Shown: positions 1 through 64,000 of the stretch, one piece after another
How positions within the stretch are numbered: the stretch's first letter is position 1
Layout of the letters: each line of letters begins with the position of its first letter
From: a virus
Lineage: Duplodnaviria > Heunggongvirae > Uroviricota > Caudoviricetes
Length of the DNA: 64,000 nucleotides
Strand: one strand, 5' to 3'
Virus record (IMG/VR): IMGVR_UViG_3300003310_000099
Coordinates: 42,295-106,294 of that record
Position numbers and translations under genes: made by a program
Notes under the pieces: generated by a model
The model's input: only the letters and a program-made list of their open reading frames with translations
What the model was told of the DNA's origin: nothing
The model's database searches: none

Positions 1-170
1 AGCAACAGCCATGCGCCGCCTTTACGGGCACAAACCCCGTAGAACAGGGGCATGATAATACGAAGCATCCTTGAGCGATGACGGCTCAGGGATAAAACCT
101 GAGCCAGATTGGGAAGAACACTATAACCTTGGCTCAGGTTAACACCCTGAGCCAAGGTTTTTTGTTTATA

Positions 171-188
171 CCTTAGCTGTACCGAAGG
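171..188 (+). promoter_or_regulatory. conserved motif copy 1 (CCTTAGCTGTACCGAAGG)
   Basis: One of six same-orientation copies of …[AT]ACCTTAGCTGTACC[GT]A[GA]…. Lies upstream of the tRNA array. Confidence 0.4.
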
Positions 189-329
189 AAATACCGACCG
201 ATTGACGTAACTCCCGTAATGTTCTATGACTTTACGGATCGGTGTCATGAAGTTGGACGCGGGTTCTTTGAAAATTTGGTTGGGGATTCATGCCTGGCAT
301 TAAGTTGTTGAGGATGAATCCCCCTGTAC

Positions 330-400
330 GGACGATTAGTTCAATGGTAGAATGTTAGCATGACACGCTAGAGAAAAAGGTTCGATTCCTTTATCGTCCA
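330..400 (+). tRNA. tRNA, anticodon read as GAC (Val)
   Basis: Cloverleaf by eye: acceptor ggacgat/atcgtcc, T-arm aaggTTCGATTcctt, anticodon loop atGACac. Confidence 0.6.
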
Positions 401-409
401 CTCTCGAAT

Positions 410-484
410 CAGGGATTAGCTCAGCTTGGCTAGAGCGCTTGTTTTGGAAACAAGAGGCCGAAGGTTCAAATCCTTTATCCCTGA
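410..484 (+). tRNA. tRNA-Pro (TGG)
   Basis: Acceptor cagggat/atccctg, D-stem gctc/gagc, anticodon arm cttgt-ttTGGaa-acaag, T-loop TTCAAAT. Confidence 0.65.
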
Positions 485-493
485 CTGTTTATG

Positions 494-566
494 TCTCCAT
501 GATCGTAACTGGATAACGATTCTGGCTCTTAACCAGAACATCTCGGTTCAAATCCGAGTGGGGACA
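494..566 (+). tRNA. tRNA-Lys (CTT)
   Basis: Acceptor gtctcca/tggggac (one G-U), anticodon arm tctgg-ctCTTaa-ccaga, T-arm ctcggTTCAAATccgag. Confidence 0.6.
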
Positions 567-568
567 CT

Positions 569-639
569 GTGAGCGAAGCCAAATGGATAGGCGACTGTTT
601 GTGAAGCAGTTAATAGCGGGTTCGATTCCCGTCGCTCAC
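569..639 (+). tRNA. tRNA-His (GTG), G-1 encoded, C73 discriminator
   Basis: Acceptor tgagcga/tcgctca preceded by G and followed by C. Anticodon arm actgt-ttGTGaa-gcagt. T-arm gcgggTTCGATTcccgt. Confidence 0.65.
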
Positions 640-700
640 CTTGGAAATTTTAAAAAGGAGATTTTGAAATGATTTATAAACGCAGGAGTCATACAAATAT

Positions 701-774
701 GGCTCCGAAACCTTTAGCTGGATGAGGTCCAGTCTTTTAAACTGGAAAAGAGGGTTCGATTCCCTACGGAGCTA
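701..774 (+). tRNA. tRNA, anticodon read as TTT (Lys); copy 1 of a duplicated gene
   Basis: Acceptor ggctccg/cggagct, anticodon arm ccagt-ctTTTaa-actgg, T-loop TTCGATT. Near-identical copy at 3107..3180 with compensatory acceptor-stem changes (t-a to c-g). Confidence 0.6.
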
Positions 775-776
775 CT

Positions 777-1208
777 ATGAAAAAATGTAGTAATTGCAAC
801 AAAGATAAAGCTCTATCGGAATTCAATAAAAAAAGGCAAGGATTACAACCTTGGTGCAGAGAATGCAATAGGTTGCGATCAAGGTTATATTATGCTCAAA
901 ACAAAGACAATCATTTGCAGGTGATTCAATCTCGTAAAGATAAGATTTACAAAGAGCATAATAGAAAAATTAAAGAAATAAAGTCTAATGCCTGTTGTGC
1001 ATTATGCCCAGAATCGGAATCGGTTTGTTTAGACTTCCACCATTTGAGAGATAAGGATGTTCCTATAAGCAGAATAGTGCATCGAGGATATTCTTGGGAA
1101 CGTATATTAATGGAAATGAAAAAATGCGTGGTTTTGTGTTCTAATTGCCATAGAAAAGTTCATGCTGGCATCCTAACTGTGAATGAAGAAATGTTATGGA
1201 CTAATTGA
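777..1208 (+). CDS. HNH homing endonuclease with N-terminal CxxC zinc finger
   Basis: 143 aa. CSNC…CREC N-terminal Zn finger, LDFHHL and CSNCH motifs (HNH). ATG starts 3 nt after the tRNA at 701..774. Paralogous to ORFs at 7165, 12323 and 39213. Confidence 0.8.
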   Translation: MKKCSNCNKDKALSEFNKKRQGLQPWCRECNRLRSRLYYAQNKDNHLQVIQSRKDKIYKEHNRKIKEIKSNACCALCPESESVCLDFHHLRDKDVPISRIVHRGYSWERILMEMKKCVVLCSNCHRKVHAGILTVNEEMLWTN

Positions 1209-1276
1209 GGATTCGTCTAATGGTAGGACGGAAGGCTTTGAACCTTCCTGTGGGCGTTCGAATCGCTCATCCTCAG
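1207..1276 (+). tRNA. tRNA-Gln (TTG)
   Basis: Acceptor tgaggat/atcctca, anticodon arm gaagg-ctTTGaa-ccttc, T-loop TTCGAAT. Confidence 0.65.
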
Positions 1277-1314
1277 CTTGTTTTAAAATTGAGAAAAGAG
1301 TATTATAGAAAAAT

Positions 1315-1389
1315 CGGGCTATGGGCTAATTGGTAAGCCGCCTGCGTCGGAAGCAGGACAACATTTCAGTTCGAATCTGAATAGCCCGA
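1315..1389 (+). tRNA. tRNA, anticodon read as CGG (Pro)
   Basis: Acceptor cgggcta/tagcccg perfect, anticodon arm cctgc-gtCGGaa-gcagg, T-arm ttcagTTCGAATctgaa. Tandem paralog of 1424..1498. Confidence 0.55.
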
Positions 1390-1395
1390 CTGGAT

Positions 1396-1413
1396 ACCTT
1401 AGCTGTACCTAGT
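1396..1413 (+). promoter_or_regulatory. conserved motif copy 2 (ACCTTAGCTGTACCTAGT)
   Basis: Lies between the tRNAs at 1315..1389 and 1424..1498. Confidence 0.4.
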
Positions 1414-1423
1414 AAGTTGTTAT

Positions 1424-1498
1424 CTGGCTGTGGGCTAATTGGTAAGCCTCCTGCGTTGGAAGCAGGACACCATCTCAGTTCGAATCTGAGTAGCCAGA
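1424..1498 (+). tRNA. tRNA, anticodon read as TGG (Pro)
   Basis: Acceptor ctggctg/tagccag, anticodon arm cctgc-gtTGGaa-gcagg, T-arm ctcagTTCGAATctgag. Differs from 1315..1389 mainly at anticodon position 34. Confidence 0.55.
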
Positions 1499-1506
1499 CT
1501 GTAGAT

Positions 1507-1578
1507 GGCTCATTCCGCTAATGGTCAGGCGAGCGGACTTTCAATCCGCCAACAAGGGTTCGATTCCCTTATGAGCTA
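1507..1578 (+). tRNA. tRNA-Glu (TTC)
   Basis: Acceptor ggctcat/atgagct, anticodon arm gcgga-ctTTCaa-tccgc, T-arm agggTTCGATTccct. Confidence 0.6.
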
Positions 1579-1581
1579 CTA

Positions 1582-1654
1582 GTGAGTGTCGTAGTGTATC
1601 GGACAGCACGCCACCGTCCTGGTGGAAGGGCCGTTCAATTCGGTAGCACTCACT
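1582..1654 (+). ncRNA. tRNA-sized structured element (tRNA-like, fold unresolved)
   Basis: Occupies a tRNA slot in the array. Perfect 7-bp terminal pairing gtgagtg/cactcac, T-loop-like GTTCAATTC, but the internal hairpin ccacc-gtcct-ggtgg has only a 5-nt loop. Shares the 13-mer GGACAGCACGCCA with the element at 2325..2392. Confidence 0.3.
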
Positions 1655-1661
1655 GCCTATC

Positions 1662-1730
1662 GGGGGTAGTCTATGGGTAGCCGTTGGCACTTGCAATGCC
1701 GACTATGGGGATCGTAACCCCATACCTCCA
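1662..1730 (+). tRNA. tRNA-Ala (TGC) with non-canonical T-loop ATCGTAA
   Basis: Acceptor gggggta/tacctcc, 7-bp anticodon stem gttggca/tgccgac with loop ctTGCaa, T-arm tgggg-ATCGTAA-cccca. Near-paralog of 35345..35417. Confidence 0.5.
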
Positions 1731-1737
1731 CTGTTAA

Positions 1738-1810
1738 GGGCCGTAATGTTCTCTGGGGAGCGAGGATGCCTTGCAAGCAACCTGGATGAGTTCGATTCTC
1801 ATACGGTCCA
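1738..1810 (+). ncRNA. degenerate tRNA-like element (anticodon loop ctTGCaa)
   Basis: Acceptor gggccgt/acggtcc and T-arm atgagTTCGATTctcat are good, but the D-arm is poor, the variable region is 3 nt and the anticodon stem has a mismatch. Confidence 0.35.
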
Positions 1811-1816
1811 CTGAAA

Positions 1817-1838
1817 GCTTAGCTGTACTGAGTGTAAT
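1817..1838 (+). promoter_or_regulatory. conserved motif copy 3 (AGCTTAGCTGTACTGAGTG)
   Basis: Lies between the tRNA-like element ending 1810 and tRNA-Val at 1841. Confidence 0.35.
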
Positions 1839-1840
1839 AT

Positions 1841-1912
1841 CGGCCATTGTGTGAAATGGTATCACGCTTCTTTTACACGGAAGAGTCGGGGGTTCGATTC
1901 CCTCATGGCCGA
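1841..1912 (+). tRNA. tRNA-Val (TAC)
   Basis: Acceptor cggccat/atggccg perfect, anticodon arm cttct-ttTACac-ggaag, T-arm gggggTTCGATTccctc. Confidence 0.65.
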
Positions 1913-1921
1913 CTGATTGAT

Positions 1922-1994
1922 GGTGTCTGTAGTGTAGTGGTCTGCACGCCTGTTTGTGAAGCAGAAAGTGCGGGTTCGATTCCCGTCAGACACC
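1922..1994 (+). tRNA. tRNA-His (GTG), second copy, G-1/C73
   Basis: G + gtgtctg … cagacac + C, anticodon loop ttGTGaa, T-arm gcgggTTCGATTcccgt. Confidence 0.55.
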
Positions 1995-1999
1995 CTTAT

Positions 2000-2070
2000 G
2001 CCGCATTCAACTTCTAGGAGGTTATCTGGTTTTCACCCAGAGTAGACGGGAGCGTAACCCGTATGCGGTA
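2000..2070 (+). tRNA. tRNA, anticodon read as TTC (Glu), non-canonical T-loop AGCGTAA
   Basis: Acceptor gccgcat/atgcggt, anticodon arm tctgg-ttTTCac-ccaga, T-arm acggg-AGCGTAA-cccgt. Confidence 0.45.
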
Positions 2071-2075
2071 CTGAA

Positions 2076-2148
2076 CGGCCTATGTTGTAGTGGTTCTGCA
2101 AAACTGTCTGATAAGCAGTGAGTCCAGGTTCGATTCCTGGTGGGCCGA
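2076..2148 (+). tRNA. tRNA-Ile (GAT)
   Basis: Acceptor cggccta/tgggccg, anticodon arm actgt-ctGATaa-gcagt, T-arm ccaggTTCGATTcctgg. Confidence 0.65.
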
Positions 2149-2220
2149 CTGTTCTCTACCAATGGTAGATAACCACTAAAGGTTTTCCCGTTGAACCCGC
2201 CTGGCAAATCAACGGTACTT

Positions 2221-2291
2221 GCCGCCATAGTCTAATGGTAGAACGTATCCTTGGTACGGATAAAATCTGAGTTCGATTCTCAGTGGCGGCT
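2221..2291 (+). tRNA. tRNA-Thr (GGT)
   Basis: Acceptor gccgcca/tggcggc perfect, anticodon arm tatcc-ttGGTac-ggata, T-arm ctgagTTCGATTctcag. Confidence 0.7.
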
Positions 2292-2324
2292 CTGGGACTA
2301 ACATTCAAGGAAGGATGTAAAGAG

Positions 2325-2392
2325 CATGTGGCATGGTAAGGGACAGCACGCCATGTCTTACAGAGTTTGCGGCTGGCATGTTCGTCCAATTC
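2325..2392 (+). ncRNA. tRNA-sized structured element (tRNA-like, fold unresolved)
   Basis: Lies directly 5' of tRNA-Gly at 2393. Contains GGACAGCACGCCA (shared with 1582..1654) and a T-loop-like GTTCGTCCAATTCG. No clean cloverleaf found by eye. Confidence 0.25.
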
Positions 2393-2467
2393 GCGGCATA
2401 CGCATTGTGGCTGTTGCGCCTGTCTTCCAAACAGGATTTTAGAGGGGTTCGATTCCCCTATGCCGCA
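2393..2467 (+). tRNA. tRNA-Gly (TCC)
   Basis: Acceptor gcggcat/atgccgc perfect, anticodon arm cctgt-ctTCCaa-acagg, T-arm agggGTTCGATTCccct. Confidence 0.7.
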
Positions 2468-2478
2468 CTGAAATTTAT

Positions 2479-2565
2479 TCCTGGGGAGTGATTATTGGTA
2501 ATCACGCACGGCTGTTAACCGTGTAATACCGCAAGGTTATGCTGGTTCGATTCCAGCCCCAGGAG
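2479..2565 (+). tRNA. type II tRNA (17-nt variable arm) with anticodon read as GTT
   Basis: 87 nt. Acceptor tcctggg/cccagga perfect. Anticodon arm cacgg-ctGTTaa-ccgtg. Variable arm taataccGCAAggttat (GCAA-capped). T-arm gctggTTCGATTccagc. Confidence 0.55.
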
Positions 2566-2570
2566 CTTTA

Positions 2571-2864
2571 TTGGAGTTTATTATGTACGGAACAGTTGTA
2601 TCTTATATTCACCACGATAAACGTGGTGGAGCAATGGTCGAAATCATTACACAAACCGATTTTGCTGCAAATTCACAAGAAGTAAATGACTTTGGCAAGT
2701 GGGTTGCAATGATTGCTTATGGCTTTAATCTACCAAGTTGGGATTATTTTCTTGAAAAAGAAGCCAAGATGAATATATCGAGTGCTGGTAAACTCGGCAA
2801 GTTAATCGAAGAAGTGAAAGAAAATGTTAAGGTTGGTCGTATTACAATCTTGAAGGTAGAGTAA
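2571..2864 (+). CDS. hypothetical protein (97 aa)
   Basis: ORF starts 6 nt after the tRNA array. No recognisable motif. Confidence 0.45.
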   Translation: MEFIMYGTVVSYIHHDKRGGAMVEIITQTDFAANSQEVNDFGKWVAMIAYGFNLPSWDYFLEKEAKMNISSAGKLGKLIEEVKENVKVGRITILKVE

Positions 2865-3073
2865 TGTTTGCAATACAATTAACTAAGAATGTAGGGACCG
2901 AAGTTATCAGTTGGTGGTGCGAAGATGGTTTGCACAAAACTGGTTATGGGGCAGAAAGGTTTCGTAGACTTTATGCCGAAGAAGGGGAAGCTCAAAGACA
3001 CCTTGATTATTGTCGTGATTGGGCTTATCGTCATCATAGAAACACTTTAAAAGTTAGTGTAAAGGAGATTTAA
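2864..3073 (+). CDS. hypothetical protein (69 aa)
   Basis: Overlaps the stop of the upstream ORF by 1 nt (ATGA), consistent with translational coupling. Confidence 0.45.
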   Translation: MFAIQLTKNVGTEVISWWCEDGLHKTGYGAERFRRLYAEEGEAQRHLDYCRDWAYRHHRNTLKVSVKEI

Positions 3074-3106
3074 AATGTTTTATAAACGTAGGGGTCATTC
3101 AAATAT

Positions 3107-3180
3107 GGCCCCGAAACCTTTAGCTGGATGAGGTCCAGTCTTTTAAACTGGAAAAGAGGGTTCGATTCCCTACGGGGCTA
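3107..3180 (+). tRNA. tRNA, anticodon read as TTT (Lys); copy 2
   Basis: Acceptor ggccccg/cggggct, otherwise identical to 701..774. About 25 nt of upstream flank (ttataaacg[c/t]agg[a/g]gtcat) is also conserved. Confidence 0.6.
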
Positions 3181-3273
3181 CTTAATGGAAGCCTTACTTT
3201 TTGAATACGGTACGATTGCTGCATTAGCATTACTACTCGTATTATTGATTTGTAGTTTGTTTAGGAAGTAATT

Positions 3274-3346
3274 GCGGTGGGTCCAGTGCTGGTACTGGAG
3301 CCTGTCTTTGAAGCAGGAAGTCGCTGGTTCGATTCCAGCCGCCGCA
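3274..3346 (+). tRNA. tRNA-Gln (TTG), second copy
   Basis: Acceptor gcggtgg/ccgccgc (one G-U), D-stem ccag/ctgg, anticodon arm cctgt-ctTTGaa-gcagg, T-arm gctggTTCGATTccagc. Confidence 0.6.
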
Positions 3347-3348
3347 GC

Positions 3349-3669
3349 TTAGAAACGTTTCCAACCTGGATGATCCTGTCCCCAAGGAATAACCTTGCCA
3401 GGGTCGCGTTCAGAGGGTACTTGTTGTTGATATTGTTTCCATTTATCGCGGGCACCTGTTTCGCTCATATATTGTTTCAAGGCACGAATTAATGGAATTT
3501 GTAGAGCTTGTCTTAGTTGATCTACTTCAGCCTTAGCCTGTGGGGTCAACATATCATAATAGCTCTTTAATTTAGGAGGTAAATCTCTATAATCAGAGTT
3601 AAATACTCCTTTAATAAATTGACCTACGCCTTCGTCTTTACGGGTGCAGTATTCTTTGAATGTTTCCAT
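3349..3669 (-). CDS. hypothetical protein (106 aa)
   Basis: Minus-strand ORF. The overlapping plus-strand ORFs run through the tRNA and are rejected. Confidence 0.4.
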   Translation of the reverse strand: METFKEYCTRKDEGVGQFIKGVFNSDYRDLPPKLKSYYDMLTPQAKAEVDQLRQALQIPLIRALKQYMSETGARDKWKQYQQQVPSERDPGKVIPWGQDHPGWKRF

Positions 3670-3702
3670 GTTTTATTTAGGCAACTGTGATGGATTTCTA
3701 AA

Positions 3703-3774
3703 GCCGCTCTAACATAGTGGACTATGTGCCTGTGTGAAGAACAGGAAATCTGGGTTCAATTCCCAGGGGCGGCA
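3703..3774 (+). tRNA. tRNA-Phe (GAA)
   Basis: Acceptor gccgctc/gggcggc, D-stem acat/atgt, anticodon arm cctgt-gtGAAga-acagg, T-arm ctgggTTCAATTcccag. Confidence 0.6.
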
Positions 3775-3786
3775 CTATATACATTC

Positions 3787-4164
3787 ATGAGTGCAGCAAG
3801 AAGAAAATTTGCGTTTGGTTATCCTGATGGATATGGTGCGGCATTATATCCACCTGCTTATGATGCAACAGTATCTGCAACAGCTTTTTTGCAGTATCAA
3901 TTTCGTGCAGAGCAACAGGATAAAGCGCCACCAGATACAGCATTAGTAGACAAAAGTGGGGATTTAGCACAAAAAGAATACAAGGCTAAATATCCACCAG
4001 CTGATTTACCGCCCCATTCTGGTCTTTCTTCTTACAAAGGATTTGGCTATAAAGATGGCATAGGTTATATATTTTTCCAATCAGAGCCTACTGGTCCAGG
4101 TGTATACTCTTTTAAAGAGTGGTTGAGAAAAAATAATATAAACCCTGACAAATTTCCGAAATAA
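3787..4164 (+). CDS. hypothetical Tyr/Pro/Gly-rich protein (125 aa)
   Basis: The ORF-track start at 3724 lies inside the tRNA; the internal ATG at 3787 is used. Low-complexity YPPAY/GYG repeats. Confidence 0.45.
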   Translation: MSAARRKFAFGYPDGYGAALYPPAYDATVSATAFLQYQFRAEQQDKAPPDTALVDKSGDLAQKEYKAKYPPADLPPHSGLSSYKGFGYKDGIGYIFFQSEPTGPGVYSFKEWLRKNNINPDKFPK

Positions 4165-4175
4165 GGAGTTAAAAA

Positions 4176-4323
4176 TGAGTTGGGGTTCAAAAATCTTGGC
4201 GGCTGGCATTATACACAAAGTCAGCAAAGATAAGAAACCTGCTGGCGGTTGGATTGAACTAGGTTTCACGGTTTTTTGCATTTTGGCTGTTTTGGCTTTT
4301 GGAATTTGGGCTATCCTCCGATA
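4176..4323 (+). CDS. small hydrophobic membrane peptide (49 aa)
   Basis: MSWGSKILAAGIIHKVSKDKKPAGGWIELGFTVFCILAVLAFGIWAILR: a single predicted TM helix. Below the ORF-track length cut-off. Its stop overlaps a copy of the TTAGCTGTACC motif. Confidence 0.35.
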
Positions 4324-4343
4324 GCTTAGCTGTACCGAGTAGT
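4320..4343 (+). promoter_or_regulatory. conserved motif copy 4 (GATAGCTTAGCTGTACCGAGTAG)
   Basis: Overlaps the stop of small ORF 4176..4323. Confidence 0.4.
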
Positions 4344-4378
4344 CTGTGGGAAAACTTTGAGTTGTTCATAAATACTAC

Positions 4379-5017
4379 ATGATGGATTTCAAGGACTACT
4401 GTATGGCAAACACTGTCAATCTGAGTGATATTTCTTTGTTTGAATCACAGTTTTTATTCAAAGAAATGGCGGTTTTGAACCCAAACGCGATTGCGAAGAC
4501 TCAGAACGCTTTTCAGTTTATTTACGATAATAACATTCGTGGTGTTATCATTGGGGGTATGGCCGTCAGTCATTATACTCAGGACAGAAAGTTGACGCCT
4601 GATGTTGATTTTCTTACAGCGGATATCAATGCTGTGAAAGCAGCATTGCAAAAGAATCAGATGGCTTCGCGGCCTTTGGCTTCGACTGGAGATTTCGGTG
4701 GTCTTTATGTTCCTCAGTTAGATGCCGATTTTTTGGATGCTAATGAAGGTTCAGATGTAGCATTAAACCACTATATCTTGAAGACTGCGAAGACTGCAAC
4801 TATCGGGGGAGTAACTTTCCCGATTATTGATCCAGCAGTTTTGATGATTATGAAGTTCGTCATTGGCAGGGATAAAGATCAGGCTGACGCTTTCAAGTTG
4901 CTGCCAACTTTGAATAAGGCGGAATTAAAAACGCATTTGAAGGCTTTGAAGGGGGTTTTGCCAAAGGGAATGGCTAAAACCATTTGGGATGATGCTCAAT
5001 GGGCTGTTAAAGTTTAA
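4379..5017 (+). CDS. nucleotidyltransferase-fold protein (AbiEii/DUF1814-like GG…D.DF motif)
   Basis: 212 aa. GVIIGGMAVSHYTQDRKLTPDVDFL resembles the Pol-beta-type NTase signature (GG.A…R.T.D.D). Confidence 0.45.
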   Translation: MMDFKDYCMANTVNLSDISLFESQFLFKEMAVLNPNAIAKTQNAFQFIYDNNIRGVIIGGMAVSHYTQDRKLTPDVDFLTADINAVKAALQKNQMASRPLASTGDFGGLYVPQLDADFLDANEGSDVALNHYILKTAKTATIGGVTFPIIDPAVLMIMKFVIGRDKDQADAFKLLPTLNKAELKTHLKALKGVLPKGMAKTIWDDAQWAVKV

Positions 5018-5025
5018 GGGGAATT

Positions 5026-5214
5026 ATGTATAATTTTGAATATTATGAAGATAGAATGCGAGAATGGCGTTGGCGTGTGAAGCACCAAAATGGTAATATC
5101 ATTGCTGTCAGTAGTGAAGGCTACGAAAACAAGCAGGATATGTTGGATGTTCTGGATAACTTGGTCAATTTCATCAAATGCGATAGCGTTCAATGGAACG
5201 AAGTAGTAGCATGA
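5026..5214 (+). CDS. DUF1508/YegP-like small protein
   Basis: 62 aa. WRWRVKHQNGNIIAVSSEGYENKQDMLDVL matches the YegP repeat signature. Confidence 0.5.
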   Translation: MYNFEYYEDRMREWRWRVKHQNGNIIAVSSEGYENKQDMLDVLDNLVNFIKCDSVQWNEVVA

Positions 5215-5423
5215 AGTATTATTGTGACAAATCCAGACATTTGATTTGTTTACCTTATTCAATCGAGAATTTACACTTGATGGCACTTGATTTGAATATA
5301 AAACGGCACTGGTTTCATAAGACACATTATGATATTCCTAAACAGAGGATTGAAGAAATCACCGCTAAGTGTACGGTGATTTCTTCAAAAGAAATAGTTA
5401 GGATGATACGCCAAGGAAGCTAA
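5193..5423 (+). CDS. hypothetical protein (76 aa)
   Basis: ORF. Its last 14 nt overlap the tRNA starting at 5410. Confidence 0.35.
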   Translation: MERSSSMKYYCDKSRHLICLPYSIENLHLMALDLNIKRHWFHKTHYDIPKQRIEEITAKCTVISSKEIVRMIRQGS

Positions 5424-5482
5424 TCTGGTGAAAGCGCAAGTCTGAAGAACTTGATAGGTCGGATCGAAACCGACCCTTGGCA
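5410..5482 (+). tRNA. tRNA-Phe (GAA), second copy, T-loop ATCGAAA
   Basis: Acceptor gccaagg/ccttggc perfect, anticodon arm caagt-ctGAAga-acttg, T-arm gtcgg-ATCGAAA-ccgac. Confidence 0.5.
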
Positions 5483-5573
5483 CTTTCCTGTGGTTTAAAT
5501 ACTGAAATTAGGCGGCTCTAACGAGCGCTGAGAACGCCAACAGTAATTTCATGACTCAGCACACAGGAAATAT

Positions 5574-5645
5574 GGGGGAGTGTAGCGGTTTTCTACACAT
5601 TTGTTTCATAAGCAAGTGGTAACGGTTCAACTCCGTTCTTCCCTA
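5574..5645 (+). tRNA. tRNA with CAT anticodon (Met, fMet or Ile-lysidine type)
   Basis: Acceptor gggggag/cttccct (two G-U), anticodon arm tttgt-ttCATaa-gcaag, T-arm aacggTTCAACTccgtt. D-arm spacing slightly irregular. Confidence 0.5.
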
Positions 5646-5762
5646 CTATGGTGAGCCTTACCCCAACTGAGAGAGAAATTTCTAGGGACGGTCAATCCCG
5701 ATGATGAAATAGTATTTCAACTAGGTGACTCAAGGCTGAGAGGGTGACTCCTCTCAATTTAC

Positions 5763-5834
5763 TCCCCTGTCTTTCAAATGGTAGGAAAACTGGCTGTTAA
5801 CCAGTGAATCTAGGTTCGAGTCCTAGTGGGGGAG
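5763..5834 (+). tRNA. tRNA-Asn (GTT)
   Basis: Acceptor tcccctg/tggggga, D-stem tttc/gaaa, anticodon arm actgg-ctGTTaa-ccagt, T-arm ctaggTTCGAGTcctag. Confidence 0.6.
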
Positions 5835-5836
5835 CT

Positions 5837-6019
5837 ATGAAACCAATATATTCAAAAGCTGGTGATTCAGTATCTTATTTTTATAAGGATGAACGTTGTC
5901 TCGCTGTTCAGGTCGATCCTTATTTGACGATTTACTATTCACTGAAAGACAATGAAATTGTTGGTGTGAAGATCAATGGTGTTGGATGTTTTGAAGAAGA
6001 TGATGCCGCTATGGTATAA
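5837..6019 (+). CDS. hypothetical protein (60 aa)
   Basis: Internal ATG 3 nt after the tRNA is used instead of the track start at 5804. The 3' end overlaps the next tRNA. Confidence 0.35.
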   Translation: MKPIYSKAGDSVSYFYKDERCLAVQVDPYLTIYYSLKDNEIVGVKINGVGCFEEDDAAMV

Positions 6020-6075
6020 TGGTATTACGTCGCTCTTGTAAGGCGAAAATCTGAGTTCGATTCTCAGTGGCGGCT
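6005..6075 (+). tRNA. tRNA-Thr (TGT)
   Basis: Acceptor gccgcta/tggcggc, anticodon arm tcgct-ctTGTaa-ggcga, T-arm ctgagTTCGATTctcag. Confidence 0.6.
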
Positions 6076-6076
6076 C

Positions 6077-6382
6077 TTGGAGGTTTCAATGACTCAGGAA
6101 GAAATTTTAGATCGTATTGTAGAAATTATTGAAACCTATCCTACTCCACTTCCAGAAGAAGTGAAAAAGGAATGGAGTGATTTGAATGATGCGATGCGAG
6201 AACTGCATGAACCGTCTTATGGTATTGGGTTCTGGCATAAAGGTTACGAAATTGAATTATATGGTCACAAAATTTTGTACTGTAAGAAGTCAGTAGAAGA
6301 ATACAAAGATATGCTTAGAATGTTTGGTGGTGAAATGACTATCGAGCAGTATAATGACAAGTGGAGTGGAAAGGCATGTTAA
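6077..6382 (+). CDS. hypothetical protein (101 aa)
   Basis: ATG 2 nt after the tRNA. Acidic N-terminus. Confidence 0.45.
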   Translation: MEVSMTQEEILDRIVEIIETYPTPLPEEVKKEWSDLNDAMRELHEPSYGIGFWHKGYEIELYGHKILYCKKSVEEYKDMLRMFGGEMTIEQYNDKWSGKAC

Positions 6383-6520
6383 ATGAATTTGAGCAGGAGT
6401 TGGTGAAAGAAATCCTTATTGAAGCTCAAATGACGAAAGACACATTTATGCGTTCTTTCGAGCGATTAGAGAAACTGGCCCAACGGTTATTAAAAGAAGT
6501 AGATAAGAAAGAACCGACTA

Positions 6521-6733
6521 ATGATTAACTTTGAAGCCTTTGTGTTGTATTATACTGCTTTTCATGAAGGCGAACTTAATATTAAAGAATTTAAGGAAAT
6601 GTTGCTGGCAGACGTTGGGGAAGAAGGTTTTAAGGAAGCACTCGCTATTTTCAAGCAGAAAAGAGAAGAGAGGCTTGCGGCGGGTGATAAGCGGACGTTA
6701 TATGATGCAACGAAGGTGGAGAAGAAGGATTGA
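6521..6733 (+). CDS. hypothetical protein (70 aa)
   Basis: ORF. Overlapping frame 6531..6803 rejected. Confidence 0.35.
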   Translation: MINFEAFVLYYTAFHEGELNIKEFKEMLLADVGEEGFKEALAIFKQKREERLAAGDKRTLYDATKVEKKD

Positions 6734-6874
6734 ATTGGGCTTGTACGTCAATGGTAAGACTTCGTGCTTTAAGCCGATACATGGAGTCAATAGGCGTAGC
6801 TAACCTATCTTTGTCCATGATGAATGCTAGACATTCTTCAGGCAGGAACTGCACGAAAAGCGGGTTCGATTCCC
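6727..6874 (+). tRNA. tRNA-like gene with ~85-nt insertion in the anticodon region (possible intron-containing tRNA)
   Basis: 5' half gggcttg-ta-gtc-aatggtaa-gac-t-tcgtg-ctttaag…, 3' half …cacga-aaa-gcgggTTCGATTcccgc-ctagccc. Anticodon stem tcgtg/cacga pairs only across the insert. Anticodon would read TTA or TAA depending on register. Confidence 0.35.
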
Positions 6875-6883
6875 GCCTAGCCC

Positions 6884-6956
6884 ACTGGATTATGCCCCTA
6901 TGCTCGTAATTGGTAACGAACGAGTCTCTTAAACTCGGAATCAGGGTTCGACTCCC
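6884..6956 (+). tRNA. tRNA-Lys (CTT), second copy
   Basis: Acceptor gccccta/tgggggc, D-stem tcg/cga, anticodon arm cgagt-ctCTTaa-actcg, T-arm cagggTTCGACTccctg. Confidence 0.6.
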
Positions 6957-7028
6957 TGTGGGGGCACTGTTAGTCACGGAACAGTCGAAAGGCCAGGGCC
7001 GTGCCAGGGTTAAAATCCTGACGAACAC

Positions 7029-7103
7029 ATGTTCGTATTGTGGAGGATTAGATGCTGGCATCTAAACTAGCCTCTGAAGCTAGCTCTCACTGGTTCGATT
7101 CCA
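7029..7103 (+). tRNA. tRNA-Gln (CTG)
   Basis: Acceptor tgtggag/ctccaca perfect, D-stem ttag/ctaa, anticodon arm ctagc-ctCTGaa-gctag, T-arm actggTTCGATTccagt. Confidence 0.65.
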
Positions 7104-7164
7104 GTCTCCACAGCTTATATTGCATAGCTCAAAGTTATATGGTATATTTGAACCTGGAGGTTCT

Positions 7165-7518
7165 ATGCCATATAAAGATGTTGATAAACAAAAAGAGTCA
7201 CAGCAAACTTATTACCAAAAGAATAAGGATTTGTATAAAGCTAGGGATAAAGAAAGAAAAGAAGAAATAAAAACTTGGGTTAGAAATTATCGTATTTCTA
7301 AAGTTTGTGAGGATTGTGGTGAAGACCGATGGCAATGTTTAGATTTCCACCATATAGATTCGAGTAACAAGTTTTTATCTATTAGTATGATGGTGCGAAA
7401 GAAATATTCTGTAGAAAAGATTAAGAATGAAATAATGAAGTGTAAAGTTATTTGTGCTAACTGTCATCGGTGTCATCATAGCGGTAATGTTTGGGAGAGT
7501 GCTAGTCTCGGAGTGTAA
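7165..7518 (+). CDS. HNH homing endonuclease (zinc-finger type)
   Basis: 117 aa from the internal ATG preceded by GGAGG. CEDCGE…LDFHHID…CANCH motifs. Confidence 0.8.
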   Translation: MPYKDVDKQKESQQTYYQKNKDLYKARDKERKEEIKTWVRNYRISKVCEDCGEDRWQCLDFHHIDSSNKFLSISMMVRKKYSVEKIKNEIMKCKVICANCHRCHHSGNVWESASLGV

Positions 7519-7576
7519 TGGCTTCGCACACAACCCTGTCACGGTTGTAGAGCGGGTTCGATTCCCGTCGAGACTG
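7504..7576 (+). tRNA. tRNA-Asp (GTC)
   Basis: Acceptor agtctcg/cgagact perfect, anticodon arm caacc-ctGTCac-ggttg, T-arm gcgggTTCGATTcccgt. Overlaps the last 15 nt of the HNH ORF. Confidence 0.65.
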
Positions 7577-7581
7577 CTTTT

Positions 7582-7654
7582 GGTTCCGTAGTGTAATGGT
7601 GTAGCACGGCACCCTGTCAAGGTGTAAGAGCGAGTTCAATTCTCGTCGGGACCG
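7582..7654 (+). tRNA. tRNA-Asp (GTC), tandem second copy
   Basis: Acceptor ggttccg/cgggacc, anticodon arm gcacc-ctGTCaa-ggtgt, T-arm gcgagTTCAATTctcgt. Confidence 0.6.
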
Positions 7655-7663
7655 CTTAGTTTT

Positions 7664-7735
7664 GGCTCTATGGTGAAATGGATATCATCGGATGCTTCTA
7701 ACATCTGGGTCCAGGTTCGATTCCTGGTGGGGCTG
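7664..7735 (+). tRNA. tRNA-Arg (TCT)
   Basis: Acceptor ggctcta/tggggct (three G-U), anticodon arm ggatg-ctTCTaa-catct, T-arm ccaggTTCGATTcctgg. Confidence 0.55.
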
Positions 7736-7769
7736 CTAACAATACAGATTATTAAGACTATATATCTGT

Positions 7770-8147
7770 ATGCCAATGTATCCTTGCATTTGCACTCCTT
7801 ATGCTCCAGGGACTCCTGTAGATTGCAGTATTCCTGGTGTTGGTGATGCAGGTGGAATATTAGAATTACAATTATTAAATGTCCAAATGGGCATGATGGG
7901 TGTTTACGGAGGTTGCGGCCTTACTTTCTACACTTATTCAATTGCTTATAATGTGACTTTTGGTCCATCAGGGGCTTTTCAAATTCAACAATTTAATAAG
8001 CATTTAGGCGAATGGCAGATGAACATGTTCAGTGGAGTATTGTACCAGACGACTGGTGCATTAAATTCCTATGGTCCTTTTTTACCACTTGACCAGATTC
8101 CAATATTTTGGAATAATGTAGTTCTGCCTCCTACGAATGCGAGGTGA
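7770..8147 (+). CDS. hypothetical protein (125 aa)
   Basis: ORF. Gly-rich. Confidence 0.45.
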   Translation: MPMYPCICTPYAPGTPVDCSIPGVGDAGGILELQLLNVQMGMMGVYGGCGLTFYTYSIAYNVTFGPSGAFQIQQFNKHLGEWQMNMFSGVLYQTTGALNSYGPFLPLDQIPIFWNNVVLPPTNAR

Positions 8148-8150
8148 TTT

Positions 8151-8342
8151 ATGGCAAAAAAGAAGGAAGTAAAGGAAAAATTCAAGTTCGTAAAGATTAG
8201 TGAATTGCATAGTGTTTACGAAGTAGTAGAGATTCCACCTGGCGCAACTCACGTTGAATCAGAGACTGATTACAGTGGCTGTTATTACGAGAGTGATATG
8301 CCAAGTGTGAAGGTCACTTTCTACAGGAAAGAAAAGGTATGA
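8151..8342 (+). CDS. hypothetical protein (63 aa)
   Basis: ORF with AAGGAA-like RBS. Confidence 0.4.
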   Translation: MAKKKEVKEKFKFVKISELHSVYEVVEIPPGATHVESETDYSGCYYESDMPSVKVTFYRKEKV

Positions 8343-8512
8343 AAATTGCTGCTATTGTCGAATTAAACGCTCAAGAACTCAAGTATCTTCTTCACGCTCT
8401 TACTAAACTTGATGCACACTACAATGTAGGGTCCAGGGATTTTAATCGTGAAGAGATGCATGAGAAGCTACAGACGAAGCTTGAAAAAGCAGCTTCGTCT
8501 GGTTTAAAATAG
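8339..8512 (+). CDS. hypothetical protein (58 aa)
   Basis: ATG overlaps the upstream stop. The 3' end contains a 9-bp perfect hairpin gacgaagct…agcttcgtc. Below the track cut-off. Confidence 0.3.
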   Translation: MKIAAIVELNAQELKYLLHALTKLDAHYNVGSRDFNREEMHEKLQTKLEKAASSGLK

Positions 8513-8583
8513 CCCTACTGTTGGTGGGTACAACGGGAAGCCTCCAAAACTTCTGCTTGCGGGTTCGATTCCTGCTAGGGCTG
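8511..8583 (+). tRNA. tRNA-Trp (CCA)
   Basis: Acceptor agcccta/tagggct, D-stem gttg/caac, anticodon arm gaagc-ctCCAaa-acttc (31–39 mismatch), T-arm gcgggTTCGATTcctgc. Confidence 0.55.
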
Positions 8584-8590
8584 CTTTTAT

Positions 8591-8661
8591 AGGTGCGTAG
8601 TGTAATGGTAGCATATCAGTCTCCAAAACTGCTGGTGGGCGTTCGACTCGCTCCGCACCTG
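8591..8661 (+). tRNA. tRNA, anticodon read as CCA (Trp), second copy
   Basis: Acceptor aggtgcg/cgcacct perfect, anticodon loop ctCCAaa with a weak 4-bp stem, T-arm gggcgTTCGACTcgctc. Confidence 0.45.
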
Positions 8662-8670
8662 CTTATTTAT

Positions 8671-8743
8671 TCCTCAATAGCTCAATAGGTAGAGCGCAAA
8701 GCTGTTAACTTTGATGTTCTAGGTTCGAGTCCTAGTTGAGGAG
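8671..8743 (+). tRNA. tRNA-Asn (GTT), second copy
   Basis: Acceptor tcctcaa/ttgagga perfect, anticodon arm caaag-ctGTTaa-ctttg, T-arm ctaggTTCGAGTcctag. Confidence 0.65.
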
Positions 8744-8749
8744 CTTTTT

Positions 8750-8974
8750 ATGCCTGACGACAACATTATTGACATGCGGGATTTTACTCCTGAAGACCAT
8801 GAACGAGTCAAAGAGAACTTGTTGAAAAGTTCTTATCTTTGTCCCAAATGCAAATCTTTACATTTGACAAGTGAGGATGTGGCTGGTAGAGTCTGCTGTT
8901 CATCTCCTGGTAAGTTTTATTGCGAAGGCATCTTATACAAAGTCAAAGATTTGGATGAAATTTATGAAAATTGA
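8750..8974 (+). CDS. hypothetical zinc-ribbon protein (74 aa)
   Basis: CPKC…CC motifs. Confidence 0.4.
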   Translation: MPDDNIIDMRDFTPEDHERVKENLLKSSYLCPKCKSLHLTSEDVAGRVCCSSPGKFYCEGILYKVKDLDEIYEN

Positions 8975-9134
8975 AATAGTTTCTGCGGGTCAAGGCAAAG
9001 GTCATCCAAAAAAAAGATGTTCTTGGTGTGACAAGAAGCTTAAAAAGGATGAAGGTATCGCTACCTGTACTCACACAGAGTACGTCACACTTTGCGAAAA
9101 GTGTTATAGAAAAGCTGGCAATTCAGTTAGGTAA
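8955..9134 (+). CDS. hypothetical Cys-rich protein (~59 aa)
   Basis: Internal ATG of track ORF 8871..9134. CSWC…CEKC motifs. Confidence 0.35.
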   Translation: MKFMKIEIVSAGQGKGHPKKRCSWCDKKLKKDEGIATCTHTEYVTLCEKCYRKAGNSVR

Positions 9135-9336
9135 TTGGCTTTGCACTTCCAGGGAACTCTGGACTTATATTGCCTAAAGGCTGTGGTCGCTTAATCTTAT
9201 ATTGAGCAACTTGGGTGTCTTTAACAGGCATCATACGATTAGGATTGATTGGCACTTGTTTTGGGTTGGGTCCAACAGGTGTGGTCATTTGTTGTGGGCC
9301 AGGGTCTAATCCTTCGAGCCATTGCTTGAAATTCAT
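9127..9336 (-). CDS. hypothetical Pro-rich protein (69 aa)
   Basis: Minus-strand ORF in an otherwise plus-strand region. Low confidence. Confidence 0.3.
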   Translation of the reverse strand: MNFKQWLEGLDPGPQQMTTPVGPNPKQVPINPNRMMPVKDTQVAQYKIKRPQPLGNISPEFPGSAKPIT

Positions 9337-9353
9337 GCATTATATAGGTTTCT

Positions 9354-9596
9354 ATGATTACTATTATTCGTTGTTCTCAATGTAAAAAAGAGCTTTCGAT
9401 TGCTTGTGAAGGGTTTGATGGTAAGTCACTATTCATAAGCCTTGATATTCAAAGGCATTACGACATGTGTAAGGAATGCCACCACATCAAGGATGTAAAA
9501 TATACTCAATGTTTTTGTTCAGTCCAGTGTTTGAAGAATTGGATTGCGAGCGACCTTGACAAATATGTTGAAGATAAAGTAATGTGGGGCCAATAA
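9354..9596 (+). CDS. hypothetical Cys-rich protein (80 aa)
   Basis: CSQCKK…CKECHH zinc-finger-like motifs. Confidence 0.45.
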   Translation: MITIIRCSQCKKELSIACEGFDGKSLFISLDIQRHYDMCKECHHIKDVKYTQCFCSVQCLKNWIASDLDKYVEDKVMWGQ

Positions 9597-9862
9597 TGGA
9601 TGAATTGTACTTTTGTTTACGTTTAACGGAAAATGAGCATTACATTGCTTCATGGGACTTTCAAAAAAAGTGTGAAGAGTTAGGGCTGACTTTCGTTTAT
9701 TACAGGAAGTTGAAGGAAGGTCATGTGCCGCTGTATCGTGAGGTCAAGGTGAAGGGTGATAGGTTGCTAATTAATCAGTTTAAGAAATTCATGAAAGACA
9801 AGTTTTATGATTGGCAGGTTGAGAGGAATCCACACAAGGTTGACAGATTAACGCCACCGTAG
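9584..9862 (+). CDS. hypothetical protein (92 aa)
   Basis: Overlaps the upstream ORF by 13 nt. Confidence 0.45.
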   Translation: MGPIMDELYFCLRLTENEHYIASWDFQKKCEELGLTFVYYRKLKEGHVPLYREVKVKGDRLLINQFKKFMKDKFYDWQVERNPHKVDRLTPP

Positions 9863-9923
9863 TATAATGGTAGTACACAACTCTCGTAAAGTTGGAGTTT
9901 GGGTTCGATTCCCAGCGGTGGCT
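9853..9923 (+). tRNA. tRNA-Thr (CGT)
   Basis: Acceptor gccaccg/cggtggc perfect, anticodon arm caact-ctCGTaa-agttg, T-arm ttgggTTCGATTcccag. Confidence 0.65.
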
Positions 9924-9939
9924 CTCACAGGAGACTTTC

Positions 9940-11223
9940 ATGTTCGACTTCCTTAAGAATAAGACCATTTACCACAATAAGTACAAGACTAATTCAAAAG
10001 CAGTGATTATCTCCTGCTATTTTAATCCTCAGAAGTCACCTTATAGACTCAAGGCATTTAATGTTTGGTATGAGTCTATCAAGCATCTGAATCATCGAAT
10101 TGTTGAATGTGTGATTGGCGAAGCAGAGCCACAGTTGCCAGAGAATGATTATATCCAAAGAATTTATACGCCTAACCTTCTTTGGCATAAAGAATCCTTG
10201 CTAAATAACATCGTTGAAAGCTTACCCGAAGAATACAGGTATGTATTTTGGGTTGATGCGGACGTGCTGTTCACTAATAACAATTGGTTGATTGACAGTG
10301 TGGAAGTATTGCAAACTGCTAACATTGTGCAGCCTTTTGAATATTGCGTCCATATGGAAAAGGATGAATTAACTCCTTCCATTAATGTTGAGGCTCATAA
10401 GGCACAAGTGCAAGACGGAACTTATCTTAAAAACCGTAGGGTTTGGCGAAGTTTCTGTGCCAATTATGGCAAGCTTTCCAAGAAGGATAGTGAAACTTAC
10501 CACCTGCACGGTCATGTTGGGTTTGCTTGGGGTGCAAGGCGTGAAATTTTGGATCGTGTACCTTTGTATGATAAAGCTTTAATTGGTGGTGCGGACCATA
10601 TTATTGCACATGCTGCGGTTGGTGAAGTCAAGCATAAGTGCATTATGAATGCTTTCGCAGACAATATCGAAGAGATTGTCGATTGGTCCAGGGAGTTTTA
10701 CTTGGCGGTGCAAGGTAAAGTGGGTTATGCTCCTGGCGACCTGTACCACATTTGGCATGGTGACATTGACAAGAGAGAGTATTTGAAGCGGATTAAGGAT
10801 TTTACGCCAGAGACGAAAAACATTAACATGAAGGACAAGAATGGTCTTTATGTCACGCATAAGGAAGACCATAAGTATATCAAGAATTACTTCAGGAAGC
10901 GTGAAGTTAGTGAATCTGGAACTTACTATGAGGATGATGGATTCTTGGAGTCGATGGCTCTAGGGTACATGACAGATTCGACTATGATGGGTACATTGCT
11001 TGGCGGAAATCTGCCAGGTGCAATGATTGGTGATATGCTGAATAATGCGGATGAAGTGGATGAAGCACCAGCGGTTACGCCTTACAATGAAGTGCCAGCA
11101 GTGCCGCCTCCACCGCCGATGCCTCCAATACCAGTGCCTATGCCGATTCAAATTCCAGAAACGGTGCAGGAAGCAGAGTTATTGCCGATGCCGCGAGAAG
11201 TAGAACCAGACAACTTCTCATGA
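9940..11223 (+). CDS. putative glycosyltransferase (DxD motif) with Pro-rich C-terminal tail
   Basis: 427 aa from the ATG after AGGAG; the track start lies inside the tRNA. YVFWVDADVLF resembles a GT-A DxD motif. C-terminus PPPPPMPPIPVPMPIQIP. Confidence 0.45.
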   Translation: MFDFLKNKTIYHNKYKTNSKAVIISCYFNPQKSPYRLKAFNVWYESIKHLNHRIVECVIGEAEPQLPENDYIQRIYTPNLLWHKESLLNNIVESLPEEYRYVFWVDADVLFTNNNWLIDSVEVLQTANIVQPFEYCVHMEKDELTPSINVEAHKAQVQDGTYLKNRRVWRSFCANYGKLSKKDSETYHLHGHVGFAWGARREILDRVPLYDKALIGGADHIIAHAAVGEVKHKCIMNAFADNIEEIVDWSREFYLAVQGKVGYAPGDLYHIWHGDIDKREYLKRIKDFTPETKNINMKDKNGLYVTHKEDHKYIKNYFRKREVSESGTYYEDDGFLESMALGYMTDSTMMGTLLGGNLPGAMIGDMLNNADEVDEAPAVTPYNEVPAVPPPPPMPPIPVPMPIQIPETVQEAELLPMPREVEPDNFS

Positions 11224-11247
11224 GATACCTTAGCTGTACCTAGTGGT
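11224..11247 (+). promoter_or_regulatory. conserved motif copy 5 (GATACCTTAGCTGTACCTAGTGG)
   Basis: Immediately after the stop of the glycosyltransferase gene. Followed by hairpin gtgttctgaaacac. Confidence 0.4.
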
Positions 11248-11280
11248 GTGTTCTGAAACACAAAACAAAGGGGGGCTTCA

Positions 11281-11571
11281 ATGCGGTACTCACTGGCTTT
11301 AGTTTGTTTGCTAATTGTTTCGCCTTGCTTTGCTGACAACTTTTTTTCTGTTCTGAAGAAGGACCAGAAAGTTGGGTTGCAAGAAACACCGAATGGCTAT
11401 CACATCAAGGTTTTCAAGAATTTTGGTGAGGACACAGCACCTTACAAGGTGATTGAAATTGGTGATAATTATATTGTGATTGAAGATGCAATCGGCGTGA
11501 ATGAGATTCGGATTCCGATTTACTCTATTAAGTCGATTACAACTGTGAAGTTTCCTCAAAAGGCGAAGTGA
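11281..11571 (+). CDS. secreted protein with N-terminal signal peptide (96 aa)
   Basis: MRYSLALVCLLIVSPCFA hydrophobic N-terminus after an AAGGGGGG RBS. Confidence 0.5.
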   Translation: MRYSLALVCLLIVSPCFADNFFSVLKKDQKVGLQETPNGYHIKVFKNFGEDTAPYKVIEIGDNYIVIEDAIGVNEIRIPIYSIKSITTVKFPQKAK

Positions 11572-11960
11572 TGTGGGACAGCGAAGGAAGGTTAGAGTAT
11601 GGGCCTGGATTGAGGGCTGTAGTTTGGGTTGAGCAAAACATTTCAGATTTATACAGAAAGTTGATTCCTAAGTATTATTACGCTCAACCCCAACTATACC
11701 CAGCACACATCACAGTTGTCAGGTTGAGACTTGAAACTGCTAAAAACATGGAAGTTTGGAACAAATATAATGGAGAGTTGATTCCATTTAGCTATGATAG
11801 TTCAATTCGTTTTGATGGAACTTATTTTTACCTGAATGTCCAGAGCGAGAGAATCGGGGACATTCGTGAAGAGTTAGGATTGCCAAGGTTTCGTTTTGGA
11901 GATTTAGGTGCGGACAAACGGTGTTACCATGTGACAATTGCAAATGTCAAAAATACTTAA
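11568..11960 (+). CDS. 2H phosphoesterase superfamily protein (LigT / Acb1-like fold)
   Basis: 130 aa with two H-Φ-T-Φ motifs (AHITVV, YHVTIA) about 73 residues apart. This is the hallmark of 2'-5' RNA ligase / cyclic phosphodiesterase enzymes. Confidence 0.6.
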   Translation: MMWDSEGRLEYGPGLRAVVWVEQNISDLYRKLIPKYYYAQPQLYPAHITVVRLRLETAKNMEVWNKYNGELIPFSYDSSIRFDGTYFYLNVQSERIGDIREELGLPRFRFGDLGADKRCYHVTIANVKNT

Positions 11961-12126
11961 TTGGGCTTTTTCTTTATTCAAGAAGAAAAGAGAGCTTATA
12001 CATAATGTATATCCTTCATATGAATTGCCCTGTGACTGGTGTTATCGAGTAAGGAGAACAACGATAAACGAAGTGAAGGAACGGATGGTAAGAATTTGTT
12101 CGGAGTGTAAAAATGAGAGACGATAA
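11938..12126 (+). CDS. hypothetical zinc-ribbon protein (62 aa)
   Basis: CDWC…CSEC motifs. Confidence 0.35.
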   Translation: MQMSKILNWAFSLFKKKRELIHNVYPSYELPCDWCYRVRRTTINEVKERMVRICSECKNERR

Positions 12127-12274
12127 AGCGAGTATCGAACAAGCTGATGGCTATTCTGGTGGTAGTTGGCATCGTTTTCTCAAGAAGAGAAAGTTGAGAA
12201 AAGAACGACGCCGTGCTAAAAAGAATCCTGAATGCCAATCAGCTTATCGAAGATATAAAGGTTATGAGTTATAA
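12113..12274 (+). CDS. small basic protein (54 aa)
   Basis: K/R-rich ORF. Below the track cut-off. Low confidence. Confidence 0.25.
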   Translation: MRDDKASIEQADGYSGGSWHRFLKKRKLRKERRRAKKNPECQSAYRRYKGYEL

Positions 12275-12322
12275 ATTCTACGAATTTATGGATTTTTCAT
12301 AGTAGCCCTACTACCATAAGAT

Positions 12323-12808
12323 ATGGTTTTATGTAGCAAGTGCAAAAAAGATAAATCTGCTTCGGAATTTAATTTCAATAGTTCCAAAAATCGGTTGGAA
12401 TATCACTGTAAAGAGTGTCATAGTGAATATTTGAAAGAACATTATAAGAAAAATAAAGATTATTATAAGTCCAAAGCCAGCAAAAGAAATAAGTTGGTTA
12501 AACAAGAAAATAAAGTTAGGATTTTTGAGTATTTGCAAAATCATGCTTGTGTTGATTGTGGAGAAAAAGAGCCTATATTTTTAGATTTTGACCATGTAAG
12601 GGGTAAGAAACGATGTAGTCTTTCTAAGCTTGTTAGGGGAGGCTATGCGTGGGAAATAATTCAACAAGAGATAGACAAGTGCGAAATTCGCTGTGTGAAA
12701 TGCCATAGAGTAAAAACATACAAGCAGTTTGGTTGGTATGGTTGGTGGGAAGATATGGCCCGTGGGTGTGATGGATTAGCACATCACTCTACGAAAGTGA
12801 AAGAATAG
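12323..12808 (+). CDS. HNH homing endonuclease (zinc-finger type)
   Basis: 161 aa. CSKC…CKEC, LDFDHV, CVKCH motifs. Its last ~17 codons are encoded by the tRNA-Arg gene at 12757..12829. Confidence 0.75.
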   Translation: MVLCSKCKKDKSASEFNFNSSKNRLEYHCKECHSEYLKEHYKKNKDYYKSKASKRNKLVKQENKVRIFEYLQNHACVDCGEKEPIFLDFDHVRGKKRCSLSKLVRGGYAWEIIQQEIDKCEIRCVKCHRVKTYKQFGWYGWWEDMARGCDGLAHHSTKVKE

Positions 12809-12829
12809 GTTCAAATCCTATACGGGCTA
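12757..12829 (+). tRNA. tRNA-Arg (ACG)
   Basis: Acceptor ggcccgt/acgggct, anticodon arm tcact-ctACGaa-agtga, T-arm ataggTTCAAATcctat. Overlaps the 3' end of the HNH ORF. Confidence 0.6.
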
Positions 12830-12836
12830 ATATGAA

Positions 12837-12908
12837 GCGCCTATAGCATAATGGCAATGCGCGACGTTGCCAACGTCGAAACTGTGGGTTCGAGTCCCAC
12901 TAGGCGCT
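12837..12908 (+). tRNA. tRNA-Gly (GCC)
   Basis: Acceptor gcgccta/taggcgc perfect, anticodon arm cgacg-ttGCCaa-cgtcg, T-arm gtgggTTCGAGTcccac. Confidence 0.65.
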
Positions 12909-12912
12909 CTTT

Positions 12913-12984
12913 GCGGGTGTAGCATAATGGCGATGCACTTGCTTCCCAAGCAAGATATTGTGGGTTCGAGTCCCATCACCCGCT
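12913..12984 (+). tRNA. tRNA-Gly (CCC)
   Basis: Acceptor gcgggtg/cacccgc perfect, anticodon arm cttgc-ttCCCaa-gcaag, T-arm gtgggTTCGAGTcccat. Confidence 0.65.
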
Positions 12985-13012
12985 TTGTCCTTTTAATATA
13001 GGGAGTATTAAA

Positions 13013-13195
13013 ATGAAGTGTGCAACATGTTGTTCTGTATGTAAGAAGAAGTGTGCCGAGCTTCATGAATGTGATTGTGCAGAATACTCCGATCTTTGCC
13101 CAGAATGTTGGCAGAAAGTTCCAACCCGTCACCGAGAAGAAGTTTGTATAGTGGATTGGTTGGATTACGATAAGGATATGGTTGATTTAAATTAA
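13013..13195 (+). CDS. hypothetical Cys-rich protein (60 aa)
   Basis: 10 Cys in 60 aa (CATCCSVCKKKC…CDC…CPEC). Confidence 0.4.
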   Translation: MKCATCCSVCKKKCAELHECDCAEYSDLCPECWQKVPTRHREEVCIVDWLDYDKDMVDLN

Positions 13196-13200
13196 CCAGT

Positions 13201-13271
13201 GCGGCTATGATGTAGTGGTAGCCTGTCTGCTTGCCATGCAGGACGTGCGGGTTCGATTCCCGCTAGCCGCT
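13201..13271 (+). tRNA. tRNA (anticodon uncertain, possibly GCC)
   Basis: Acceptor gcggcta/tagccgc perfect, T-arm gcgggTTCGATTcccgc. Anticodon arm tctgc-ttGCCat-gcagg; D-arm unclear. Confidence 0.5.
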
Positions 13272-13273
13272 TT

Positions 13274-13480
13274 ATGAGAAAAGAAAGTCAAGAAGAATAT
13301 TTTTCCCGTATGGATGAGGTCTTTTTCCTTCAATATCATTTAGGCATGAGATATGACAAGATTAAGGCAATGTCAGACCATGACCGTAAACTGACTATTG
13401 AATTGTTTTGTAAAGAAAACAATAAAAAAAAGTCTACTTTGCTTTTTCCAAGAAAAGGATTGCCAGATGACCCGTCCTAA
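13274..13480 (+). CDS. hypothetical protein (68 aa)
   Basis: ATG 3 nt after the tRNA. Confidence 0.4.
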   Translation: MRKESQEEYFSRMDEVFFLQYHLGMRYDKIKAMSDHDRKLTIELFCKENNKKKSTLLFPRKGLPDDPS

Positions 13481-13622
13481 ACTCGAAAAGCCTGTTAAGT
13501 GCTTGGGTTGTGGTGGTCAGATGAGGTTAAGGAAAAGACCTAGAGGATACATCCTAGTGTGCAAGAATGCTCCTAAATGTAGGAAGGTTGCAGCTTATGA
13601 AGTATGTGAACCTAATAGTTAA
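13467..13622 (+). CDS. small zinc-ribbon protein (51 aa)
   Basis: CLGCGGQM…CKNAPKC resembles topoisomerase-type zinc ribbons. Internal ATG of track ORF 13398..13622. Confidence 0.35.
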   Translation: MTRPKLEKPVKCLGCGGQMRLRKRPRGYILVCKNAPKCRKVAAYEVCEPNS

Positions 13623-13776
13623 TGTTGGCAGTCTTGACGAAGATGAATGTGAAGCGATTGAAGCTGAAATCAGTGAATTGCTTGAGCGTCATAACATGAA
13701 GCTGCATTCAACTTCATCAACGCCAAAGCAAGGTTACAGAGAAGAGGAATTGCAGTTTTACCCGAACGATATGTAA
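13597..13776 (+). CDS. hypothetical acidic protein (59 aa)
   Basis: Internal ATG of track ORF 13567..13776. Confidence 0.35.
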   Translation: MKYVNLIVNVGSLDEDECEAIEAEISELLERHNMKLHSTSSTPKQGYREEELQFYPNDM

Positions 13777-13777
13777 T

Positions 13778-13850
13778 GGCCCGTTCGACTTCTAGCTGAG
13801 GTCGGTAGCCTCTCAAGCTACATAGATGGGGGCAGAACCCATACGGGTCA
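13778..13850 (+). ncRNA. tRNA-like gene, anticodon loop ctCTCaa, aberrant T-loop GGCAGAA
   Basis: Acceptor ggcccgt/acgggtc, D-stem gact/ggtc, perfect anticodon arm gtagc-ctCTCaa-gctac. The T-arm atggg-GGCAGAA-cccat lacks T54/Ψ55/C56. Confidence 0.35.
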
Positions 13851-13851
13851 C

Positions 13852-14106
13852 TTGGAGATTGATATGGAACTTAAACTTTTCAAGTTGAAGAAGTATATAT
13901 CTCCTGAATGGGGAAATACTTACGACATTGACACTTATTACTACATTTCAAATGATGTAATAAAGGTTCTTGAAGAGATAGATGAGGTCCACGGCTGGGA
14001 GTTGAGTGGTTCTGATGGCAAGTGGACTTACGATCATTACTATGATATGGATCGTGCAGAGTTGAAGGTGGTTTTGGAAGAGGTTAAGTGTAATATTGTG
14101 ATATAA
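13852..14106 (+). CDS. hypothetical protein (84 aa)
   Basis: ATG 2 nt after the tRNA-like gene. Confidence 0.45.
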   Translation: MEIDMELKLFKLKKYISPEWGNTYDIDTYYYISNDVIKVLEEIDEVHGWELSGSDGKWTYDHYYDMDRAELKVVLEEVKCNIVI

Positions 14107-14223
14107 TGAGTAGGGTCGAAATTGGCCGTCTGAGAGCGTTTGCACGACGTACTCCTCGGACCTTTCCATAACTGATCTATATGATTTATTTGGGTGCAAC
14201 TGGATAAATCTCTACTCATTTAT

Positions 14224-14295
14224 GGCCCATTCGTCTAGCGGCTAGGATAACTGGCTTTCAATCAGTTGACAGGAGTTCGATTCTCCTATGGGCTA
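14224..14295 (+). tRNA. tRNA, anticodon read as TTC (Glu), third copy
   Basis: Acceptor ggcccat/atgggct, anticodon arm actgg-ctTTCaa-tcagt, T-arm aggagTTCGATTctcct. Confidence 0.55.
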
Positions 14296-14491
14296 CATTG
14301 AAGAGTGGTTTAAATGTTGGTGTACATGTAAAGCCGTGAATTGGGTATATGCTGGCGATCCTATGGACCAGACTATACCCGATGTTCACGGCTTTATTTG
14401 TTTTAAATGTGGTGCAGAGAATGAATTTGATAATCTGGACCTATTTGAAGACGATGAAAGGTATTTTAAGGAAGGTTTAGAGCATCCATAG
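14288..14491 (+). CDS. hypothetical Cys-rich protein (67 aa; start uncertain)
   Basis: The track start overlaps the tRNA 3' end; the alternative internal Met is at 14363. CWCTCK…CFKCGAE motifs. Confidence 0.35.
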   Translation: MGYIEEWFKCWCTCKAVNWVYAGDPMDQTIPDVHGFICFKCGAENEFDNLDLFEDDERYFKEGLEHP

Positions 14492-14503
14492 CTATATTAG
14501 TGT

Positions 14504-14689
14504 ATGGAAAAAGTAGATTTTGTTATAATAGACACTGACGGAATTCATGAAACTCTGGCATGTCCCAAATGCGGTAATGTCTTCGATATTGACGCTCATA
14601 CTGAGTTAAATCTAATATTTGACAAGACTTATATGGGTCTGCTTGCAAAATGCACAGACTGCGGAGTTCTCCAAAAGGGTGATGAATGA
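14504..14689 (+). CDS. hypothetical zinc-ribbon protein (61 aa)
   Basis: CPKCGN…CTDCG. Confidence 0.4.
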   Translation: MEKVDFVIIDTDGIHETLACPKCGNVFDIDAHTELNLIFDKTYMGLLAKCTDCGVLQKGDE

Positions 14690-14738
14690 TTTATAAAGGT
14701 AAAGTTTGGAAATACCAACTTTTCAAAGAGGTTAGTAT

Positions 14739-14912
14739 ATGAATCAGGACTATATGCGTGGTAAACTCCTAGATTACTATTCCACTTTAAACGTGGAAGG
14801 TAAGATTACGGAGTCAGAAATGGAAGATGAAATGGATAAAGTTTCATTTCATATGACGGAGCAACAGATCGAAAGAAAGTATAAGCAATTGAAAAAGCTT
14901 AAAGCTATATAA
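14739..14912 (+). CDS. hypothetical protein (58 aa)
   Basis: Below the track cut-off. Acidic. Confidence 0.3.
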   Translation: MNQDYMRGKLLDYYSTLNVEGKITESEMEDEMDKVSFHMTEQQIERKYKQLKKLKAI

Positions 14913-14916
14913 TTGC

Positions 14917-15318
14917 ATGATTTCATTTAACGTATGGCTAGAAGCAAAACAAGGCTTATATCAGCAGTTATTGGCACTTAGACCGTTGATAGCTCAAGCT
15001 GCACAGAAAATTTATAATGAATGGGATCAGGAAGATGAATGCGACGTAGGTGGTATTTGTGACGAAATAGCGAATGCCACGTCTGGTATAATTGTAAATC
15101 GCATCAGGAATATAAATGTTACGGATGGCGGGCATGATGGTGACGATCATGCTTGGACGATTGTGTATAATAACTCTGAGTCTTATGGGGTAGACATACC
15201 GCCTCATGTCTATGAAACGGGTGGTGGTTATTGCTGGAAGAAGATACCAGGGGTTATTATACAGCCTAACCACGTCGAAGTTTGGGATTTAGGAATTCAT
15301 CCAAGGGAATTCCAGTAA
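14917..15318 (+). CDS. hypothetical protein (133 aa)
   Basis: ORF. Confidence 0.45.
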   Translation: MISFNVWLEAKQGLYQQLLALRPLIAQAAQKIYNEWDQEDECDVGGICDEIANATSGIIVNRIRNINVTDGGHDGDDHAWTIVYNNSESYGVDIPPHVYETGGGYCWKKIPGVIIQPNHVEVWDLGIHPREFQ

Positions 15319-15323
15319 GACAC

Positions 15324-15351
15324 TTTACAAAACGTAGTTTTGTGTTATACT
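15324..15351 (+). promoter_or_regulatory. sigma70-like promoter P1 (-35 TTTACA, 16-nt spacer, extended -10 TGTGTTATACT)
   Basis: Matches the TGn-TATAAT architecture. The same 14-mer TGTGKTATACTGAG recurs at 19691. The predicted start site coincides with the ATG of the ligase gene, giving a leaderless mRNA. Confidence 0.5.
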
Positions 15352-15357
15352 GAGCGT

Positions 15358-16458
15358 ATGAACAAACTACCTCCACTTTACTCCCGTCGTTCCGATGGGA
15401 AAATTCAAATTTGGGAAAAAGAGATTTCGGGCAATAAGTACCGAACTCACTCTGGCATTAAAGACGGCGAAATCGTCGTTTCTGAATGGACAGAATGTGT
15501 AGCAAAGAACGTCGGCAAGAAAAATCATATCACCGCCGAACAACAAGCGACCATCGAAGCCAAGGCCGATTGGCAAAAGAAGAAGGACAAAGGTTATAAG
15601 GAAGATATCAACGACGTTGATAACTATACTTTTTTTGAGCCTATGCTGGCTAAGGTCTGGCAAGATTACAAAGACGAAGCTGTTTTTCCTGCCTATGTCC
15701 AACCAAAGTTGGACGGAATGCGTCTTATTGCCAACAAAGAAGGTCTATGGACCAGGAATGGAAAGGAATATAAGTCCATTCCTCACATCTACGAAGCATT
15801 AAGACCTTTATTTAAATTTAATCCGAAGTATATCTTCGATGGGGAAGTCTACGCAGACAAATTTGCTAATGACTTCAATAAGATTTGTTCCTTAGCTAAA
15901 AAAACTAAGCCAACAGCGGAAGATATTGCGGAATCGGCAGTCAGTATCGAATACCATATTTATGATTTTCCTTATTGGGAAGATGTTTTTAGTAAGCGAC
16001 ATGCTGAGTTGCTGAAAGTGTCAAAGCATTTCAAGCATGATAAACTAAAATTGGTTGATACGCATGAAGTGAGTTCTCATAAAGAAATTGACGGTCATTA
16101 TGAGAACTTTGTCGAGCTTGGCTATGAAGGCTTGATGGTTCGTATTGACGCTCATTATGAAAATAAGCGAACCAAGTCCCTGTTGAAATACAAGGAATTC
16201 AAGGATGATGAGTATGAGATTTTGGATGTAGTGGAGGGTATTGGCAATAGGAGTGGTGGTGCTGGTGCGCTTGTTTGTAAGAACAAGGATGGCAGCACTT
16301 TTCATTCCAATATCAAGGGCAATCGTGAATTTTGCAAGGCAATGCTTATCAATAAGAACGACTATATTGGCAAAATGGCCACTATTCAGTTCTTTAATTT
16401 GACGGTTGATGGCGTGCCACGTTTCCCCTATTTTTTGAGAGTCCGCGACGATGGATGA
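15358..16458 (+). CDS. ATP-dependent DNA ligase
   Basis: Motif I KLDGMR, motif III FDGEVY, motif IV EGLMVR, motif V LLKYK, followed by an OB-like C-terminus. The ORF-track TTG start at 15340 is replaced by the ATG at 15358. Confidence 0.8.
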   Translation: MNKLPPLYSRRSDGKIQIWEKEISGNKYRTHSGIKDGEIVVSEWTECVAKNVGKKNHITAEQQATIEAKADWQKKKDKGYKEDINDVDNYTFFEPMLAKVWQDYKDEAVFPAYVQPKLDGMRLIANKEGLWTRNGKEYKSIPHIYEALRPLFKFNPKYIFDGEVYADKFANDFNKICSLAKKTKPTAEDIAESAVSIEYHIYDFPYWEDVFSKRHAELLKVSKHFKHDKLKLVDTHEVSSHKEIDGHYENFVELGYEGLMVRIDAHYENKRTKSLLKYKEFKDDEYEILDVVEGIGNRSGGAGALVCKNKDGSTFHSNIKGNREFCKAMLINKNDYIGKMATIQFFNLTVDGVPRFPYFLRVRDDG

Positions 16459-16810
16459 ATTATATAAGTATTTTGAAGATGTTAAGTTTTCAGCCATGCT
16501 TAATGTTTGCAGTGGTTTTAACTGTGTAAAGCATGGGTTGGATATTGATATAAATGTTAATAAACTGATTTGGGAAATGGATGAATGGGAATTTCAGTTA
16601 GAACTCTATGACAGAATCCATGAATTATTGTCTGTTAGTGGTCTTGAAGAGTTTGAACATCCATATGATATGGCAATAACCGCCTATCTTTTTGCATTAA
16701 GTAAGCGTAATATGCCATTGGCGGTACTGTGTTCCAGGTTTGTCAAGGACGTTCCAAGGCTTTTCTGGGCCTATAAAATGGCTAAGGAGTTGAGGGTTCG
16801 GGATGAATGA
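16451..16810 (+). CDS. hypothetical protein (119 aa)
   Basis: ORF overlapping the ligase stop by 8 nt. Confidence 0.45.
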   Translation: MDELYKYFEDVKFSAMLNVCSGFNCVKHGLDIDINVNKLIWEMDEWEFQLELYDRIHELLSVSGLEEFEHPYDMAITAYLFALSKRNMPLAVLCSRFVKDVPRLFWAYKMAKELRVRDE

Positions 16811-17477
16811 TTTACCCCCTTGGCGAAGATGGTTTGAAGTCTTTATTCGTTTCCTTATATTCTATAGCATTTTCAGTTTCTATGCAGAAGTAGATTTCGC
16901 CAAAGAAGATACAAGTAGTGGGTTCTGGCTCTGGAGTGAGCGAGTTGTAGCTATCATATTCACTATTGAATACATTTTAAGATGGAGTTGGTCCCCGCAC
17001 GGCTGGAAATGGCCTTTCACTTTCTATGCTGTCGTAGATTTACTCGCAATTCTACCTTTCTACATAGGATTCTTTGTCCCATCCCACCACTTGGGCGTCA
17101 TACGGTCTTTGCGTGTTCTAAGACTGTTGAAGCTAACTAGGTACAGTTTAGCTTTGGACAGGTTTTTAGACAGTTTCAGAAGAGTTAAGGATGAATTAAC
17201 GATCATCATGGTGTTTTTGATGATTGTAGTCTTTTTAGGGGCTACTCTTCTGTATGAGTTTGAGCATCCTGTTCAGCCTGAAAAAATCTCCTGTTTAGCA
17301 GACGCAACTTGGCTATGTTTCATCACCATAGCGACTATTGGTTATGGTGACATATACCCAATGACTTGGCCTGGAAGGATTATAGTGATGATTGTGTGTG
17401 TATTGGGGCTTGGTATTTTTGGTTCATTCGTCAGTCTTTTAGGCAGTTCCGTAATATGCAGGGATAAGAAACCTTAA
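16803..17477 (+). CDS. voltage-gated potassium channel (6-TM, Kv-like)
   Basis: 224 aa. S4-like VIRSLRVLRLLKLTRYS has Arg/Lys every third residue. The pore has the canonical K+ selectivity filter TIATIGYGD. There are hydrophobic segments before and after. Confidence 0.8.
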   Translation: MNDLPPWRRWFEVFIRFLIFYSIFSFYAEVDFAKEDTSSGFWLWSERVVAIIFTIEYILRWSWSPHGWKWPFTFYAVVDLLAILPFYIGFFVPSHHLGVIRSLRVLRLLKLTRYSLALDRFLDSFRRVKDELTIIMVFLMIVVFLGATLLYEFEHPVQPEKISCLADATWLCFITIATIGYGDIYPMTWPGRIIVMIVCVLGLGIFGSFVSLLGSSVICRDKKP

Positions 17478-18025
17478 ATTCCAATTTTTTTCATTTGTTC
17501 ATTATCCCTATCGTTTGGTTTTAGATAAGCACCCATGAAGTAATCTGCCAGAGGAAACACTACGTTGTAGTTTTTACCTGGGTAGGTGTGGTGCATCCAA
17601 TGATAGCGAGCCAGGAATTTATAGATTGCAGTATTTGAGAACCATGAATATTTTGGTCGGTGCATTTCGCTGTGAACTATATTCCAGATTAAGTGGTGTA
17701 CTATTACTGTGAAGAAGAAAACAATTGCGAAGGTTGAGGATATAAACCAGAGTGGTATGCAGACAATAAATGCTAAGAACGCGCCGAGTTTTACGTCTAG
17801 TTCTATATCTATGTCCCTCCCGTATGGATCGGGTTCATAGTTAAAATCTTCGTAATATTTTCTATGGTGTAGAAAACTGTGCTGCTCATAGGTTTTATTT
17901 AAAAAAGGGATGCAGCGGTATATAAAACTAGGTAGTCTGCGTTTGTGCATGAGCCAACGGTGTACAAAGTATTCTATGAAAGACATGATGACGATGCTTA
18001 AAACTAGACTAGCAAATATTAGCAT
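17474..18025 (-). CDS. fatty-acid hydroxylase / sterol-desaturase family membrane di-iron enzyme
   Basis: 183 aa. Histidine boxes HRWLMH, HHRKY, HSEMH and HWMHH lie in hydrophobic segments. Confidence 0.65.
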   Translation of the reverse strand: MLIFASLVLSIVIMSFIEYFVHRWLMHKRRLPSFIYRCIPFLNKTYEQHSFLHHRKYYEDFNYEPDPYGRDIDIELDVKLGAFLAFIVCIPLWFISSTFAIVFFFTVIVHHLIWNIVHSEMHRPKYSWFSNTAIYKFLARYHWMHHTYPGKNYNVVFPLADYFMGAYLKPNDRDNEQMKKIGI

Positions 18026-18367
18026 GGAGACTCCTTCTCATCCGTATATACGCTTGACAAAGTGAGTTCCTGTGCTATATTATCAATGTGACAGCCAAAA
18101 AAGGAGGAGTTATGCTCTAGGTAGAAAATTGCGATTGTGTATTCCATTTCAACAAGGCGAGTCTTGCCGACCCAAACGTTCCAGCTTGGGTGTTAAAGGC
18201 AAAGGGTGAAACATATTATGTTACCCATGTAACATCGAATGCTCCTTGGTCTACCAAGGAAACGCCTGACAATTCGCATACGAAGGGTAGTTTGAAATTT
18301 AAGCGTGTGAATGTCATTATTCACGAAGATAATTCGGCTGAAATATTTGAAGTTTAGGAGGCATAAA

Positions 18368-19687
18368 ATGCCTAATAAAGTGAAGATTACTGGCGGTCCT
18401 AGTTTTTCTTGGTATGTCGTAACTTTCGTTTTATTCATCTGGGATTTTTACTACGGTCTAGTTTGGTTAATCACCAATCTAGTAACCGTAGTTTCCATTT
18501 ATATTTATCTTCGCTACAAGCATGTCCCAATTATTAAGAGTTTACTTGATACCGACTGGTACAAGTTTACGATGGGGCAGGTAGTTTTCCACAATTTCCC
18601 TTACACAAATGTCGAATACGCCTTTATTAACCGTGGGAAGACTCAGTTCCCAGAAGGTTTCGCTGATGCACTGCGTAAAGAACTTAAAGCTCTGAGTAAG
18701 CTTAAGTTAAGGTACAAAGAAATCCAGTGGCTTGCTGAGAACTGGTGTATGAGTGGGGATTATGTGGAATTTCTGACTGATTTTAGGTTTAATCCTGAAC
18801 AGGTTAAGATTTCGCAGAGCAGTGGCGACCTGGATATTAAGATTAGCGGACCTTGGAAGGAAACAATTCTTTGGGAAGTGCCTTTGATGGCAATTATCAG
18901 TGAATTGTATTTCAAAATGACTGAAAGAACTTGGGATGAAGATGCCTTTGTCAGGAAGACTGAAAATAAAGGTAACAAAATGCAGAATGCTGGAGTTGCT
19001 TGGAGCGATTTCGGCACCCGACGTAGGTTTTCTTTCGCTGTGCAGGATAAACTTAATTCGGTTATGCGGCACTTTCATGAAGGATTCAAAGGCACAAGCA
19101 ATCCTTACTTTGCCATGAAGTATAATTTAACCCCTATTGGCACTTATGCTCATGAAGCTGTGATGGCTATGCAGATGTTTTATGGTGCCAAGGATTCTAA
19201 CCGAAAATGGATGGAGTATTGGTGCAAGGAATACGATGGCTACATGCGAATCGCTCTTACTGATACTCTTACTACCGATGTTTTCTTGAGGGATTTTGAC
19301 TATAAAACAGCAAATGAGTTTGCTGGAGTTCGTCAGGACAGTGGTGATCCGTTTGAATTTGGTGAAAAACTGATTCAGCATTATGAGAAATTGGGCATTG
19401 ACCCAAAAACTAAGAAAATCGTGTTTAGTGATAGTTTGGATGCTGATAAGGCAGTGGCTTTGCACGAAAGATTTTCTGACCGTATTCAGTGTGTGATGGG
19501 TATTGGCACACATTTGACTAACGATTGTGGGCATAAACCACTGAATATGGTTATTAAGCTGACTGCTGTTGAAGGTATGCCAGTAGTGAAGCTGTCGGAC
19601 GACAAAGGCAAGCACACTGGTATTCCTGAAGTAATTGATAAGGTCAAGGAAGAATTGGGTATCAACAATAAGCTTGTCATTGTGTGA
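18368..19687 (+). CDS. pncB: nicotinate phosphoribosyltransferase (PncB-like)
   Basis: LLDTDWYKFTMGQVV and SDFGTRRR motifs are typical of the NAPRTase family. AGGAGG RBS upstream of ATG 18368. An N-terminal ~45-aa hydrophobic extension is present. Confidence 0.75.
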   Translation: MPNKVKITGGPSFSWYVVTFVLFIWDFYYGLVWLITNLVTVVSIYIYLRYKHVPIIKSLLDTDWYKFTMGQVVFHNFPYTNVEYAFINRGKTQFPEGFADALRKELKALSKLKLRYKEIQWLAENWCMSGDYVEFLTDFRFNPEQVKISQSSGDLDIKISGPWKETILWEVPLMAIISELYFKMTERTWDEDAFVRKTENKGNKMQNAGVAWSDFGTRRRFSFAVQDKLNSVMRHFHEGFKGTSNPYFAMKYNLTPIGTYAHEAVMAMQMFYGAKDSNRKWMEYWCKEYDGYMRIALTDTLTTDVFLRDFDYKTANEFAGVRQDSGDPFEFGEKLIQHYEKLGIDPKTKKIVFSDSLDADKAVALHERFSDRIQCVMGIGTHLTNDCGHKPLNMVIKLTAVEGMPVVKLSDDKGKHTGIPEVIDKVKEELGINNKLVIV

Positions 19688-19701
19688 ATTTGTGGTATAC
19701 T
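19674..19701 (+). promoter_or_regulatory. sigma70-like promoter P2 (-35 TTGTCA, 16-nt spacer, extended -10 TGTGGTATACT)
   Basis: The 14-mer TGTGGTATACTGAG is shared with P1. Located 33 nt upstream of the pncA ATG, which has an AGAGAGGTGA RBS. Confidence 0.5.
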
Positions 19702-19733
19702 GAGAGTAGAACAACCTTAAAGAGAGGTGAAAC

Positions 19734-20534
19734 ATGGCGAAGAAGATTCATCTGGTTATCATTGACCCACAGGTAGATTTCTGTGACCCCAAGGGCAACC
19801 TTTATGTCAAGGGTGCTGACAAGGACATGGAACGCTTGGCGGGCATGGTCAAAAAGCTGAAGCGTAAGATTGATGACATTCACATCACACTCGATAGTCA
19901 TCACTTAGTACACGTTGCTCATCCAATCTTTTGGAAGGACTCTGCGGGCAACAATCCTGGTCCATTTACCATCATCAGTGCGGAAGATGTTCGCAAGGGT
20001 AAATGGACCACCACGAAGCCAAGTCTTTACAAGCGAGCCAAGGATTATGTTGAAACCCTTGAGAAGAATGCTCGCTACCCTCTCTGTATCTGGCCACCGC
20101 ACTGTTTGATCGGGTCGGTTGGGCAGACTGTTTATCCCGCTCTTTATGAAGCGGTGATGGAATGGTGTAAGGATTTTGCTGCTGTTGATTTCGTTACTAA
20201 GGGCAGCAACATCCTCACCGAACACTATTCAGCTATTGTGGCTGACGTGCCTGATCCAAATGATCCTGGCACTCAGATTAACGTCAATTTCCTCAATACC
20301 ATCAATGAAGCTGATTTGGTACTTCTTGCTGGTGAAGCACGAAGTCACTGTCTGGCCAATACTGGCCGCGATGCTTGTAACTACTTCAGCGATGATTCGC
20401 TGGTGAAGAAGCTGGTATTGCTCACGGATGCAACGAGTGACGTGACAGGTTTTGAGAGTCTTGGCGAGCAGTTCGTGAAGGATATGGTTGCTCGCGGTAT
20501 GCAGGTGACTACCACTAAGGACTTCTTAGCATAA
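19734..20534 (+). CDS. pncA: nicotinamidase (PncA, isochorismatase family)
   Basis: IIDPQVDFC matches the VDxQNDF signature of nicotinamidases and isochorismatase hydrolases; catalytic Cys candidate in PPHCLIGS. Confidence 0.7.
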   Translation: MAKKIHLVIIDPQVDFCDPKGNLYVKGADKDMERLAGMVKKLKRKIDDIHITLDSHHLVHVAHPIFWKDSAGNNPGPFTIISAEDVRKGKWTTTKPSLYKRAKDYVETLEKNARYPLCIWPPHCLIGSVGQTVYPALYEAVMEWCKDFAAVDFVTKGSNILTEHYSAIVADVPDPNDPGTQINVNFLNTINEADLVLLAGEARSHCLANTGRDACNYFSDDSLVKKLVLLTDATSDVTGFESLGEQFVKDMVARGMQVTTTKDFLA

Positions 20535-20582
20535 TTTTATGGGAGGTACTGGACGTTTATATGGCGTCCAGTACCTCATAAG

Positions 20583-20792
20583 GTGTCCATAATGACAATT
20601 GAAGAAGCCGCTAAATCTTTGTACGATCATTTAACGAGCAATCCTGATGATGCAGGTGTTTTCTGCGTCTATCCATCAAATGATGGCAGACTTCGGGTGG
20701 ACGTAAATTTCATTTATAGAATACCAGAAGTAGAGTTAATTAAGGAATGGGAAGGGTTTTCTGTATTTATTGGACGTAGGAGTTGCTGGTAA
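20583..20792 (+). CDS. hypothetical protein (69 aa)
   Basis: ORF. Confidence 0.4.
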   Translation: MSIMTIEEAAKSLYDHLTSNPDDAGVFCVYPSNDGRLRVDVNFIYRIPEVELIKEWEGFSVFIGRRSCW

Positions 20793-20983
20793 TGACTGCT
20801 GAACAATGGATGAGAGATAATCTGCCTACCAACCAGACTATCAGTCGGGATGCGGTAGAGATTCTGATTAAGTTGGCTTGGAATGAAGCAACTAAATCTG
20901 TGAAGGAACGGATCAAGGGTTCTGGTTGGCAACCGCCCAAAGAAATCATTGGTCCATATGAGATTGATTGTTTAGATTATTAG
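20783..20983 (+). CDS. hypothetical protein (66 aa)
   Basis: ORF overlapping the upstream stop. Confidence 0.4.
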   Translation: MLVMTAEQWMRDNLPTNQTISRDAVEILIKLAWNEATKSVKERIKGSGWQPPKEIIGPYEIDCLDY

Positions 20984-20992
20984 GAGAAAGAC

Positions 20993-21193
20993 ATGCGTTT
21001 CACTGTAAACGAAACTGAAGCAGGGATTGTTGCACCAGCTAAGGACATTTGCAAGGTGCAAGATTGTAAGAATCATCGCTTCGCAAGCAAGCGTCCTTAT
21101 CCTTTCTGCAAGAAGCATTCTGGATTGCGAACTCAGTTGTCGAAGAAGAAGTTCAGGGAATTGGACGGCAATAACGAGTTGGTAGTTCTATGA
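20993..21193 (+). CDS. hypothetical protein (66 aa)
   Basis: ORF. Confidence 0.4.
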   Translation: MRFTVNETEAGIVAPAKDICKVQDCKNHRFASKRPYPFCKKHSGLRTQLSKKKFRELDGNNELVVL

Positions 21194-21495
21194 AAACTCC
21201 AGAAAGTCGCACTAAGACAGAATTCAAGGTTAGAAAGCTTGAATTCTGTATGGGCGACAATGACATTGTTGATATGCAGTGCGGCGGTCCTGCGCGTTTA
21301 TCCTTTTGGGTGTTTTCTTCACTTTCGGAGAAAGCCCTTAAAGGAGTTGCAGAGAATGCCGAAGTACAGAATGCAGTGAGACAACACGGCGGCGATGGTA
21401 GTTTTTATATAACTAATTCTCAATGGGCAGAGAAATTCTGTCAAACTGAAGATGAAGTTAAAGAAAACGTATTACGATTGGTCAAACAATTTTAA
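21190..21495 (+). CDS. hypothetical protein (101 aa)
   Basis: ORF with ATGA overlap. Confidence 0.45.
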   Translation: MKTPESRTKTEFKVRKLEFCMGDNDIVDMQCGGPARLSFWVFSSLSEKALKGVAENAEVQNAVRQHGGDGSFYITNSQWAEKFCQTEDEVKENVLRLVKQF

Positions 21496-21507
21496 AGGAG
21501 AACTAAC

Positions 21508-22251
21508 ATGCCAAAGTTCGATGAAGTGATGGAAAGTCGTAAGGTTCCTGGTACGCATTTCGGCTATACAGGAACCCGTCTCAATGACCTCACTGGTGCA
21601 ACCGAGTATACTCTTTGCACCATCGTCCTTGACGAAAGTGGCTCCACTGACAGTTTCCGCACTGAAATGGAAAAGTGCATTCAGGAAATTGTCAAGGCTT
21701 GTCGTTATAGTCCCCGTGCCGATAATTTGATGCTGCGTTTGGTAGCATTTGGCACGAATTACCGTGAAGTTCATGGCTTTAAGTTGCTTCAGTCCTGTAA
21801 TCCACAGGATTATGACAACTGCTATAAGCCAGGTGGCTCCACAGCGTTGTTTGATGCGGCTTGTGACGCCATTGAAGCTACCAAGGACTATGCAAAGCAG
21901 TTGAGTAATAACGACTACCTTTGCAACGCTTGTGTCTTTGTTCTCACTGATGGCGATGACAATGCAAGCAAGTTCAACGCCAACAATGTCAAGGATTCAC
22001 TGAATAAGTGCGTCACAAGCGAAGCCTTGGAAAGCCTGGTGTCAGTCTTGATTGGTGTGAACGTTAATGTCCAGACCATCGCTGACTACTTGAATAACTT
22101 CCACAAGCAGGCTGGGTTCACTCAGTATGTTGAGTTGAACAACGCAAGCGAGAAGACTTTGGCCAAGCTCGCTGCGTTCGTCAGCAAGAGTATTTCGAGT
22201 CAGTCTCAGGCTTTGGGGTCAGGCTCGAAATCGCAGTCGCTTACGTTCTAG
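21508..22251 (+). CDS. von Willebrand factor type A (vWA) domain protein
   Basis: MIDAS motif IVLDESGSTD, plus GGSTAL and VLTDGDDN motifs. Confidence 0.75.
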   Translation: MPKFDEVMESRKVPGTHFGYTGTRLNDLTGATEYTLCTIVLDESGSTDSFRTEMEKCIQEIVKACRYSPRADNLMLRLVAFGTNYREVHGFKLLQSCNPQDYDNCYKPGGSTALFDAACDAIEATKDYAKQLSNNDYLCNACVFVLTDGDDNASKFNANNVKDSLNKCVTSEALESLVSVLIGVNVNVQTIADYLNNFHKQAGFTQYVELNNASEKTLAKLAAFVSKSISSQSQALGSGSKSQSLTF

Positions 22252-22321
22252 AAACCAATTAATTTCTAGGATAAATTCATAATTTCCTTCCAAAATTAAC
22301 CCATTCTATCTATAATAGATT

Positions 22322-23362
22322 GTGGTTATTTGGAAGGAAATTATGAAAACTGGAGACAAAATAAGTCATTGGGAAATCCTTGAATATATTGGCAAAAATA
22401 AGCACGGATTAAATCTTTGGCGGTGTCGATGTAACTGTAGTGCTGAAAGAGTATTAACTACTTCTTATCTCAATATGCAAAAGGATAGAGGATATCGTTT
22501 TTGCAGAAAATGTCACGGAAAAGAAGAAGATAAAGAATTCATTGCTGAATACATTGGCAAGAAAATTGGCACTTGGACAGTTTTGGCATTGAAAGGCAGA
22601 AACAAATACAGAACCAGAAAGTGGTTGTGCAAATGTGATTGCGGCGTCGAGAAACTGTTTACAACCTGCTATTTGTCTGGCAGATATAAACGAAAAGCTA
22701 CTACTTGCAAATATTGTGAGTTGAAAAATCTGGAATTAGAGAACCGCACGACCGATTATCTACCGCAGCGATTTTGGCAAAAGTTTCTCAATGTCGCAAG
22801 GAAAAGGAACATCGCCGTATTAATTACGAAAGAGCAAGCATTTAATAAGTATAAAACACAAGATGGTCGGTGCAACTTATCAGGGTTGCCTTTATATTTC
22901 ACTAAATTAACAGGCAGGTATTGGAGATACACCAACGCATCTATTGACAGGATCGACTCGACAAAGCCATATACTTTGGATAACATCCAATGGCTTGAGA
23001 AGCGAATCAACATGATGAAGCAGGCGTATTCTCAACACGAATTTGTTGCCTTGTGCAAGTTGGTTGCAAAAACGGACAAAGTTCACTTTAACGAAGTTCA
23101 ATGGGATGGAGAAGACCCACAGTTACTTCGAGATATTGAGAAGCATACAACCCAGGAAAACATGATTTGTTTAAATTGCGGTCAAAACGAAGCGATTTTC
23201 CATCCAAGACTATGTAGCGACTGTTGTGATTTATTACAAGCCATGAACAGGTGTTATAATGAGCAAAAAAGAAAAGAAATTGGTAAAACTGATCCGCAAA
23301 CGGAAAGACCAGATGGAGAATCAGCAATACAAACTAAGAAAAATAAGGATCAAAAAGCATGA
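22322..23362 (+). CDS. HNH_3-like homing-endonuclease-like protein with repeated Zn-finger modules
   Basis: 346 aa. Two CRCNC…CRKCH / CKCDC…CKYC modules. C-terminal NASIDRIDSTKPYTLDNIQWL resembles the HNH_3 (DHID…N) motif, but His is replaced by Arg. Confidence 0.45.
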   Translation: MVIWKEIMKTGDKISHWEILEYIGKNKHGLNLWRCRCNCSAERVLTTSYLNMQKDRGYRFCRKCHGKEEDKEFIAEYIGKKIGTWTVLALKGRNKYRTRKWLCKCDCGVEKLFTTCYLSGRYKRKATTCKYCELKNLELENRTTDYLPQRFWQKFLNVARKRNIAVLITKEQAFNKYKTQDGRCNLSGLPLYFTKLTGRYWRYTNASIDRIDSTKPYTLDNIQWLEKRINMMKQAYSQHEFVALCKLVAKTDKVHFNEVQWDGEDPQLLRDIEKHTTQENMICLNCGQNEAIFHPRLCSDCCDLLQAMNRCYNEQKRKEIGKTDPQTERPDGESAIQTKKNKDQKA

Positions 23363-23601
23363 TTAGTTGTATTTGTGGGCATCCAGTCCATGCTAATATA
23401 GGTGGATGTGGCGTATGTCGTAACTCCGATTGTAAGTGTGAAAAACTAACACCATTCCCAACTACGAAAGAGTGGGGACAACGCACAGTTGGGCAATTTC
23501 TCTGTCCCCGATGCGGTGAAGACAAATTGGAGTTGGTTAACGAAGGCTTGCTGTTTTGTTATAAGTGTGCTTGGCAGAAAAGGTGTGACACACATGCCTA
23601 A
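23359..23601 (+). CDS. hypothetical Cys-rich protein (80 aa)
   Basis: CICGH…CGVCRNSDCKC…CPRCG…CYKC. Confidence 0.4.
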   Translation: MISCICGHPVHANIGGCGVCRNSDCKCEKLTPFPTTKEWGQRTVGQFLCPRCGEDKLELVNEGLLFCYKCAWQKRCDTHA

Positions 23602-23869
23602 ACAATTTGAAAAAGGCAAGCGATACCGTTTTGGGGTAAAAGGCAGCTTGGTATATGAAGCTACTTTTGATGGAAGTGAATTTGAGCCAGAAATGTATCG
23701 TTGGAAGGATGTGGTAATGTATTCTTATCCTTCCACAACACCACCATCAATGGCCACGGAAATTATCCAACAACCATATGTGAGTTGTCGAAAGTCAATG
23801 TGTCCAAGACCACCAGTTACAGATGGATATTGTCAATTACATGAAAGGGAGCTAAAAAATGAATCGTAG
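23594..23869 (+). CDS. hypothetical protein (91 aa)
   Basis: Internal ATG overlapping the upstream stop (ATGCCTAA). Confidence 0.4.
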   Translation: MPKQFEKGKRYRFGVKGSLVYEATFDGSEFEPEMYRWKDVVMYSYPSTTPPSMATEIIQQPYVSCRKSMCPRPPVTDGYCQLHERELKNES

Positions 23870-24287
23870 ATCATGGTTTGTAGCAGCATTAGCATCGGTG
23901 GCTAGTCTATTTGGGTCCAAGGCTCAAGCTGTGCCTATTACCAGTCATGGTAATGAGGAAATTGGTTATTGGTTGGAGAAATGGCACGAAGATGTTTGTG
24001 ACGGTGAACGTGTTATTAGGGGACTAGCATATATTTACCTAGAGCATTATGTTCCATATTGCAAAAGGGTAGATGGAGTTCATAACGAATTTGTTTCTTG
24101 CCCTAGTCATATTGAATACGGAAAGGTGTATGGTAAAATGGTTTTTACTATAAAGTATAAATCAGACGGTTCAATTAGTTCGACAGAATTTAATAAAACC
24201 AGTGAAAGTCTGATTGTTCCAACCAATGTACACGTTTTCCGTGACAGCTTGATTGCCAATCTACATCAGAGAAAGGTCTTCAAATGA
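23859..24287 (+). CDS. secreted protein with twin-arginine (Tat-like) signal peptide
   Basis: MNRRSWFVAALASVASLFGSKAQA. Paralog of the next gene. Confidence 0.5.
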   Translation: MNRRSWFVAALASVASLFGSKAQAVPITSHGNEEIGYWLEKWHEDVCDGERVIRGLAYIYLEHYVPYCKRVDGVHNEFVSCPSHIEYGKVYGKMVFTIKYKSDGSISSTEFNKTSESLIVPTNVHVFRDSLIANLHQRKVFK

Positions 24288-24706
24288 ATCGTAGATCATG
24301 GTTTAGCGCGGCACTAGCATCGGTGATGGGGTTGTTTGGTTTAAAGCCACTTTTTTGTGCTGAGATAGATGAAAAGTCTCAGCGTATTCTTCAGGTGCAT
24401 GGCCCATTGATACAAACGCCAACTATAAAGCAAATTGTTGAGTCCATTGATTACACTCCACTATGCGATTATATTGCATGGGATATATGCAAGGGTATAA
24501 AGAGCGATAGTATCCCAAATATATCAAGCTATCTTCAAACGTTGGTATCTGAGTTTAGGAAAAATCACACACAAGAAGAGTGTAATCAATACTTGTGGGA
24601 ATATCATCATTTCCTAAGAGGTGATTGGCCGACGCCAATACCACCTGAATTGGCCCCGCACGCTGTTTTGAAGAAATTCCAGAGTGGTATAACTAATGAA
24701 ATTTGA
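24284..24706 (+). CDS. secreted protein with twin-arginine (Tat-like) signal peptide, paralog
   Basis: MNRRSWFSAALASVMGLFGLKP. Confidence 0.5.
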   Translation: MNRRSWFSAALASVMGLFGLKPLFCAEIDEKSQRILQVHGPLIQTPTIKQIVESIDYTPLCDYIAWDICKGIKSDSIPNISSYLQTLVSEFRKNHTQEECNQYLWEYHHFLRGDWPTPIPPELAPHAVLKKFQSGITNEI

Positions 24707-24732
24707 AGACCTGACAGTAGAGAGATTCAGGA

Positions 24733-25176
24733 GTGTGTCGTATATACATTATGATATTCTCCCAATGGTTAGAAGCTAGCAAGAACATTAATGGCTTTGT
24801 GACAAACATTGAAGAAGATACAGTTAATAACCAGAACTTCCGAAAGGTTTTGTATACTTCCAAATACAGTCAATTAGTGCTTATGTCACTAAAGCCGAAA
24901 GAAGAAATTGGTATGGAAACTCATGGAGTTGACCAATTTTTTCGCATAGAAGAAGGTAATGGGGAAGTAATCCTGAATGGGGAGAAGCACCCAATCAAAA
25001 GTGGCAGTGCGATGGTTATTCCTGCTGGCACCAAACATAATGTAATCAATACGTCAAAAACCGAAGCTTTGAAGATTTATACAATTTATTCGCCACCGCA
25101 CCATAAAGATGGCGTCTTGGTCAAAACTAAATCTGCACAGAGGCCAGAAGAATATGACGGAAAAACAAGTTTCTAA
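24733..25176 (+). CDS. cupin-domain protein
   Basis: HGVDQFFRIEEGNGEVILNGEKHPIKSGSAMVIPAGTKHNVIN matches the cupin_2 two-His motif pattern. The start may be 24751. Confidence 0.55.
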   Translation: MCRIYIMIFSQWLEASKNINGFVTNIEEDTVNNQNFRKVLYTSKYSQLVLMSLKPKEEIGMETHGVDQFFRIEEGNGEVILNGEKHPIKSGSAMVIPAGTKHNVINTSKTEALKIYTIYSPPHHKDGVLVKTKSAQRPEEYDGKTSF

Positions 25177-25450
25177 AATTAATGTCGCAGAGACAATGCG
25201 TAATTCTCTCAAAAAACTCAGGGCTGGTCTTGATGATATCAAATTCCCCGAAATCAGACCAGAATGTGAGGAAGAATGGGATGAGAATTACGCAGTTGTG
25301 CAAAACGTTTATTACGATTACCCCGAATCCGATTACTTTGACCACGACCGATTCCGCCAAGACTATGAAAACATAGTTAAAGCAATTTTCCCTGATTGCA
25401 AGGTGAAGTTTTATTGGCAGTCTCAAGAAATTGAGGTTTCAAAATGGTAG
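25154..25450 (+). CDS. hypothetical acidic protein (98 aa)
   Basis: Internal ATG of track ORF 25109..25450. Confidence 0.4.
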   Translation: MTEKQVSKINVAETMRNSLKKLRAGLDDIKFPEIRPECEEEWDENYAVVQNVYYDYPESDYFDHDRFRQDYENIVKAIFPDCKVKFYWQSQEIEVSKW

Positions 25451-25836
25451 CCAAATTAAGTGAATCCGATATCACAGCGGCGATTGATGCGCACAAACTT
25501 TATGCTGCCGCATCTCAAAAAATCACTGACCGAATGAATTATATTGTTCGTCGTTGTATTGAAATTGCTGGTGGAAAACTAAGCTGGTGGGATTGGCAAT
25601 GCGATGGTGAGTATGAGGACAGAACCAGCGGCGATTTCATGGAGTCTTATGATAAAGACCAGCTTACCATTCGTGCTGAGTGGGATATCAAACGAGAGAT
25701 AATCTTCATTGATAAAAACGGCTCAGAATGGGGATTAGAAGATAGCTTCCCCACTCGTTGGCTCTACGAAGATTTTGAGGAAGAATTTACCAATGGCTTG
25801 GAAGCCTATAAGGAAAAAGAAACAGCGGGCCGCTAA
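25444..25836 (+). CDS. hypothetical protein (130 aa)
   Basis: ORF. Confidence 0.45.
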   Translation: MVAKLSESDITAAIDAHKLYAAASQKITDRMNYIVRRCIEIAGGKLSWWDWQCDGEYEDRTSGDFMESYDKDQLTIRAEWDIKREIIFIDKNGSEWGLEDSFPTRWLYEDFEEEFTNGLEAYKEKETAGR

Positions 25837-25941
25837 TGCTAAAGAAGCTAAGAAAAAGAATGAAGAGAAAAAGAAAGCATTGATTGCCGCAGCAGCATCT
25901 AAATTGACCAAAGAAGAGAAAAAACTTCTGGGAATAAAGTA

Positions 25942-26772
25942 ATGTGTGCAGATATTTTCTATACAATTGGGGCAACTCATCAAGTCTGCCAGGATTTTGC
26001 CCTGACTGATGGCAAATCCTATGTGATCGTTTCTGATGGTTGTTCATCTGCAAAAGACTCTGATTGGGGTTCAAGACTCCTTGCTAAAGCGTTAGAAGAG
26101 TCTTTCAGGGAGAAATCCAGACTGAAATTGGATGAGATTCCTGTGTCGTTAATTAACAATGCTGTTAAACTTGCAGAGTGCTATACTGCTTTGTTAAAGA
26201 TCGACAAGGACTGTCTGGCAGCTACTTTAATGGCAGCTTACAAGACAGATAAAGGCATTCATGCTTTCATTAGTGGGGATGGCAGTATTGTAGCTAAATT
26301 TGGCGATAGCCTGCAAATTATTGACCATAGCTATGATAGTGGCGCACCATACTATCTTTATTACACCCTGGATGACGGCTTAAAGTATGGCTATAGCCAA
26401 GCTTTTGGCAATGGTGAACTTCACATTGAAAAGAGCATTGTTGAAGTGAATCGTGGTCGTAGAACTATAAGGGAAACACTTTCTGGTCCTAGTATGGTTA
26501 GAACGACTTCTCATTATTTCTTTCCCAAAGAAGAATTTACTTGTGTTGGTATAATCACTGATGGCTTGAAGTCATTCGTCAAACAGGTGAAAAAACACAC
26601 TAGTATTACAAACGAATCAGTGCCTTTTGAGAGTTTTGTTGGCGATTTGTTCAGTTTTAAGACGCATGAAGGTCAGTACGTTCATCGTCGTTGTCAGCGT
26701 GCTTTCAGGGAATTTCACAATCAAGGCATCAAGCATAATGACGATTTTGCTATGGGAGTGATAGGACATTGA
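25942..26772 (+). CDS. PP2C-like (PPM family) protein phosphatase candidate
   Basis: 276 aa. VSDGCSSAKDSDWGS, ISGDGSIVA and C-terminal NDDFAMGVIG resemble the PPM motifs DGxGG, GDSR and DN-t-vvv. Assigned by motif only. Confidence 0.45.
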   Translation: MCADIFYTIGATHQVCQDFALTDGKSYVIVSDGCSSAKDSDWGSRLLAKALEESFREKSRLKLDEIPVSLINNAVKLAECYTALLKIDKDCLAATLMAAYKTDKGIHAFISGDGSIVAKFGDSLQIIDHSYDSGAPYYLYYTLDDGLKYGYSQAFGNGELHIEKSIVEVNRGRRTIRETLSGPSMVRTTSHYFFPKEEFTCVGIITDGLKSFVKQVKKHTSITNESVPFESFVGDLFSFKTHEGQYVHRRCQRAFREFHNQGIKHNDDFAMGVIGH

Positions 26773-26951
26773 AAGAAATAAATGAATTAAAAAACCGCCC
26801 TATGGATATTGTCGCCCTCGAACAACTAAGGGCGATGCATGATTATTATCTTAGCAAGATGGTTGATTATGCCACAATTGACTATATTGGAGAAAAGGAT
26901 ATCCGTCAACTTAGAGAAATCTATGCCAAGAAGGAAGCAGCAAAGCCATGA
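26769..26951 (+). CDS. hypothetical protein (60 aa)
   Basis: Sits between the phosphatase-like and kinase-like genes, overlapping both by 4 nt. Confidence 0.4.
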   Translation: MKEINELKNRPMDIVALEQLRAMHDYYLSKMVDYATIDYIGEKDIRQLREIYAKKEAAKP

Positions 26952-28624
26952 AAGTCTTTATCAAGGGTAAAAACAAGCCGATTGAATTAAATAATGCAGA
27001 CTTTCTTGCTGCTGGTGGTGAAGGCAAGATTTATGTTAAAGGCGACACCGTATATAAAATATGCGAATCTGGCAAAATGATTCCTGAAGGGAAATTTGCT
27101 GAACTTTCCGTCTTGTCTGACCCTCATATCATCAAACCCGAACAAATCCTCGTAGATGCCAAGAACCAAAATGTTGGCTATACGATGAAATTCATTCAGG
27201 ACAGTTACACGCTTTGCCAAATCTTCACCAAAGCATTTCGTCTAAGAAACAATATTAAGCACGATACCGTGATTGATCTTGTTCGACAAATGCAGAGAAC
27301 AATTCAGCATATCCATAATCACAATATTCTCCTTGTGGATGGCAACGAGTTTAACTTCCTTTTGGATAACAAGTTCAAGGAAGTGTATTTCATTGACGTG
27401 AACAGCTATCAGACTCCACACTATCCTGCTATGGCTATTATGGATAGCATCAGGGATAGACACGCTCACAATAAATTCAGTAAACTTACAGACTGGTTCT
27501 CGTTCGCTATTGTTTCATTTCAGATGTTTATCGGCATTCACCCTTATAAGGGCAAGCATCCGAAACATACTGATATCGACAGCAGAATGCTCCATAATGT
27601 CTCGGTATTTGACAAGGATGTAGGTTTCCCTGTGGCGGCTTGTCAGCCTTTCACAGTGATACCAGACGCTTATTTGCAGTGGTATAAAGCGGTTTTGGAC
27701 AGAGGTGAGCGTATTCCGCCACCTAATGATTTGATTGCTACGGTCCATGTTATTGTGCCAGTGGTCAAGCTTGTTGGGGGTAAAAGCTTGTCTATCGACA
27801 AATTACGCGAGTTTACTTCCAACATTATGGGATATTATCACTCGTCTGGCACGGAAGTTTTTGTGACCGACAAGAAAATCTATGTCAATAAGGACGAATT
27901 TGACAACAACGGCAACAAGACCGTGATTGGTTTCACCAGAACCAATATGCCTATTGCTGCTTGGCTTGATGGCGGTTATGTCAAATTGCATGATATTACC
28001 AAGAACAAGTTGATTAATTTCTCTTGCTCTGGTAGTAAGATCATGGACATTGAAGGTCGTATTTATGTCCAAAACGGCATGAACATTATTGAAATTGTGT
28101 TCACCGAAATTAAGGACAAGATTATTGCCTCACCACATATTGTGGCTAATGTCCTTGAGCAAGCGACACGGTTCTATGATGGTGTAGTGATTCAGAACCT
28201 GTTTGATGCTTATTATGCATCTATTTTCCCAATGACCAAGAATTGTCAGCAGATTGCTTTAAGGGAACTGGATGGTCTGCGGGTTATTGATGCGAAGTAT
28301 GAAGGTAAGATTTTGATGGTAGTGGCTGTTGATAAGAAGGGCCACTATAACCGCTTTACCTTTGCTTTCAAAGATGACTGGAAGTATGATATTGCTAAAA
28401 AGGAAAATATCACTTATACTGGTTTGAACTTCACCGTATTGGATAATGGCGTTTGTATCCATATTGATGAAGATGAGAATATTGAAATTTTCAACAAACT
28501 GAGCAATGCCAAGGTTGTTACGGATGATGCGATCAATAATGATATGTTGCTATATCATAAAGGTGCAGCGGTTCTGTTTACCAAGGACAACGCCATTTAC
28601 TCTGTTGCAATGAGAAAACCATGA
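26948..28624 (+). CDS. protein-kinase-like protein with large C-terminal domain
   Basis: 558 aa. Gly-rich loop AAGGEGKIYV, Lys in VYKI, catalytic-loop-like HNHNILLVDGNEFNFLLD, DFG-like FIDVNSY. Confidence 0.5.
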   Translation: MKVFIKGKNKPIELNNADFLAAGGEGKIYVKGDTVYKICESGKMIPEGKFAELSVLSDPHIIKPEQILVDAKNQNVGYTMKFIQDSYTLCQIFTKAFRLRNNIKHDTVIDLVRQMQRTIQHIHNHNILLVDGNEFNFLLDNKFKEVYFIDVNSYQTPHYPAMAIMDSIRDRHAHNKFSKLTDWFSFAIVSFQMFIGIHPYKGKHPKHTDIDSRMLHNVSVFDKDVGFPVAACQPFTVIPDAYLQWYKAVLDRGERIPPPNDLIATVHVIVPVVKLVGGKSLSIDKLREFTSNIMGYYHSSGTEVFVTDKKIYVNKDEFDNNGNKTVIGFTRTNMPIAAWLDGGYVKLHDITKNKLINFSCSGSKIMDIEGRIYVQNGMNIIEIVFTEIKDKIIASPHIVANVLEQATRFYDGVVIQNLFDAYYASIFPMTKNCQQIALRELDGLRVIDAKYEGKILMVVAVDKKGHYNRFTFAFKDDWKYDIAKKENITYTGLNFTVLDNGVCIHIDEDENIEIFNKLSNAKVVTDDAINNDMLLYHKGAAVLFTKDNAIYSVAMRKP

Positions 28625-29067
28625 GAATTTTATTAGTTATATTAGCATTAGCTTGTATTAGTGCTGACAAGAAGAAAGAACCGCGTGTTATCGACATTTA
28701 CATATATGAAACACGTCAATTAAACAATACAACCACCTTTTACTCATGGATAAGTGATACAGATGGCGGTGATTGTGAAGTAGAAGGCACTTGCCCAGAG
28801 ATTGAGATTGGCTGGCTCCAATGTGGAGCGATGTATATTGAAAATAAGGGTGGTGCCAAGGGGAAGGGTATTTCTGGGCAATCAATGGTTTTGGTTACTA
28901 TTGCAGAACCTGATGACAATTGGGTTGATGGTGGCAGTGGTAAGTCAGTCAAAATATGGTTTGGCAAGCTTGACAATGGGAATTGGGATGGTAAGATTTA
29001 TATAGAGGTTCCTCACAAGTCAACATATAAAGTTCGCAGAACTGTGAATATTAGGAGAGAGCCATGA
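28621..29067 (+). CDS. lipoprotein (signal peptide plus lipobox LALAC)
   Basis: MRILLVILALACISADKK. Confidence 0.55.
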   Translation: MRILLVILALACISADKKKEPRVIDIYIYETRQLNNTTTFYSWISDTDGGDCEVEGTCPEIEIGWLQCGAMYIENKGGAKGKGISGQSMVLVTIAEPDDNWVDGGSGKSVKIWFGKLDNGNWDGKIYIEVPHKSTYKVRRTVNIRREP

Positions 29068-29735
29068 GTGATGAAACTGAAGAGTTGAAGGCACAAGAAG
29101 AGGCTAAGTGGGATTTAATCCAAGCCTTGGAATTAGAGTCTGTAAAAGACCGTATTCTCAAGAAGAAAGGTTTTTGGTGGAAATTAACCAAGAACAATCT
29201 GGATAGTGTTGAGTTGGAATATAGACAATTCCTGTATTTAGCTGCGGTCAATCCTACCGAAATAGTTGTGCCTTGGTCAGAAGCATTGGATGAATTCTGG
29301 CATAATCATATCTTGGATACAGCCAAGTATGAAAAGGACTGTATGGCCATCTTTGGTAAGATGTTCCACCATAATCCTCACTTGCCAGTTGGAAGCAAAG
29401 AACAGGTTGAGGGTTATAACAATACTAAGAAGATGTATAAGGAATCTTTTGGGGGCCGTTCTTCCTCATCTGAGGTTCCTGGTTGTAGCTCTATGTTTAT
29501 TGCTGTGTTCTGTGGAAGCGATCCAGTAGTTCATGAGTCTAATAATCATGAATCTAATGGCCACGAATCTAGTCATAGTCACTCATCTGATTGTAGCCAT
29601 TCAAGTCACTCTGATAGCGGCGGTCACTCATCTTCTGACAGTGGTGGGCATTCAGACGGTGGTAGCAGTAGTGCAGCAAGTTGCGGGGGTGGGTCTTGCG
29701 GGGGTGGAGGAGGTTGCGGTGGGGGTGGCGATTAA
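29064..29735 (+). CDS. protein with WHNHILDT-containing domain and His/Ser/Gly/Cys-rich low-complexity C-terminal tail
   Basis: 223 aa. The C-terminal 70 aa is HESNNHESNGHESSHSHSSDCSHSSHSDSGGHSSSDSGGHSDGGSSSAASCGGGSCGGGGGCGGGGD. Confidence 0.5.
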   Translation: MSDETEELKAQEEAKWDLIQALELESVKDRILKKKGFWWKLTKNNLDSVELEYRQFLYLAAVNPTEIVVPWSEALDEFWHNHILDTAKYEKDCMAIFGKMFHHNPHLPVGSKEQVEGYNNTKKMYKESFGGRSSSSEVPGCSSMFIAVFCGSDPVVHESNNHESNGHESSHSHSSDCSHSSHSDSGGHSSSDSGGHSDGGSSSAASCGGGSCGGGGGCGGGGD

Positions 29736-29762
29736 TTTTATTAAATTTTACTATATAAGTAT

Positions 29763-30023
29763 ATGACAAAGGAAGAATGCAAGAAGTTGTTGGTTGATAA
29801 AATTGGTGCTGTTGGTGGCGCACGGGCTGATGAATTGGTAGCTTGGCATGGTTTTTACCAAACTCCAGGTTTCTCTGAAATTTTTCATCCTGACTTCTTG
29901 CAGCAAATGATTACAGAAGGTATGATTATTGAAGTGAAGTATACTCTTCCAGGTGACAAAAATTTTAGTTTTTTACTTCCCAAAGGAACTAAAGTTATTA
30001 TAATAGGGCATCATGAAAATTGA
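29763..30023 (+). CDS. hypothetical protein (86 aa)
   Basis: ORF. Confidence 0.45.
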   Translation: MTKEECKKLLVDKIGAVGGARADELVAWHGFYQTPGFSEIFHPDFLQQMITEGMIIEVKYTLPGDKNFSFLLPKGTKVIIIGHHEN

Positions 30024-30043
30024 ACCTTAACATGGGTTCAAAA

Positions 30044-30118
30044 CGGGGATTAGCTCAGCTTGATTAGAGCGCTGGTTTTGGGAACCAGAGGCCGTGAGTT
30101 TAAATCTCACATCCCCGA
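30044..30118 (+). tRNA. tRNA-Pro (TGG), paralog of 410..484
   Basis: Acceptor cggggat/atccccg, anticodon arm ctggt-ttTGGga-accag, T-arm gtgagTTTAAATctcac. Confidence 0.6.
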
Positions 30119-30172
30119 CTTGATTTTAACCAAATCATATGGATAATTTCCTTAATAGTCATAAATAGTTGT

Positions 30173-30628
30173 ATGAATATATTAACTAATTATTTCTATA
30201 AGGGTACATTTGCTCAGGACTTAACGTCCACTGCTGTAACAGTCAATGCTGTTAATTACTGGACCCTGGTAGCGGAAGTTGCAATTTTTTATGGTCAATA
30301 TCAAGGGGCAGATCAGCCTTTGGCTATACAGCCAATCAACATGCCCCCTATAACCAATGTTGAATTTACAGCAGATTTCTACAGAGTGGGTGGTTCCAAG
30401 TATGCACCAGCAAGATTAATTAATGTAGTGCCGATTTATGAAGTTGATAATATGAGGAATTGTTTGGGCACTAAGTTTACATTTGTGAGTCCAATCGTAG
30501 CCCCAGATGACTGTGTTTATGACTATCAATTAGTCTGGTCTACTAGTGGGATTGAAATGTCCTATGGTCCTAACCTTATTAATATTGCCGCACAGAGCGG
30601 TACAACAAACCCAGAATCGCTTTGCTAA
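30173..30628 (+). CDS. hypothetical protein (151 aa)
   Basis: ORF. Its C-terminal 18 codons are duplicated downstream at 30672..30780. Confidence 0.45.
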   Translation: MNILTNYFYKGTFAQDLTSTAVTVNAVNYWTLVAEVAIFYGQYQGADQPLAIQPINMPPITNVEFTADFYRVGGSKYAPARLINVVPIYEVDNMRNCLGTKFTFVSPIVAPDDCVYDYQLVWSTSGIEMSYGPNLINIAAQSGTTNPESLC

Positions 30629-30671
30629 AGAGAGGCAAGCTCGATTAATTTTAAGATTGCGATCATCCTTA

Positions 30672-30780
30672 TTGTCTTGTGTGGTCTACTAGCAATATTG
30701 AAATGCCGTATGGTGCCAATCTAATTGTGATAGATGGACAAAGCAATTACAGTGACTCCTGGTGGCCTTGTGACTAAATA
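30672..30780 (+). pseudogene. start-less duplicated fragment of the 3' end of gene 30173..30628
   Basis: LVWSTSNIEMPYGANLIVIDGQ… versus LVWSTSGIEMSYGPNLINIAAQ… with about 75% nucleotide identity over ~55 nt. There is an in-frame stop upstream and no ATG. Confidence 0.4.
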
Positions 30781-30793
30781 GAGGACATAGGAC

Positions 30794-31156
30794 ATGCGAA
30801 TCTCTGGTACGCCTTTCAGTGATACTGACCCTATAGGGGATGCAAGAAAGAAAATCGGCCCAGAACTTTTTGAATTTTTGTCCAGAGTCGGTGCTATAAC
30901 TAGAGCCGACCTGGACAAAAATCATTCTATCGACATACTTTTCGCCAATACGGTTGAAGAACTTGGTGAATATGCTGCTGCCAGAACCGTAGAGAAAGGT
31001 GTCAAGAAGAAGAAGCTCAAGGAAAATTCTACGGTTGAAGCGGTAGACCTAATCATTTGTTCATTATCTCTTTTCTTCGCCAATGGTGGCACAATGCAAG
31101 ATTTGTGCAAGATTGGCCAAGAAAAGTTGAATAAGTGGGAAGAGAGAGTAAAATGA
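30794..31156 (+). CDS. possible MazG-like all-alpha NTP pyrophosphohydrolase (120 aa)
   Basis: NTVEELGEYAAA … EAVDLIICSLSLF resembles the MazG EExGE…D pattern. Weak. Confidence 0.35.
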   Translation: MRISGTPFSDTDPIGDARKKIGPELFEFLSRVGAITRADLDKNHSIDILFANTVEELGEYAAARTVEKGVKKKKLKENSTVEAVDLIICSLSLFFANGGTMQDLCKIGQEKLNKWEERVK

Positions 31157-31323
31157 CACCGTTGGACAAGCTCAAACAATGGGCCAAGACGCTCAATTTT
31201 GATCCAGATTGGCAAACAAAAGTCGATGCACAAACATCAATTGAAGATTTAGAAAATATGGTTTGCCATCTTACTGCTGAAATCGGTTATCTAAATCTAC
31301 AATACCTTTCACAGTTGATGTAA
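31135..31323 (+). CDS. hypothetical protein (62 aa)
   Basis: ORF. Confidence 0.35.
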   Translation: MGRESKMTPLDKLKQWAKTLNFDPDWQTKVDAQTSIEDLENMVCHLTAEIGYLNLQYLSQLM

Positions 31324-31324
31324 T

Positions 31325-31576
31325 ATGAGTTGGAATTATAGAGTGATGAAGCATGTTGACAAAAACCCGCTTCATCATAAAAATACAGAAATACCAGAAA
31401 CAGAAACTTGGTATGCAATTCATGAAGTCTATTACCATGAAAACAAGGTTGGTTATACAACTAACCCCATTCCTTTAAGTGCCGATACTATCGAAGACCT
31501 GGAATCTGTTTACAGGATGATTGGCGAAGCTTTCAAAAAACCAATTTTAGATTACAAGGAGAACGACAATGGGTGA
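31325..31576 (+). CDS. hypothetical protein (83 aa)
   Basis: ORF. Confidence 0.4.
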   Translation: MSWNYRVMKHVDKNPLHHKNTEIPETETWYAIHEVYYHENKVGYTTNPIPLSADTIEDLESVYRMIGEAFKKPILDYKENDNG

Positions 31577-32453
31577 GAACACTTTGAAGGCGGGCTGTTT
31601 TACAATAGTTGGGGCAGGTATTCTTTCTGTGTTGGCGTTCGGTTTTTGGTTTTTGAACAGTAGTAATCCAGACACACCAGCAGGTTATGTTGGGTATCAG
31701 ACCCAAGGCGCGATGTTTGGGCAAGGTTCTTTCTATGGAACTCAGAAAGGTCCAGCATCCCCAGGCCGTACCTGGATGCTTAAGAGTTTCCCTGTAAGTA
31801 TTACCCCTTATACTTATGGTGAAGATTTTTCTGGTGAAAGTGAAGTCCTTTCTAAGGACAATTTGAAAATCAATTACAGAGTCCATTTAGTCTGGCGTAT
31901 CAAGGAAGATGCTGTAAAGGATGCAGTTGAAAAGTATTCCACCATTGACACAACTGGCAAGGCACAAGACCCAGAAAAAGTTGTCAAGGATATTTACAAC
32001 AACTATCTCAAAGAGCCATTCAGGACTTTTAGCCGTGACGAAGTGCAGAAGTTAGAATGGCAGAGGATCAAAGAACAGCAGGTTGTTATTGGCAACAACA
32101 TTAAGAACAATATGCTTGCTCTGACAAAGGACGCACCTTTTGAAATTATTAGCGTGAATGTAGGCAATATTCAATATCCCAAGGTTGTATCCGATGCAGT
32201 TGCTGATAATCTCGCCACTACTCAGCATTTGGAGAAGGAGAGAAAGGATGCGGAGCGTCGTATTGTGCAGGCTGAGGCTATCGCAAAAGCTATGGATATC
32301 ATCAATCAGAAGTTAACTCCTAATTACCTACAGCATGAGGCTATTGAGGCACAGAAGGCTATGGTTAATAGTCAAAATCACACTGTAATCTACATTCCTG
32401 TGGGCAATATGGGTGTCCCACTTGTTGGAACCTTGGATATGAGTAAAAAATGA
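31569..32453 (+). CDS. SPFH/band-7 (prohibitin/HflK-like) membrane protein
   Basis: 294 aa. N-terminal TM helix, then an SPFH-like region and an Ala/Glu/Lys-rich coiled coil (RIVQAEAIAKAMDIINQKL…AIEAQKAMV). Confidence 0.6.
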   Translation: MGENTLKAGCFTIVGAGILSVLAFGFWFLNSSNPDTPAGYVGYQTQGAMFGQGSFYGTQKGPASPGRTWMLKSFPVSITPYTYGEDFSGESEVLSKDNLKINYRVHLVWRIKEDAVKDAVEKYSTIDTTGKAQDPEKVVKDIYNNYLKEPFRTFSRDEVQKLEWQRIKEQQVVIGNNIKNNMLALTKDAPFEIISVNVGNIQYPKVVSDAVADNLATTQHLEKERKDAERRIVQAEAIAKAMDIINQKLTPNYLQHEAIEAQKAMVNSQNHTVIYIPVGNMGVPLVGTLDMSKK

Positions 32454-32576
32454 ATGAAGAAGTAGAAGCTTTGAAGAAAGAGAATGCACAGTTAAAGGTT
32501 GTAATCAAAGAGTTGAGAAATCAACTCGAAGCCTACAAATATCAATCCAAACGGAATTATTACTTGGAGCAAGACC

Positions 32577-32903
32577 ATGTGTCCTATCCAGACGAAGACA
32601 GAGGTAGAGAATAAGAGGGATACACAATATAATGGAATTTATGTTAGATTCCATTATATAGAAGGTAATGGCGGCTTTATTAAGATCAGAAAGAAAACCA
32701 GAAAGGCAGAAATTTGTCCAATCTGCCTCAAGGCATTAGAAGAATCTGACAATCTTTATCTGGTCATGAGCAACCAAGCTGGTATTCCTAATCGGGTCTT
32801 GCACGAAGACTGTGTGACTTCTCCACAGGAAACGATCAACAAACTTGCTGATTTGTATAAAGAAGCAAAAATTATGCACAAGCAATTTTGGCATTGGTTC
32901 TAA
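32577..32903 (+). CDS. hypothetical protein (108 aa)
   Basis: ORF. CPICLKAL motif. Confidence 0.4.
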   Translation: MCPIQTKTEVENKRDTQYNGIYVRFHYIEGNGGFIKIRKKTRKAEICPICLKALEESDNLYLVMSNQAGIPNRVLHEDCVTSPQETINKLADLYKEAKIMHKQFWHWF

Positions 32904-32910
32904 ATAATGT

Positions 32911-33453
32911 ATGGCAGAAACTAGAAAAGCTCATGACCGTAGGGTAAGAGAAAATTGGTTTGAGAAGTATGCCCCTCCTTATAAATCAGGGATTGATTTA
33001 GGATGTGGGCATGACCCATTAAATCAAACATTCCGAAGATTTGACTGTGCTTTTGGTGATGGTGATGCTCAATTAATGCATGGAACGATGGATAATCAGT
33101 TCCATACGGTGTACGCCAGTCACCTTTTGGAGCATGTGGTAAATCCTATTGAAGCAGTTTTTAACTGGTTCAGGATTTGCAGGAGTCCAGGGCATGTAAT
33201 CATTTGTGTGCCTCATAGAGATTTATATGAGAAGAAGAAAACCCTTCCAAGCAGGTGGAATGGCGACCACAAAACATTCTGGTTGCCAGAGAATGGGGAA
33301 GGGCCAGTAACGATGGGCTTGAGGAATGTGATCTTGCAAGCAGTGCCCAATGCTGATATAGTTTCTTTGAGAGTGTTAGATGAAGGTTGGGTCCAAAATG
33401 GGGATGGTCATTCTGGTGGAGAATATAGCATAGAAGCTATTATTAGAAAATGA
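32911..33453 (+). CDS. class I SAM-dependent methyltransferase
   Basis: Motif I GIDLGCGHD. Size typical of the Methyltransf_11/23 family. Confidence 0.65.
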   Translation: MAETRKAHDRRVRENWFEKYAPPYKSGIDLGCGHDPLNQTFRRFDCAFGDGDAQLMHGTMDNQFHTVYASHLLEHVVNPIEAVFNWFRICRSPGHVIICVPHRDLYEKKKTLPSRWNGDHKTFWLPENGEGPVTMGLRNVILQAVPNADIVSLRVLDEGWVQNGDGHSGGEYSIEAIIRK

Positions 33454-33839
33454 AACATTTAATATTGGTTTTGGCTTTGTTTACTGTAGGTTGCGGAGAT
33501 GTTAGAATTCCGCATAGACAAATTATAATACAAGGAAGGGATACAGTTCAGATCGCTCCAGCCCCTGAAGTTTCCGTTGAAATAGAAACTTTGAAGACTG
33601 AGTACAAGGAAGTGTGGCAGTTGATTAAAGAGACTGATGAAGAATGGGTTCAAGTTCGTAAAAAGATGGATGAAGTTGCAGTAAAGATGGTGATGGCAAA
33701 AACCGCTGAAGAATCTTTTGATTATGCTAAAGAACATGCGGAACTCAGTCGGCGTGAAAAGATTCTTTGGAAACAATGGGGTGATGCCCTCGAAAAGAGA
33801 CGCAAGATAATTGAAAGAATAGAGCGATTGGTTAAATAA
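33450..33839 (+). CDS. secreted/lipoprotein-like coiled-coil protein (129 aa)
   Basis: MKHLILVLALFTVGCGD N-terminus. Confidence 0.45.
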   Translation: MKHLILVLALFTVGCGDVRIPHRQIIIQGRDTVQIAPAPEVSVEIETLKTEYKEVWQLIKETDEEWVQVRKKMDEVAVKMVMAKTAEESFDYAKEHAELSRREKILWKQWGDALEKRRKIIERIERLVK

Positions 33840-33911
33840 GGCTCGCTAGTGTAATGGACAGCGCACAACGCTTCGAACGTTGAGGTAGGGGTTCAATTCC
33901 TCTGCGGGCTA
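33840..33911 (+). tRNA. tRNA-Arg (TCG)
   Basis: Acceptor ggctcgc/gcgggct, anticodon arm caacg-ctTCGaa-cgttg, T-arm aggggTTCAATTcctct. Confidence 0.55.
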
Positions 33912-33913
33912 CT

Positions 33914-34147
33914 ATGACGTTAGTGCTTAGTTATGAGATTGATTTTCAAGATTCGGCTGGTAACTTACTAAATGCCGATGCGGATGTTAATTTCCCAAAT
34001 ATACTAGAAGGGCCACAATTCCCAGAAAACGCTTGTGATGAAACCGCCAGAAGGTACTTAATTAGTAAAATTTTGGCTGAAGGTGGTCGAGTTATCAAGT
34101 TGAGTAAGGCTGGGCATAAGTGGAAAGAATATGAAGAAGGTGATTAA
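33914..34147 (+). CDS. hypothetical protein (77 aa)
   Basis: ATG 3 nt after the tRNA. Confidence 0.4.
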   Translation: MTLVLSYEIDFQDSAGNLLNADADVNFPNILEGPQFPENACDETARRYLISKILAEGGRVIKLSKAGHKWKEYEEGD

Positions 34148-34363
34148 ATGGAACAAGGTACTATTTTAGCGGTTCATTTTAAATCTGATGAATATTTGCA
34201 GTTTATAAATTTCTGTTTTTCTAATGTATTAATATCAGGGGCACAGGTCAAGGTTATTAATGCGATTCCTGTAGAAACAGTTGTATTTATAACATTAGCA
34301 GCACCAGGCATTGATAGGATTGACCGAGCGGTTGTAAAATTTCACGGGCACATAGTCCTATGA
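34148..34363 (+). CDS. hypothetical protein (71 aa)
   Basis: ORF. Confidence 0.4.
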   Translation: MEQGTILAVHFKSDEYLQFINFCFSNVLISGAQVKVINAIPVETVVFITLAAPGIDRIDRAVVKFHGHIVL

Positions 34364-34707
34364 ACATCCCTTATACAATTAAAAGCGGACCAACTACTGG
34401 TGAAACTGAATGGCATTACATCCATGACTTCTTTAATGGATTTGGATACTGCAAAAATGAACAACATGTTTGGCTAAATGACTTGCATTTTCTTGGGCTA
34501 ACAAGTGTTAGGGCTGAGGAATTAGATGATATTTATTTAAAACTTCAGCCTTTTATTGAAGAAAGATTGGGAAAAATACAAAAATGGCATGAGGAGCATC
34601 CTTTTAAGATTCCGACTACTTTCAGGGTGCCAAATATCAAAAAACAATATCCACAGTTACTTGCGGAGGATTTGTGTAAGGATAGTTTGAAACATGATCT
34701 TGACTGA
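34360..34707 (+). CDS. hypothetical protein (115 aa)
   Basis: ORF. Confidence 0.45.
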   Translation: MNIPYTIKSGPTTGETEWHYIHDFFNGFGYCKNEQHVWLNDLHFLGLTSVRAEELDDIYLKLQPFIEERLGKIQKWHEEHPFKIPTTFRVPNIKKQYPQLLAEDLCKDSLKHDLD

Positions 34708-35326
34708 GAAGTTTGTTTGGTTTCACATTGGCAAGACAGCAGGGAAAGCAACCATAAGACTTTTTAAATATGTGCTGGATGAAATAGGAGAAAGTTATGA
34801 GCAGCTTAAGTTTCATCATATATTAACATCAGATGATCCGAGGGTTGAAAATAAATTACTTGTAAGTAATATAAGACGTTTGCCAGAATGGTACTTAAGT
34901 TATGCCCACCATAGAAGAATCATTGACAACGTTCCAGTTCCTCCAGCCGATTGTTTTGTAGAAGGAGACTACACTAATTGGTTTTATGGTGGTAGTGGGC
35001 ACGACATGACGGGAAATGATATACATGTTCCTTTTCGTATTTTGGCTGATTCATACTTGAAACACATGCGTTTATTGGGCGAGCATTTTCATTGGATTAG
35101 AGCAGAGTATTATCCAGAAGATGCTTTAAAGTTTCTGAAGAAACTTTATCCAATTGGTGAGGCTCTTAAAAAAAGGGTTTACGATAATTTTGTGGTAAAA
35201 GAAGAACATGAATATGCCCACAATGTACGAGATTTTTTCACCAATGAACAAATAAATATGATGTATATCAATAATCCTTCATGGGCGGAATTGGAACGAC
35301 AGTATTACGGAGATTATTTCGCCTAG
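34694..35326 (+). CDS. hypothetical protein (210 aa)
   Basis: ORF. Confidence 0.45.
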   Translation: MILTEKFVWFHIGKTAGKATIRLFKYVLDEIGESYEQLKFHHILTSDDPRVENKLLVSNIRRLPEWYLSYAHHRRIIDNVPVPPADCFVEGDYTNWFYGGSGHDMTGNDIHVPFRILADSYLKHMRLLGEHFHWIRAEYYPEDALKFLKKLYPIGEALKKRVYDNFVVKEEHEYAHNVRDFFTNEQINMMYINNPSWAELERQYYGDYFA

Positions 35327-35344
35327 TTTACTCTAATATCATCT

Positions 35345-35417
35345 GGGGGTCTAGCTCATTTGGGAGAGCGTCTGGTTTGCAACCAGAAGGTGAGGGGATC
35401 GTAACCCCTGACCTCCA
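35345..35417 (+). tRNA. tRNA-Ala (TGC) with non-canonical T-loop ATCGTAA
   Basis: Acceptor gggggtc/gacctcc, D-stem gctc/gagc, anticodon arm tctgg-ttTGCaa-ccaga, T-arm agggg-ATCGTAA-cccct. Confidence 0.55.
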
Positions 35418-35419
35418 CT

Positions 35420-36007
35420 ATGGAAAAATTAAATAGAAGAGAATTACTTAGTGCTGCAATTCCTGCTGCACTAGGAGCTACAGCAGTAGCAACCGTCTCA
35501 GAATTACCTGCGGCAATTATAGGAACACAAGCTGTTCCCCCTATTAATATGGGTCTTGGCGAACTTGGAAGTGCTAAGAACACTTTTGTTCGAGAATTTA
35601 GATTCTTGTTTTGGTTCGACCATATGGGTTCAGAATTTAATCATTCTATAAATTTCGATAGAGTGAAGAAAGAGATTAAGTTCAAGAACTACGAAATATA
35701 CAGGGATGGCAAGGTCTTGCTTCAGGATTGGCTTGATGCTATGGTAAATGGTGCTTTCCGAAGTGAAACAATGACTTTGGCAACGTATGATGGTTGTGGT
35801 GTAGAACTGTATCGTAAGAGATTTACAGGTTTAAAAGTCAAGGGCTGTGTTAGCACTTTTAATTGTGCTTCATCTGAATGTTCTATGCCAGAAATATGTT
35901 TGTCTTATGAAACTTATGAGGACGTTCCTGTTGGAAGTGAAAAACACCCGACACAGGTAAAGCCAATCCAGGTAGACCATTTGAACGGTAGGACTTGGAG
36001 AGATTAA
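35420..36007 (+). CDS. secreted protein with twin-arginine (Tat) signal peptide
   Basis: MEKLNRRELLSAAIPAALGATAVA. ATG 3 nt after the tRNA. Confidence 0.5.
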   Translation: MEKLNRRELLSAAIPAALGATAVATVSELPAAIIGTQAVPPINMGLGELGSAKNTFVREFRFLFWFDHMGSEFNHSINFDRVKKEIKFKNYEIYRDGKVLLQDWLDAMVNGAFRSETMTLATYDGCGVELYRKRFTGLKVKGCVSTFNCASSECSMPEICLSYETYEDVPVGSEKHPTQVKPIQVDHLNGRTWRD

Positions 36008-36146
36008 TGGACCTTGAAGAACAACTTGCCGAAAGTTTCAAAGCCTTACATGATTTCATAGAACACAGCATGTGGGTGTATGATAATTTAGGTGGCAGGC
36101 TGATTGTCGAAGAAATGAAACAAATCAACCCAAAGTTTGATAGTGG

Positions 36147-36219
36147 GCGCGATTAACTCAGCGGCTAGAGTGCTTGCTTTACACGCAAGAAGTCGGGGGT
36201 TCGAATCCCTCATCGCGTA
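36147..36219 (+). tRNA. tRNA-Val (TAC), second copy
   Basis: Acceptor gcgcgat/atcgcgt, D-stem gctc/gagt, anticodon arm cttgc-ttTACac-gcaag, T-arm gggggTTCGAATccctc. Confidence 0.6.
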
Positions 36220-36221
36220 TT

Positions 36222-36410
36222 ATGCTAGACGATAAATTAGATCGGTTTGACTCAATAGCATTGTTCTGCTGCACGAATGATTTCTATAAGAGATTGCCTG
36301 TTGGTCAAGCTGTAGAGAAGTTGCCTGAAGCCACAAAGGAATTCCTTAGAACGCTGAAGTCCGATGACTTCAAGAATCTAAGGTTTGATTATGTGAAAGG
36401 ATTGCTGTAA
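36222..36410 (+). CDS. hypothetical protein (62 aa)
   Basis: Internal ATG 3 nt after the tRNA; the track start lies inside the tRNA. Confidence 0.4.
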   Translation: MLDDKLDRFDSIALFCCTNDFYKRLPVGQAVEKLPEATKEFLRTLKSDDFKNLRFDYVKGLL

Positions 36411-36868
36411 TGCCAATGGTTTTATTGTGCATTTTGACCACTCTTCTAGGTCTTGCTGGAATAATTTGGCTTATTTTTTGCATTATTGATCGTAATAAAG
36501 ACCAGTTGCCTTTGCCATCTATGATGATAATTGTGGCATTGGGCGGTCTTATATGGGTGCTTATTAGTGCTACCATGCCGCTTGAAATTGCCCGTGAAGA
36601 AATCTACAATCCTGTTGTTGCCAATTATGAAAACGGTACAAGAATCCAGACAATCCGTGTTCACTCAGAAATCATCAATATTAACAACATTTTTGGCGGC
36701 TATCTCGCAGAAGATAAAGCTGTTAAAAAGGTTTACTACCGAGAGTGGTATGCAGGTCTGTGGTATCAGATCGAAACTAAGTATTTTATAGTAGATAAGA
36801 AAAAAGAGGATGTGGGTAAGGAAAGTCCTAAACAACCTAAACTTGAAGGTCAGTCTTCTTCACCGTAA
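36410..36868 (+). CDS. membrane protein (2 TM helices)
   Basis: 152 aa with two N-terminal hydrophobic helices. Confidence 0.45.
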   Translation: MPMVLLCILTTLLGLAGIIWLIFCIIDRNKDQLPLPSMMIIVALGGLIWVLISATMPLEIAREEIYNPVVANYENGTRIQTIRVHSEIININNIFGGYLAEDKAVKKVYYREWYAGLWYQIETKYFIVDKKKEDVGKESPKQPKLEGQSSSP

Positions 36869-37031
36869 GTGTATACTTTTGGGTGAAAATGCTGTTCATT
36901 ATGAAAAGCACATCAACTAAATCATAATCAACATTGACAATAGTGCCGTACATACCGAAAAACCTTAGATCATTACCAATGTATTTGACTCTTTTACCTA
37001 TTTTATAACGGTCTAACCAAAAGTTTTTCAT

Positions 37032-38000
37032 ATGTTTTTCAATCCACTGCTACCAATTGAAGAAGCTTGTACCCTTCCATCTATTTATTACACCAAGCCT
37101 CTTGATGAGTCCAAGATTTTTAACAGGTCTTGGCAATTTGTTGGACACACCTATGCTTTACAGAATATAGGTGATAGCTTCACTTCACAGATAGCCAATG
37201 AACCACTCTTAATTGTCAAGAACGAGAATGGCATTGAAGCCTTGTCAAATGTGTGCAGACACCGTGGCACCATACTATCCGATGGTGGTAGTTGTAAAAA
37301 ATTAGTATGTCCTTACCACGGCTGGACCTACTCACTGACAGGTGAATTGTTGGGCTGCACTGAATTTGAAGGCGTCAATATCAATAAACACAATAATGGC
37401 TTGCCTAAGTTTGAAGTTCTAGTGCGGGAGCCGTTTATATTCGTCAATATAAATAACAGATATGGAACGTCATTCGATTTGCCAGAGTTGGATTATTGGT
37501 TCCATAGTACCAAGACCTACGACATAAAATGCAACTGGAAGGTATATGTTGATAACTATTTAGATGGTGGTTATCATATAAAGTACGCTCATAAGTCTCT
37601 TGCCAAGGCTGTTAATGATGCTGAGTACAAGACTTCCATTAATGATATGATTGTCACTCAAACCGCACCGTTAGATGGTAGTGATTTAAGAAAAGGCACT
37701 GCTCAATATATTTGGGTGTTTCCTAACTTCATGGTCAATATCTCCGATGAAGCAATGGACACCAATTTGGTCATACCTGTCGATAAGGATAATTGCAAAG
37801 TCGTATTTGATTTCTACTTTAAATGTGCAGGGAACATAGCTCAAAGCTTAGAGCTTTCAGAGAAGATTCAGCAGGAAGATATTGAAATATGTGAGAGGGC
37901 ACAACAGGGAATGAAGAGTAATTTTTATGAATCTGGGAGATTCGCAAAAAGAGAAATTGGTGTTTATCACTTCCACAAACTTATAAACTTATATTTATAA
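37032..38000 (+). CDS. Rieske [2Fe-2S] non-heme iron oxygenase, alpha-subunit-like
   Basis: Rieske motif CRHRG…(17 aa)…CPYHGW, followed by a catalytic-domain-sized C-terminus (322 aa). Confidence 0.7.
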   Translation: MFFNPLLPIEEACTLPSIYYTKPLDESKIFNRSWQFVGHTYALQNIGDSFTSQIANEPLLIVKNENGIEALSNVCRHRGTILSDGGSCKKLVCPYHGWTYSLTGELLGCTEFEGVNINKHNNGLPKFEVLVREPFIFVNINNRYGTSFDLPELDYWFHSTKTYDIKCNWKVYVDNYLDGGYHIKYAHKSLAKAVNDAEYKTSINDMIVTQTAPLDGSDLRKGTAQYIWVFPNFMVNISDEAMDTNLVIPVDKDNCKVVFDFYFKCAGNIAQSLELSEKIQQEDIEICERAQQGMKSNFYESGRFAKREIGVYHFHKLINLYL

Positions 38001-38380
38001 TGGTATACTACTTATTTTTTCTACATTGGGTCGGTGATTTCGTATTTCAACATCGCTGGATGGCTAATAATAAGAGCCATAATCGGTGGGCGTTGATGCT
38101 ACACTGTTTTGTGTATTCTGCCACTTTAGGTGGTGGCTTATACTGGTTGCGGCCTGAATATGTTACTTTGCCAGAGTTTGGTTTGTTTATATTCTTTAAC
38201 CTTTGCGCTCATTACTTGACAGATTCGATTACAAGCAAAATTACGTCTTATTTGTATAGTAAACAGCAATTTTATTTGTTCTTTGTTGTGATTGGCCTCG
38301 ATCAATTAATACATATTTCAACTCTATTATTGAGTTGTCAGTTTATAATTGAAAGGGCGGGTCACAAATGGCTAATATAA
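38000..38380 (+). CDS. hypothetical membrane protein (126 aa)
   Basis: Four hydrophobic segments. HWVGDFVFQHRW motif. Confidence 0.45.
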   Translation: MVYYLFFLHWVGDFVFQHRWMANNKSHNRWALMLHCFVYSATLGGGLYWLRPEYVTLPEFGLFIFFNLCAHYLTDSITSKITSYLYSKQQFYLFFVVIGLDQLIHISTLLLSCQFIIERAGHKWLI

Positions 38381-38799
38381 AGAAGTATAAGAGGCTAAGG
38401 AAAGTGGGCTATACCATACTTGGTCTTTATAAGATGGGTAAGTTGGATGGTATGACCCCAGACGAAATAGTAGCGATGTTAGACAAGGTATTGACGGATT
38501 ACGGCCATGATAGAATAGTTAAGTTTATGCGGAGAATGGAGTTTGGTGAAGAAGATTGCATGATCTGCCAGAAGATTTTTGTAGATAAGCCAGGAGAATG
38601 GTGTAGTCAAAATTGTCCAGAGTGCCAGAAGAACATTAATGAAATGTGGGAAAAGATTCATGATGAGTTGGGGGATGAGGAATTAAATTCAGAAGAAATG
38701 GGGAGTATGTTTGCTCTGGTTACACTTGGGGCAATTGCGAAATCGGTGGAGCGAGATAGCTTAGCTGTACCGAGTGAAATAAAGCCTCCTGTTGCATAA
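38368..38799 (+). CDS. hypothetical protein (143 aa)
   Basis: CMICQK…CPECQK zinc-ribbon motifs. The 3' end contains a copy of the TTAGCTGTACC motif. Confidence 0.45.
   Translation: MANIKKYKRLRKVGYTILGLYKMGKLDGMTPDEIVAMLDKVLTDYGHDRIVKFMRRMEFGEEDCMICQKIFVDKPGEWCSQNCPECQKNINEMWEKIHDELGDEELNSEEMGSMFALVTLGAIAKSVERDSLAVPSEIKPPVA
38754..38780 (+). promoter_or_regulatory. conserved motif copy 6 (GAGATAGCTTAGCTGTACCGAGTG)
   Basis: Within the last 15 codons of ORF 38368..38799. Confidence 0.4.
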
Positions 38800-38806
38800 A
38801 TAATTC

Positions 38807-39121
38807 ATGAACTTCCATGAATTCGTTAGAAACAAAGATGTTGAGTTTTGCGAAGAACGCAAAAAAGGTGCTGCCAAGATAGCTAGAGAAGCGACCGCAA
38901 AAGGTGGATATGCTCGCTTGACAGGATGGCATTTTAGTGCTAAATTACCAGAGTACACTCAATGCACAAATGACATTGGTAACAAGAACAAGGATTACTA
39001 CAAACAAAAGATGATTAGTTTCCTGAAAGCGGCAATGTCTTCGACTAATCAGAAACATTTTCAGGAATTAATGGGGAAGGCAGAAGTTTGGGGCGAAGTG
39101 TATTTTGAGTTGAAGCACTAA
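38807..39121 (+). CDS. hypothetical protein (104 aa)
   Basis: ORF. Confidence 0.45.
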   Translation: MNFHEFVRNKDVEFCEERKKGAAKIAREATAKGGYARLTGWHFSAKLPEYTQCTNDIGNKNKDYYKQKMISFLKAAMSSTNQKHFQELMGKAEVWGEVYFELKH

Positions 39122-39123
39122 TT

Positions 39124-39207
39124 GTCTGCGTGGTCGAGTGGTTGATGGCATCAGACTGCAAATCTGACGGGCGCAAGCCCCGCGTAGGTTCGAATCCTAC
39201 CGCAGAC
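39124..39207 (+). tRNA. type II tRNA (16-nt variable arm) with anticodon read as GCA
   Basis: 84 nt. Acceptor gtctgcg/cgcagac perfect. D-stem gtc/ggc. Perfect anticodon arm tcaga-ctGCAaa-tctga. Variable arm cgggcGCAAgccccgc. T-arm gtaggTTCGAATcctac. Confidence 0.55.
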
Positions 39208-39212
39208 TTTAT

Positions 39213-39629
39213 ATGGAAAAGAAGTGTCCCAAATGTGGAGAGGTTAAAGATCAGTCACAATTTAGGACAAGTGTAAGCAGAAAGAGTGGGTTGCAGTCTT
39301 ATTGCATAATTTGTGACAAAGAAAAACAGAGACTTCATTATTTGCAAAACAAGGAACGGTATATTAAGAAGTCTCACGAAACTGCAAGAAGGAAAGCCAA
39401 TTGGTGGAAACAGTATAAGAAAACTTTAAAATGCAATAGGTGCCCAGAAAGCCATCCTGCATGTTTGCAATTTCATCATGTTGATCCTTCTAAAAAAGAG
39501 GTTGCTATATCAAAAGTGGTTAGATTTTGGAGTATTAAACGTATTATGCAAGAATTAGAAAAATGCGAAGTCATATGCTCTAATTGCCATTTTAAGGAAC
39601 ATTGGATAGATATACCTGACGACTCTTGA
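39213..39629 (+). CDS. HNH homing endonuclease (zinc-finger type)
   Basis: 138 aa. CPKCGE…CIICD, LQFHHVD and CSNCH motifs. Starts 6 nt after the type II tRNA. Confidence 0.8.
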   Translation: MEKKCPKCGEVKDQSQFRTSVSRKSGLQSYCIICDKEKQRLHYLQNKERYIKKSHETARRKANWWKQYKKTLKCNRCPESHPACLQFHHVDPSKKEVAISKVVRFWSIKRIMQELEKCEVICSNCHFKEHWIDIPDDS

Positions 39630-39638
39630 GGAATAGCT

Positions 39639-39818
39639 ATGAAAGAATACTATTTAGTGCCAGTAGAAATGATTAAGTCGCTTAATGAATTGAAAAAAAG
39701 CATGTCGTACATGCGAAGTCATAACACTGGCTCTGGTGAGCATAGGGGAGATGTGGCTGCTAGAATTGAATTATATGAAAAAATTAAGCAATGTAAAAAG
39801 ATTGAGTTAGAGGATTGA
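39639..39818 (+). CDS. hypothetical protein (59 aa)
   Basis: Below the track cut-off. Confidence 0.3.
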   Translation: MKEYYLVPVEMIKSLNELKKSMSYMRSHNTGSGEHRGDVAARIELYEKIKQCKKIELED

Positions 39819-39822
39819 AAAT

Positions 39823-40023
39823 ATGATTCCAGGTGAAGCTCAAGCAGCGATGCGGGGCCGTGATGCACATGATGCGTTTTTGAAACGCCACCACCGCGTT
39901 GAATTCTTTAATAGCATAAAAGAAGTAAGTGTAGATACCCTAAAAGGATACATCGCAAGAATCCAAGAAGAAATTGATTTACGAGAAAAGCAGGAAATAG
40001 AACGTCATAATTACAATATATAG
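39823..40023 (+). CDS. hypothetical protein (66 aa)
   Basis: ORF. Confidence 0.4.
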   Translation: MIPGEAQAAMRGRDAHDAFLKRHHRVEFFNSIKEVSVDTLKGYIARIQEEIDLREKQEIERHNYNI

Positions 40024-40033
40024 GGTTTGAAAT

Positions 40034-40201
40034 ATGAAGGTGTTTATATTAGATAATCACGATGCCAGGTGGGTGCTATACGGTAATGATGTATTGCAGT
40101 CGCTCGGATATGAGTTAGAGAATATGGAACCTGGCGACGATATCAGTATTGAATGTAAGGAAATGACGGAAGCAGAAGTAGAAGCAATACCAGAAATGTA
40201 A
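40034..40201 (+). CDS. hypothetical acidic protein (55 aa)
   Basis: Below the track cut-off. Confidence 0.3.
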   Translation: MKVFILDNHDARWVLYGNDVLQSLGYELENMEPGDDISIECKEMTEAEVEAIPEM

Positions 40202-40204
40202 GAA

Positions 40205-40284
40205 TGGTCCCGTAGTCTAATGGAGAGGCAACAGTTTCCTAAACTGTGGCGCAAGCCAATGCAGGTTCGAATCCTGTCGGGACT
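40205..40284 (+). tRNA. type II-like tRNA (13-nt GCAA-capped variable arm) with anticodon read as CCT
   Basis: Acceptor ggtcccg/cgggact, D-stem gtc/ggc, perfect anticodon arm acagt-ttCCTaa-actgt, variable arm ggcGCAAgccaat, T-arm gcaggTTCGAATcctgt. Confidence 0.5.
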
Positions 40285-40287
40285 ACT

Positions 40288-40362
40288 TGGGGTAACAATG
40301 GGCGGTAAGATCATAAACCGAATAGGATTGATTTTATTGAGGGTTCGATTCCCTCTTACTCC
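40288..40362 (+). ncRNA. degenerate tRNA-like element (no foldable anticodon arm)
   Basis: Acceptor ggggtaa/ttactcc and T-arm gagggTTCGATTccctc are intact, with D-stem atg/cat. The 24-nt central region has no 5-bp stem with a U33-containing 7-nt loop. Confidence 0.3.
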
Positions 40363-40365
40363 ATT

Positions 40366-40551
40366 ATGAAACTTGAAAACGTTATAAGTTCCTATGTTGC
40401 AGCAGACCTTATAGCAAAGGTTTATGATGCGCCAAAGGACGCTGTTACTTTTGATAAGATGATTGTTGTTTTTAGCAGTCCTGCTTGCAAAAATATCAAA
40501 ATGGTCACTCTTTACGACACAAGAACTCAAAAAGTGACTGGCTCCTATTAA
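40366..40551 (+). CDS. hypothetical protein (61 aa)
   Basis: ATG 4 nt after the tRNA-like element. Confidence 0.35.
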   Translation: MKLENVISSYVAADLIAKVYDAPKDAVTFDKMIVVFSSPACKNIKMVTLYDTRTQKVTGSY

Positions 40552-40817
40552 TGAAAATACTATCAGTAGAACACGATCCCAAGCATTTGCTTTTGGTCGA
40601 TGGCAAATGGGTAATCAATGGTGCCTACGATCTTATTCATCATAAAGATGGTTCATTTGGCAATCATGTCAATGATATTAAGGCTTATTTTGTGATGGAT
40701 GCTTTGCCGACATGGTTAAGGGGAAATTGGGATTATAATACGGTACTGGACAAGGCTGAGAAATACATTGAGTCGCACAAAAGCCAATTTACTCACTTGA
40801 GGTTTGAAATGTTATGA
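40551..40817 (+). CDS. hypothetical protein (~88 aa)
   Basis: Internal ATG of track ORF 40485..40817, overlapping the upstream stop (TAATG). Confidence 0.4.
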   Translation: MKILSVEHDPKHLLLVDGKWVINGAYDLIHHKDGSFGNHVNDIKAYFVMDALPTWLRGNWDYNTVLDKAEKYIESHKSQFTHLRFEML

Positions 40818-41023
40818 CTAAGCAAGAAATGGAATTGTCGCAAGCTTTTACTGATTTAGAATTTAAAATGAGAGAATTGAGAACGGCGTGGACTATTAGT
40901 AAGACTTTGGGACCACAAAAACATGCTTATTGGGATTCTTGGTTGGAACCAGCAGAGAAAAGTCTGGCAAATTTCAAGGCAAAGTTCTATAATATCATGC
41001 TAGAGATTGAAGAACCTGAATAA
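40814..41023 (+). CDS. hypothetical protein (69 aa)
   Basis: ORF with ATGA overlap. Confidence 0.4.
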   Translation: MTKQEMELSQAFTDLEFKMRELRTAWTISKTLGPQKHAYWDSWLEPAEKSLANFKAKFYNIMLEIEEPE

Positions 41024-41111
41024 ATAGTGTATTGATGAAGCATGGCCTACCCAGGCTCACAGGGGAACGCTGCTCTGCGGGATAAGCAGATATAAAACAC
41101 CCGCAACGAAT

Positions 41112-41183
41112 GGCCCTATGGCGTAATGGACAGCGCGACAATCTTCTAAATTGTAGGTCCAGGTTCGATTCCTGGTAGGGCTA
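41112..41183 (+). tRNA. tRNA-Arg (TCT), second copy
   Basis: Acceptor ggcccta/tagggct, D-stem gcg/cgc, anticodon arm acaat-ctTCTaa-attgt, T-arm ccaggTTCGATTcctgg. Confidence 0.6.
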
Positions 41184-41631
41184 CTTCTAACAAGTTATGG
41201 TCAAATTCCCAATGACAATTAGGACATAATGCTAAAAGGTTGCTGGGGTGGTTTATGACACTAACCATAGTTTCTAGTGCAAAAGAACTAATACTCTTAA
41301 TGTGAGCGACTTCAAAATGTTTACAATAGCCACAGTTTTGACAATTTTTAATACCTAATTTTTTCATCACCGCCCTGGCTCTTGTGCGTACTAAAGCAAA
41401 TGCAGAAGATTTATGATGTTTAATATAAATGACTTCACCTAATGTTTTATCAGTGCGTTGAACTTTACAGTTTTTGCAGTATCTTCTATTTGTAGAAATC
41501 ATGCATCGACAACTTTTGCATGTACCCTCTAATTTACGTCTAGGGAATTTTCTATTGTTGAAGGATACCGAACAGTTCATTGAACAAAATTTAGGATTTT
41601 TGGTTTCTTTTTGGCAATTTGTACAAATCAT
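41146..41631 (-). CDS. HNH endonuclease (minus strand)
   Basis: 161 aa. CTNCQK…CSMNC zinc finger, VAHIKSIS…LCPNCHWEFDHN (HNH). Its last 12 codons are antisense to the tRNA-Arg 3' half. Confidence 0.7.
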   Translation of the reverse strand: MICTNCQKETKNPKFCSMNCSVSFNNRKFPRRKLEGTCKSCRCMISTNRRYCKNCKVQRTDKTLGEVIYIKHHKSSAFALVRTRARAVMKKLGIKNCQNCGYCKHFEVAHIKSISSFALETMVSVINHPSNLLALCPNCHWEFDHNLLEVALPGIEPGPTI

Positions 41632-41720
41632 TTTTCACTCCTTGGTGAATAATTGTAGCAAATTGCCAATTGTTTTGCTAGTATATATCATATGTCCCTG
41701 TAGCTCAGTGGAATAGAGCA

Positions 41721-42239
41721 ATGGATGAATCCCTGCCAGGGATACTGATGATTTCTCCAATTCAATCATTTCTTGCACATTGGTTCGGTTGCAGTGTTCT
41801 ATTAGCTGCAATTCTTGGGCTATGGTTTGGCGACGAACAATTTACTTGGTCCAGAACAACTCATAATTTAGTCTTTGTCAGCTTGCTTTTAGTTGGCTTT
41901 ACTGTTGCGACTTTGTTGAATTTCAAACGTATAAAGGAGCAAATCATGGGCGTAGACTTCTTCCCTTGTGATTCTTGTAGTGAATCAATCTGCGACTGTG
42001 GTGATTATGTTCAATGTAATGATGGGTGTTATCGTAGATGGTGTGATTTGAAGTGTGCCAAAAAAGATGGTTTTCGGTACGAGGATGAAGACCATGAAGA
42101 AAAATCTTGTTCATTTTGCAGAAATGAAGCAGCGGAAGATTCTGACCTTTTCAACTTCTTACTGAAGAAGTATAATCTCAAGAGAGATACAGTTCTCAGT
42201 GAGTATTTAGAAAAACAGAAAGAGGCTGAAAATGGATAG
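41721..42239 (+). CDS. membrane protein with Cys-rich cytoplasmic domain (172 aa)
   Basis: Two TM segments, then CDSCSESICDCGDYVQCNDGCYRRWCDLKC. The start codon sits inside a tRNA 5'-half remnant. Confidence 0.45.
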   Translation: MDESLPGILMISPIQSFLAHWFGCSVLLAAILGLWFGDEQFTWSRTTHNLVFVSLLLVGFTVATLLNFKRIKEQIMGVDFFPCDSCSESICDCGDYVQCNDGCYRRWCDLKCAKKDGFRYEDEDHEEKSCSFCRNEAAEDSDLFNFLLKKYNLKRDTVLSEYLEKQKEAENG

Positions 42240-42438
42240 TCCACTGTACATTAAACTTTGTGACAAGCCATTTCACCACAATATTGATGTAAATGATCGT
42301 GGCAGTGTTATTCTTGACATTGCCGAAGACGGGGATATAATAGGTGTTGAAATCTTGAATCGTGGTTATAAAATAACCACTGATGATGGTCTGTCACTTA
42401 TAAGTGACTATTATGGTGGGAACAATGAACAAGATTGA
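42232..42438 (+). CDS. hypothetical protein (68 aa)
   Basis: ORF. Confidence 0.4.
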   Translation: MDSPLYIKLCDKPFHHNIDVNDRGSVILDIAEDGDIIGVEILNRGYKITTDDGLSLISDYYGGNNEQD

Positions 42439-42592
42439 AGTTGAATTAACGGAAGCATTGATTAAAATTGAGCATGATGCGGCGAAGATTGCTGCTTATC
42501 ATGGCAGTGGCGGTCTTGTCCAAGCGTTAACCAAAGATTTGGCTGATTTTAAAGTCATATTATTTAAGTTGTTAGCAGAGGAGAATGAATAA
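42404..42592 (+). CDS. hypothetical protein (62 aa)
   Basis: ORF. Confidence 0.35.
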   Translation: MTIMVGTMNKIEVELTEALIKIEHDAAKIAAYHGSGGLVQALTKDLADFKVILFKLLAEENE

Positions 42593-42890
42593 AATGTGGC
42601 CAGGTTTTCCAGCACCAACAGCACCGCCTGCACAAACACCAAAACCTAAAACGATAGGCACACCTATCTATCCTCCTAGTGGGCAGATGCCGCCTATAAT
42701 ACATGTTACGCCGATTAATATACCTCCAACTATAACAATCACTAGTGATCCAGCACCACAGAGTATGAAGTCTATATTTCATGAGTTTGCTGGTATTAAA
42801 GAACCTGACAGATGTACTTGTGATATCATGAAATTAATGGCGGTTGGTTGTAAGTGTGGTCAATTTCAAAGAGAGCAGAGCAAGAAATGA
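42585..42890 (+). CDS. Pro-rich protein (101 aa)
   Basis: PAPTAPPAQTPKPKTIGTPIYPPSGQMPPIIHVTPINIPPTITI. Confidence 0.4.
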   Translation: MNKMWPGFPAPTAPPAQTPKPKTIGTPIYPPSGQMPPIIHVTPINIPPTITITSDPAPQSMKSIFHEFAGIKEPDRCTCDIMKLMAVGCKCGQFQREQSKK

Positions 42891-43156
42891 AAGTCACACC
42901 TGAAATTCTTTTAAGCATGGGGTTTTATGAAACTCTCGATGGTGCAGGTGGCATAGTTTACTCTTTAAGATTACACCATGCTTTATTTACTGTTGAGAAA
43001 TTTCACGATTATTGGAAATTTTGCAATCACAGTAATGGGCACTGGCACTCTATTACTGATGTAGAAGAAATGATCCCGTTTGCTTTCCATGACGGTTATG
43101 ATGCTGGCGTATATGACACGAAGAGGCAAATGCGGGAATTTCTAGGCTGCAAATAA
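42854..43156 (+). CDS. hypothetical protein (100 aa)
   Basis: ORF. Confidence 0.4.
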   Translation: MWSISKRAEQEMKVTPEILLSMGFYETLDGAGGIVYSLRLHHALFTVEKFHDYWKFCNHSNGHWHSITDVEEMIPFAFHDGYDAGVYDTKRQMREFLGCK

Positions 43157-43161
43157 TCCAC

Positions 43162-43189
43162 TTTACAAAGTCGGAATTTGTGGTATATA
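43162..43189 (+). promoter_or_regulatory. sigma70-like promoter P3 (-35 TTTACA, 16-nt spacer, extended -10 TGTGGTATATA)
   Basis: CTTTACAAA…TTTGTGGTATATA has the same architecture as P1 (CTTTACAAA…TTTGTGTTATACT). The predicted start site is ~3 nt before the 5' end of the type II tRNA at 43199. Confidence 0.5.
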
Positions 43190-43198
43190 TAAAGTAGA

Positions 43199-43286
43199 CG
43201 GAGCGAGCTTCGGTAAGCACGCGAGTCTTATAAACTCGTAGCCTCTGATTAAGGCGCGGTTTAGGGTTCGACCCCCTACGCTCCGA
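43199..43286 (+). tRNA. type II tRNA (21-nt variable arm) with anticodon read as TAT
   Basis: 88 nt. Acceptor cggagcg/cgctccg perfect. Perfect anticodon arm cgagt-ctTATaa-actcg. Long variable region tagcctctgattaaggcgcgg. T-arm tagggTTCGACCcccta. Confidence 0.5.
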
Positions 43287-43289
43287 TTC

Positions 43290-43502
43290 ATGAAGAACTT
43301 TTGGTTGGATATTATAGATCGGGCTTTAAGATGCTTAGGATATATGCCCGATACAATTAGTAGCTTAATGCCCGATGAAAAGGAAGCTATTATAATTGAA
43401 GAATATCTCTTTATTTTAAGAGAAGATGACGAAGATTGTAGCCCGCTTTCTTTGGAAGAAATGGCGGAATACATAGTCGATTATAAAAGGGGCGCAGTTT
43501 AG
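43290..43502 (+). CDS. hypothetical acidic protein (70 aa)
   Basis: ATG 4 nt after the tRNA. Confidence 0.4.
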   Translation: MKNFWLDIIDRALRCLGYMPDTISSLMPDEKEAIIIEEYLFILREDDEDCSPLSLEEMAEYIVDYKRGAV

Positions 43503-43970
43503 ATGGAAGGTCTTACGAAGGAAGAACAGGCCACCAATTTTGACACCTGTTTACACATTCAGAACGTTCAGCACTATATGCATATCCTTATCAAAGATAT
43601 GCTGGATCGTATCGAAGAACACGATCAAAGCAAATTAAGGCATCCTGAAGTCGAAGCATTTACAGAACACACTCCTAAGTTAGCTGGTCTAACCTATGGC
43701 AGTCCTGAATTCGAGGCTTGTAAAAAGGCTATGGGACCAGCTTTAGCTCACCATTATGCTAATAATAGACACCATCCAGAGCATTTCAAAAATGGCATCA
43801 TAGACATGAATTTGGTTGATTTAATTGAAATGTTTTGTGACTGGAAAGCAAGTTCAACCAGACACAATGATGGCAATATTCGCAAGAGCATTGAAATCAA
43901 CGGCAACCGATTTAATCTGTCGCCGCAATTGATTAAGATTTTTGAGAATACAGCAGAACTTTTTGATTAA
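43503..43970 (+). CDS. hypothetical His-rich protein (155 aa)
   Basis: HHYANNRHHPEHF motif. Confidence 0.45.
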   Translation: MEGLTKEEQATNFDTCLHIQNVQHYMHILIKDMLDRIEEHDQSKLRHPEVEAFTEHTPKLAGLTYGSPEFEACKKAMGPALAHHYANNRHHPEHFKNGIIDMNLVDLIEMFCDWKASSTRHNDGNIRKSIEINGNRFNLSPQLIKIFENTAELFD

Positions 43971-43984
43971 ACCCTAAATAGAGT

Positions 43985-44425
43985 ATGAGTTTCAAACAAT
44001 ATCTCTTATTCCATGAAATGTCTTATGCTTTACTACCAAGGAAAGTAAGTGTTAGTGGAATGGATATGCCGTGTCCTGGTAAGATTGCTGTTGATTCCAT
44101 AGATATGCGTTTTGAGGATTATGAGGAAGGCAGGCGATTTTTACCTGATAAGCCATTTTGGGCTATTTTGCCTGGGTCTGACACATATTTAGTTTACCAC
44201 GGCAATAAAGCACCATTTGGTTCATCAAAAACAGATTTGATGAATGCTATGACAGCCGCTCCATATATTGAAGAGTATGAAGCCGCTCCTAGAGATTGGT
44301 GGAAATGGGCAGAAGGTTCTTCTGGCAATGATCGACTAAAACTAGCGTACAAGCTACGCGATGGGGAGAAAGCGAGTCAAGACGGCTGTGAACATGAACC
44401 AGCTATAACACAATATGCATACTAA
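43985..44425 (+). CDS. hypothetical protein (146 aa)
   Basis: ORF. Confidence 0.45.
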   Translation: MSFKQYLLFHEMSYALLPRKVSVSGMDMPCPGKIAVDSIDMRFEDYEEGRRFLPDKPFWAILPGSDTYLVYHGNKAPFGSSKTDLMNAMTAAPYIEEYEAAPRDWWKWAEGSSGNDRLKLAYKLRDGEKASQDGCEHEPAITQYAY

Positions 44426-44633
44426 ATGGTGTCTTGTTAATCACAATGGCAATCGAGGATTTGGTGGCGATATCGCTACCTTTGCGTCATTTCTAGGTAG
44501 AGTTTACCCCTTGAAAGTGGGTCTGTGGCGTTGGGAAATCCGTGAATTGCCCAGCAGAAAGCTAATCTTCATCGGTTCAGCCAAAACGAGAGAGTTAGCT
44601 AAAACAATTGTAGAAACCAAGGTGAAATCATGA
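44415..44633 (+). CDS. hypothetical protein (72 aa)
   Basis: ORF. Confidence 0.4.
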   Translation: MHTKWCLVNHNGNRGFGGDIATFASFLGRVYPLKVGLWRWEIRELPSRKLIFIGSAKTRELAKTIVETKVKS

Positions 44634-44959
44634 TGAATCGCAGAAATCTGTTTGGCGTTCTGTTTGGCGGCATTGCATCAGCTTTAGGTTTGGGTTGCGG
44701 CCCAAGAACTCCTGATAAACGCAGAGTAGAAGAGTCGGTTACAGAAGAAACAGTCCGTAGAATTCAAGCTGCAAATCATTTAAGAGATGCCAAGTTAATG
44801 TCAGACCATGACATACTGACCAAGTGGCTGAAGTATTCAGATGAAGAAGCAACCGAGATGCTTGCTAAACTCAAAATTCAGAAGTTGGAAGAACTCAAGT
44901 TACAGATTCTCGCACAGAATCCATGTGGTTTGATGGTTAAACTCCCTGGTGAAGCATAA
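44630..44959 (+). CDS. protein with Tat-like N-terminus (MMNRRNLFGVLFGGIASALGLGCG), 109 aa
   Basis: RR-x-LF motif followed by a hydrophobic stretch ending in LGC, which may be a lipobox. Confidence 0.45.
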   Translation: MMNRRNLFGVLFGGIASALGLGCGPRTPDKRRVEESVTEETVRRIQAANHLRDAKLMSDHDILTKWLKYSDEEATEMLAKLKIQKLEELKLQILAQNPCGLMVKLPGEA

Positions 44960-45372
44960 TGCTAAGCAGAGTAGCTTGGAAATCGTATAAAAAGGATGGA
45001 GGCATAGGACGTGCCTCCATCAATCATTATACGGCTGACAATAAGAAGACTTTGTGCAATAAGGATATTCCTGGCACAAGTGAAGTGCATTGTTATGATG
45101 CATTCGGCCCGACTGATTGCGAGCGTTGTCTTAACAGAAAGTCTTTGGCAGAAGATGCAATGAAGAAGGCATCTGAAAAGCCTGCTCATTTTAAGCAAGT
45201 TGTTGAAGAGTGTGGTGGTAACTATGAATTCAAGGATGGTGTTCATAGTGCATGGTGGGACGCATACGGCGACAAAAAGAACCTGTATATTGCCTACGGG
45301 CGTCTTACGTCAATGATTAGTGTTGGCGATAGTCTTAGCTTAACTGAAAATTGGTTGTATTTCAAACAATGA
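44959..45372 (+). CDS. hypothetical protein (137 aa)
   Basis: ORF. Confidence 0.45.
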   Translation: MLSRVAWKSYKKDGGIGRASINHYTADNKKTLCNKDIPGTSEVHCYDAFGPTDCERCLNRKSLAEDAMKKASEKPAHFKQVVEECGGNYEFKDGVHSAWWDAYGDKKNLYIAYGRLTSMISVGDSLSLTENWLYFKQ

Positions 45373-45722
45373 GAATTATGAAAACCAAAGTAAAATTAAT
45401 TCGACTCAGGCAGGAAACAACGGAGGTCGAGGTTGAAGTTCCTGACATTCTCTCTATTGAGGGGGATAATGACCAAGAACTTTATTATAATTTGTCCAAA
45501 GCTATTCTTGAACGCGCAAGGGCAAATGCCAAGGATTGGAAGTCGGGCGATTGTTCGGAAGCTTCTTTTAACAACCAGTACATTGACGAATTGGACGTTA
45601 ATGAGAACATCTGTATTTGTGGACATACTTATCATAGGCATTTCGATTCATATGAAAATATGCGGCCCGTTGGCTGCAAATATTGCGGTTGTGATTGTTT
45701 TGTAGGAAAATCCGATGAATGA
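45351..45722 (+). CDS. hypothetical zinc-finger protein (123 aa)
   Basis: CICGHTYHRH…CKYCGCDC. Confidence 0.45.
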   Translation: MVVFQTMRIMKTKVKLIRLRQETTEVEVEVPDILSIEGDNDQELYYNLSKAILERARANAKDWKSGDCSEASFNNQYIDELDVNENICICGHTYHRHFDSYENMRPVGCKYCGCDCFVGKSDE

Positions 45723-45891
45723 GTATGATAGGCGGCAAGTCTGGATGGAACGTTTGAGTAAAGAATTCAGGGATTATGAGAATCACCACGATTCTCATAG
45801 ATTTCTTTCTTCCATTGCACAGATGTTGACTTTGAGGGACAAAAGAGTGTATGATTTGACAGAAGCAATTAAGGACATGTTGGATAAATAA
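45718..45891 (+). CDS. hypothetical protein (57 aa)
   Basis: Below the track cut-off. Confidence 0.3.
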   Translation, partial: NEYDRRQVWMERLSKEFRDYENHHDSHRFLSSIAQMLTLRDKRVYDLTEAIKDMLDK

Positions 45892-45894
45892 ATC

Positions 45895-46101
45895 ATGCGT
45901 GACCCACAAAGAATTCCAGAAATCATGCCTTTACTCCAAAGTGTCTGGGCGGAAGCACCCGATTTAAGATTAGGACAATTACTCTGTGCATTGTGTTATT
46001 TAGCATCAAGCACAACTGACGTGTTTAACATGGAAGAGGATCAACTGTTACTTGGAATTCAAAGATTTCATGAAGCTCGCCTCAATCGACCCACAGAATA
46101 G
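45895..46101 (+). CDS. hypothetical protein (68 aa)
   Basis: ORF. Confidence 0.4.
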   Translation: MRDPQRIPEIMPLLQSVWAEAPDLRLGQLLCALCYLASSTTDVFNMEEDQLLLGIQRFHEARLNRPTE

Positions 46102-46110
46102 GAATTCGAT

Positions 46111-46470
46111 ATGTCAGAAGACCCGCGATATGTAGTCAGCTTACAGACCGTGGATGATAGGTCTTGTTATAAAGACTTTTTCGAAACTAATAAGCTTGAA
46201 GAGGCAAAAAAAGAAGCTGACGAAACTGCCGAGAGAAGCCAAAGATCAACACTTGTGTTTGACAGGAAATTTGGTACGATATACAAGAAGGAAATCGTCA
46301 GACCAAATGATACAGTTGTCAAACCTGTTGCAAAGCCACAACCTACCAGAGTTGTTAAGAAATCACCTGTAGAAGAACCGCTAGAGACTCCTCCTGCAAA
46401 GAAAAGGGGTCGGCCCAAAAAGGAAGTTAAGGCTAAAAAGCAACAAACTCCTAATGAAGATTACTTCTAA
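46111..46470 (+). CDS. protein with AT-hook-like basic C-terminus (119 aa)
   Basis: PAKKRGRPKKEVKAKKQQ contains a GRP AT-hook core. Confidence 0.45.
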   Translation: MSEDPRYVVSLQTVDDRSCYKDFFETNKLEEAKKEADETAERSQRSTLVFDRKFGTIYKKEIVRPNDTVVKPVAKPQPTRVVKKSPVEEPLETPPAKKRGRPKKEVKAKKQQTPNEDYF

Positions 46471-47078
46471 TGCTTCAAGCCGAAAAAGACATGTTGAAGA
46501 GTATAGTCGAGAAAATTGTTTCACCAAGCACAGAGACTATACCAGATGAAGAAAAGGACATGTTGAAGAGTATTTTGGTTAAAATATTATCACCAAAAGA
46601 TGAAGATGACATGCCTGTATTACGGGACGCAATACAAGGTGCTAGAAATAAAGGCAGTCTTATGTCAATTGACCAAGCCCTGAAAGAAAGATTAGAAAGT
46701 CTTCCTGCGAAAAAATGGAAGTCGCATGAGCATTTTAAGATCATTTGTGAGTTTTTGTTGTCACCATTGTTGCCTGAATTAATCGAAGCCAACAATGTCA
46801 TGCACCGTGTTCATGTTTCAAAGACAGAAGGTCGTATTCTATCTGTATCTCTCCAATATGAAAAACCTAAGAAATCAGGGATGCTTTATCGTCTATTCAG
46901 GTACATTAAGCCTTGGGCAACTGGCTTAAGCATCAAGAATGATGATTATCGCATGTTTGTATGCGAATATTACAAATATAGTTATTTTGCATTGGCAGAA
47001 CAACTAAAAAATCTTTATTATGAAAAACTTCATGGTGCGTTCCATGTTGGTTTTGCTCTAGTTGATAAAACTAAGTAA
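46470..47078 (+). CDS. hypothetical protein with tandem KDMLKSI repeat (202 aa)
   Basis: EKDMLKSIVEKIVSP and EKDMLKSILVKILSP direct repeats near the N-terminus. Confidence 0.45.
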   Translation: MLQAEKDMLKSIVEKIVSPSTETIPDEEKDMLKSILVKILSPKDEDDMPVLRDAIQGARNKGSLMSIDQALKERLESLPAKKWKSHEHFKIICEFLLSPLLPELIEANNVMHRVHVSKTEGRILSVSLQYEKPKKSGMLYRLFRYIKPWATGLSIKNDDYRMFVCEYYKYSYFALAEQLKNLYYEKLHGAFHVGFALVDKTK

Positions 47079-47088
47079 GGAGAGACTT

Positions 47089-47481
47089 ATGACGCAGGAA
47101 GAAATTTTCTCAAAAGTGAAAACTGTTATTGTTGAATCTTTGGGTGTGGATGAGGATGAAGTCACTTTAGATTCCAAGCTTGCTGCTGATCTAGGTGCAG
47201 AATCCATCGACTTCTTGGACATTACATTCAGGCTGGAAAGACAGTTTGGATTCCGAATCCCTCATAATGAACTCTTCCCAACAGATATTTTCAAGGATGT
47301 TGATGATTGTGTAAAGGATGGCAAAGTCACACCTAAAGGCATCGACCTGTTGAAAAGCAAGATTCCTTTTGCCAACTTTACTGAATGGGAATCTAATCCA
47401 CAGTATAACACTGTCACAGACGCTTTCACTGTAAGCACTTTGGTTAAGTATATTGGTCTTCAGCAAACTGTCATTAGTTAA
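47089..47481 (+). CDS. acyl-carrier-protein-like protein with C-terminal extension
   Basis: LAADLGAESIDFLDITFRLERQFG matches the ACP phosphopantetheine-attachment motif (DLGxDSLD…); Ser in GAES. 130 aa, so longer than a canonical ACP. Confidence 0.5.
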   Translation: MTQEEIFSKVKTVIVESLGVDEDEVTLDSKLAADLGAESIDFLDITFRLERQFGFRIPHNELFPTDIFKDVDDCVKDGKVTPKGIDLLKSKIPFANFTEWESNPQYNTVTDAFTVSTLVKYIGLQQTVIS

Positions 47482-47607
47482 GGAGAACTTTATGTACTAC
47501 TTATTTACGGAATGTCCTGATGGGGATTGGGAACTGATTGCTGAATCTCGTAGCTTGCAATATATTTCTAAATTGGAAGCTAAATTGGAAAGTCAAGGTA
47601 TTATAAC

Positions 47608-48384
47608 ATGTATGACGGGTTGGTAAACCAAATACATTGCTGTGATTACCTTGAACTACTGAACCAGATTAATGATAACTCTGTAGATGTTATCATTAGT
47701 GATCCTCCTTTTGGTATTAATTATCAAAATAATTATACCAAAAGCCAGCATCAAGTCTTAAAAGGCGATGAGGCTAAGTTCTCTTATTTAGAATTCGGTA
47801 GGGAAGCTTACCGAATTCTAAAAGAGAATACTGCCATATTTGTCTTTACTGGTTGGAGCGAGTACCCAGAACACTACAAACAGTTAGAATCTTGTGGTTT
47901 CTCTATGAAGGAGCCACTGATCTGTCAGAAAAGGGCTTCTGGCAAGACTGATTTGTATGGGTCTTTTCAAACCAATTCTGACTGGATTATATTTGCCCAT
48001 AAAGGCAGATTCAAATTCAAGAAAACCAATCTAATTAAAAATAAAAAAGCTGGTGTTGTGCCGAATAAGGGTAGACAACCAGTGCCAGAGTACAAGACTA
48101 GGTTTCCAAGTTGTTGGTTTGGTGAAGAATATCCCTGGTCGAGTGAAAATTCTGCTTATCAGAAAGCGAACAATATTTACCATCCAACGATAAAAGGCTT
48201 GGAATTTTGCAAGTGGTTAATTCTATTATCTACAGAGCCTGGCGATCTGGTGGTAGACCCATTTGTGGGATCGGGCACTACTGCGGTGGCTGCTTCTATA
48301 TTGTCAAGGGACTTTTTGGCAAGTGAGATAAATACTGATTTTTTTGAAATAGCAAAAAAAAGACTTGGTTCCTTGACATTGTGA
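47608..48384 (+). CDS. DNA methyltransferase (N6-adenine or N4-cytosine, beta class)
   Basis: Motif IV IISDPPFG precedes motif I DPFVGSGTT. No adjacent restriction endonuclease recognised, so probably an orphan methyltransferase. Confidence 0.8.
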   Translation: MYDGLVNQIHCCDYLELLNQINDNSVDVIISDPPFGINYQNNYTKSQHQVLKGDEAKFSYLEFGREAYRILKENTAIFVFTGWSEYPEHYKQLESCGFSMKEPLICQKRASGKTDLYGSFQTNSDWIIFAHKGRFKFKKTNLIKNKKAGVVPNKGRQPVPEYKTRFPSCWFGEEYPWSSENSAYQKANNIYHPTIKGLEFCKWLILLSTEPGDLVVDPFVGSGTTAVAASILSRDFLASEINTDFFEIAKKRLGSLTL

Positions 48385-48400
48385 AAATTCGTAGTATATT
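48373..48400 (+). promoter_or_regulatory. sigma70-like promoter P4 (-35 TTGACA, 16-nt spacer, -10 TATATT)
   Basis: Consensus -35 hexamer. Upstream of small ORF 48416..48592. Confidence 0.45.
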
Positions 48401-48415
48401 TACTTAGGTGCTTTA

Positions 48416-48592
48416 TGAAAATGGAAACTTGCATTGAGGTTGCGGCGAGAGTTTGGTGCGATAAGGCATTTCAGCATGTTGTGATGGACCCTGATGCAGC
48501 CATGAAAATTGCAAATATTTTGTATTTTGTGGCGAACGCGGACGAATCGAGACGTGTCAATGCATTATTGGAAAATACAACTGACGCATAGT
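48416..48592 (+). CDS. hypothetical protein (58 aa)
   Basis: Below the track cut-off. Follows P4. Confidence 0.35.
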
Positions 48593-48757
48593 GAAGTGTA
48601 TTGGTCTTCAAGCATATGCTATAGTCTTTCTTCGGTGCCCAAAGAAGCAGTTCTTGACGGGCATATGCTCAACGCATTTCTTCCTACTGTCCTGAGTGTT
48701 GAGAAGATTACAAAAGAGCAATACAACGAATTCATGTGGGACTGATATATAGTTTGC

Positions 48758-48829
48758 GCCACTTTGGCAGAGCGGTGATGCACTGGTTTTGTAAACCAGA
48801 CTAGCTGGGTTCAACTCCCAGAGGTGGCT
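48758..48829 (+). tRNA. tRNA-Thr (TGT), second copy
   Basis: Acceptor gccactt/aggtggc, D-stem gca/tgc, anticodon arm ctggt-ttTGTaa-accag, T-arm ctgggTTCAACTcccag. Confidence 0.6.
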
Positions 48830-48831
48830 CT

Positions 48832-49059
48832 ATGGATTTTAAGAATAGGAAATACCACAAATTGAAAATTGTAGCCAACGAACCAAAGGATATTTGGTTG
48901 AGTGATGGTGAGGGATTCTTGGTCCAAAAGGAAGATGAAGTGATGGACACTAGCCTCATCCCTGGCAATTACTTTGTGGAATTCGGTCTTGGTAACAAGC
49001 GATATCCCATCAAATTGGATGGAGATTTGGAATTTAAACAATCTGATTTTGGGGAATAA
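48832..49059 (+). CDS. hypothetical protein (75 aa)
   Basis: ATG 3 nt after the tRNA. Confidence 0.4.
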   Translation: MDFKNRKYHKLKIVANEPKDIWLSDGEGFLVQKEDEVMDTSLIPGNYFVEFGLGNKRYPIKLDGDLEFKQSDFGE

Positions 49060-49287
49060 ATGGAGATTGACGCAACAGAAGTAATTGATTATGATTCTTG
49101 GCGAGAAGGTTTATGTGGTGCTTCGGAGCTAGTGGGGCGTGCATTAGTGGTCATGAGTCAGTCTATCGTTGAACCAAACAATGTTCAAGGGGAATTGGCC
49201 CTTGCGTTTTTGAAAAAAGCGGTACAAGAGTTAGAAGAAACTGTGAACACGAACATGAGCAAGCAAGGAGTTGCAACGACCGATTAA
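49060..49287 (+). CDS. hypothetical protein (75 aa)
   Basis: ORF. Confidence 0.4.
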   Translation: MEIDATEVIDYDSWREGLCGASELVGRALVVMSQSIVEPNNVQGELALAFLKKAVQELEETVNTNMSKQGVATTD

Positions 49288-49315
49288 TTGCCTAAGTCGC
49301 AAAGGAGCGATTACC

Positions 49316-49714
49316 ATGTCTGAGATGCTTTTGGATGAGCAAAAAACCATTCCTGTTACCGAGAATTTGAAGACCGCCATTCTTACACTTCTTGAGAATG
49401 GTGGGCAGTTGAACATGGATGCCGATCTAGCGTGCTATTCCACACATGATGGCTACTACTTCGTGGAATATTTTTTCAATGAGGATACAGTCAAATCATT
49501 GAATCTTACTGCACACGAAAAGAAACTTCTGGAAGAGGAAGAAGAGTTGATCGAAATCTTCGACAGCCCAAGTGAAGCTGTTGATTTCTACCTCAGATTG
49601 ACGAATGGCCGAATGATTCCTCTCCCAGACCATTGCCGTAACAGGAATGGCAAGAAAACAATCAAGGAAAGAATTCAGGAAGTAGAAGTATTGGAGAAGG
49701 ATAATTACTTCTAA
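49316..49714 (+). CDS. hypothetical acidic protein (133 aa)
   Basis: Internal ATG of track ORF 49271..49714. Confidence 0.45.
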   Translation: MSEMLLDEQKTIPVTENLKTAILTLLENGGQLNMDADLACYSTHDGYYFVEYFFNEDTVKSLNLTAHEKKLLEEEEELIEIFDSPSEAVDFYLRLTNGRMIPLPDHCRNRNGKKTIKERIQEVEVLEKDNYF

Positions 49715-49754
49715 GTTACTAAATAAATACAGCAGGTAAATCCTGCTGTATTTT

Positions 49755-49826
49755 GCGGCTGTAACTCAATGGTAGAGTCCGAGTTTTCCAAACTCGTTGT
49801 TGTGGGTTCAAGTCCCATCAGCCGCT
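49755..49826 (+). tRNA. tRNA-Gly (TCC), second copy
   Basis: Acceptor gcggctg/cagccgc perfect, anticodon arm cgagt-ttTCCaa-actcg, T-arm gtgggTTCAAGTcccat. Confidence 0.65.
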
Positions 49827-49829
49827 CTT

Positions 49830-50078
49830 ATGAGAAATCACTGGACCGATAAGATAGCAATCAAAAAATATTTAGAGTTACTAACGAAAGAGATATCAAG
49901 TCTTTGCGGTGCAGACCCTGTTCTAGTCAGGGCAACCCTTGAAAAAGAGGTTGCCGTCAATCCATTTACCCCTGAAGAAATAGATCAGTTTATGAAGCTC
50001 AGTGATGACGAAATCATCGCTGAAGCTAGACGAATACATGCGTTTTTAACGACTGATTCGAGTTGCGGACTATGGTAG
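49830..50078 (+). CDS. hypothetical protein (82 aa)
   Basis: Internal ATG 4 nt after the tRNA. Confidence 0.4.
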   Translation: MRNHWTDKIAIKKYLELLTKEISSLCGADPVLVRATLEKEVAVNPFTPEEIDQFMKLSDDEIIAEARRIHAFLTTDSSCGLW

Positions 50079-50089
50079 GAGTATTAAAA

Positions 50090-50262
50090 TGCCAAAAGGT
50101 AAGCAGCTTTTTCAACTAGTCATTGTTGGATTAAGTTTTATTGCTCTTGTGAGCAGCGCAATAGTAGCATGTGTTCTACATGATAAAGACATATTTATTG
50201 GCACTGCTTTTGGTATAGCCGCAGTTGGTTTTTGGTCTTGGATAGGCGATGTTTGGAGTTAA
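50090..50262 (+). CDS. small membrane protein (57 aa, 2 TM)
   Basis: MPKGKQLFQLVIVGLSFIALVSSAIVACV…GIAAVGFWSWIG. Below the track cut-off. Confidence 0.35.
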
Positions 50263-50759
50263 GCTACTTTACGTTTTCTGTATCTAAGTTTCATCATTGC
50301 AAATCTTGCCCAGAGTCTTTTGGCTGGTCGTAGGAAGTAGTGGCCGACAAAACCACCTATCTTCTTCATGCCCAGCCTTTTTCTTATTACATTCTCCAAA
50401 TTAGTCAATTGACACTCAACTCTTGTGGTTGAGAAGAACCATATAAATGTCATGGAAGGCAATGCAAGATACCAAGGTGCATAAATTGGTAGCAGAAAGA
50501 ATGAGAATAATACGCCGATAACCAACAAGATATGAAACACAACAAGAACATAAAAGCAAATCCAAAGCCATAAAGGTGCAGGCGGTAGCGGCTTATCAAC
50601 AACTGCTCTTAAACCAGAAAGGAACTTTTTAGTAATTTCGTTTTCACTATTTTTACCAATTTCCTCATCGAGTTTAATAAGCAGTTCTTTAAGTTTGTCT
50701 TCTGGTAGAAATGTTTGGGTAATTGTTACGATACGGAGAGAGTCATCGTTTACAGCCAT
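50259..50759 (-). CDS. membrane protein (166 aa from internal Met)
   Basis: Minus strand, with three hydrophobic helices. The track start at 50879 would overlap the divergent map gene, so MAVNDDS at 50759 is preferred. Confidence 0.4.
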   Translation of the reverse strand: MAVNDDSLRIVTITQTFLPEDKLKELLIKLDEEIGKNSENEITKKFLSGLRAVVDKPLPPAPLWLWICFYVLVVFHILLVIGVLFSFFLLPIYAPWYLALPSMTFIWFFSTTRVECQLTNLENVIRKRLGMKKIGGFVGHYFLRPAKRLWARFAMMKLRYRKRKVA

Positions 50760-50865
50760 TTGGTTCTCCTTTGAACTATATAGTAATATCACCTTGTTGT
50801 TTTTGGCAACAGGAAATTGAAAAAATCCACTTGTGCAAATTTTCAATAAATGCGACAATTCAGGC

Positions 50866-51642
50866 ATGGACAAAATCATTATAAAAAACCAGAAACAAAT
50901 AGTTGGTATTGATAAAAGTTGTCGGTTAGCCGCAGCTGTGCTTCAACATGTCAAAGGGTTTGTGGTTCCTGGCGTCACCACCGAAGAACTTGATAAAATA
51001 GTAGATGACTATATCAGGTCTAAAGGGGCTACGCCAGCAACTTATAATTATAGAGGTTTTCATCATGGACAACCCAACTATCCAAAAAGTTCGTGCATTT
51101 CAGTAAATGAGGAAGTATGCCATAGCGTACCAGATAGTAGAATTCTTAAAAATGGTGATATCGTCAGTATAGATGTGACCACTATATTGAATGGTTATTA
51201 TGGTGATACCTGTATTACATTTCCAGTAGGTGAAATATCTGAAGATGCCAAGCATTTACTTAAAGTGACTGAAAAATGTTTAGATATAGGAATTAGACAA
51301 GTTGCTCCAGGTCGTAGAACTGGTTTAATTGGCCATGCGATTCATCAATATGCAATTTTGCAAGGCTGTACGGTTGTAGAGCAGTTTTGCGGGCATGGTG
51401 TTGGGTTGGAATTCCATGAAGCGCCCCAGATTCTTCATGTTGCAAAGAAGGAAGATGGGGTTATAATGGTGCCAGGGATGGTGTTTACTGTAGAACCCAT
51501 GATAAATCTAGGTGGCCCAGACGTAATTATGGATGACGTAGATCAATGGACTGTCAGAACAACAGATGGAAGCTTGTCAGCGCAATTTGAGCATACAATT
51601 TTAGTCACCGATTCTGGTTTTGAAATTTTGACCTTACCATGA
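50866..51642 (+). CDS. map: methionine aminopeptidase, type I
   Basis: 258 aa. Metal-ligand context D(IVSID), GHGVG, FTVEPM and EHTILVTD is typical of MetAP1 / the M24 family. Confidence 0.8.
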   Translation: MDKIIIKNQKQIVGIDKSCRLAAAVLQHVKGFVVPGVTTEELDKIVDDYIRSKGATPATYNYRGFHHGQPNYPKSSCISVNEEVCHSVPDSRILKNGDIVSIDVTTILNGYYGDTCITFPVGEISEDAKHLLKVTEKCLDIGIRQVAPGRRTGLIGHAIHQYAILQGCTVVEQFCGHGVGLEFHEAPQILHVAKKEDGVIMVPGMVFTVEPMINLGGPDVIMDDVDQWTVRTTDGSLSAQFEHTILVTDSGFEILTLP

Positions 51643-51881
51643 TCTATTGCATACTAATAGCTAACTGTTTAGCAATGACATTGGGTTTTTATCTGGCATA
51701 TGACCAACAGTTCACCACAGGGATCGTTTGCTTTTTAATCTCATTTATCGGGTTCAGACAGCTTTGTATAGAACTAGATAAGCCCAAGAAAAAACGTAAA
51801 AAGAAACCCAAAATGGTAAGACCAAAACAGAAAATGTCTATAGAATCACAAATTAGACTCGATAAGTTCTCCATGAATTGA
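51639..51881 (+). CDS. small membrane protein with basic tail (80 aa)
   Basis: TM-rich N-terminus, then KPKKKRKKKPKMVRPKQK. Confidence 0.4.
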   Translation: MIYCILIANCLAMTLGFYLAYDQQFTTGIVCFLISFIGFRQLCIELDKPKKKRKKKPKMVRPKQKMSIESQIRLDKFSMN

Positions 51882-51888
51882 GGATGAT

Positions 51889-52641
51889 ATGCTAGAAATT
51901 ATTGGTTTAATTTTGATCGTCCTGGTCAGTGTACATTTAGTCGTCTCTGCAAGGAGAGGTGGCAAAACTGTCTTTATGGGTAAGTCTGAAAGCATAGACT
52001 TCAATAAAGATATTACAACAATGGTTCCATTGCCGTTGGCTGCTGCCACTTGTAGTCATCATTGGGATATTATTGATGATAAAATGCTCGATATGCCTCA
52101 TGAAAAAAAACATGTACTAGTATTACAATGTCGCACTTGCGGCTCATTAGACAAGACAGTGGCGGTGACAAGTGCGGCTCCCAAACCTTTGCCGCCTCCT
52201 CCACCGCCACCATGCAACCACAATTGGATTGCTAACACTGATAGCACTCTTGACGTAGCCCATGAGAAGAAAATCGTTGTAATCTTGACATGTCAAAATT
52301 GTGGTGCTATAGATAAGACAGTAGAAACAACTAGTAAGCCTCCTGCTGTGCCACAACCGCCATTGCCGAAGAGTGAATGTCGGCACAAGTGGGAAGCCGA
52401 GAAGAGGGTGGTGTTGGATTCTGCTTACGAGCAAATGCTTGAGAGTATTAAGGTCAAAACAAACAATTACGGTAGCTCCAAGAAGGTCGATCCTAACAAG
52501 GAATTGGACCTGGACCTAAATAATGCTCCAACTTGGATGTTTAAAAAAACGTATGTTTGTGTTAGGGTATGTACGGTCTGTGGTGAACTAGACAAGACCA
52601 TCGCTTCAAATTTTGAAGAAGGAGAGGAACCAGATGAATGA
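51889..52641 (+). CDS. membrane-anchored protein with four degenerate Cys/His repeats separated by poly-Pro linkers
   Basis: N-terminal TM helix. Repeats of the form C-x-H-x-W…HEKK-[IV]-V…C-x-x-CG-x-[IL]-DKT-[IV]. Linkers PKPLPPPPPPP and PPAVPQPPLP. Confidence 0.45.
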   Translation: MLEIIGLILIVLVSVHLVVSARRGGKTVFMGKSESIDFNKDITTMVPLPLAAATCSHHWDIIDDKMLDMPHEKKHVLVLQCRTCGSLDKTVAVTSAAPKPLPPPPPPPCNHNWIANTDSTLDVAHEKKIVVILTCQNCGAIDKTVETTSKPPAVPQPPLPKSECRHKWEAEKRVVLDSAYEQMLESIKVKTNNYGSSKKVDPNKELDLDLNNAPTWMFKKTYVCVRVCTVCGELDKTIASNFEEGEEPDE

Positions 52642-52816
52642 GTTTACTTGGCCTTGGGAATGGGATTGGAATTGGTGGCTTGTTGGCATTTTTGCCGTAG
52701 GCTTGTTTGTTCTTGGCTTACTCCTATATCTTATCAGTTTCCCTGGTATTAGTGCTGTGGTAATTGGTGGTGTCCTTGGAGGCTTTGCCTCTGCATATGA
52801 TTGGTTTGAACGATAA
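52613..52816 (+). CDS. small membrane protein (67 aa)
   Basis: Trp-rich N-terminus (WPWEWDWNWW), then two TM helices. Confidence 0.4.
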   Translation: MKKERNQMNEFTWPWEWDWNWWLVGIFAVGLFVLGLLLYLISFPGISAVVIGGVLGGFASAYDWFER

Positions 52817-52828
52817 ATAGGTGTTTAA

Positions 52829-53257
52829 ATGAATTTTCATAAATTTTTAGATTTAGTAAAAAATAGTCCATCTATGGATATGCATATTATGCTTCCTGAT
52901 GGGACTTTTGTTCCTTCTCATTTCCATGTAACAGAAGTTGGAAAAGTAAATAAAAAGTTCATAGATTGTGGCGGTACACACAGAGAAGTTAATTCCTGTG
53001 TCCTACAAGTATGGGTTGCGCACGATGTTGACCATCGTTTAAAATCAGATAAATTAGCAAAAATACTAAACCTAGCTCAGCCAGTGTTAGGTGCAGAAGA
53101 TTTGCCTTTAGAAATTGAATATGGTGGTGAGTATGTATCGCAATATCCTGTTGGAAGTGTTGAAATAACCCCTAAAGGACTATTACTTTTACTTGGCTCA
53201 AAACACACAGAATGCCTTGCACCTGACAAGTGTGGGGTTAGCGGTTGCTGTAATTAG
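52829..53257 (+). CDS. hypothetical protein (142 aa)
   Basis: ORF. Confidence 0.45.
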   Translation: MNFHKFLDLVKNSPSMDMHIMLPDGTFVPSHFHVTEVGKVNKKFIDCGGTHREVNSCVLQVWVAHDVDHRLKSDKLAKILNLAQPVLGAEDLPLEIEYGGEYVSQYPVGSVEITPKGLLLLLGSKHTECLAPDKCGVSGCCN

Positions 53258-53266
53258 GAGTTTGTA

Positions 53267-53623
53267 ATGCAAGATTTTAGCAGAAATATGGGCGACCATA
53301 TTCTTTTTACTCTGTTACAACTATCAGACGATAAGAACAACAGAGATGGTCTGTCAACCGAAATGTCTGGCCATGTAAAAGAAGATATAGAAGCTTTCGC
53401 TGCCAAACCTTATTCAGATCAGGAATTGTACGATTTTCTTGATAAAATCTCACAAATTCCTGTAACGAAGTTTAAGGATGGCGACCGACAATTCTGCATT
53501 GGCCACATAAGCAGTTTTATGCAGGCTGTGTGTTCTGTAAAACAATTTTACATAAGGCCAGAAGCTGGTGAAAAGAAACCTCTCGACAGAGAGGCTTGTA
53601 GAAAGAGTTTGGAGAAATCATGA
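53267..53623 (+). CDS. hypothetical protein (118 aa)
   Basis: ORF. Confidence 0.45.
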   Translation: MQDFSRNMGDHILFTLLQLSDDKNNRDGLSTEMSGHVKEDIEAFAAKPYSDQELYDFLDKISQIPVTKFKDGDRQFCIGHISSFMQAVCSVKQFYIRPEAGEKKPLDREACRKSLEKS

Positions 53624-54054
53624 ACACTACAATGATCCTTGGATTTAATAAAGAAAACAGATTCCTGTCTAATTTCTACCCAGCTACGGTTGAGCTAGAT
53701 GGCCTGGAATACAGTTCGACCGAACATGCTTACCAAGCAGCAAAAACCATTGATCCTGCTGAAAGACGTAGGATTCGAGAGTCCCAGAAGCCTGGTGATG
53801 CCAAAAAGCTTGGCAAACAGGTCAAAATTCGCACGGATTGGGAACAAGTAAAATTCCAGGTTATGGAAGACTTAGTAAGGCAAAAATTTACTAAACACAA
53901 AGAGTTAAAGGAAAAACTCTTAGAAACAGGTGACAAATACTTAGAAGAGACAAACACCTGGGGTGATGTAATTTGGGGAGTATGTAAAGGAAAAGGTGAA
54001 AACCATCTTGGCAAAATCTTAATGAAGGTAAGAGACGAGCTTAAAACTCCCTGA
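53620..54054 (+). CDS. NADAR (YbiA-like) domain protein
   Basis: FLSNFYP…EYSSTEHAYQAAK…PGDAKKLGKQVKIRTDWEQVKFQVMEDLVRQKF…GENHLGKILMKVR matches the NADAR / YbiA signature along its full length. Confidence 0.8.
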   Translation: MNTTMILGFNKENRFLSNFYPATVELDGLEYSSTEHAYQAAKTIDPAERRRIRESQKPGDAKKLGKQVKIRTDWEQVKFQVMEDLVRQKFTKHKELKEKLLETGDKYLEETNTWGDVIWGVCKGKGENHLGKILMKVRDELKTP

Positions 54055-54373
54055 GATACCTTCTCTTGAGTTCTTCATAATTCTTTTTAGACCTATAAGT
54101 TTGTCTTAATAGGCTTAGAACTATAGTTGTGAAGAAATTATATGCCACGCCTTTGGTTCTGTCATATCTTGGCAGTTTCTCCCAGCATATCATGACACCT
54201 TCTTGAATGGCGTCATCATTGTCAATAATTTTGGTATTGAAATATTTAACAACATGTTCAGCGAGCCAATAAAATGCCTCGCTGAGCTTTTCTTTATCTA
54301 TTTTACCATCCAGGTAATCGCAAACTGCTTTTTCAAATTTGGCATCTGTCATTCTTAACCAATAATTTTTCAT
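54041..54373 (-). CDS. sigma-factor-like protein (ECF region-2-like)
   Basis: DDAIQEGVMICWEKLPRYDRTKGVAYNFFTTIVLSLLRQTYRSKK parallels ECF sigma region 2 (D…QETF…W..L..F…F..WL..IA.N…D..RR). Only 110 aa. Confidence 0.4.
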   Translation of the reverse strand: MKNYWLRMTDAKFEKAVCDYLDGKIDKEKLSEAFYWLAEHVVKYFNTKIIDNDDAIQEGVMICWEKLPRYDRTKGVAYNFFTTIVLSLLRQTYRSKKNYEELKRRYLREF

Positions 54374-54376
54374 AAC

Positions 54377-54595
54377 TTAAGAGAGTTTGACTATATCTTT
54401 AATTACCTTTTCTAGCAATTTTCCTCTCTTTTCTTCTGATACATTATGAATTAGACCATTGAGTTTAATGACCCACTGTTCTAATTGATTAACAATTAAG
54501 GCGTAATCTTGACTGACATTTAATTCTACATTGCTGTTTGTGAGAGCGGCTACCTCTTCATCTTTGTTCTGCGTGAGCCATTCGTTAAATTTCAT
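54377..54595 (-). CDS. hypothetical protein (72 aa)
   Basis: Minus-strand ORF adjacent to the sigma-like gene. Confidence 0.4.
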   Translation of the reverse strand: MKFNEWLTQNKDEEVAALTNSNVELNVSQDYALIVNQLEQWVIKLNGLIHNVSEEKRGKLLEKVIKDIVKLS

Positions 54596-54743
54596 ATTTT
54601 ATATATTAAGCTTATATATTTTAAATGAAGAATTTTTGGCTCGACCGCAGAAAAGAACGACAAAGTAAAAGAAATAGAAACATTAATCTTGCTGATTTCA
54701 ACAAAAAACTTCTTGCAAAGATGATCCAAGCCAGGAAGAAACC

Positions 54744-55178
54744 TTAAGCGAACACAAGTGCAGCAGAAACAACGTTGAAATAAAGTGGATGTTTTAACCC
54801 CATAGCAATATCCTCATTCTCATTTGCAGTTTCACGAACGTCTATTTCATGATACATAATTTCCAAGAATATTTTTTTCTTCCAGAGTGGTTCCCTGGTC
54901 CACTGTACCAGTTTTTGCAACATGCCATTAATATGGTCCTTATTCTTGGCGATTGCCGAGCCTTTTGCTTCAAGATTTAGTTGTGTGCCTTGAGTAGCTT
55001 TTTCTTCGTTGATAAGCTCAAATTTGATTTCATTGATGCCAAATCCATTAACTCTTGGTGTTTGACTCAAAGTTTCGTTAATAACAATCTGTATTTCCCT
55101 CATTGCTTCTCGGCCATCTGGGGAAATACCCTCTGTTAATATCTCATTTCTTTTATCGACATAATGCTGGAAGTCCAT
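54744..55178 (-). CDS. hypothetical protein (144 aa)
   Basis: Minus-strand ORF, divergent from purC. Confidence 0.4.
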   Translation of the reverse strand: MDFQHYVDKRNEILTEGISPDGREAMREIQIVINETLSQTPRVNGFGINEIKFELINEEKATQGTQLNLEAKGSAIAKNKDHINGMLQKLVQWTREPLWKKKIFLEIMYHEIDVRETANENEDIAMGLKHPLYFNVVSAALVFA

Positions 55179-55222
55179 ATTGAATATATACTATTGACTC
55201 GCCTCATTTTTTTTGATACTAT

Positions 55223-56119
55223 TTGATTATGAATGGTATTTACAAAACAGAAATTCCGAATTACACCTCCAAGAGAGGCAAAGTGCGAGACACTTATTCT
55301 CTTGGTGACACCATGTTAATCATCATAACCACTGACAGAATCAGTGCTTTTGACCATGTATTCCCTGAAACCACTATCCCTGATAAGGGGAAAGTTCTTC
55401 AGGGAATTTCTTGTTATTGGGCTGAGGCTTTAGACCTTAACTACCATTTAATTAGTACAGATTTAAACCGCCTCCCAGAAGATTTTAGAAAACCAGAATT
55501 TGAAGGCCGAGCAATGTTGGTGGAGAAGGCTGAAGTAATTCCTTTTGAGTGTGTTGTGAGGGGATTTTTGGCTGGGTCCGCTTGGAAAGAATACCAACAA
55601 ACAGGCTCAGTCTGTGGTATAGCTTTGCCAAAAGGCTTGAAAGAGAACCAACAGCTTATTAAGCCTATATTTACTCCAGCAACAAAGGCAGACAATGGAC
55701 ATGACCAAAATGTGACTTTTGATTATATGTCCAGTAAAATCGGACTTGATCTAGCTGCCGAATTAGAAGCCATGAGCTTGGAGATTTATACGGATGCAGC
55801 ACAGGTAGCTTGGCAAAACGGCATTATAATAGCTGATACTAAGTTTGAATTCGGTGTCATGGCTCATGCAAGCAATACTTTAATGCTCATAGATGAGGTT
55901 TTAACACCTGATAGTTCACGTTTCTGGCCATTAGAAGACTATAAATTAAACGCCCCTATTAATTCATTTGATAAGCAATTTGTAAGGGATTGGGTTGAAC
56001 AATCTGGTTGGGATAAGAATAGTGAGCCACCTCCACTGCCAGAAGAGGTAGTGACTAAAACTAGGGATAAATACTTAGAGGCTTATGAGAAGATTACAGG
56101 GGTGAGTTTATGCAAGTAA
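55223..56119 (+). CDS. purC: phosphoribosylaminoimidazole-succinocarboxamide synthase (SAICAR synthetase, PurC)
   Basis: GKVRDTYS…LIIITTDRISAFD…IADTKFEFG motifs are typical of the PurC family. 298 aa. Confidence 0.8.
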   Translation: MIMNGIYKTEIPNYTSKRGKVRDTYSLGDTMLIIITTDRISAFDHVFPETTIPDKGKVLQGISCYWAEALDLNYHLISTDLNRLPEDFRKPEFEGRAMLVEKAEVIPFECVVRGFLAGSAWKEYQQTGSVCGIALPKGLKENQQLIKPIFTPATKADNGHDQNVTFDYMSSKIGLDLAAELEAMSLEIYTDAAQVAWQNGIIIADTKFEFGVMAHASNTLMLIDEVLTPDSSRFWPLEDYKLNAPINSFDKQFVRDWVEQSGWDKNSEPPPLPEEVVTKTRDKYLEAYEKITGVSLCK

Positions 56120-56352
56120 TAAAACCAGTCCAAACAACTGCAATTGTAGATGTTATTTGCGACATTTGTGATAAGAGTTGTTGTGGTGTGGGTGGTTATG
56201 AATATGTGGCCATAGAACATATGTGGGGTTACTATTCTAATAAGGATGGCACGAAGACTGAGTGTGATATTTGTGAAAGTTGTTTTGCCAAGGTGCAAGA
56301 TTTTATTGTTAATACTTTAAAGGGGAAGGTGAGAGAAATCTCATTTGATTAA
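56110..56352 (+). CDS. hypothetical zinc-finger protein (80 aa)
   Basis: CDICDKSCC…CDICESC. Confidence 0.4.
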   Translation: MQVIKPVQTTAIVDVICDICDKSCCGVGGYEYVAIEHMWGYYSNKDGTKTECDICESCFAKVQDFIVNTLKGKVREISFD

Positions 56353-56354
56353 TT

Positions 56355-56627
56355 ATGTTTATTTGTACATTTTGTAGAAAATCAGTTCCAGCAGGCACAC
56401 ACTGTAAAAAAGTAGTTACAAAGACAGTGATGTTCCAACATCCACATCGTCCAAGGGTACACAAGAGATGGGGTGTGGATAAGCAAGGAAAACCAAGGAT
56501 TGAGTGGATTGATGATAAAGGTGGTGTAGGTCCACAAATCGTGCAGGAAGTCGCTGCATGTCCAGAGTGTGGTGCAGAACAAGAAAGGAAGAAAGCGGCA
56601 GCACAACAAAATTTGAGGTTAATATGA
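56355..56627 (+). CDS. hypothetical zinc-ribbon protein (90 aa)
   Basis: CTFCRK…CPECG. Confidence 0.4.
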   Translation: MFICTFCRKSVPAGTHCKKVVTKTVMFQHPHRPRVHKRWGVDKQGKPRIEWIDDKGGVGPQIVQEVAACPECGAEQERKKAAAQQNLRLI

Positions 56628-57349
56628 AAGGTGTAATACTTTGTGGCGGGTCAGGAACCCGTCTTAAACCGCTCACTAACATTATAAATAAGCATTTATT
56701 GCCAGTTTATAATCAGCCAATGATTTATTACCCTATTCGTACATTAGTGAATAGTGGTATAAGAGACATAATGTTGGTTTGTGGAGGAAACAATGCAGGT
56801 GATTTTCTAAGAGTTGTAGGCAATGGCCAAGAATTCGGGCTTAAACATGTAGCTTACACCTACCAAAAAGAAGCTGGGGGCATTGCCCAAGCTCTATCCT
56901 TGGCAGAAGATTGGGTTAATAATGAACCTGTATGCGTAATTCTTGGTGATAATATCATTCACCAACCTATTTCTAATTACGTCGATATGTTTACAAATAA
57001 CCCAGATTATGCAAGGATTTTCTTAACTGAAGTAGATCACCCAGAATGGTATGGAGTTGTTAGTCTTAATGACAAAGGTGATGTAGTCAAGATTACTGAA
57101 AAACCAAAGTCTCCAAAGTCAAACTTGATTGCGGTCGGGTTATACATGTACGAAGAAACAGTATGGAAATACATCAAGTCTCTTACTGTTTCAGCTAGAA
57201 AGGAACTAGAAGTAACTGATTTAAACAATGTTTACTTAAAGAATCGCAAGTTGAAGGCTCACAAACTTGATGGTTTCTGGGGTGATGCTGGGGAAAGTAT
57301 TGATACTTACCTTAATACTTGCATTAAGGTAAGAGAAATATTTAAATAA
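56624..57349 (+). CDS. sugar-phosphate nucleotidyltransferase (RmlA / glucose-1-phosphate thymidylyltransferase-like)
   Basis: GVILCGGSGTRLKPLT signature (GxGTRLxPLT). The internal ATG at 56624 is preferred over the track start. Confidence 0.7.
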   Translation: MKGVILCGGSGTRLKPLTNIINKHLLPVYNQPMIYYPIRTLVNSGIRDIMLVCGGNNAGDFLRVVGNGQEFGLKHVAYTYQKEAGGIAQALSLAEDWVNNEPVCVILGDNIIHQPISNYVDMFTNNPDYARIFLTEVDHPEWYGVVSLNDKGDVVKITEKPKSPKSNLIAVGLYMYEETVWKYIKSLTVSARKELEVTDLNNVYLKNRKLKAHKLDGFWGDAGESIDTYLNTCIKVREIFK

Positions 57350-57363
57350 GTTTAAATATAGGT

Positions 57364-57591
57364 GTGGATATATTAGACGAGAAGATAGTTCACCAGAACG
57401 GCCCTTACAAAAGGGTCAAACGTTGGATTAGAGGAATATATCCAGAATTAGGCATAATACACAAAGGACTCACAGGCTGGGAAACAGTTGTTGAGAAAGA
57501 TGTGATTGTGCCTAATCACACTTTTATTGTGGTGGAGAGTAAGTGTAACTCGCAGGAGGCGATTGCCAACCATGAAGATACCACCCAATGA
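57364..57591 (+). CDS. hypothetical protein (75 aa)
   Basis: Last plus-strand ORF before the strand switch. Confidence 0.4.
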   Translation: MDILDEKIVHQNGPYKRVKRWIRGIYPELGIIHKGLTGWETVVEKDVIVPNHTFIVVESKCNSQEAIANHEDTTQ

Positions 57592-57861
57592 TATTGCCTT
57601 CGTTGCTAAAAACTGTAAGAGGCGTCACTATTACGCCTCTTTCTTGAGCCTCTTGAATAGCAGCAGCGCAAGTTTTCCAGTTCTCTTCTAAGTCGAATCT
57701 TGGGTCGAATTTTAAGGTCACTTCGGGAACCAATGTCATAATGGTTAGTCTCCAAATACAGCCATAATTAACAAACACACAATTACAACGACACCTAATA
57801 CCATAGCTATTTGAACTTCTTTGTCCAAAGCATGGAATGCATTTATAAGTTCAGTCATGTA

Positions 57862-58230
57862 CTAATAGAGTTTCAAATCTCCAGTTATTTCGTTAATTTT
57901 AGACTCTTCATGAGGCCCAATTGCCAACGCAGTCCTAGTAGGCACCCCATCAAATTCAGTCTTGCCAGCATCCGTAACCATATGCACAGTAAGACCTTTC
58001 AACTTAGCCCTATTGAAAACATCCAGTAGTTCCTCTTCGCTATTAACTTGTAGGGTTATTTTAGTGAAGGAACCATCGAGCCATTCTCGTTGTTCATTGG
58101 TTAAGTGTTTCTTGCTGCGCATAGCTTCGCTCATCCAAATCATGGCAGCGTGGGCACCTTGGGCAATTTCCTTGCCTCTGCGCATTTTCAGATCACGGCG
58201 TATCACTATTACTTGTTTGACTTCCTGCAT
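57862..58230 (-). CDS. peptidyl-tRNA hydrolase, PTH2 family
   Basis: VIVIRRDLKMRRGKEIAQGAHAA…GLTVHMVTDAGKTEF…LAIGP…GDLKLY is colinear with archaeal/eukaryotic Pth2 (…RTDLKMGKGKIAAQCSHAA…DAGRT…LGIGP…GHLKLY). Confidence 0.8.
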   Translation of the reverse strand: MQEVKQVIVIRRDLKMRRGKEIAQGAHAAMIWMSEAMRSKKHLTNEQREWLDGSFTKITLQVNSEEELLDVFNRAKLKGLTVHMVTDAGKTEFDGVPTRTALAIGPHEESKINEITGDLKLY

Positions 58231-58606
58231 CGTTCACCCTTTTTGCAAGACTTTCGATATGGGCATTCAGCCTTTTATCTAGTTCGTTCTTAGCTTTTTC
58301 TAGTTCTAAAGCTTGCTTTCTAACCACTTCTAAACCTTCTTGCTGCCACTCATTGACACGTTTCTGTGCTTTTAATAGCAATAATGAAGGCAGGGCTTCA
58401 ACCTTTTCACTATCAACGCTTATCCAACTGACAGCAGCACCATGATGTGAACCACCATCACTACGGACTGATTCAACATGGAAAGCCCAATTATCTTTTT
58501 GTTTTTTGAAGACAATACGATAAGTGGTTTCTGGGAAAATACCTTCCAAGAAACTGATAATTTCAGCGCATTGTTCTTGCCAATTCATGAAGGTATCCTT
58601 TACCAA
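58193..58606 (-). CDS. hypothetical coiled-coil protein (137 aa)
   Basis: Minus-strand ORF. Confidence 0.4.
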   Translation of the reverse strand: MVKDTFMNWQEQCAEIISFLEGIFPETTYRIVFKKQKDNWAFHVESVRSDGGSHHGAAVSWISVDSEKVEALPSLLLLKAQKRVNEWQQEGLEVVRKQALELEKAKNELDKRLNAHIESLAKRVNDAGSQTSNSDTP

Positions 58607-58938
58607 TCGTCCCCAATTTCTTCAGAAAAATCACAGCCGCCAAGCTGAGTCCATTTGCATTTCAATGTAAGACTTGTACCCATATTCCAGTTTCTTTGCT
58701 CAAGAACCAAACGCCCACTACCACATTTAGGGCATTTATCATAGTTTGGAGCTTCGTTATATTTAGCCATTCGTGCATATTCGGTTGGAGTAGGGATGAA
58801 CATCCAACAGCGATGCCCTTCTGCTTCACGTTTTGCAGTTTCACACTGCTCAGCAAGCATCTTGGCAAATTCTTTTTGTGTTTCAGTGTCTGCTTCTTCA
58901 AGCAGAATTGCCTTCAACTTATTAGGATCATCACTCAT
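58600..58938 (-). CDS. hypothetical zinc-ribbon protein (112 aa)
   Basis: CPKCGSG…CKW. Confidence 0.4.
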   Translation of the reverse strand: MSDDPNKLKAILLEEADTETQKEFAKMLAEQCETAKREAEGHRCWMFIPTPTEYARMAKYNEAPNYDKCPKCGSGRLVLEQRNWNMGTSLTLKCKWTQLGGCDFSEEIGDDW

Positions 58939-59143
58939 GGTTGTCTCCGTATTCTTCCGTTACCAGTTGTTTGAGTTCCATGATGGCGGGCGGGCCATAC
59001 TTCATAAACAATAGATTTGCAAAATCAATCACTACATTGGGATGACAGTCATGCACTATCATTGAAGCAACTATCTTTTTCTGACAGGGAATATCCAGAG
59101 TATGTTCATCTTCCCATGTTAGTAGTAAATCACTTGCATTCAT
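58931..59143 (-). CDS. hypothetical protein (70 aa)
   Basis: Minus-strand ORF. Confidence 0.35.
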   Translation of the reverse strand: MNASDLLLTWEDEHTLDIPCQKKIVASMIVHDCHPNVVIDFANLLFMKYGPPAIMELKQLVTEEYGDNHE

Positions 59144-59616
59144 TATTTTTTCCTGACTGCTTTAGCCCATTTCGGTAGTTTACTTAAAACTAGGTCTTGT
59201 ACTTCCTTGAACTCATTGGGGATTGCCCAAAGTTTATATAAATGCTGAAAACAGACATAGATTCCTATTCTAAATAACCTCAATTCTTCTTCCAAGAGCA
59301 TGTCTTTTTCATCCCATAGTTTATATTTGTCTGATAAACTATGGGATATGGCAACATACTCTTTTACTCGCTTATGATGCAAAGGTGTCATGGGCCAGGG
59401 CTTACGGACAGTTTTCCATCTAATTACCAGACAATTCTTGTAGTTCTGTGGGCGTGTGTAAATAAAATCATATTTAATAATGAACTGATGCTGAGCTTCA
59501 GAAAGTTCGCGTCGATTTTTAATCATATACTCAACGCGACTGTTCATTCTCTTGCATCCTTTCGGCAGTCTCCCCAAGCAAGCTTGTCCATTCAATATAT
59601 ACGCCAAGTTCTTCAC
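59143..59616 (-). CDS. hypothetical protein (157 aa)
   Basis: Minus-strand ORF. Confidence 0.4.
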   Translation of the reverse strand: MKNLAYILNGQACLGRLPKGCKRMNSRVEYMIKNRRELSEAQHQFIIKYDFIYTRPQNYKNCLVIRWKTVRKPWPMTPLHHKRVKEYVAISHSLSDKYKLWDEKDMLLEEELRLFRIGIYVCFQHLYKLWAIPNEFKEVQDLVLSKLPKWAKAVRKK

Positions 59617-59848
59617 TCATCCTTCCCAAATCTTCCTCTTCAAGGAAAGCAAAATCCCCAAAAGATGATTTGTCGCTAATCCATGCATTCTTGACGCCAA
59701 TAGCCTTGAGGATTTTATCAACATAAGGCTTTAATTCAGGTTTATTGACCGTTTTCTGCGGTGTTAACCTGATTTTTTTACCTTTTATTGACTTTTCCTT
59801 GGACAGCATTTCAATGATATCGTCAGGGGTAATCGGTTCGTCTTTCAT
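59531..59848 (-). CDS. hypothetical protein (105 aa)
   Basis: Minus-strand ORF overlapping its neighbour. Confidence 0.35.
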   Translation of the reverse strand: MKDEPITPDDIIEMLSKEKSIKGKKIRLTPQKTVNKPELKPYVDKILKAIGVKNAWISDKSSFGDFAFLEEEDLGRMSEELGVYIEWTSLLGETAERMQENEQSR

Positions 59849-59849
59849 G

Positions 59850-60143
59850 TTAATAATCTAGATAATTCCCTTTTTCTGTCTCGTAAAACTTACCATCAAG
59901 GAGCTTGATCTTTAAGTCATGGTGGGTGATTTTATAATCTTTGAATATTGTCCCACCTTTTTCGTCCCGCTTATGCTTGCCATTTTCATCGTATTCATAG
60001 ATGCGGAATGCAACGATGGTGTCTTTACACTCTACAATTTCATTGCCGTGCTTGTTCTTTTTGCCCGTATGAACGGCTGTAGAAAAATCTGGATAGATTA
60101 GGAGGAACCCTTCTTGCCCCGTTGCGTCTTTGCCTTCTGGCAT
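59850..60143 (-). CDS. hypothetical protein (97 aa)
   Basis: Minus-strand ORF. Confidence 0.4.
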   Translation of the reverse strand: MPEGKDATGQEGFLLIYPDFSTAVHTGKKNKHGNEIVECKDTIVAFRIYEYDENGKHKRDEKGGTIFKDYKITHHDLKIKLLDGKFYETEKGNYLDY

Positions 60144-60289
60144 TTTTCACCTTTGATTACTTCTTTTGTGTAATCTTCAATCATTTCAGTCACTTCAACA
60201 ATAAACTCTTCGGCAGATTCTGGATCGTAGTCTTCATAACCATTGAAGGTCCAGGCAATTTGTTCGGCTAATTCTCTAGGGGTTTTCAC
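60098..60289 (-). CDS. hypothetical acidic protein (63 aa)
   Basis: Minus-strand ORF. Confidence 0.35.
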   Translation of the reverse strand: MKTPRELAEQIAWTFNGYEDYDPESAEEFIVEVTEMIEDYTKEVIKGEKCQKAKTQRGKKGSS

Positions 60290-60292
60290 GGA

Positions 60293-60481
60293 TTATTTTC
60301 CTTGCTCCCTTTTCAGTTTATCAAAATCCCACTTCAAATTATTATGGTCTGCTTCCAACCAATTAAGTCGTTTTTCTAAGGCATCCACCCTACTACAACC
60401 AGCCAATACGAGTGACCCAAGCAAAAATAAAACCACAATTAAACCACAACCATCGTCGTTACGCATTTTAGTACCCTTCAT
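60293..60481 (-). CDS. small lipoprotein (62 aa)
   Basis: LLGSLVLAGCSRVD has a lipobox (LAGC). Confidence 0.4.
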   Translation of the reverse strand: MKGTKMRNDDGCGLIVVLFLLGSLVLAGCSRVDALEKRLNWLEADHNNLKWDFDKLKREQGK

Positions 60482-60959
60482 CTACAAGGTCTTCTCGTAG
60501 ACCAGTCAAAACTTCACCGAGCCAATTAGTGCCACGCCATTTATCCCTATCCCGTGCATCAGGGTCATCTTCACTCAAACCAATGCCCCAAATACAATCG
60601 TATGGACTAGCTTCTACCAGAGTCGTTCCTCTGGTAGCTATCAACTTATCCAACAACTCAGGATTTTGAGTGAACTTGGCATAGTTTCCTTCGTAAACAT
60701 ATTCTCTAGCCACATTATTCCATCGTTCTGCATCAAAGCCTTTAACCCTTCTCCCTAGTTTCTTTTGTTCCCTTGGGTGGTCAGCTTCCATGATACGGTC
60801 AAGCGTATCATCATCTTTAAACAGTTTGGCTTTCATAGCCATCATGTATTGTTCAGCACAATTGTAAGTTATGCCATCAATTTCAAATTCGCATTCTTCC
60901 CATTGGGAGAAAGGTCCATCCCAAAAGAAAGTGAATCTCTCAGCCTGCTCGCTCTCCAT
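60468..60959 (-). CDS. NADAR (YbiA-like) domain protein, second paralog
   Basis: FFWDGPFSQW…AEQYMMAMKA…HPREQKKLGRRVKGFDAERWNNV…KFTQNPELLDKLIATRGTTLVEASPYDCIWGIGLSEDDP…GTNWLGEVLTGLRE. Confidence 0.75.
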   Translation of the reverse strand: MESEQAERFTFFWDGPFSQWEECEFEIDGITYNCAEQYMMAMKAKLFKDDDTLDRIMEADHPREQKKLGRRVKGFDAERWNNVAREYVYEGNYAKFTQNPELLDKLIATRGTTLVEASPYDCIWGIGLSEDDPDARDRDKWRGTNWLGEVLTGLREDLVDEGY

Positions 60960-61341
60960 AACCTTCTCTCATATGATAATTAGGGTCATAATTAGGAATG
61001 CCACACGCTTCCGCTCTTAATCTATGCCATTCTGGTGAATTGACTGGATGTGTCAACCACTCGCCAATAGGCTCTTTGTGAAGCCAAATCTCATTGGGTG
61101 TATCAGGGCAATGTGAATCCAACACAGTTAATTGTAAACCAAAGTTTTCAGCTATAATCCTGACTTCATCAATATACCAAGTCTGCTCTTTGGTTGGACG
61201 TAGCATACAAGCTTTGCATACGCCTAGATACACTTTTTCAGCTTGACCAGCAGCAAAACCATAACAGAAGTATTTATAATGCTCTAAAGAGCCATTATAA
61301 CGTTCTCTTAATGGCTGTGTAACTTTAGCTAGAACTTTCAT
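60940..61341 (-). CDS. hypothetical protein (133 aa)
   Basis: Minus-strand ORF. Confidence 0.4.
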   Translation of the reverse strand: MKVLAKVTQPLRERYNGSLEHYKYFCYGFAAGQAEKVYLGVCKACMLRPTKEQTWYIDEVRIIAENFGLQLTVLDSHCPDTPNEIWLHKEPIGEWLTHPVNSPEWHRLRAEACGIPNYDPNYHMREGYGERAG

Positions 61342-61708
61342 CTAAATTTACCTCACCAATTCCCTTGTTCCTGGGAATGTTAATTGCAATTGCAGTGTTT
61401 TCGTTATAATCGGGGTGTATGTCGTTAATCAAGTACCGCTTATTGCTACCCATTTCCATCAATAAAGCGTGCCAGAATAAACCATGCGACCTTAATTGAT
61501 TTTCAGTTGCTTCTCTGGTGCTATTAGGTCGGCCAGTGGTTAAAACGATCTTATAACCGCCTTTATCCCACTCGTTGAACTTTTCAACAACACCTGGCAA
61601 TAATTCAATGCCAGGTGCTATTAGTTTTGTACAATTGCCTTTTTCAGCAACTTTAAATATACACCCGTCTATATCACAGAATATTACCGACTGCTTTGTA
61701 TTTTTCAT
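61325..61708 (-). CDS. HAD-superfamily phosphatase-like protein
   Basis: N-terminal DxD motif VIFCDIDGCIF, later KIVLTTGRP, consistent with HAD motifs I and II. 127 aa. Confidence 0.5.
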   Translation of the reverse strand: MKNTKQSVIFCDIDGCIFKVAEKGNCTKLIAPGIELLPGVVEKFNEWDKGGYKIVLTTGRPNSTREATENQLRSHGLFWHALLMEMGSNKRYLINDIHPDYNENTAIAINIPRNKGIGEVNLDESSS

Positions 61709-61727
61709 TATATATTCCTTATTAAAT

Positions 61728-61820
61728 GGGCTGTGAGGGATTCGAACCCCCGACCAAGGGATTAATCGTGGGTGATAGCCCCGTTGAGTCCCCTGCTCTA
61801 ACCACTGAGCTAACAGCCCT
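61728..61820 (-). tRNA. tRNA gene (minus strand) with ~20-nt insertion in the anticodon loop; anticodon read as CAA (Leu) if the first loop nucleotides are used
   Basis: Reverse complement gggctgt-ta-gctc-agtggtta-gagc-a-gggga-CTCAAcggggctatcacccacgattaa-tccct-tggtc-gggggTTCGAATccctc-acagccc. All arms are canonical except a 27-nt anticodon loop. Confidence 0.45.
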
Positions 61821-61825
61821 GCCTT

Positions 61826-62476
61826 TTACTTCTTTTCAAGTGGCAGACTTGTCACTTTAATGGTGAATTGATACTTATTGATTGTCAAAGCTCGATCATT
61901 TCTCTCATGTAAATTATTTGCAGCATTGAGCAACTGCATTGTGCCAACCTCATATTCGTAAAGAGGATGAAACTTACTAATAATCTGCTCAAGTATTTGG
62001 TTCATATCTTCCTGATACAATGTTCTAACTGTCAAAGTATAGAATATGCAGATGCTGGGTGCAGTAAAGTTGAAATCACCACGATAGATGTTAATAAGCG
62101 GAAGCCTTAATATATCAGGAATTTCAACTTTTACAGTTCTGTCCCGTAAAGCTTCCATTATAGGATCATTTTTCAACTTCTCAAACTGTGGATTACTCGT
62201 ATGCCCAATATGGGGTGCAGTAATAAAGTCGGTAGTAATAAAGTCTGCCTTCTCATCTGTTGCCCAAATAACAGGAACAGTGTGTGCTTCACCACATTCA
62301 TCAATCACAACCGTATCTTTAAAGGCATTCATAGTGTGTTCGTCACACTGACGAAGCCAACGGCACCATTTCTTAACATCAAATTTGGATTTTTCCTTGG
62401 CTGGCAAACTTTGACCTAAGCCAAACATGCCAAGGAAAGAAGCCAATGCCTGCATGAAAAATCGTCTATCCATCAT
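61826..62476 (-). CDS. secreted protein with twin-arginine (Tat-like) signal peptide
   Basis: MMDRRFFMQALASFLGMFGLGQSLPA. 216 aa. Confidence 0.5.
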   Translation of the reverse strand: MMDRRFFMQALASFLGMFGLGQSLPAKEKSKFDVKKWCRWLRQCDEHTMNAFKDTVVIDECGEAHTVPVIWATDEKADFITTDFITAPHIGHTSNPQFEKLKNDPIMEALRDRTVKVEIPDILRLPLINIYRGDFNFTAPSICIFYTLTVRTLYQEDMNQILEQIISKFHPLYEYEVGTMQLLNAANNLHERNDRALTINKYQFTIKVTSLPLEKK

Positions 62477-62859
62477 AAAGCGTCCTTATCCGAATAGATG
62501 CCTGTACCATCACAGACAACACATTTCCTATCTATCCCCCAAAACTTATCTTCTCTGTAGTCGCTATCAGCTTTACAACGAGGACAAACATCCCCATTTT
62601 CATATTTGGGGTCAATTCTTTTTATATCAGTATTCCAGCCTTGCCGAGTCAAAGGATATCTGGACTCAATACCACATGCTTCGCGTGTTTCTGCTTTCCA
62701 CCAGAAAAAAGAGCCACAGAACCCACACATAAACTCAACTCTACTCAAATCATCCAGGTTCCTCATCAAAGTCGTTATCTTATTAGACTTCGTGTTGCCC
62801 ATCCTGCATACAGGACAGGAAGAAGGTTGCATTACTCTGCCCAAGTTTAATCCCACCAC
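62473..62859 (-). CDS. hypothetical Cys-rich protein (128 aa)
   Basis: CPVC…CGFCG…CPRC…CVVCDG. Confidence 0.4.
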   Translation of the reverse strand: MVGLNLGRVMQPSSCPVCRMGNTKSNKITTLMRNLDDLSRVEFMCGFCGSFFWWKAETREACGIESRYPLTRQGWNTDIKRIDPKYENGDVCPRCKADSDYREDKFWGIDRKCVVCDGTGIYSDKDAL

Positions 62860-63365
62860 ATTCTGACAACGGTTTTGCCGTTAATTATGTTAGAACTGAA
62901 TTCGTTGGGCCTACACCCATTCACATACTCGGTAAATTGCAACATTTCAGTAAATGAAGTTTCTGGCAATACGAACACAATGGTTTCGTCATTATTACAC
63001 CAGGAACTAAAATCCCTATCTGAGCGGTGAACATCAACATATTTGATGTTCAGTCCTTCAAACATTTCATTAATATATTTGTGGTCAGGGTTACAATTGA
63101 CATTCTCTTGAATCTTCAATTCCGAGTCTACAAGAGTGTATTCAACCATATCCTTACCCATCAGTATGTCTCTAACTTTCAAAAGACCATCATTGCCCAG
63201 GTTATCATTGATGACTTCTTCTATTTCAGAAATCATTTCTTGATAGTCTTGGACAATGCTGATTAATTCTTCATTGGTTAATTCTGTCAGTTGCTTTTGC
63301 ATCTTTTGCTTTCTTCCAAAATTCCGACCGTTGCCAACCCTCACGCCACCCAGCATTCCAAGCAA
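62847..63365 (-). CDS. hypothetical protein (172 aa)
   Basis: Minus-strand ORF. Confidence 0.4.
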   Translation of the reverse strand: MLGMLGGVRVGNGRNFGRKQKMQKQLTELTNEELISIVQDYQEMISEIEEVINDNLGNDGLLKVRDILMGKDMVEYTLVDSELKIQENVNCNPDHKYINEMFEGLNIKYVDVHRSDRDFSSWCNNDETIVFVLPETSFTEMLQFTEYVNGCRPNEFSSNIINGKTVVRMWWD

Positions 63366-63461
63366 TATTCAACATCGTCAATATTTCTGCTGGATACTGA
63401 TTGTAGTGAGGCTGTCTTTCCAGCCATTGTGCAAAGCAACTGCACGGTTCTTGCTTGTCCA

Positions 63462-63848
63462 TTAAGCAGCCTTCTTATATTCCTTGAAGATTTCATACAG
63501 ACTTCTGTTGTCGTTCTGCATTTCAATTTCATGAGGCTGGACTGCACCATGCTTGATAGCATACGACTTGAACTGTTCCTCATTATTGAGGATCATCAAA
63601 TATCGCATAATGAGGCTATCCGTTGGAGGGAAGCCACCTTGCAACACTACACAGTATCTATCAACCATGATACCACGGTTATAGACCTTTGTAAAGTCAT
63701 GACCAGGGAATATCTGATAGATCAAACCACTCTTGGCTATAACAGATATAAAGCCCTTTTTAAGGAAGGATTTATAACGATCATCGCCCAATACTCTATG
63801 CAAGGTTTCCCTTGCACGAATCTCACGCAAATCCTTGGTGAAGCCCAA
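63462..63848 (-). CDS. hypothetical protein (128 aa)
   Basis: Minus-strand ORF. Confidence 0.4.
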   Translation of the reverse strand: MGFTKDLREIRARETLHRVLGDDRYKSFLKKGFISVIAKSGLIYQIFPGHDFTKVYNRGIMVDRYCVVLQGGFPPTDSLIMRYLMILNNEEQFKSYAIKHGAVQPHEIEMQNDNRSLYEIFKEYKKAA

Positions 63849-64000
63849 AGGCTTGGCATGAGTGTAGATTGGTGGGGCAATTCTTTGACGCAGCAGTTCC
63901 TTGATACGTTGTTCAAGGGTCTTGGCTGGTGTGGCAAAATAGCCAGGAACGCTGGTATTATAATAGATACCAATTGTTGGGATTGTAGCTGTTGCTGCGC

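Follow-up and report, generated by a model that had tools for sequence, protein, structure and literature searches.

Genomic context of the three genes

Three genes encoding members of known superfamilies, namely a membrane histidine-box (His-box) protein, a Rieske oxygenase and an acyl carrier protein (ACP), are located in the window, the 64,000-nucleotide stretch of DNA analysed here, together with an ORF immediately upstream of the ACP gene (Table 1). The window is part of a 596,394-bp (~596 kb) JGI metagenome contig which has the aspect of a tailed huge phage. Its viral origin is borne out by 49 tRNA genes, by PHROG matches (ligase, HNH and others), by a T4 gp15-like protein scoring above the Pfam cut-off, and by synteny with two other contigs, one of 390 kb from IMG/VR and one of 586 kb. 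The source genome is that of a huge phage of ~596 kb with a GC content of 40%. A comparison with cyanophages had been proposed in the initial annotation of this DNA, but the genome is not cyanophage-like. Searching deposited phage genomes with both DNA and protein queries returned no match to the region, and none of the three gene types is mentioned in a reference paper on huge phages (PMC7162821). The exact sequence of a further protein, encoded at 56558-57349, has no database record.

Table 1. Position and predicted products of the genes considered in this study
Gene	Coordinates	Strand	Predicted product	Size and features
His-box gene	17474..18025	−	Membrane His-box (di-iron) oxygenase, FA_hydroxylase superfamily	183 aa; PF04116
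Rieske gene	37032..38000	+	Alpha-only Rieske non-heme-iron oxygenase, CntA/GbcA/'choline monooxygenase' branch	322 aa; Rieske and Ring_hydroxyl_A
ORF immediately upstream of ACP gene	46470..47078	+		C-terminal ~137 aa conserved and syntenic in three huge-phage contigs (blastp)
ACP gene	47089..47481	+	Acyl carrier protein variant, acidic (pI 4.4)	130 aa; PF00550

A small membrane histidine-box protein

The three family assignments made on first reading hold up in profile searches, in which all pass the Pfam curated cut-offs. The His-box protein matches FA_hydroxylase (PF04116; Bitscore: 38.6; cut-off: 31; e-value: 1.8e-9) along nearly the whole profile (positions 2-131 of 132). Its histidines are grouped into the boxes HRWLMH (residues 22-27), HSFLHH (49-54), HH (110-111), HSEMH (118-122) and HWMHH (142-146). 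The four boxes originally described are thus present, although the one read as 'HHRKY' is the tail end of HSFLHH. In an alignment of 24 homologues, which is the complete list of matches, ten histidines between H22 and H146 are invariant or nearly so, with the pattern H22-x4-H27, H49-x3-HH54, H110, H118-x3-H122 and H142-x2-HH146 being invariant or at least 90% conserved, and chance can therefore be excluded as the source of the motifs.

The homologues belong to a small bacterial family with members of ~180 aa, for which 99 bacterial loci were found. The viral members form one clade in a neighbor-joining tree calculated without support values, share 45-87% amino acid identity and retain every histidine. 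Searches of BFVD, PHROGs and INPHARED yielded no phage protein matching the His-box protein, nor was a match found in the deposited phage genomes at e-values of up to 1. A PDB sequence search gave chance GPCR matches only. The NCBIfam model TrhA_N_extend, matched by eight of the 24 members, reaches 20 bits where the cut-off is 200, which is too weak to interpret.

The AlphaFold2 (AF2) model of the protein (pLDDT: 89.4), together with hydropathy, places approximately three hydrophobic helices at residues 2-21, 78-93 and 97-115. The boxes had been described as embedded in transmembrane (TM) segments. They are found instead at membrane-proximal helix ends or on amphipathic helices, not in the hydrophobic cores, and the topology of about three helices brings all of them to one membrane face. 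When the model was compared with the PDB using Foldseek, the only match with an e-value below 1 was Scs7p (4zr0/4zr1; probability: 1.0; TM-score: 0.55-0.59; ~170 columns aligned), a modest fold match given an e-value of ~0.01 and a TM-score below 0.6. The viral matches in a fold search of BFVD were restricted to the fatty acid hydroxylases of giant viruses (such as ChoanoV1, Fadolivirus and CroV). On the basis of its sequence and model, the protein is predicted to be a minimal membrane di-iron oxygenase of the FA_hydroxylase superfamily, with putative iron-binding and catalytic activity.

A Rieske oxygenase related to carnitine monooxygenase

The Rieske centre of the second protein reads C75-R-H77-x15-C93-P-Y-H96. 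Both halves of the motif noted earlier, CRHRG and CPYHGW, are present, but the two are separated by 13 residues and not by 17, the latter being the number of residues between the two cysteines. Since 15 residues lie between His77 and Cys93, the motif is the canonical CXH-X15-CXXH. Both the Rieske domain (PF00355; Bitscore: 58.2; cut-off: 20.3) and the catalytic domain that was predicted to follow it (Ring_hydroxyl_A, PF00848; Bitscore: 103.2; cut-off: 24.9) are confirmed above the curated cut-offs. The top PDB sequence match is carnitine monooxygenase CntA, which aligns over the full length (Bitscore: 87; e-value: 8e-24). Residues C75, H77, C93, H96, H182, H187 and D283 align with the metal ligands of CntA, all ligands being intact, and D178 aligns with the presumed bridging Glu of CntA. 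The best NCBIfam match is GbcA, with a score of 100 bits where the equivalog cut-off is 670, and homologues carry the JGI label 'choline monooxygenase'. The protein is assigned at the level of this branch only, and not as an equivalog of CntA, GbcA or choline monooxygenase (CMO).

Characterised members of the branch act on small quaternary-amine substrates, not on lipids. The phage protein, a soluble oxygenase, would borrow a host reductase and may oxidise a small metabolite, possibly a quaternary amine. Neither Fer2 nor FAD/NAD-binding reductase genes were found among the scanned window genes or beside the viral Rieske relatives. A DUF3307 gene, with which stop and start codons overlap, was considered as a partner and rejected, because it is kept in the related contig L105 where the Rieske gene is lacking, and is absent beside other viral Rieske genes.

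The exact Rieske protein is encoded on the 596-kb contig, and its sequence is identical in two metagenomes. At the syntenic site of L105 the gene is cleanly missing; it represents a variable accessory gene, dispensable within the phage clade. Matches in the deposited phage genomes are antA/benA-type genes with ~26% identity on contigs named 'Acinetobacter phage MD-2021a', apparently of bacterial sequence. Phage-borne Rieske auxiliary genes were not the subject of any paper found in a literature search.

An acyl carrier protein with a conserved insert

The ACP-type attachment motif recognised in the initial annotation, DLGAESIDFLD, occupies residues 34-44, with Ser39 as the attachment residue, and is substantiated by a match to PP-binding (PF00550; Bitscore: 41.4; cut-off: 20.8). 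This match spans residues 9-63 only, and the remainder of the protein comprises helix IV and an insert of ~50 residues between helix II and helices III/IV. Among 18 aligned homologues, the DLGAES39 segment is invariant in 18/18, as is the presence of Ser39 together with the insert, and chance similarity is consequently excluded. The AF2 model (pLDDT: 91), on which whole ACPs superimpose with TM-scores of 0.83-0.89 (target-normalised), predicts a complete acidic four-helix ACP fold. All NCBIfam equivalog cut-offs are missed, with a best score of 65.7 against 66, and the protein does not qualify as an equivalog of the housekeeping AcpP, which has ~75-80 aa and is encoded in the fab operon.

Bacterial homologues of the phage ACP are mostly found in Planctomycetota, where they are encoded in type-II FAS/PKS-like clusters with ApeI-like dehydratases (DH) and ketosynthases (KS), and not in the fab operon. 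FabA/ApeI-like dehydratases occur on both sides of the ACP, in arrangements such as DH-KR-ACP-DH-KS-KS-...-acyltransferase and DH-ACP-DH. By analogy with this context, a role for the phage protein in lipid metabolism may reasonably be inferred. Within the phage clade the ACP gene has a fixed syntenic position (amino acid identity of 76% in L105 and 52% in L103). The PHROG phrog_5934 gives a weak match (24 bits) to the core only. The ACPs of IMG/VR and of deposited phages lack the insert, with the exception of syntenic L105, and the deposited matches consist of the canonical core alone.

The phage ACP could be converted to its holo form by a host phosphopantetheinyl transferase (PPTase), none being found among the scanned window genes, and the holo-ACP might then feed into or divert a host acyl- or polyene-chain pathway. 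It may act as a specialised carrier for the FabA/ApeI-like dehydratases of type-II FAS/PKS-like clusters, which would be mainly those of Planctomycetota. The ORF directly upstream, for which no Pfam, NCBIfam, PHROG or PDB match was obtained, is a candidate partner of the ACP. This conserved ORF could also provide a non-enzymatic partner if the ACP were an acidic adaptor or decoy acting on host ACP-dependent enzymes or other partners rather than in acyl-chain synthesis. Such a function would suit a very acidic orphan ACP for which no cognate enzymes were found among the scanned window genes, and orphan ACPs with no assigned pathway have been noted in other jumbophages (PMC13573597). It is, however, rather unlikely, as the invariance of Ser39 and of the whole attachment motif argues that the prosthetic group is needed, while the conservation of the insert in both phage and bacterial proteins suggests a partner interface like that in the bacterial clusters.

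Neighbourhoods of the histidine-box gene and its likely substrate

The phage His-box gene runs in the opposite direction to the surrounding genes and shares 4 nt at its 3′ end with the 3′ terminus of a K+ channel gene that converges on it. The latter was rejected as a partner, as it is not adjacent in the related contigs L003 and L145; the context of the His-box gene differs in each of three related huge-phage contigs, which include these two. A promoter and terminator scan around the gene revealed no sigma-70-like promoter.

Several bacterial His-box genes have lipid-type neighbours. A PlsC-type acyltransferase is encoded 4 bp downstream in the bacterial locus L020, a UbiA prenyltransferase, an AMP-ligase and a patatin-like lipase are encoded nearby in Obscuribacterales, and further neighbours include GT2 and waaA-lpxK. 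These loci derive from few lineages, some of which are closely related, and many bacterial lineages show unrelated neighbours (ABC transporter, Asn synthase and helicase). A universal conserved neighbour was rejected on these grounds, the neighbours being lineage-specific only. The superfamily, the fold and some of the bacterial neighbours make a lipid role for the His-box protein a reasonable proposition. The protein is likely to insert in the cytoplasmic membrane of the host, the N-terminus facing outwards, so that the conserved histidines on the cytoplasmic face would bind two irons. Drawing on O2 and on electrons supplied by a donor of the host, it could hydroxylate (or desaturate) a hydrophobic membrane substrate, for which the acyl or isoprenoid chains of envelope lipids are the most likely candidates.

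Alternatively, the protein could represent a ring hydroxylase of carotenoids or other isoprenoids (CrtZ-like) and not an acyl-lipid hydroxylase. CrtZ belongs to PF04116, and the size of ~180 aa and the pattern HX4H...HX2-3HH...HX3-4H...HX2HH presumably resemble those of CrtZ. In addition, the UbiA-type prenyltransferase is encoded directly upstream in one Obscuribacterales lineage. We nevertheless consider this identity distinctly unlikely, in that none of the 24 members has a meaningful family match in NCBIfam, any carotenoid-hydroxylase model which the library may hold included, no carotenoid-synthesis genes are neighbours in the bacterial loci examined, and the other neighbours (PlsC-type acyltransferase, patatin, lpxK and waaA) are acyl-lipid enzymes.

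Relationship among the three genes

The initial annotation took the three genes together as a sign that the phage modifies host lipids or small molecules. This combined reading is not supported, as the genes are unlinked and do not co-occur in relatives, and no partner enzyme was found in the scanned parts of the window. The Rieske gene lies 19 kb from the His-box gene and 9 kb from the ACP gene, with unrelated small ORFs between them. The profile scan, which took in the window ORFs of at least ~100 aa apart from several in the first 10 kb, yielded no gene for a KS, a dehydratase, a PPTase, a ferredoxin, a flavin reductase or any other reductase. The contig studied here is the only one with all three genes, judging by the complete list of 24 His-box matches and, for the Rieske protein and the ACP, by the 120 matches listed for each. 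ACP-bearing contigs of 590 kb and 586 kb are absent from the complete His-box list.

We consider it likely that the tailed huge phage of ~596 kb acquired these auxiliary genes separately and that they evolve separately, rather than forming one module, with the families and mechanisms as proposed above. Their independence is indicated by the varying context of the His-box gene, the presence/absence difference of the Rieske gene relative to L105, the fixed synteny of the ACP gene at 52-76% identity, and the absence from the match lists of a second large contig carrying the full set. Of the three proteins, the His-box protein and the ACP are plausible agents of lipid modification.

A single programme, through which the phage would modify host lipids by hydroxylating an ACP-borne acyl chain with the His-box and/or Rieske enzymes, has a low probability in our view. 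Pfam supports all three families, the genes share this genome, bacterial relatives of both the His-box protein and the ACP are encoded next to lipid-type genes, and in a second jumbo-phage lineage a Rieske homologue is encoded two genes after a patatin-like phospholipase, all of which agree with such a programme. Against it, the genes are 9-19 kb apart with the His-box gene on the opposite strand, syntenic L105 keeps the ACP without the Rieske gene, the His-box gene is found elsewhere in relatives, and quaternary amines are the known substrates of the Rieske branch. Moreover, characterised FA_hydroxylase enzymes act on membrane lipids and not on acyl-ACP. That the genes are functionless passengers, recently acquired by horizontal transfer and decaying or silent, would fit the variability of the Rieske gene within the clade, the lack of a promoter-like site for the His-box gene and the lack of partner enzymes encoded nearby, but is very improbable given that none of the three frames is disrupted and no catalytic or attachment residue is missing, that the viral His-box proteins have diverged to 45-87% identity without loss of a histidine, that the ACP keeps its locus, along with an invariant Ser39 and insert, in relatives as distant as 52% identity, and that an identical Rieske protein recurs in two metagenomes.

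Significance for huge-phage biology

The three ORFs are real auxiliary genes of an ordinary type and constitute new phage members of known superfamilies; what emerges is a correct annotation and not a newly discovered system. Planctomycetota are indicated by two of the genes as donors to, and possibly hosts of, the huge-phage clade, a planctomycetal affinity which contrasts with the 40% GC content of the phage. More speculatively, and with a small chance of being correct, a clade of ~0.6-Mb phages, possibly infecting Planctomycetota, may remodel the envelope lipids of the host in an O2-dependent manner, with minimal His-box hydroxylases of a phage-specific lineage modifying membrane lipids directly and the insert-bearing orphan ACP diverting a specialised acyl or polyene pathway of the FabA/ApeI type in the host. 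This reading, if true, would provide the first cases of an FA_hydroxylase-type lipid oxygenase and of a pathway-specific ACP with a demonstrated role in bacteriophage infection. If the proteins are active, both O2-dependent membrane-lipid oxidation and the hijacking of a specialised carrier-protein pathway would join the auxiliary functions of phages. To our knowledge, FA_hydroxylase-type lipid oxidation in viruses has so far been reported only for giant eukaryotic viruses. The insert-bearing ACP of 130 aa and the His-box family of ~180 aa are uncharacterised in bacteria too, and the phage copies thus mark both as worth characterising.

Comparison with known systems

Scs7p/FA2H is a sphingolipid fatty-acid 2-hydroxylase and the solved member of PF04116. 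It shares with the phage His-box protein the family, the fold and the His-rich boxes on one membrane face, at an identity of just 20-22% for Scs7p. The hydroxylase domain of Scs7p has ~270 aa and four TM helices, compared with 183 aa and about three hydrophobic helices in the phage protein, which, unlike Scs7p/FA2H, lacks a fused cytochrome b5 domain. The fatty acid hydroxylases of giant viruses (Nucleocytoviricota) are likewise virus-encoded and have the superfamily and fold in common with the phage protein; the matches are weak (e-value: 0.04-2.5; 16-21% identity), and the proteins are longer and belong to viruses infecting eukaryotes.

Like CntA (6y8j, 6y9c), GbcA and the plant-type choline monooxygenase, the phage Rieske oxygenase belongs to an alpha-only type lacking a beta subunit. 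The H-x4-H motif, the Asp ligand and the Rieske Cys/His ligands are common to CntA and the phage protein, while identity is low and the phage protein is shorter (322 aa, compared to 391 aa in the CntA PDB chain).

The phage ACP resembles AcpP and ApeE/ApeF in its PP-binding domain, the Ser at the start of helix II and its acidic four-helix bundle, and the bacterial context of its homologues includes ApeI-like dehydratases, KR and paired KS, as with ApeE/ApeF. According to PMC12624758, AcpP and ApeE/ApeF are ACPs of ordinary size, and ACP chains in the PDB comprise 72-101 aa, whereas the phage ACP reaches 130 aa because of its conserved insert. In contrast to the ACPs of the bacterial clusters, it is an orphan in the window. 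It has in common with the jumbophage ACPs represented by phrog_5934 that both are auxiliary ACP genes of large phages.

Family assignments and genomic setting

The initial annotation placed a histidine-box (His-box) fatty-acid hydroxylase on the minus strand, a Rieske oxygenase and an ACP in this genome, and the three ORFs were recovered at those positions, with all three families scoring above the curated Pfam cut-offs in the profile check. Each of the proteins clearly belongs to a well-known superfamily and the annotation is right to this extent, while none of the three reaches equivalog level with a characterized enzyme.

An exact match of the Rieske protein and a neighboring protein places the window at about positions 265,308-329,307 of the 596,394-bp JGI metagenome contig Ga0071082_100015, and pieces identical to this contig are present in a second sample. 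The genome is that of a tailed huge phage, on the basis of its tRNA array (38 of the 49 tRNA genes in the 64-kb window are packed into 14 kb), numerous short ORFs without a family on nearly always the same strand, PHROG matches to an ATP-dependent ligase and HNH endonucleases, a T4 gp15-type tail-sheath stabilizer scoring above the Pfam cut-off, a rich complement of accessory genes (NAPRTase, SAICAR synthase, NTP transferase, PP2C with a kinase-like protein, SPFH and NADAR) and long syntenic stretches shared with L105, a viral contig of 390 kb in IMG/VR, and with L103, which is 586 kb long and comes from another metagenome. Huge phages typically carry such large tRNA arrays, and the array might compensate for a codon-usage mismatch with the host. 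No close relative of the window was found among deposited phage genomes.

Features of the window
Feature	Position	Strand	Evidence or remark
tRNA array	330-14296 (38 genes); others scattered up to 61819	almost all +	many duplicates
K+ channel, voltage-gated type	16803-17477	+	complete, 224 aa, six TM; Ion_trans 91.6 bits; phrog_7872 match
His-box protein (FA_hydroxylase)	17474-18025	-	Pfam 38.6 bits (cut-off 31)
Nicotinate phosphoribosyltransferase (NAD salvage)	18311-19687	+	
PP2C-type phosphatase	25942-26772	+	
558-aa protein	26948-28624	+	weak protein-kinase match, below Pfam cut-off
Rieske oxygenase	37032-38000	+	Rieske 58.2 bits (cut-off 20.3); Ring_hydroxyl_A 103.2 bits (cut-off 24.9)
DUF3307 membrane protein	38000-38380	+	phrog_2470, 'moron/AMG'; start overlaps Rieske stop codon
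tRNA-Ile(tat)	43199-43286		
ORF upstream of ACP	46470-47078	+	only C-terminal ~137 aa conserved
ACP (PP-binding)	47089-47481	+	Pfam 41.4 bits (cut-off 20.8)
NADAR-type protein	53620-54054	+	inferred: 54% identity to Pfam-annotated NADAR gene of related huge-phage contig L003
SAICAR synthase	55223-56119		near NADAR-type genes
NTP transferase	56558-57349		near NADAR-type genes
NADAR-type protein	60468-60959	-	direct Pfam NADAR match, 176.5 bits
Polynucleotide-kinase-like protein	61325-61708	-	minus-strand block
T4 gp15-like tail-sheath stabilizer	61826-62476	-	minus-strand block

Several further features can be observed. The PP2C-type phosphatase and the kinase-like protein may form a phage-encoded Ser/Thr signaling pair. 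A NADAR and a PARG-like gene are paired on a related 669-kb contig, which suggests by analogy that the NADAR-type genes could serve an ADP-ribose- or NAD-linked counter-defense. From ~57800 to 64000 the coding strand switches to minus and the GC skew becomes negative, and this block of minus-strand genes may mark the boundary of a structural or late module.

The His-box protein

The 183-aa product contains HRWLMH (22-27), HSFLHH (49-54), HH (110-111), HSEMH (118-122) and HWMHH (142-146). The histidine-rich boxes reported initially are thus present, although 'HHRKY', listed as a separate second box, is the tail of HSFLHH, and the boxes are situated at helix ends or in amphipathic helices rather than embedded within the hydrophobic cores of TM segments. 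Ten histidines are invariant or near-invariant across the family. AlphaFold predicts the structure with confidence (pLDDT 89.4; pTM 0.84), and of the solved structures the model meaningfully matches only yeast Scs7p, a sphingolipid α-hydroxylase (all four chains; probability 1.0; TM 0.55-0.59). From hydropathy and the model, the protein has about three hydrophobic helices, a topology that places all the boxes on one face, and it is therefore a stripped-down version of the Scs7p-type fold.

A word-indexed search retrieved 24 homologs, while a profile search retrieved 1,532 cluster representatives at E<=1e-3 among 1.84 billion (96 at E<=1e-30). The species-genome collection holds 99 loci (34-48% identity), mostly in Obscuribacterales/Melainabacteria, but also in Nitrospirota, Rokubacteria, Methylobacter and a few Planctomycetota. 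No matching PHROG family or NCBIfam model was found, nor any homolog in deposited phage genomes even at E<=1; just two loci were found in IMG/VR, and the matches in BFVD, to giant-virus 'fatty acid hydroxylases', were weak. An NJ tree (without support values) groups the viral sequences in one clade separate from the bacterial groups; its members are the window protein and those encoded on contigs of 669 kb and 587 kb, on an IMG/VR contig of 93 kb and on a few short contigs. The surroundings of the gene differ in each of three huge-phage contigs, and by this comparison of gene order it behaves as a mobile single-gene cassette.

The bacterial neighbors are non-uniform. Lipid or envelope enzymes recur across several lineages: in a Nitrospirales genome a PlsC-type acyltransferase lies 4 bp downstream; in Obscuribacterales the gene is surrounded by a UbiA prenyltransferase, an AMP-ligase and a patatin-like lipase; Nitrospira has a GT2; and in another bacterium waaA-lpxK is ~4 kb away. 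In further lineages the neighbors are unrelated to such enzymes. Taking family, histidines, fold and bacterial context together, we consider the protein a putative membrane-lipid hydroxylase or desaturase, which would draw on O2 and host electrons to hydroxylate or desaturate a membrane lipid. The main alternative is a CrtZ-like isoprenoid hydroxylase.

The product of the adjacent K+ channel gene has an S4-like RSLRVLRLLKLTR in addition to its TIGYGD selectivity filter. The channel and His-box genes are convergent, and the stop of the former extends 4 nt into the end of the latter, a pairing not kept in relatives. A strong sigma-70-like promoter (TTGACA-16-TATATT; 18054-18081) lies near the nicotinate phosphoribosyltransferase gene, the longest ORF of which includes a hydrophobic N-terminal extension of ~75 aa (JGI call: 439 aa).

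The Rieske oxygenase

The 322-aa product bears both a Rieske center and a catalytic domain, as annotated. Both Rieske peptides (C75-R-H77 and C93-P-Y-H96) are present, but 13 residues rather than 17 separate CRHRG from CPYHGW, giving the pattern CXH-X15-CXXH. Among solved structures only the carnitine monooxygenase CntA aligns over the full length (E 8e-24), with both Cys/His pairs, the H182-x4-H187 pair and D283 conserved, while alignment to aromatic-ring dioxygenases is confined to the Rieske domain. D178 aligns with the bridging Glu of CntA. The best NCBIfam model, GbcA, scores far under its equivalog cut-off. Cellular relatives among source-named matches are Gemmataceae proteins (~40-44% identity), and many other matches are labeled 'choline monooxygenase' by JGI.

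Closer relatives (47-54% identity) are carried by further large contigs that are viral or virus-like, and there a patatin-like phospholipase is encoded two genes ahead of the Rieske gene. A second jumbo-phage lineage, one contig of which is 341 kb, has this arrangement (L093/L094/L095, ~6750-9040; L101, 6879-9011) within a conserved block that also contains YqeY and a class-III aminotransferase. Neither a reductase nor a ferredoxin family was found beside the viral relatives or among the scanned window ORFs, which were those of about 100 aa or more apart from several in the first 10 kb. At the syntenic site of L105 the left 64-aa ORF directly adjoins the right DUF3307 gene and the 969-bp Rieske gene is missing; gene order therefore marks it as a dispensable accessory gene, gained or lost recently, and the overlap of its stop codon with the DUF3307 start as incidental. 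The retention of DUF3307 in L105 without the Rieske gene rules it out as a partner.

The ACP

The 130-aa, acidic (pI 4.4) product carries the DLGAESIDFLD motif with Ser39, confirming the predicted ACP-type attachment site and family. The canonical PP-binding match stops at ~residue 63, yet the model (pLDDT 91) superimposes on complete ACPs (TM 0.83-0.89, target-normalized), with residues ~62-112 as an insert and 'FTVSTLVKYIG' as helix IV. Among phage and bacterial members alike, no variation is seen at Ser39, in the rest of the motif or at several insert residues. This architecture is common to many bacterial proteins of 127-136 aa (55-61% identity), prominently of Phycisphaerae and Gemmataceae, whereas the other ACPs in IMG/VR and deposited phages are all insert-less. 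Orphan ACPs of jumbophages have been noted previously (PMC13573597).

In Gemmataceae the order is ApeI-like DH, KR, ACP, ApeI-like DH, KS, KS, hydrolase, GH3, GT2 and acyltransferase, and in Tepidisphaera the homolog is flanked by two FabA-like dehydratases; no window ORF resembles these bacterial partner enzymes. The Gemmataceae cluster (L006-L008, 6570-16393), in which the hydrolase is an α/β hydrolase and GH3 a GH3 adenylase, is uncharacterized, has the 130-aa insert-bearing ACP at its center and resembles aryl-polyene clusters.

The phage gene holds an identical position in L105 (76% identity) and L103 (52% identity), in the order conserved uncharacterized ORF, ACP, 44-aa ORF and DNA methyltransferase. 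A tandem repeat (EKDMLKSIVEKIVSP / EKDMLKSILVKILSP) at the N-terminus of the upstream ORF is absent from the L105 and L103 homologs, and the true start of this ORF may be Met65.

Linkage of the three genes and comparison with known systems

The joint modification of host lipids or small molecules proposed initially is not established, and no evidence was found that the three genes form a unit. The genes are separated by gaps of 19 kb and 9 kb, with one on the opposite strand, and their nearest relatives differ. Within the clade the ACP gene is fixed, the His-box gene moves around and the Rieske gene is variably present. Two ACP-bearing contigs, of 590 kb and 586 kb, are both missing from the complete list of His-box matches, and no other huge contig is among the best 120 of 7,548 Rieske matches. 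Distance, strand, relatives, inheritance and lack of co-occurrence therefore argue against a unit.

Individually, the genes are mildly new in three respects: jumbo and huge phages carry a Rieske oxygenase of the CntA/CMO branch; a pathway-type ACP with an insert is passed on stably within a huge-phage clade; and FA_hydroxylase-type oxygenases have a lineage in phages, their earlier viral record, in the resources searched, having been limited to giant viruses.

What the first reader, a model, noticed from the sequence alone, without database searches (positions are those of the whole stretch)
25942..28624. Three-gene module: PP2C-like phosphatase, small protein, kinase-like protein with ~300-aa C-terminal domain
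25942..26772 carries PPM-like motifs (VSDGCSS…DWGS, ISGDGSI, terminal NDDFAMGVIG). 26948..28624 has a glycine-rich loop (AAGGEGKIYV), a VYKI lysine, a catalytic-loop-like HNHNILLVDGNEFNFLLD, and an FIDVNSY segment. This is consistent with a divergent protein-kinase-like fold fused to an uncharacterised C-terminal domain. All three genes overlap by 4 nt, indicating translational coupling. A phage kinase/phosphatase pair could reprogram host proteins or interfere with phosphorylation-dependent defence signalling.
Basis: inference. Interest (0 to 1): 0.6.

Follow-up and report, generated by a model that had tools for sequence, protein, structure and literature searches.

The report
Phage kinase–phosphatase switch beside NAD salvage
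The phosphatase and kinase are real, but they belong to a larger gene set (nicotinamidase, vWA protein, PP2C phosphatase, kinase with a beta-propeller) that is conserved across huge phages and some bacteria, resembles the bacterial TerY-P/YegL-PphC-YegI signalling triad, and sits among NAD-recycling genes.

Summary
25942-26772 is a PP2C_2 phosphatase with its metal-binding Asp residues intact. 26948-28624 is a Hanks-type protein kinase with its catalytic residues intact, fused to a cytoplasmic seven-bladed beta-propeller. The 60-aa middle ORF is not a conserved component: it has a TTG start, no homologues, and unrelated ORFs fill the same slot in close relatives.

The real unit is larger. A nicotinamidase (PncA-like, 19734-20534) and a MIDAS-vWA protein (21508-22251) precede the phosphatase and kinase, in the same order and on the same strand. 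Of 80 viral contigs that carry the kinase, 79 have the PP2C, 74 the vWA and 74 the PncA-like gene. Closed Armatimonadota chromosomes carry the same block. NAPRTase, NadE or NMNAT genes often lie beside or inside it.

The kinase family is homologous to E. coli YegI (hhalign 97%). The gene order vWA-PP2C-kinase matches yegL-pphC-yegI, that is, the TerY-P triad. The beta-propeller replaces the known C-terminal modules, and the PncA link is not in the literature I could search.

Most likely function, by inference: a self-contained phospho-switch coupled to nicotinamide-to-NAD+ salvage during infection.

Verdict: a new variant of a known kind, of moderately high interest.

The parts
18311..19687 (+). 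Nicotinate phosphoribosyltransferase (PncB-like NAPRTase). It is an associated NAD-salvage neighbour, not an invariant part of the cassette.
   Evidence: Pfam NAPRTase E=2.8e-60 and NAPRTase_N E=1.6e-34. A NAPRTase lies within 10 kb of the kinase in 31/80 viral loci. It lies directly after the kinase in several Armatimonadota chromosomes.
19734..20534 (+). Nicotinamidase-like (PncA-type) cysteine hydrolase, 266 aa. It is the first conserved gene of the cassette.
   Evidence: A profile of 6 members hits almost only nicotinamidase structures: yeast Pnc1 2h0r at 1.4e-6 and M. tuberculosis PncA 3pl1 at 7e-6. The WPPHC motif is present. D11, K156 and C206 are invariant, as are D54, H56 and H123. 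The gene is found upstream of the vWA gene in 74/80 viral loci and 51/80 genome loci, with a median gap of 50 nt. The Pfam Isochorismatase match is only weak (E=0.0024, below cut-off).
21508..22251 (+). vWA-domain protein with a complete MIDAS motif and an invariant Ser-rich C-terminal tail (TerY/YegL-like), 247 aa.
   Evidence: The window protein itself gives only VWA_2 E=0.036 and phrog_7371 E=2.7e-14. Of 30 relatives, 14 hit Pfam VWA (best 6.7e-10) and 10 hit VWA_2. Many relatives are named 'YegL' by JGI. D42, S46, T112 and D148 are invariant and S44 nearly so. The tail F224-V-S226-x-S228-I-S230-x-Q232-S233 is invariant. The gene is upstream of the PP2C in 74/80 viral loci.
25942..26772 (+). 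PP2C_2 (PPM) Ser/Thr phosphatase, 276 aa.
   Evidence: Pfam PF13672 E=4.2e-14, above the cut-off. This is the same Pfam family as E. coli PphC/YegK. The metal-binding Asp residues are conserved. The gene is present upstream of the kinase in 79/80 viral loci.
26769..26951 (+). 60-aa ORF that fills the PP2C-kinase gap. It is not conserved and its coding status is uncertain.
   Evidence: TTG start. No family hit in Pfam, PHROGs or PADLOC, and only an insignificant NCBIfam match (E=0.052). No homologue in any of 169 related loci. In relatives whose kinase is 87%, 79% and 71% identical, unrelated ORFs occupy the slot. In other loci the slot holds a 123-aa ORF, an NMNAT gene or nothing.
26948..27760 (+). 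YegI-like Hanks-type protein kinase domain (residues 1 to about 271).
27761..28624 (+). Seven-bladed beta-propeller domain (residues about 272-558) fused to the kinase.

Best explanation
The two enzymes belong to a conserved cassette, in this order on one strand:
- a nicotinamidase (PncA-like);
- a MIDAS-vWA protein (TerY/YegL-like);
- a PP2C_2 phosphatase (PphC-like);
- a YegI-like Hanks Ser/Thr kinase fused to a cytoplasmic seven-bladed beta-propeller.

This is a huge-phage version of the bacterial TerY-P / YegL-PphC-YegI phospho-signalling triad. It is physically embedded in Preiss-Handler NAD-salvage genes (PncA, NAPRTase; elsewhere also NadE and NMNAT).

Shown here:
- the domain identities, with intact catalytic and metal-binding residues in all four proteins;
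- homology of the kinase to YegI;
- the conserved gene order and co-occurrence in viral contigs and in bacterial chromosomes;
- the non-conservation of the 60-aa ORF.

Inferred mechanism:
- the propeller acts as the input domain and binds a ligand or protein;
- the activated kinase phosphorylates a cassette-internal target, most plausibly the invariant Ser-rich C-terminal tail of the vWA protein, or else PncA;
- the PP2C resets the switch;
- the phosphorylation state of the vWA protein controls, through its MIDAS site, an interaction that tunes conversion of nicotinamide to NAD+ during infection, for example when host defences or phage metabolism drain NAD+.
For: Domain identities:
- PP2C_2 above the Pfam cut-off, with conserved Asp residues.
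- Beta-propeller.
- vWA with a complete MIDAS motif.
- Nicotinamidase catalytic triad and metal site.

Relation to the triad:
- hhalign of the kinase family against YegI gives 97.4%. Both share the unusual D-x-N-x-x-[NS]-F catalytic loop and I-D-x-[ND]-S-[YF]-Q in place of DFG.
- E. coli has the order yegL-pphC-(yegJ)-yegI.
- PphC belongs to the same Pfam family as the phage phosphatase.
- In most E. coli strains pphC and yegI overlap by ATGA, and YegI is an active autophosphorylating Ser/Thr kinase (bioRxiv 10.1101/819920).
- TerY-P is defined as a TerY-like vWA, a PP2C and an STK (PMC11090510).

Co-occurrence census:
- Of 80 IMG/VR loci with the kinase, 79 have the PP2C, 74 the vWA, 74 the PncA-like gene and 31 a NAPRTase.
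- 40/80 have at least one more NAD gene within 10 kb. In some loci NMNAT or NadE sits inside the cassette.
- The median PncA-to-vWA gap is 50 nt.

Bacterial copies:
- A closed Capsulimonadaceae chromosome has a contiguous block (270-aa protein matching the PncA-like profile, vWA, PP2C, kinase, NAPRTase) flanked by cellular genes. Other large Armatimonadota contigs show the same order.

Candidate target:
- The vWA tail has four invariant serines. YegL has a similar Ser-rich tail.
Against: - No experiment and no complex prediction links the kinase to the vWA tail or to PncA. The target and the output are inference from gene neighbourhood alone.
- Phage gene order is conserved for reasons other than function, and the cassette is often interrupted. 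In this window a homing HNH endonuclease and several small ORFs separate the vWA and PP2C genes by 3.7 kb.
- Similarity of the vWA and PP2C to YegL and PphC is weak at profile level (hhalign E=0.0005-0.003, probability 10-33%).
- The kinase lacks the C-terminal zinc ribbon, OB fold or transmembrane segments of described triad kinases.
- Some bacterial copies lack the PP2C.
- Only half of the viral loci have a second NAD gene nearby.
Confidence: 0.55

Rival explanations
1. Host-takeover pair. The phage kinase phosphorylates host proteins such as RNA polymerase, RNases or defence signalling proteins, as T7 gp0.7 does. The PP2C erases host phospho-signals.
For: Both enzymes look catalytically competent. 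The beta-propeller could recruit a host protein. The proteins are cytoplasmic, with no transmembrane segment or signal peptide. Phage kinases that target host proteins are established knowledge (T7 gp0.7; my own knowledge, not tested here).
Against: The same cassette sits in bacterial chromosomes among cellular genes, where 'host takeover' has no meaning. The enzymes come with a dedicated vWA partner and are homologous to a cellular triad. Pairing a kinase with its own phosphatase is typical of a reversible switch on a defined substrate. There is no similarity to known takeover kinases (PHROGs gave no hit).
Confidence: 0.15
2. A defence or competition module carried by the phage. It would be a TerY-P-type anti-phage system used for superinfection exclusion against rival phages.
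For: TerY-P-like modules act as stand-alone anti-phage systems and accompany CoCoNuT restriction systems (Gao et al. 2020 and Anantharaman et al. 2012, as cited in PMC11090510). Huge phages carry many conflict systems.
Against: No nuclease or other effector is linked. The constant neighbour is a nicotinamidase. The kinase has a propeller rather than the OB fold or zinc ribbon. PADLOC gives no TerY-P hit. That test is uninformative, because E. coli YegL, PphC and YegI also give none. The cassette is near-universal and deeply diverged across the sampled huge-phage contigs (kinase identity down to 31%). That is more like a core function than a shuffled defence island.
Confidence: 0.15
3. No functional unit. 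Independent genes (NAD salvage on one side, a signalling pair on the other) stay near each other only because synteny is conserved in this phage lineage.
For: Gaps over 1 kb between vWA and PP2C, or between PP2C and kinase, occur in 19/73 loci each. Inserted genes vary. In 4 viral loci the vWA gene lies downstream of the kinase.
Against: The block is retained as a compact operon-like unit in bacterial chromosomes of at least two phyla, with unrelated flanks. Order and strand are kept down to 31% kinase identity. The vWA-PP2C-kinase order recurs independently in E. coli.
Confidence: 0.1

Closest known systems
E. coli YegL - PphC (YegK) - YegI
   Same: - Same three protein types in the same order on one strand.
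- The phage kinase family aligns with YegI over the whole kinase domain (hhalign 97.4%). Both share the atypical catalytic-loop and DFG-replacement motifs.
- PphC and the phage phosphatase are both PF13672.
- YegL and the phage vWA both have a MIDAS motif and a Ser-rich C-terminal tail.
- pphC/yegI overlap by ATGA in most strains, and YegI is an active Ser/Thr kinase (10.1101/819920).
   Different: [quoted passage not shown] The phage kinase is soluble and ends in a beta-propeller.
- No pncA or NAPRTase gene lies next to the E. coli genes.
- vWA and PP2C similarity is weak.
TerY-P triad (TerY-like vWA + PP2C + Ser/Thr kinase; Anantharaman et al. 2012, Gao et al. 2020, CoCoNuT-associated triads)
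   Same: Same three-component composition, and a conserved neighbourhood. JGI labels many of the vWA relatives as YegL. As I recall, that is the TerY-type vWA COG.
   Different: - Described triad kinases carry a C-terminal zinc ribbon or OB fold and associate with tellurite-resistance, restriction or defence genes. Here the kinase carries a seven-bladed propeller and the constant neighbour is a nicotinamidase.
- The carriers are mainly huge phages.
- No PADLOC match, which is uninformative.
Bacterial Hanks kinases with beta-propeller sensor domains (e.g. M. tuberculosis PknD NHL propeller, WD40 kinase PkwA; own knowledge)
   Same: A kinase domain followed by a beta-propeller that is presumed to be the input or partner-binding domain.
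   Different: Those propellers are recognisable NHL, WD40 or PQQ repeats, and they are often extracytoplasmic behind a transmembrane helix. This propeller has no detectable sequence relatives outside this kinase family and no transmembrane segment precedes it.
Phage NAD+ supply systems (NARP1, NARP2, NARP3; NAD gene clusters of jumbo phages)
   Same: Phage-encoded NAD+ synthesis genes are clustered together. pncB-nadD-nadE clusters are reported in jumbo phages (PMC11662467; PMC7824862). NARP pathways counter NAD+-depleting defence (PMC13464706).
   Different: None of these reports mentions a vWA, PP2C or kinase component. The entry enzyme here is a nicotinamidase (Preiss-Handler route), which none of NARP1-3 uses as described.

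Membership tests
PPM / PP2C phosphatases (Pfam PP2C_2, PF13672) | Profile match above the curated threshold | tested here: met
   E=4.2e-14, 53 bits against a cut-off of 24. 43 of the 48 relatives found carry PF13672.
PPM / PP2C phosphatases (Pfam PP2C_2, PF13672) | Conserved metal-coordinating aspartates in the PPM motifs | tested here: met
   D18, D32, D113 and D268 are invariant. D207 and D267 are at least 90% conserved in 25 sequences.
PPM / PP2C phosphatases (Pfam PP2C_2, PF13672) | Mn2+/Mg2+-dependent phospho-Ser/Thr phosphatase activity | not testable with these tools
   This needs an enzyme assay.
Hanks-type (eukaryotic-like) protein kinases | Bilobal protein-kinase fold | tested here: met
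Hanks-type (eukaryotic-like) protein kinases | Catalytic signature: Gly-rich loop, VAIK Lys, alphaC Glu, catalytic Asp and Asn, DFG Asp | tested here: met
   G23, G24, G26, K37, D131, N136 and D150 are invariant, and E52 is at least 90% conserved. Variations: HRD is [LV]VD, the catalytic-loop Lys is Asn133, and DFG is ID[VN].
Hanks-type (eukaryotic-like) protein kinases | Pfam Pkinase match above the curated threshold | tested here: not met
   The window protein scores 25.2 bits against a cut-off of 31.7. Most relatives have a precomputed PF00069 hit. E. coli YegI, a proven kinase, also has no Pfam Pkinase match at E<=0.01.
YegI-like kinases | Profile-level homology over the kinase domain, with shared atypical motifs | tested here: met
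   hhalign 97.4%, E=9.6e-12, residues 18-315 against 19-355. D-x-N-x-x-[NS]-F and I-D-x-[ND]-S-[YF]-Q are aligned.
YegI-like kinases | Two transmembrane segments and the YegI C-terminal region | tested here: not met
   The highest 19-residue hydropathy is 1.51 in the phage kinase and 2.27 in YegI. The C-terminal region is a propeller that does not align with YegI.
TerY-P triad | Conserved neighbourhood of a TerY-like vWA, a PP2C and a Ser/Thr kinase | tested here: met
   All three are present in 74/80 viral loci and 43/80 genome loci (many of those contigs are truncated). In most loci they are on one strand in the order vWA, PP2C, kinase.
TerY-P triad | Kinase fused at its C-terminus to a zinc ribbon or an OB fold | tested here: not met
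   The C-terminal domain is a seven-bladed beta-propeller. The definition is taken from PMC11090510.
TerY-P triad | vWA of the TerY/YegL type | tested here: inconclusive
   JGI names many relatives 'YegL'. A MIDAS motif and a Ser-rich tail are shared with YegL. hhalign against YegL gives only 10-33% probability.
TerY-P triad | Anti-phage or tellurite-resistance phenotype; match to defence-system models | tested here: inconclusive
   PADLOC gives no TerY-P hit for the phage proteins. It also gives none for E. coli YegL, PphC and YegI. The phenotype cannot be tested here.
vWA domain (MIDAS-containing) | Profile match and the DxSxS...T...D MIDAS motif | tested here: met
   14/30 relatives hit Pfam VWA (best 6.7e-10). 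The window protein itself is below threshold (VWA_2 E=0.036). D42, S46, T112 and D148 are invariant and S44 is at least 90% conserved.
Nicotinamidase (PncA) | Asp-Lys-Cys catalytic triad, a metal site, and similarity to solved nicotinamidases | tested here: met
   Eight of the nine profile hits at E<=0.1 are nicotinamidases (1.4e-6 to 0.03). D11, K156 and C206 are invariant, as are D54, H56 and H123. The WPPHC motif aligns with M. tuberculosis PncA. Pfam Isochorismatase is below its cut-off. Enzyme activity was not tested.

The most novel reading that the evidence does not exclude
The cassette is a phosphorylation-gated NAD+ salvage switch.
- The propeller-kinase senses a consequence of NAD+ breakdown or of infection.
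- The kinase acts through the vWA protein to turn on the nicotinamidase-NAPRTase route.
- Huge phages would thereby have a regulated, fourth kind of NAD+-reconstitution counter-defence.
- The long-uncharacterised TerY-P / YegL-PphC-YegI triads would, for the first time, have a concrete physiological output.
Probability: 0.2. Interest if true: 0.8.

Novelty: new variant of a known kind. Interest (0 to 1): 0.6.

Why it matters
- TerY-P / YegL-PphC-YegI triads are widespread, and some defend against phages. Their signal, substrate and output are unknown.
- Here a divergent but clearly related triad is fixed next to a nicotinamidase. It is interleaved with NAD-synthesis genes in hundreds of huge-phage contigs and in some bacterial chromosomes. 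That gives a specific, testable hypothesis for what such a switch controls.
- It would add a regulatory layer to phage NAD+ supply, which is currently described only as sets of enzymes and transporters.
- It marks a conserved, apparently core, signalling module of the largest known phages.
- The chromosomal copies in Armatimonadota may offer a route to experiments if a cultivable carrier can be found. As I recall, Capsulimonas has a cultured species. No cultured phage carrying the cassette was found.

Tried and rejected
- PADLOC gave no TerY-P hit for the phage proteins, only weak generic kinase matches. The control with E. coli YegL, PphC and YegI also gave none, so the test is uninformative.
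- PHROGs had nothing for the phosphatase, the kinase or the small ORF. NCBIfam gave only sub-threshold matches.
- The AlphaFold-database fold search (afdb50) was not available. I could not ask whether cellular proteins share the full kinase-propeller architecture by structure. I used a sequence search of 1.84 billion representatives instead.
- PDB sequence searches with the vWA profiles found nothing significant.
- The small ORF as a conserved adaptor is rejected: TTG start, no homologue, and a variable slot.
- A membrane-sensor kinase is rejected, because there is no transmembrane segment.
- Promoter and terminator scans were within about 1.2 sd of the shuffled expectation.
- A MoxR-vWA assembly chaperone is not supported. 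No AAA+ gene was seen in the cassette or among the neighbours I scanned.
- The 2012 paper that defined TerY-P is not held in the library. Its definition is taken second-hand from PMC11090510.
Full report
**1. Source and observation**

The window comes from a huge phage. The kinase protein is identical to one found on a 596,617-bp JGI contig. The nearest GenBank relatives are uncultured huge phages of 595, 485 and 462 kb. The window carries 49 tRNA genes.

The small-ORF/kinase and kinase/next-ORF junctions are ATGA overlaps. The PP2C/small-ORF junction is a 4-nt overlap only if the small ORF starts at a TTG.

**2. The phosphatase**

The 25942-26772 product matches Pfam PP2C_2 (PF13672) above the curated threshold (E=4.2e-14). 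In an alignment of 25 relatives reaching down to 26% identity, the aspartates and glycines of the PPM metal-binding motifs are invariant or nearly so: D18, D32-G33, G112-D113-G114, D207-G208 and D267/D268. It is most likely an active PPM phosphatase. It is the fastest-evolving member of the set (28% mean column identity).

**3. The kinase**

- The 26948-28624 product gives a sub-threshold Pfam Pkinase match (E=1.3e-5).
- It has about 1,650 relatives, nearly all about 560 aa long. Most carry a precomputed PF00069 hit.
- An AlphaFold model built on 58 relatives is confident (pLDDT 89, pTM 0.83).
- The Gly-rich loop (G23, G24, G26), K37, D131, N136 and D150 are invariant, and E52 nearly so.
- Motifs typical of protein kinases rather than small-molecule kinases are readable in the sequence: TDWFSF for subdomain IX, and a TP-x-Y-x-A segment in place of the APE region. 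This last point is my reading of the sequence, not a tool result.
- The departures from consensus are [LV]VD for HRD, Asn133 for the catalytic-loop Lys, and ID[VN] for DFG.

**4. The C-terminal domain**

A search of 1.84 billion representative proteins with this domain alone found 968 relatives. In the 150 listed, it always lies at the C-terminus of a protein of about 560 aa or of an N-terminally truncated fragment. The propeller therefore appears to be private to this kinase family.

There is no transmembrane segment. The highest 19-residue hydropathy is 1.51, against 2.27 in E. coli YegI. The whole protein is therefore cytoplasmic.

**5. The small ORF is not a component**

- It needs a TTG start.
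- It has no significant family match.
- It has no homologue in any of the related loci.
- In relatives whose kinase is 87%, 79% and 71% identical, the slot holds unrelated ORFs.
- In more distant loci the slot holds a 123-aa ORF, an NMNAT gene or nothing.

**6. The real unit is larger**

The 485-kb phage LR745208 has a homologue of window ORF 21508-22251 upstream of its PP2C and kinase genes. The same is true on two other huge contigs. A homologue of window ORF 19734-20534 lies just before it.

I built profile HMMs of the four proteins and scanned the loci recovered with the kinase. The counts below are loci that contain each gene.

| Gene | 80 IMG/VR viral contigs | 80 GTDB genome contigs, many short |
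|---|---|---|
| PP2C | 79 | 55 |
| vWA | 74 | 54 |
| PncA-like | 74 | 51 |
| NAPRTase in the stretch fetched (up to 10 kb each side for viral loci, 8 kb for genome loci) | 31 | 16 |

- In the viral set the genes are almost always in the order PncA-like, vWA, PP2C, kinase on one strand.
- Median gaps in the viral set are 50 nt (PncA to vWA), 298 nt (vWA to PP2C) and 383 nt (PP2C to kinase).
- In this window the vWA-PP2C gap is 3.7 kb. It holds an HNH homing endonuclease and several small ORFs. An 87%-identical relative has only about 1 kb there.

**7. Identity of the two upstream genes**

*ORF 21508-22251 is a vWA protein.*
- 14 of 30 relatives hit Pfam VWA, and JGI names many of them 'YegL'.
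- The MIDAS residues D42, S46, T112 and D148 are invariant, and S44 nearly so.
- It is the best-conserved protein of the set. It ends in an invariant Ser-rich tail, F-V-S-x-S-I-S-x-Q-S.

*ORF 19734-20534 is a nicotinamidase-type hydrolase.*
- A profile of six members hits almost only solved nicotinamidases (Pnc1 at 1.4e-6, M. tuberculosis PncA at 7e-6).
- The WPPHC motif, the Asp-Lys-Cys triad and the metal ligands are invariant.

*Other NAD genes nearby.*
- ORF 18311-19687, just upstream, is a NAPRTase.
- Half of the viral loci have at least one further NAD-synthesis gene (NAPRTase, NadE, NMNAT) within 10 kb.
- In several loci NMNAT sits between the PP2C and the kinase, or NAPRTase and NadE sit between the vWA and the PP2C.

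**8. Bacterial copies**

The GTDB hits include closed or multi-megabase Armatimonadota assemblies (Capsulimonadaceae, Chthonomonadaceae), as well as Acidobacteriota and Myxococcota contigs.

In one closed 4.4-Mb chromosome the order is a 270-aa protein that matches the PncA-like profile, then vWA, PP2C, kinase and NAPRTase. The block is contiguous and has the local GC content. It is flanked by LeuA-like, serpin, PAS-histidine-kinase, MFS and GTPase genes. Some bacterial copies lack the PP2C.

In a neighbour-joining tree of the kinases, the Armatimonadota and Acidobacteriota copies form one clade. Its sub-clades follow bacterial families, and it is nested inside a much deeper viral radiation. 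This suggests that the family is mainly a huge-phage family with transfer to or from bacteria.

Three caveats apply. The tree is only a distance tree. It is midpoint-rooted. Many short 'MAG' contigs may be mis-binned phage DNA.

**9. Comparison with known systems**

*E. coli yegL-pphC-yegI.*
- E. coli K-12 has yegL (vWA), pphC (PP2C) and yegI (kinase) in the same order. yegJ is inserted between pphC and yegI.
- The phage kinase profile aligns with YegI over the whole kinase domain (97.4%, E=1e-11). Both share D-x-N-x-x-[NS]-F and I-D-x-[ND]-S-[YF]-Q.
- PphC is PF13672, like the phage enzyme.
- YegL has a MIDAS motif and a comparable Ser-rich C-terminal tail. The vWA and PP2C profile comparisons are weak, however.
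- YegI is a proven autophosphorylating Ser/Thr kinase. In most strains pphC and yegI overlap by ATGA (10.1101/819920).

*TerY-P.*
- The three-gene composition is what the literature calls the TerY-P triad. It is proposed to be a metal-sensing, phosphorylation-dependent switch.
- It is found with restriction and defence systems. In an OB-fold variant it is a stand-alone anti-phage system (PMC11090510).
- The present cassette differs in the kinase's C-terminal module (a propeller, not a zinc ribbon, OB fold or membrane anchor), in its constant nicotinamidase partner, and in its main carriers.

*Phage NAD literature.*
- Jumbo-phage NAD gene clusters and the NARP1-3 pathways are described without any vWA, PP2C or kinase component.
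- The founding huge-phage paper does not mention these genes.
- Searches for the combination found nothing. The library is limited to open-access papers, and the 2012 TerY-P paper is not held.

**10. Most likely mechanism**

*Shown:* four proteins that look catalytically or ligand-binding competent, conserved order and co-occurrence, and homology of the kinase to YegI.

*Inferred:*
- The propeller is the input domain.
- The kinase phosphorylates a cassette-internal target. The invariant Ser-rich tail of the vWA protein is the best candidate and PncA is the alternative.
- The PP2C resets the switch.
- The state of the vWA protein then governs a MIDAS-mediated interaction that tunes the nicotinamide-to-nicotinate-to-NaMN entry into NAD+ synthesis.
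- In a phage this would matter when NAD+ is consumed by replication, or cleaved to nicotinamide by host defence NADases.

I put 0.55 on this overall picture. I put much less, about 0.2, on the specific chain from target to output.

*Rivals:*
- a host-takeover kinase/phosphatase pair (0.15);
- a TerY-P-type defence or competition module (0.15);
- mere conserved synteny without functional coupling (0.1).

**11. Verdict**

The finding is best described as a new variant of the TerY-P / YegL-PphC-YegI triad: a propeller-kinase form linked to a nicotinamidase, widely conserved in huge phages, and not described in the literature I could search. Interest 0.6.

Noticed in passing
window 330-14296 (dense array), with further copies out to 61819: There are 49 tRNA genes in 64 kb. 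38 of them are packed into the first 14 kb, with many isoacceptor duplicates.
   Followed up: no
window 22322-23362: An HNH / endonuclease VII-type homing endonuclease lies between the vWA and PP2C genes (phrog_1035 E=3e-20). LR745208 has a longer HNH gene at the same position. An 87%-identical relative has none there. This looks like a mobile insertion hotspot inside the cassette.
   Followed up: partly
window 23859-24287 and 24284-24706: Two tandem small ORFs (142 and 140 aa) share near-identical N-termini (MNRRSWF.AALASV...) that resemble twin-arginine signal peptides. Neither has a Pfam match.
   Followed up: partly
window 28621-29067 and 29064-29735: Two ORFs follow the kinase, each with a 4-nt overlap. 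The first is a 148-aa protein with a lipoprotein-like N-terminus (LALAC). The second is a 223-aa protein with a weak GRDP-like match. Its C-terminal tail is rich in His, Ser, Gly and Cys (HESNGHESSHSHSS...GGGSCGGGGGCGGGGD). Neither gene follows the kinase in LR756511.
   Followed up: partly
window 16803-17477: A phage-encoded voltage-gated-type ion channel (Pfam Ion_trans E=6e-26, Ion_trans_2 E=6e-14).
   Followed up: no
window 15340-16458; L005 4135-6285: The window has an ATP-dependent DNA ligase. A related 461-kb phage has an NAD-dependent LigA a few genes upstream of its cassette. LigA homologues lie within 10 kb of the kinase in 11/80 viral loci. This is another NAD+ consumer near the salvage genes.
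   Followed up: partly
window 24733-25176, 31569-32453, 32911-33453, 37032-38000: Other neighbours are a Cupin_2 protein, an SPFH/Band 7 protein, a methyltransferase and a Rieske ring-hydroxylating oxygenase alpha subunit.
   Followed up: no
window 18311-19687: The NAPRTase ORF as listed has about 78 residues before the NAPRTase_N domain begins. These include a strongly hydrophobic stretch (residues 36-54, hydropathy 1.93). Either the true start is further downstream, or the enzyme has an unusual N-terminal extension.
   Followed up: no
L102, L109, L111, L117, L152, L155, L157, L166 (GTDB loci): In Acidobacteriota and Myxococcota contigs a variant of the cassette lacks the PP2C. PncA-like, vWA and kinase are directly adjacent.
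   Followed up: partly
window about 54000-64000: GC skew changes sign and the ORFs switch to the minus strand. This suggests a boundary between transcription or replication modules.
   Followed up: no
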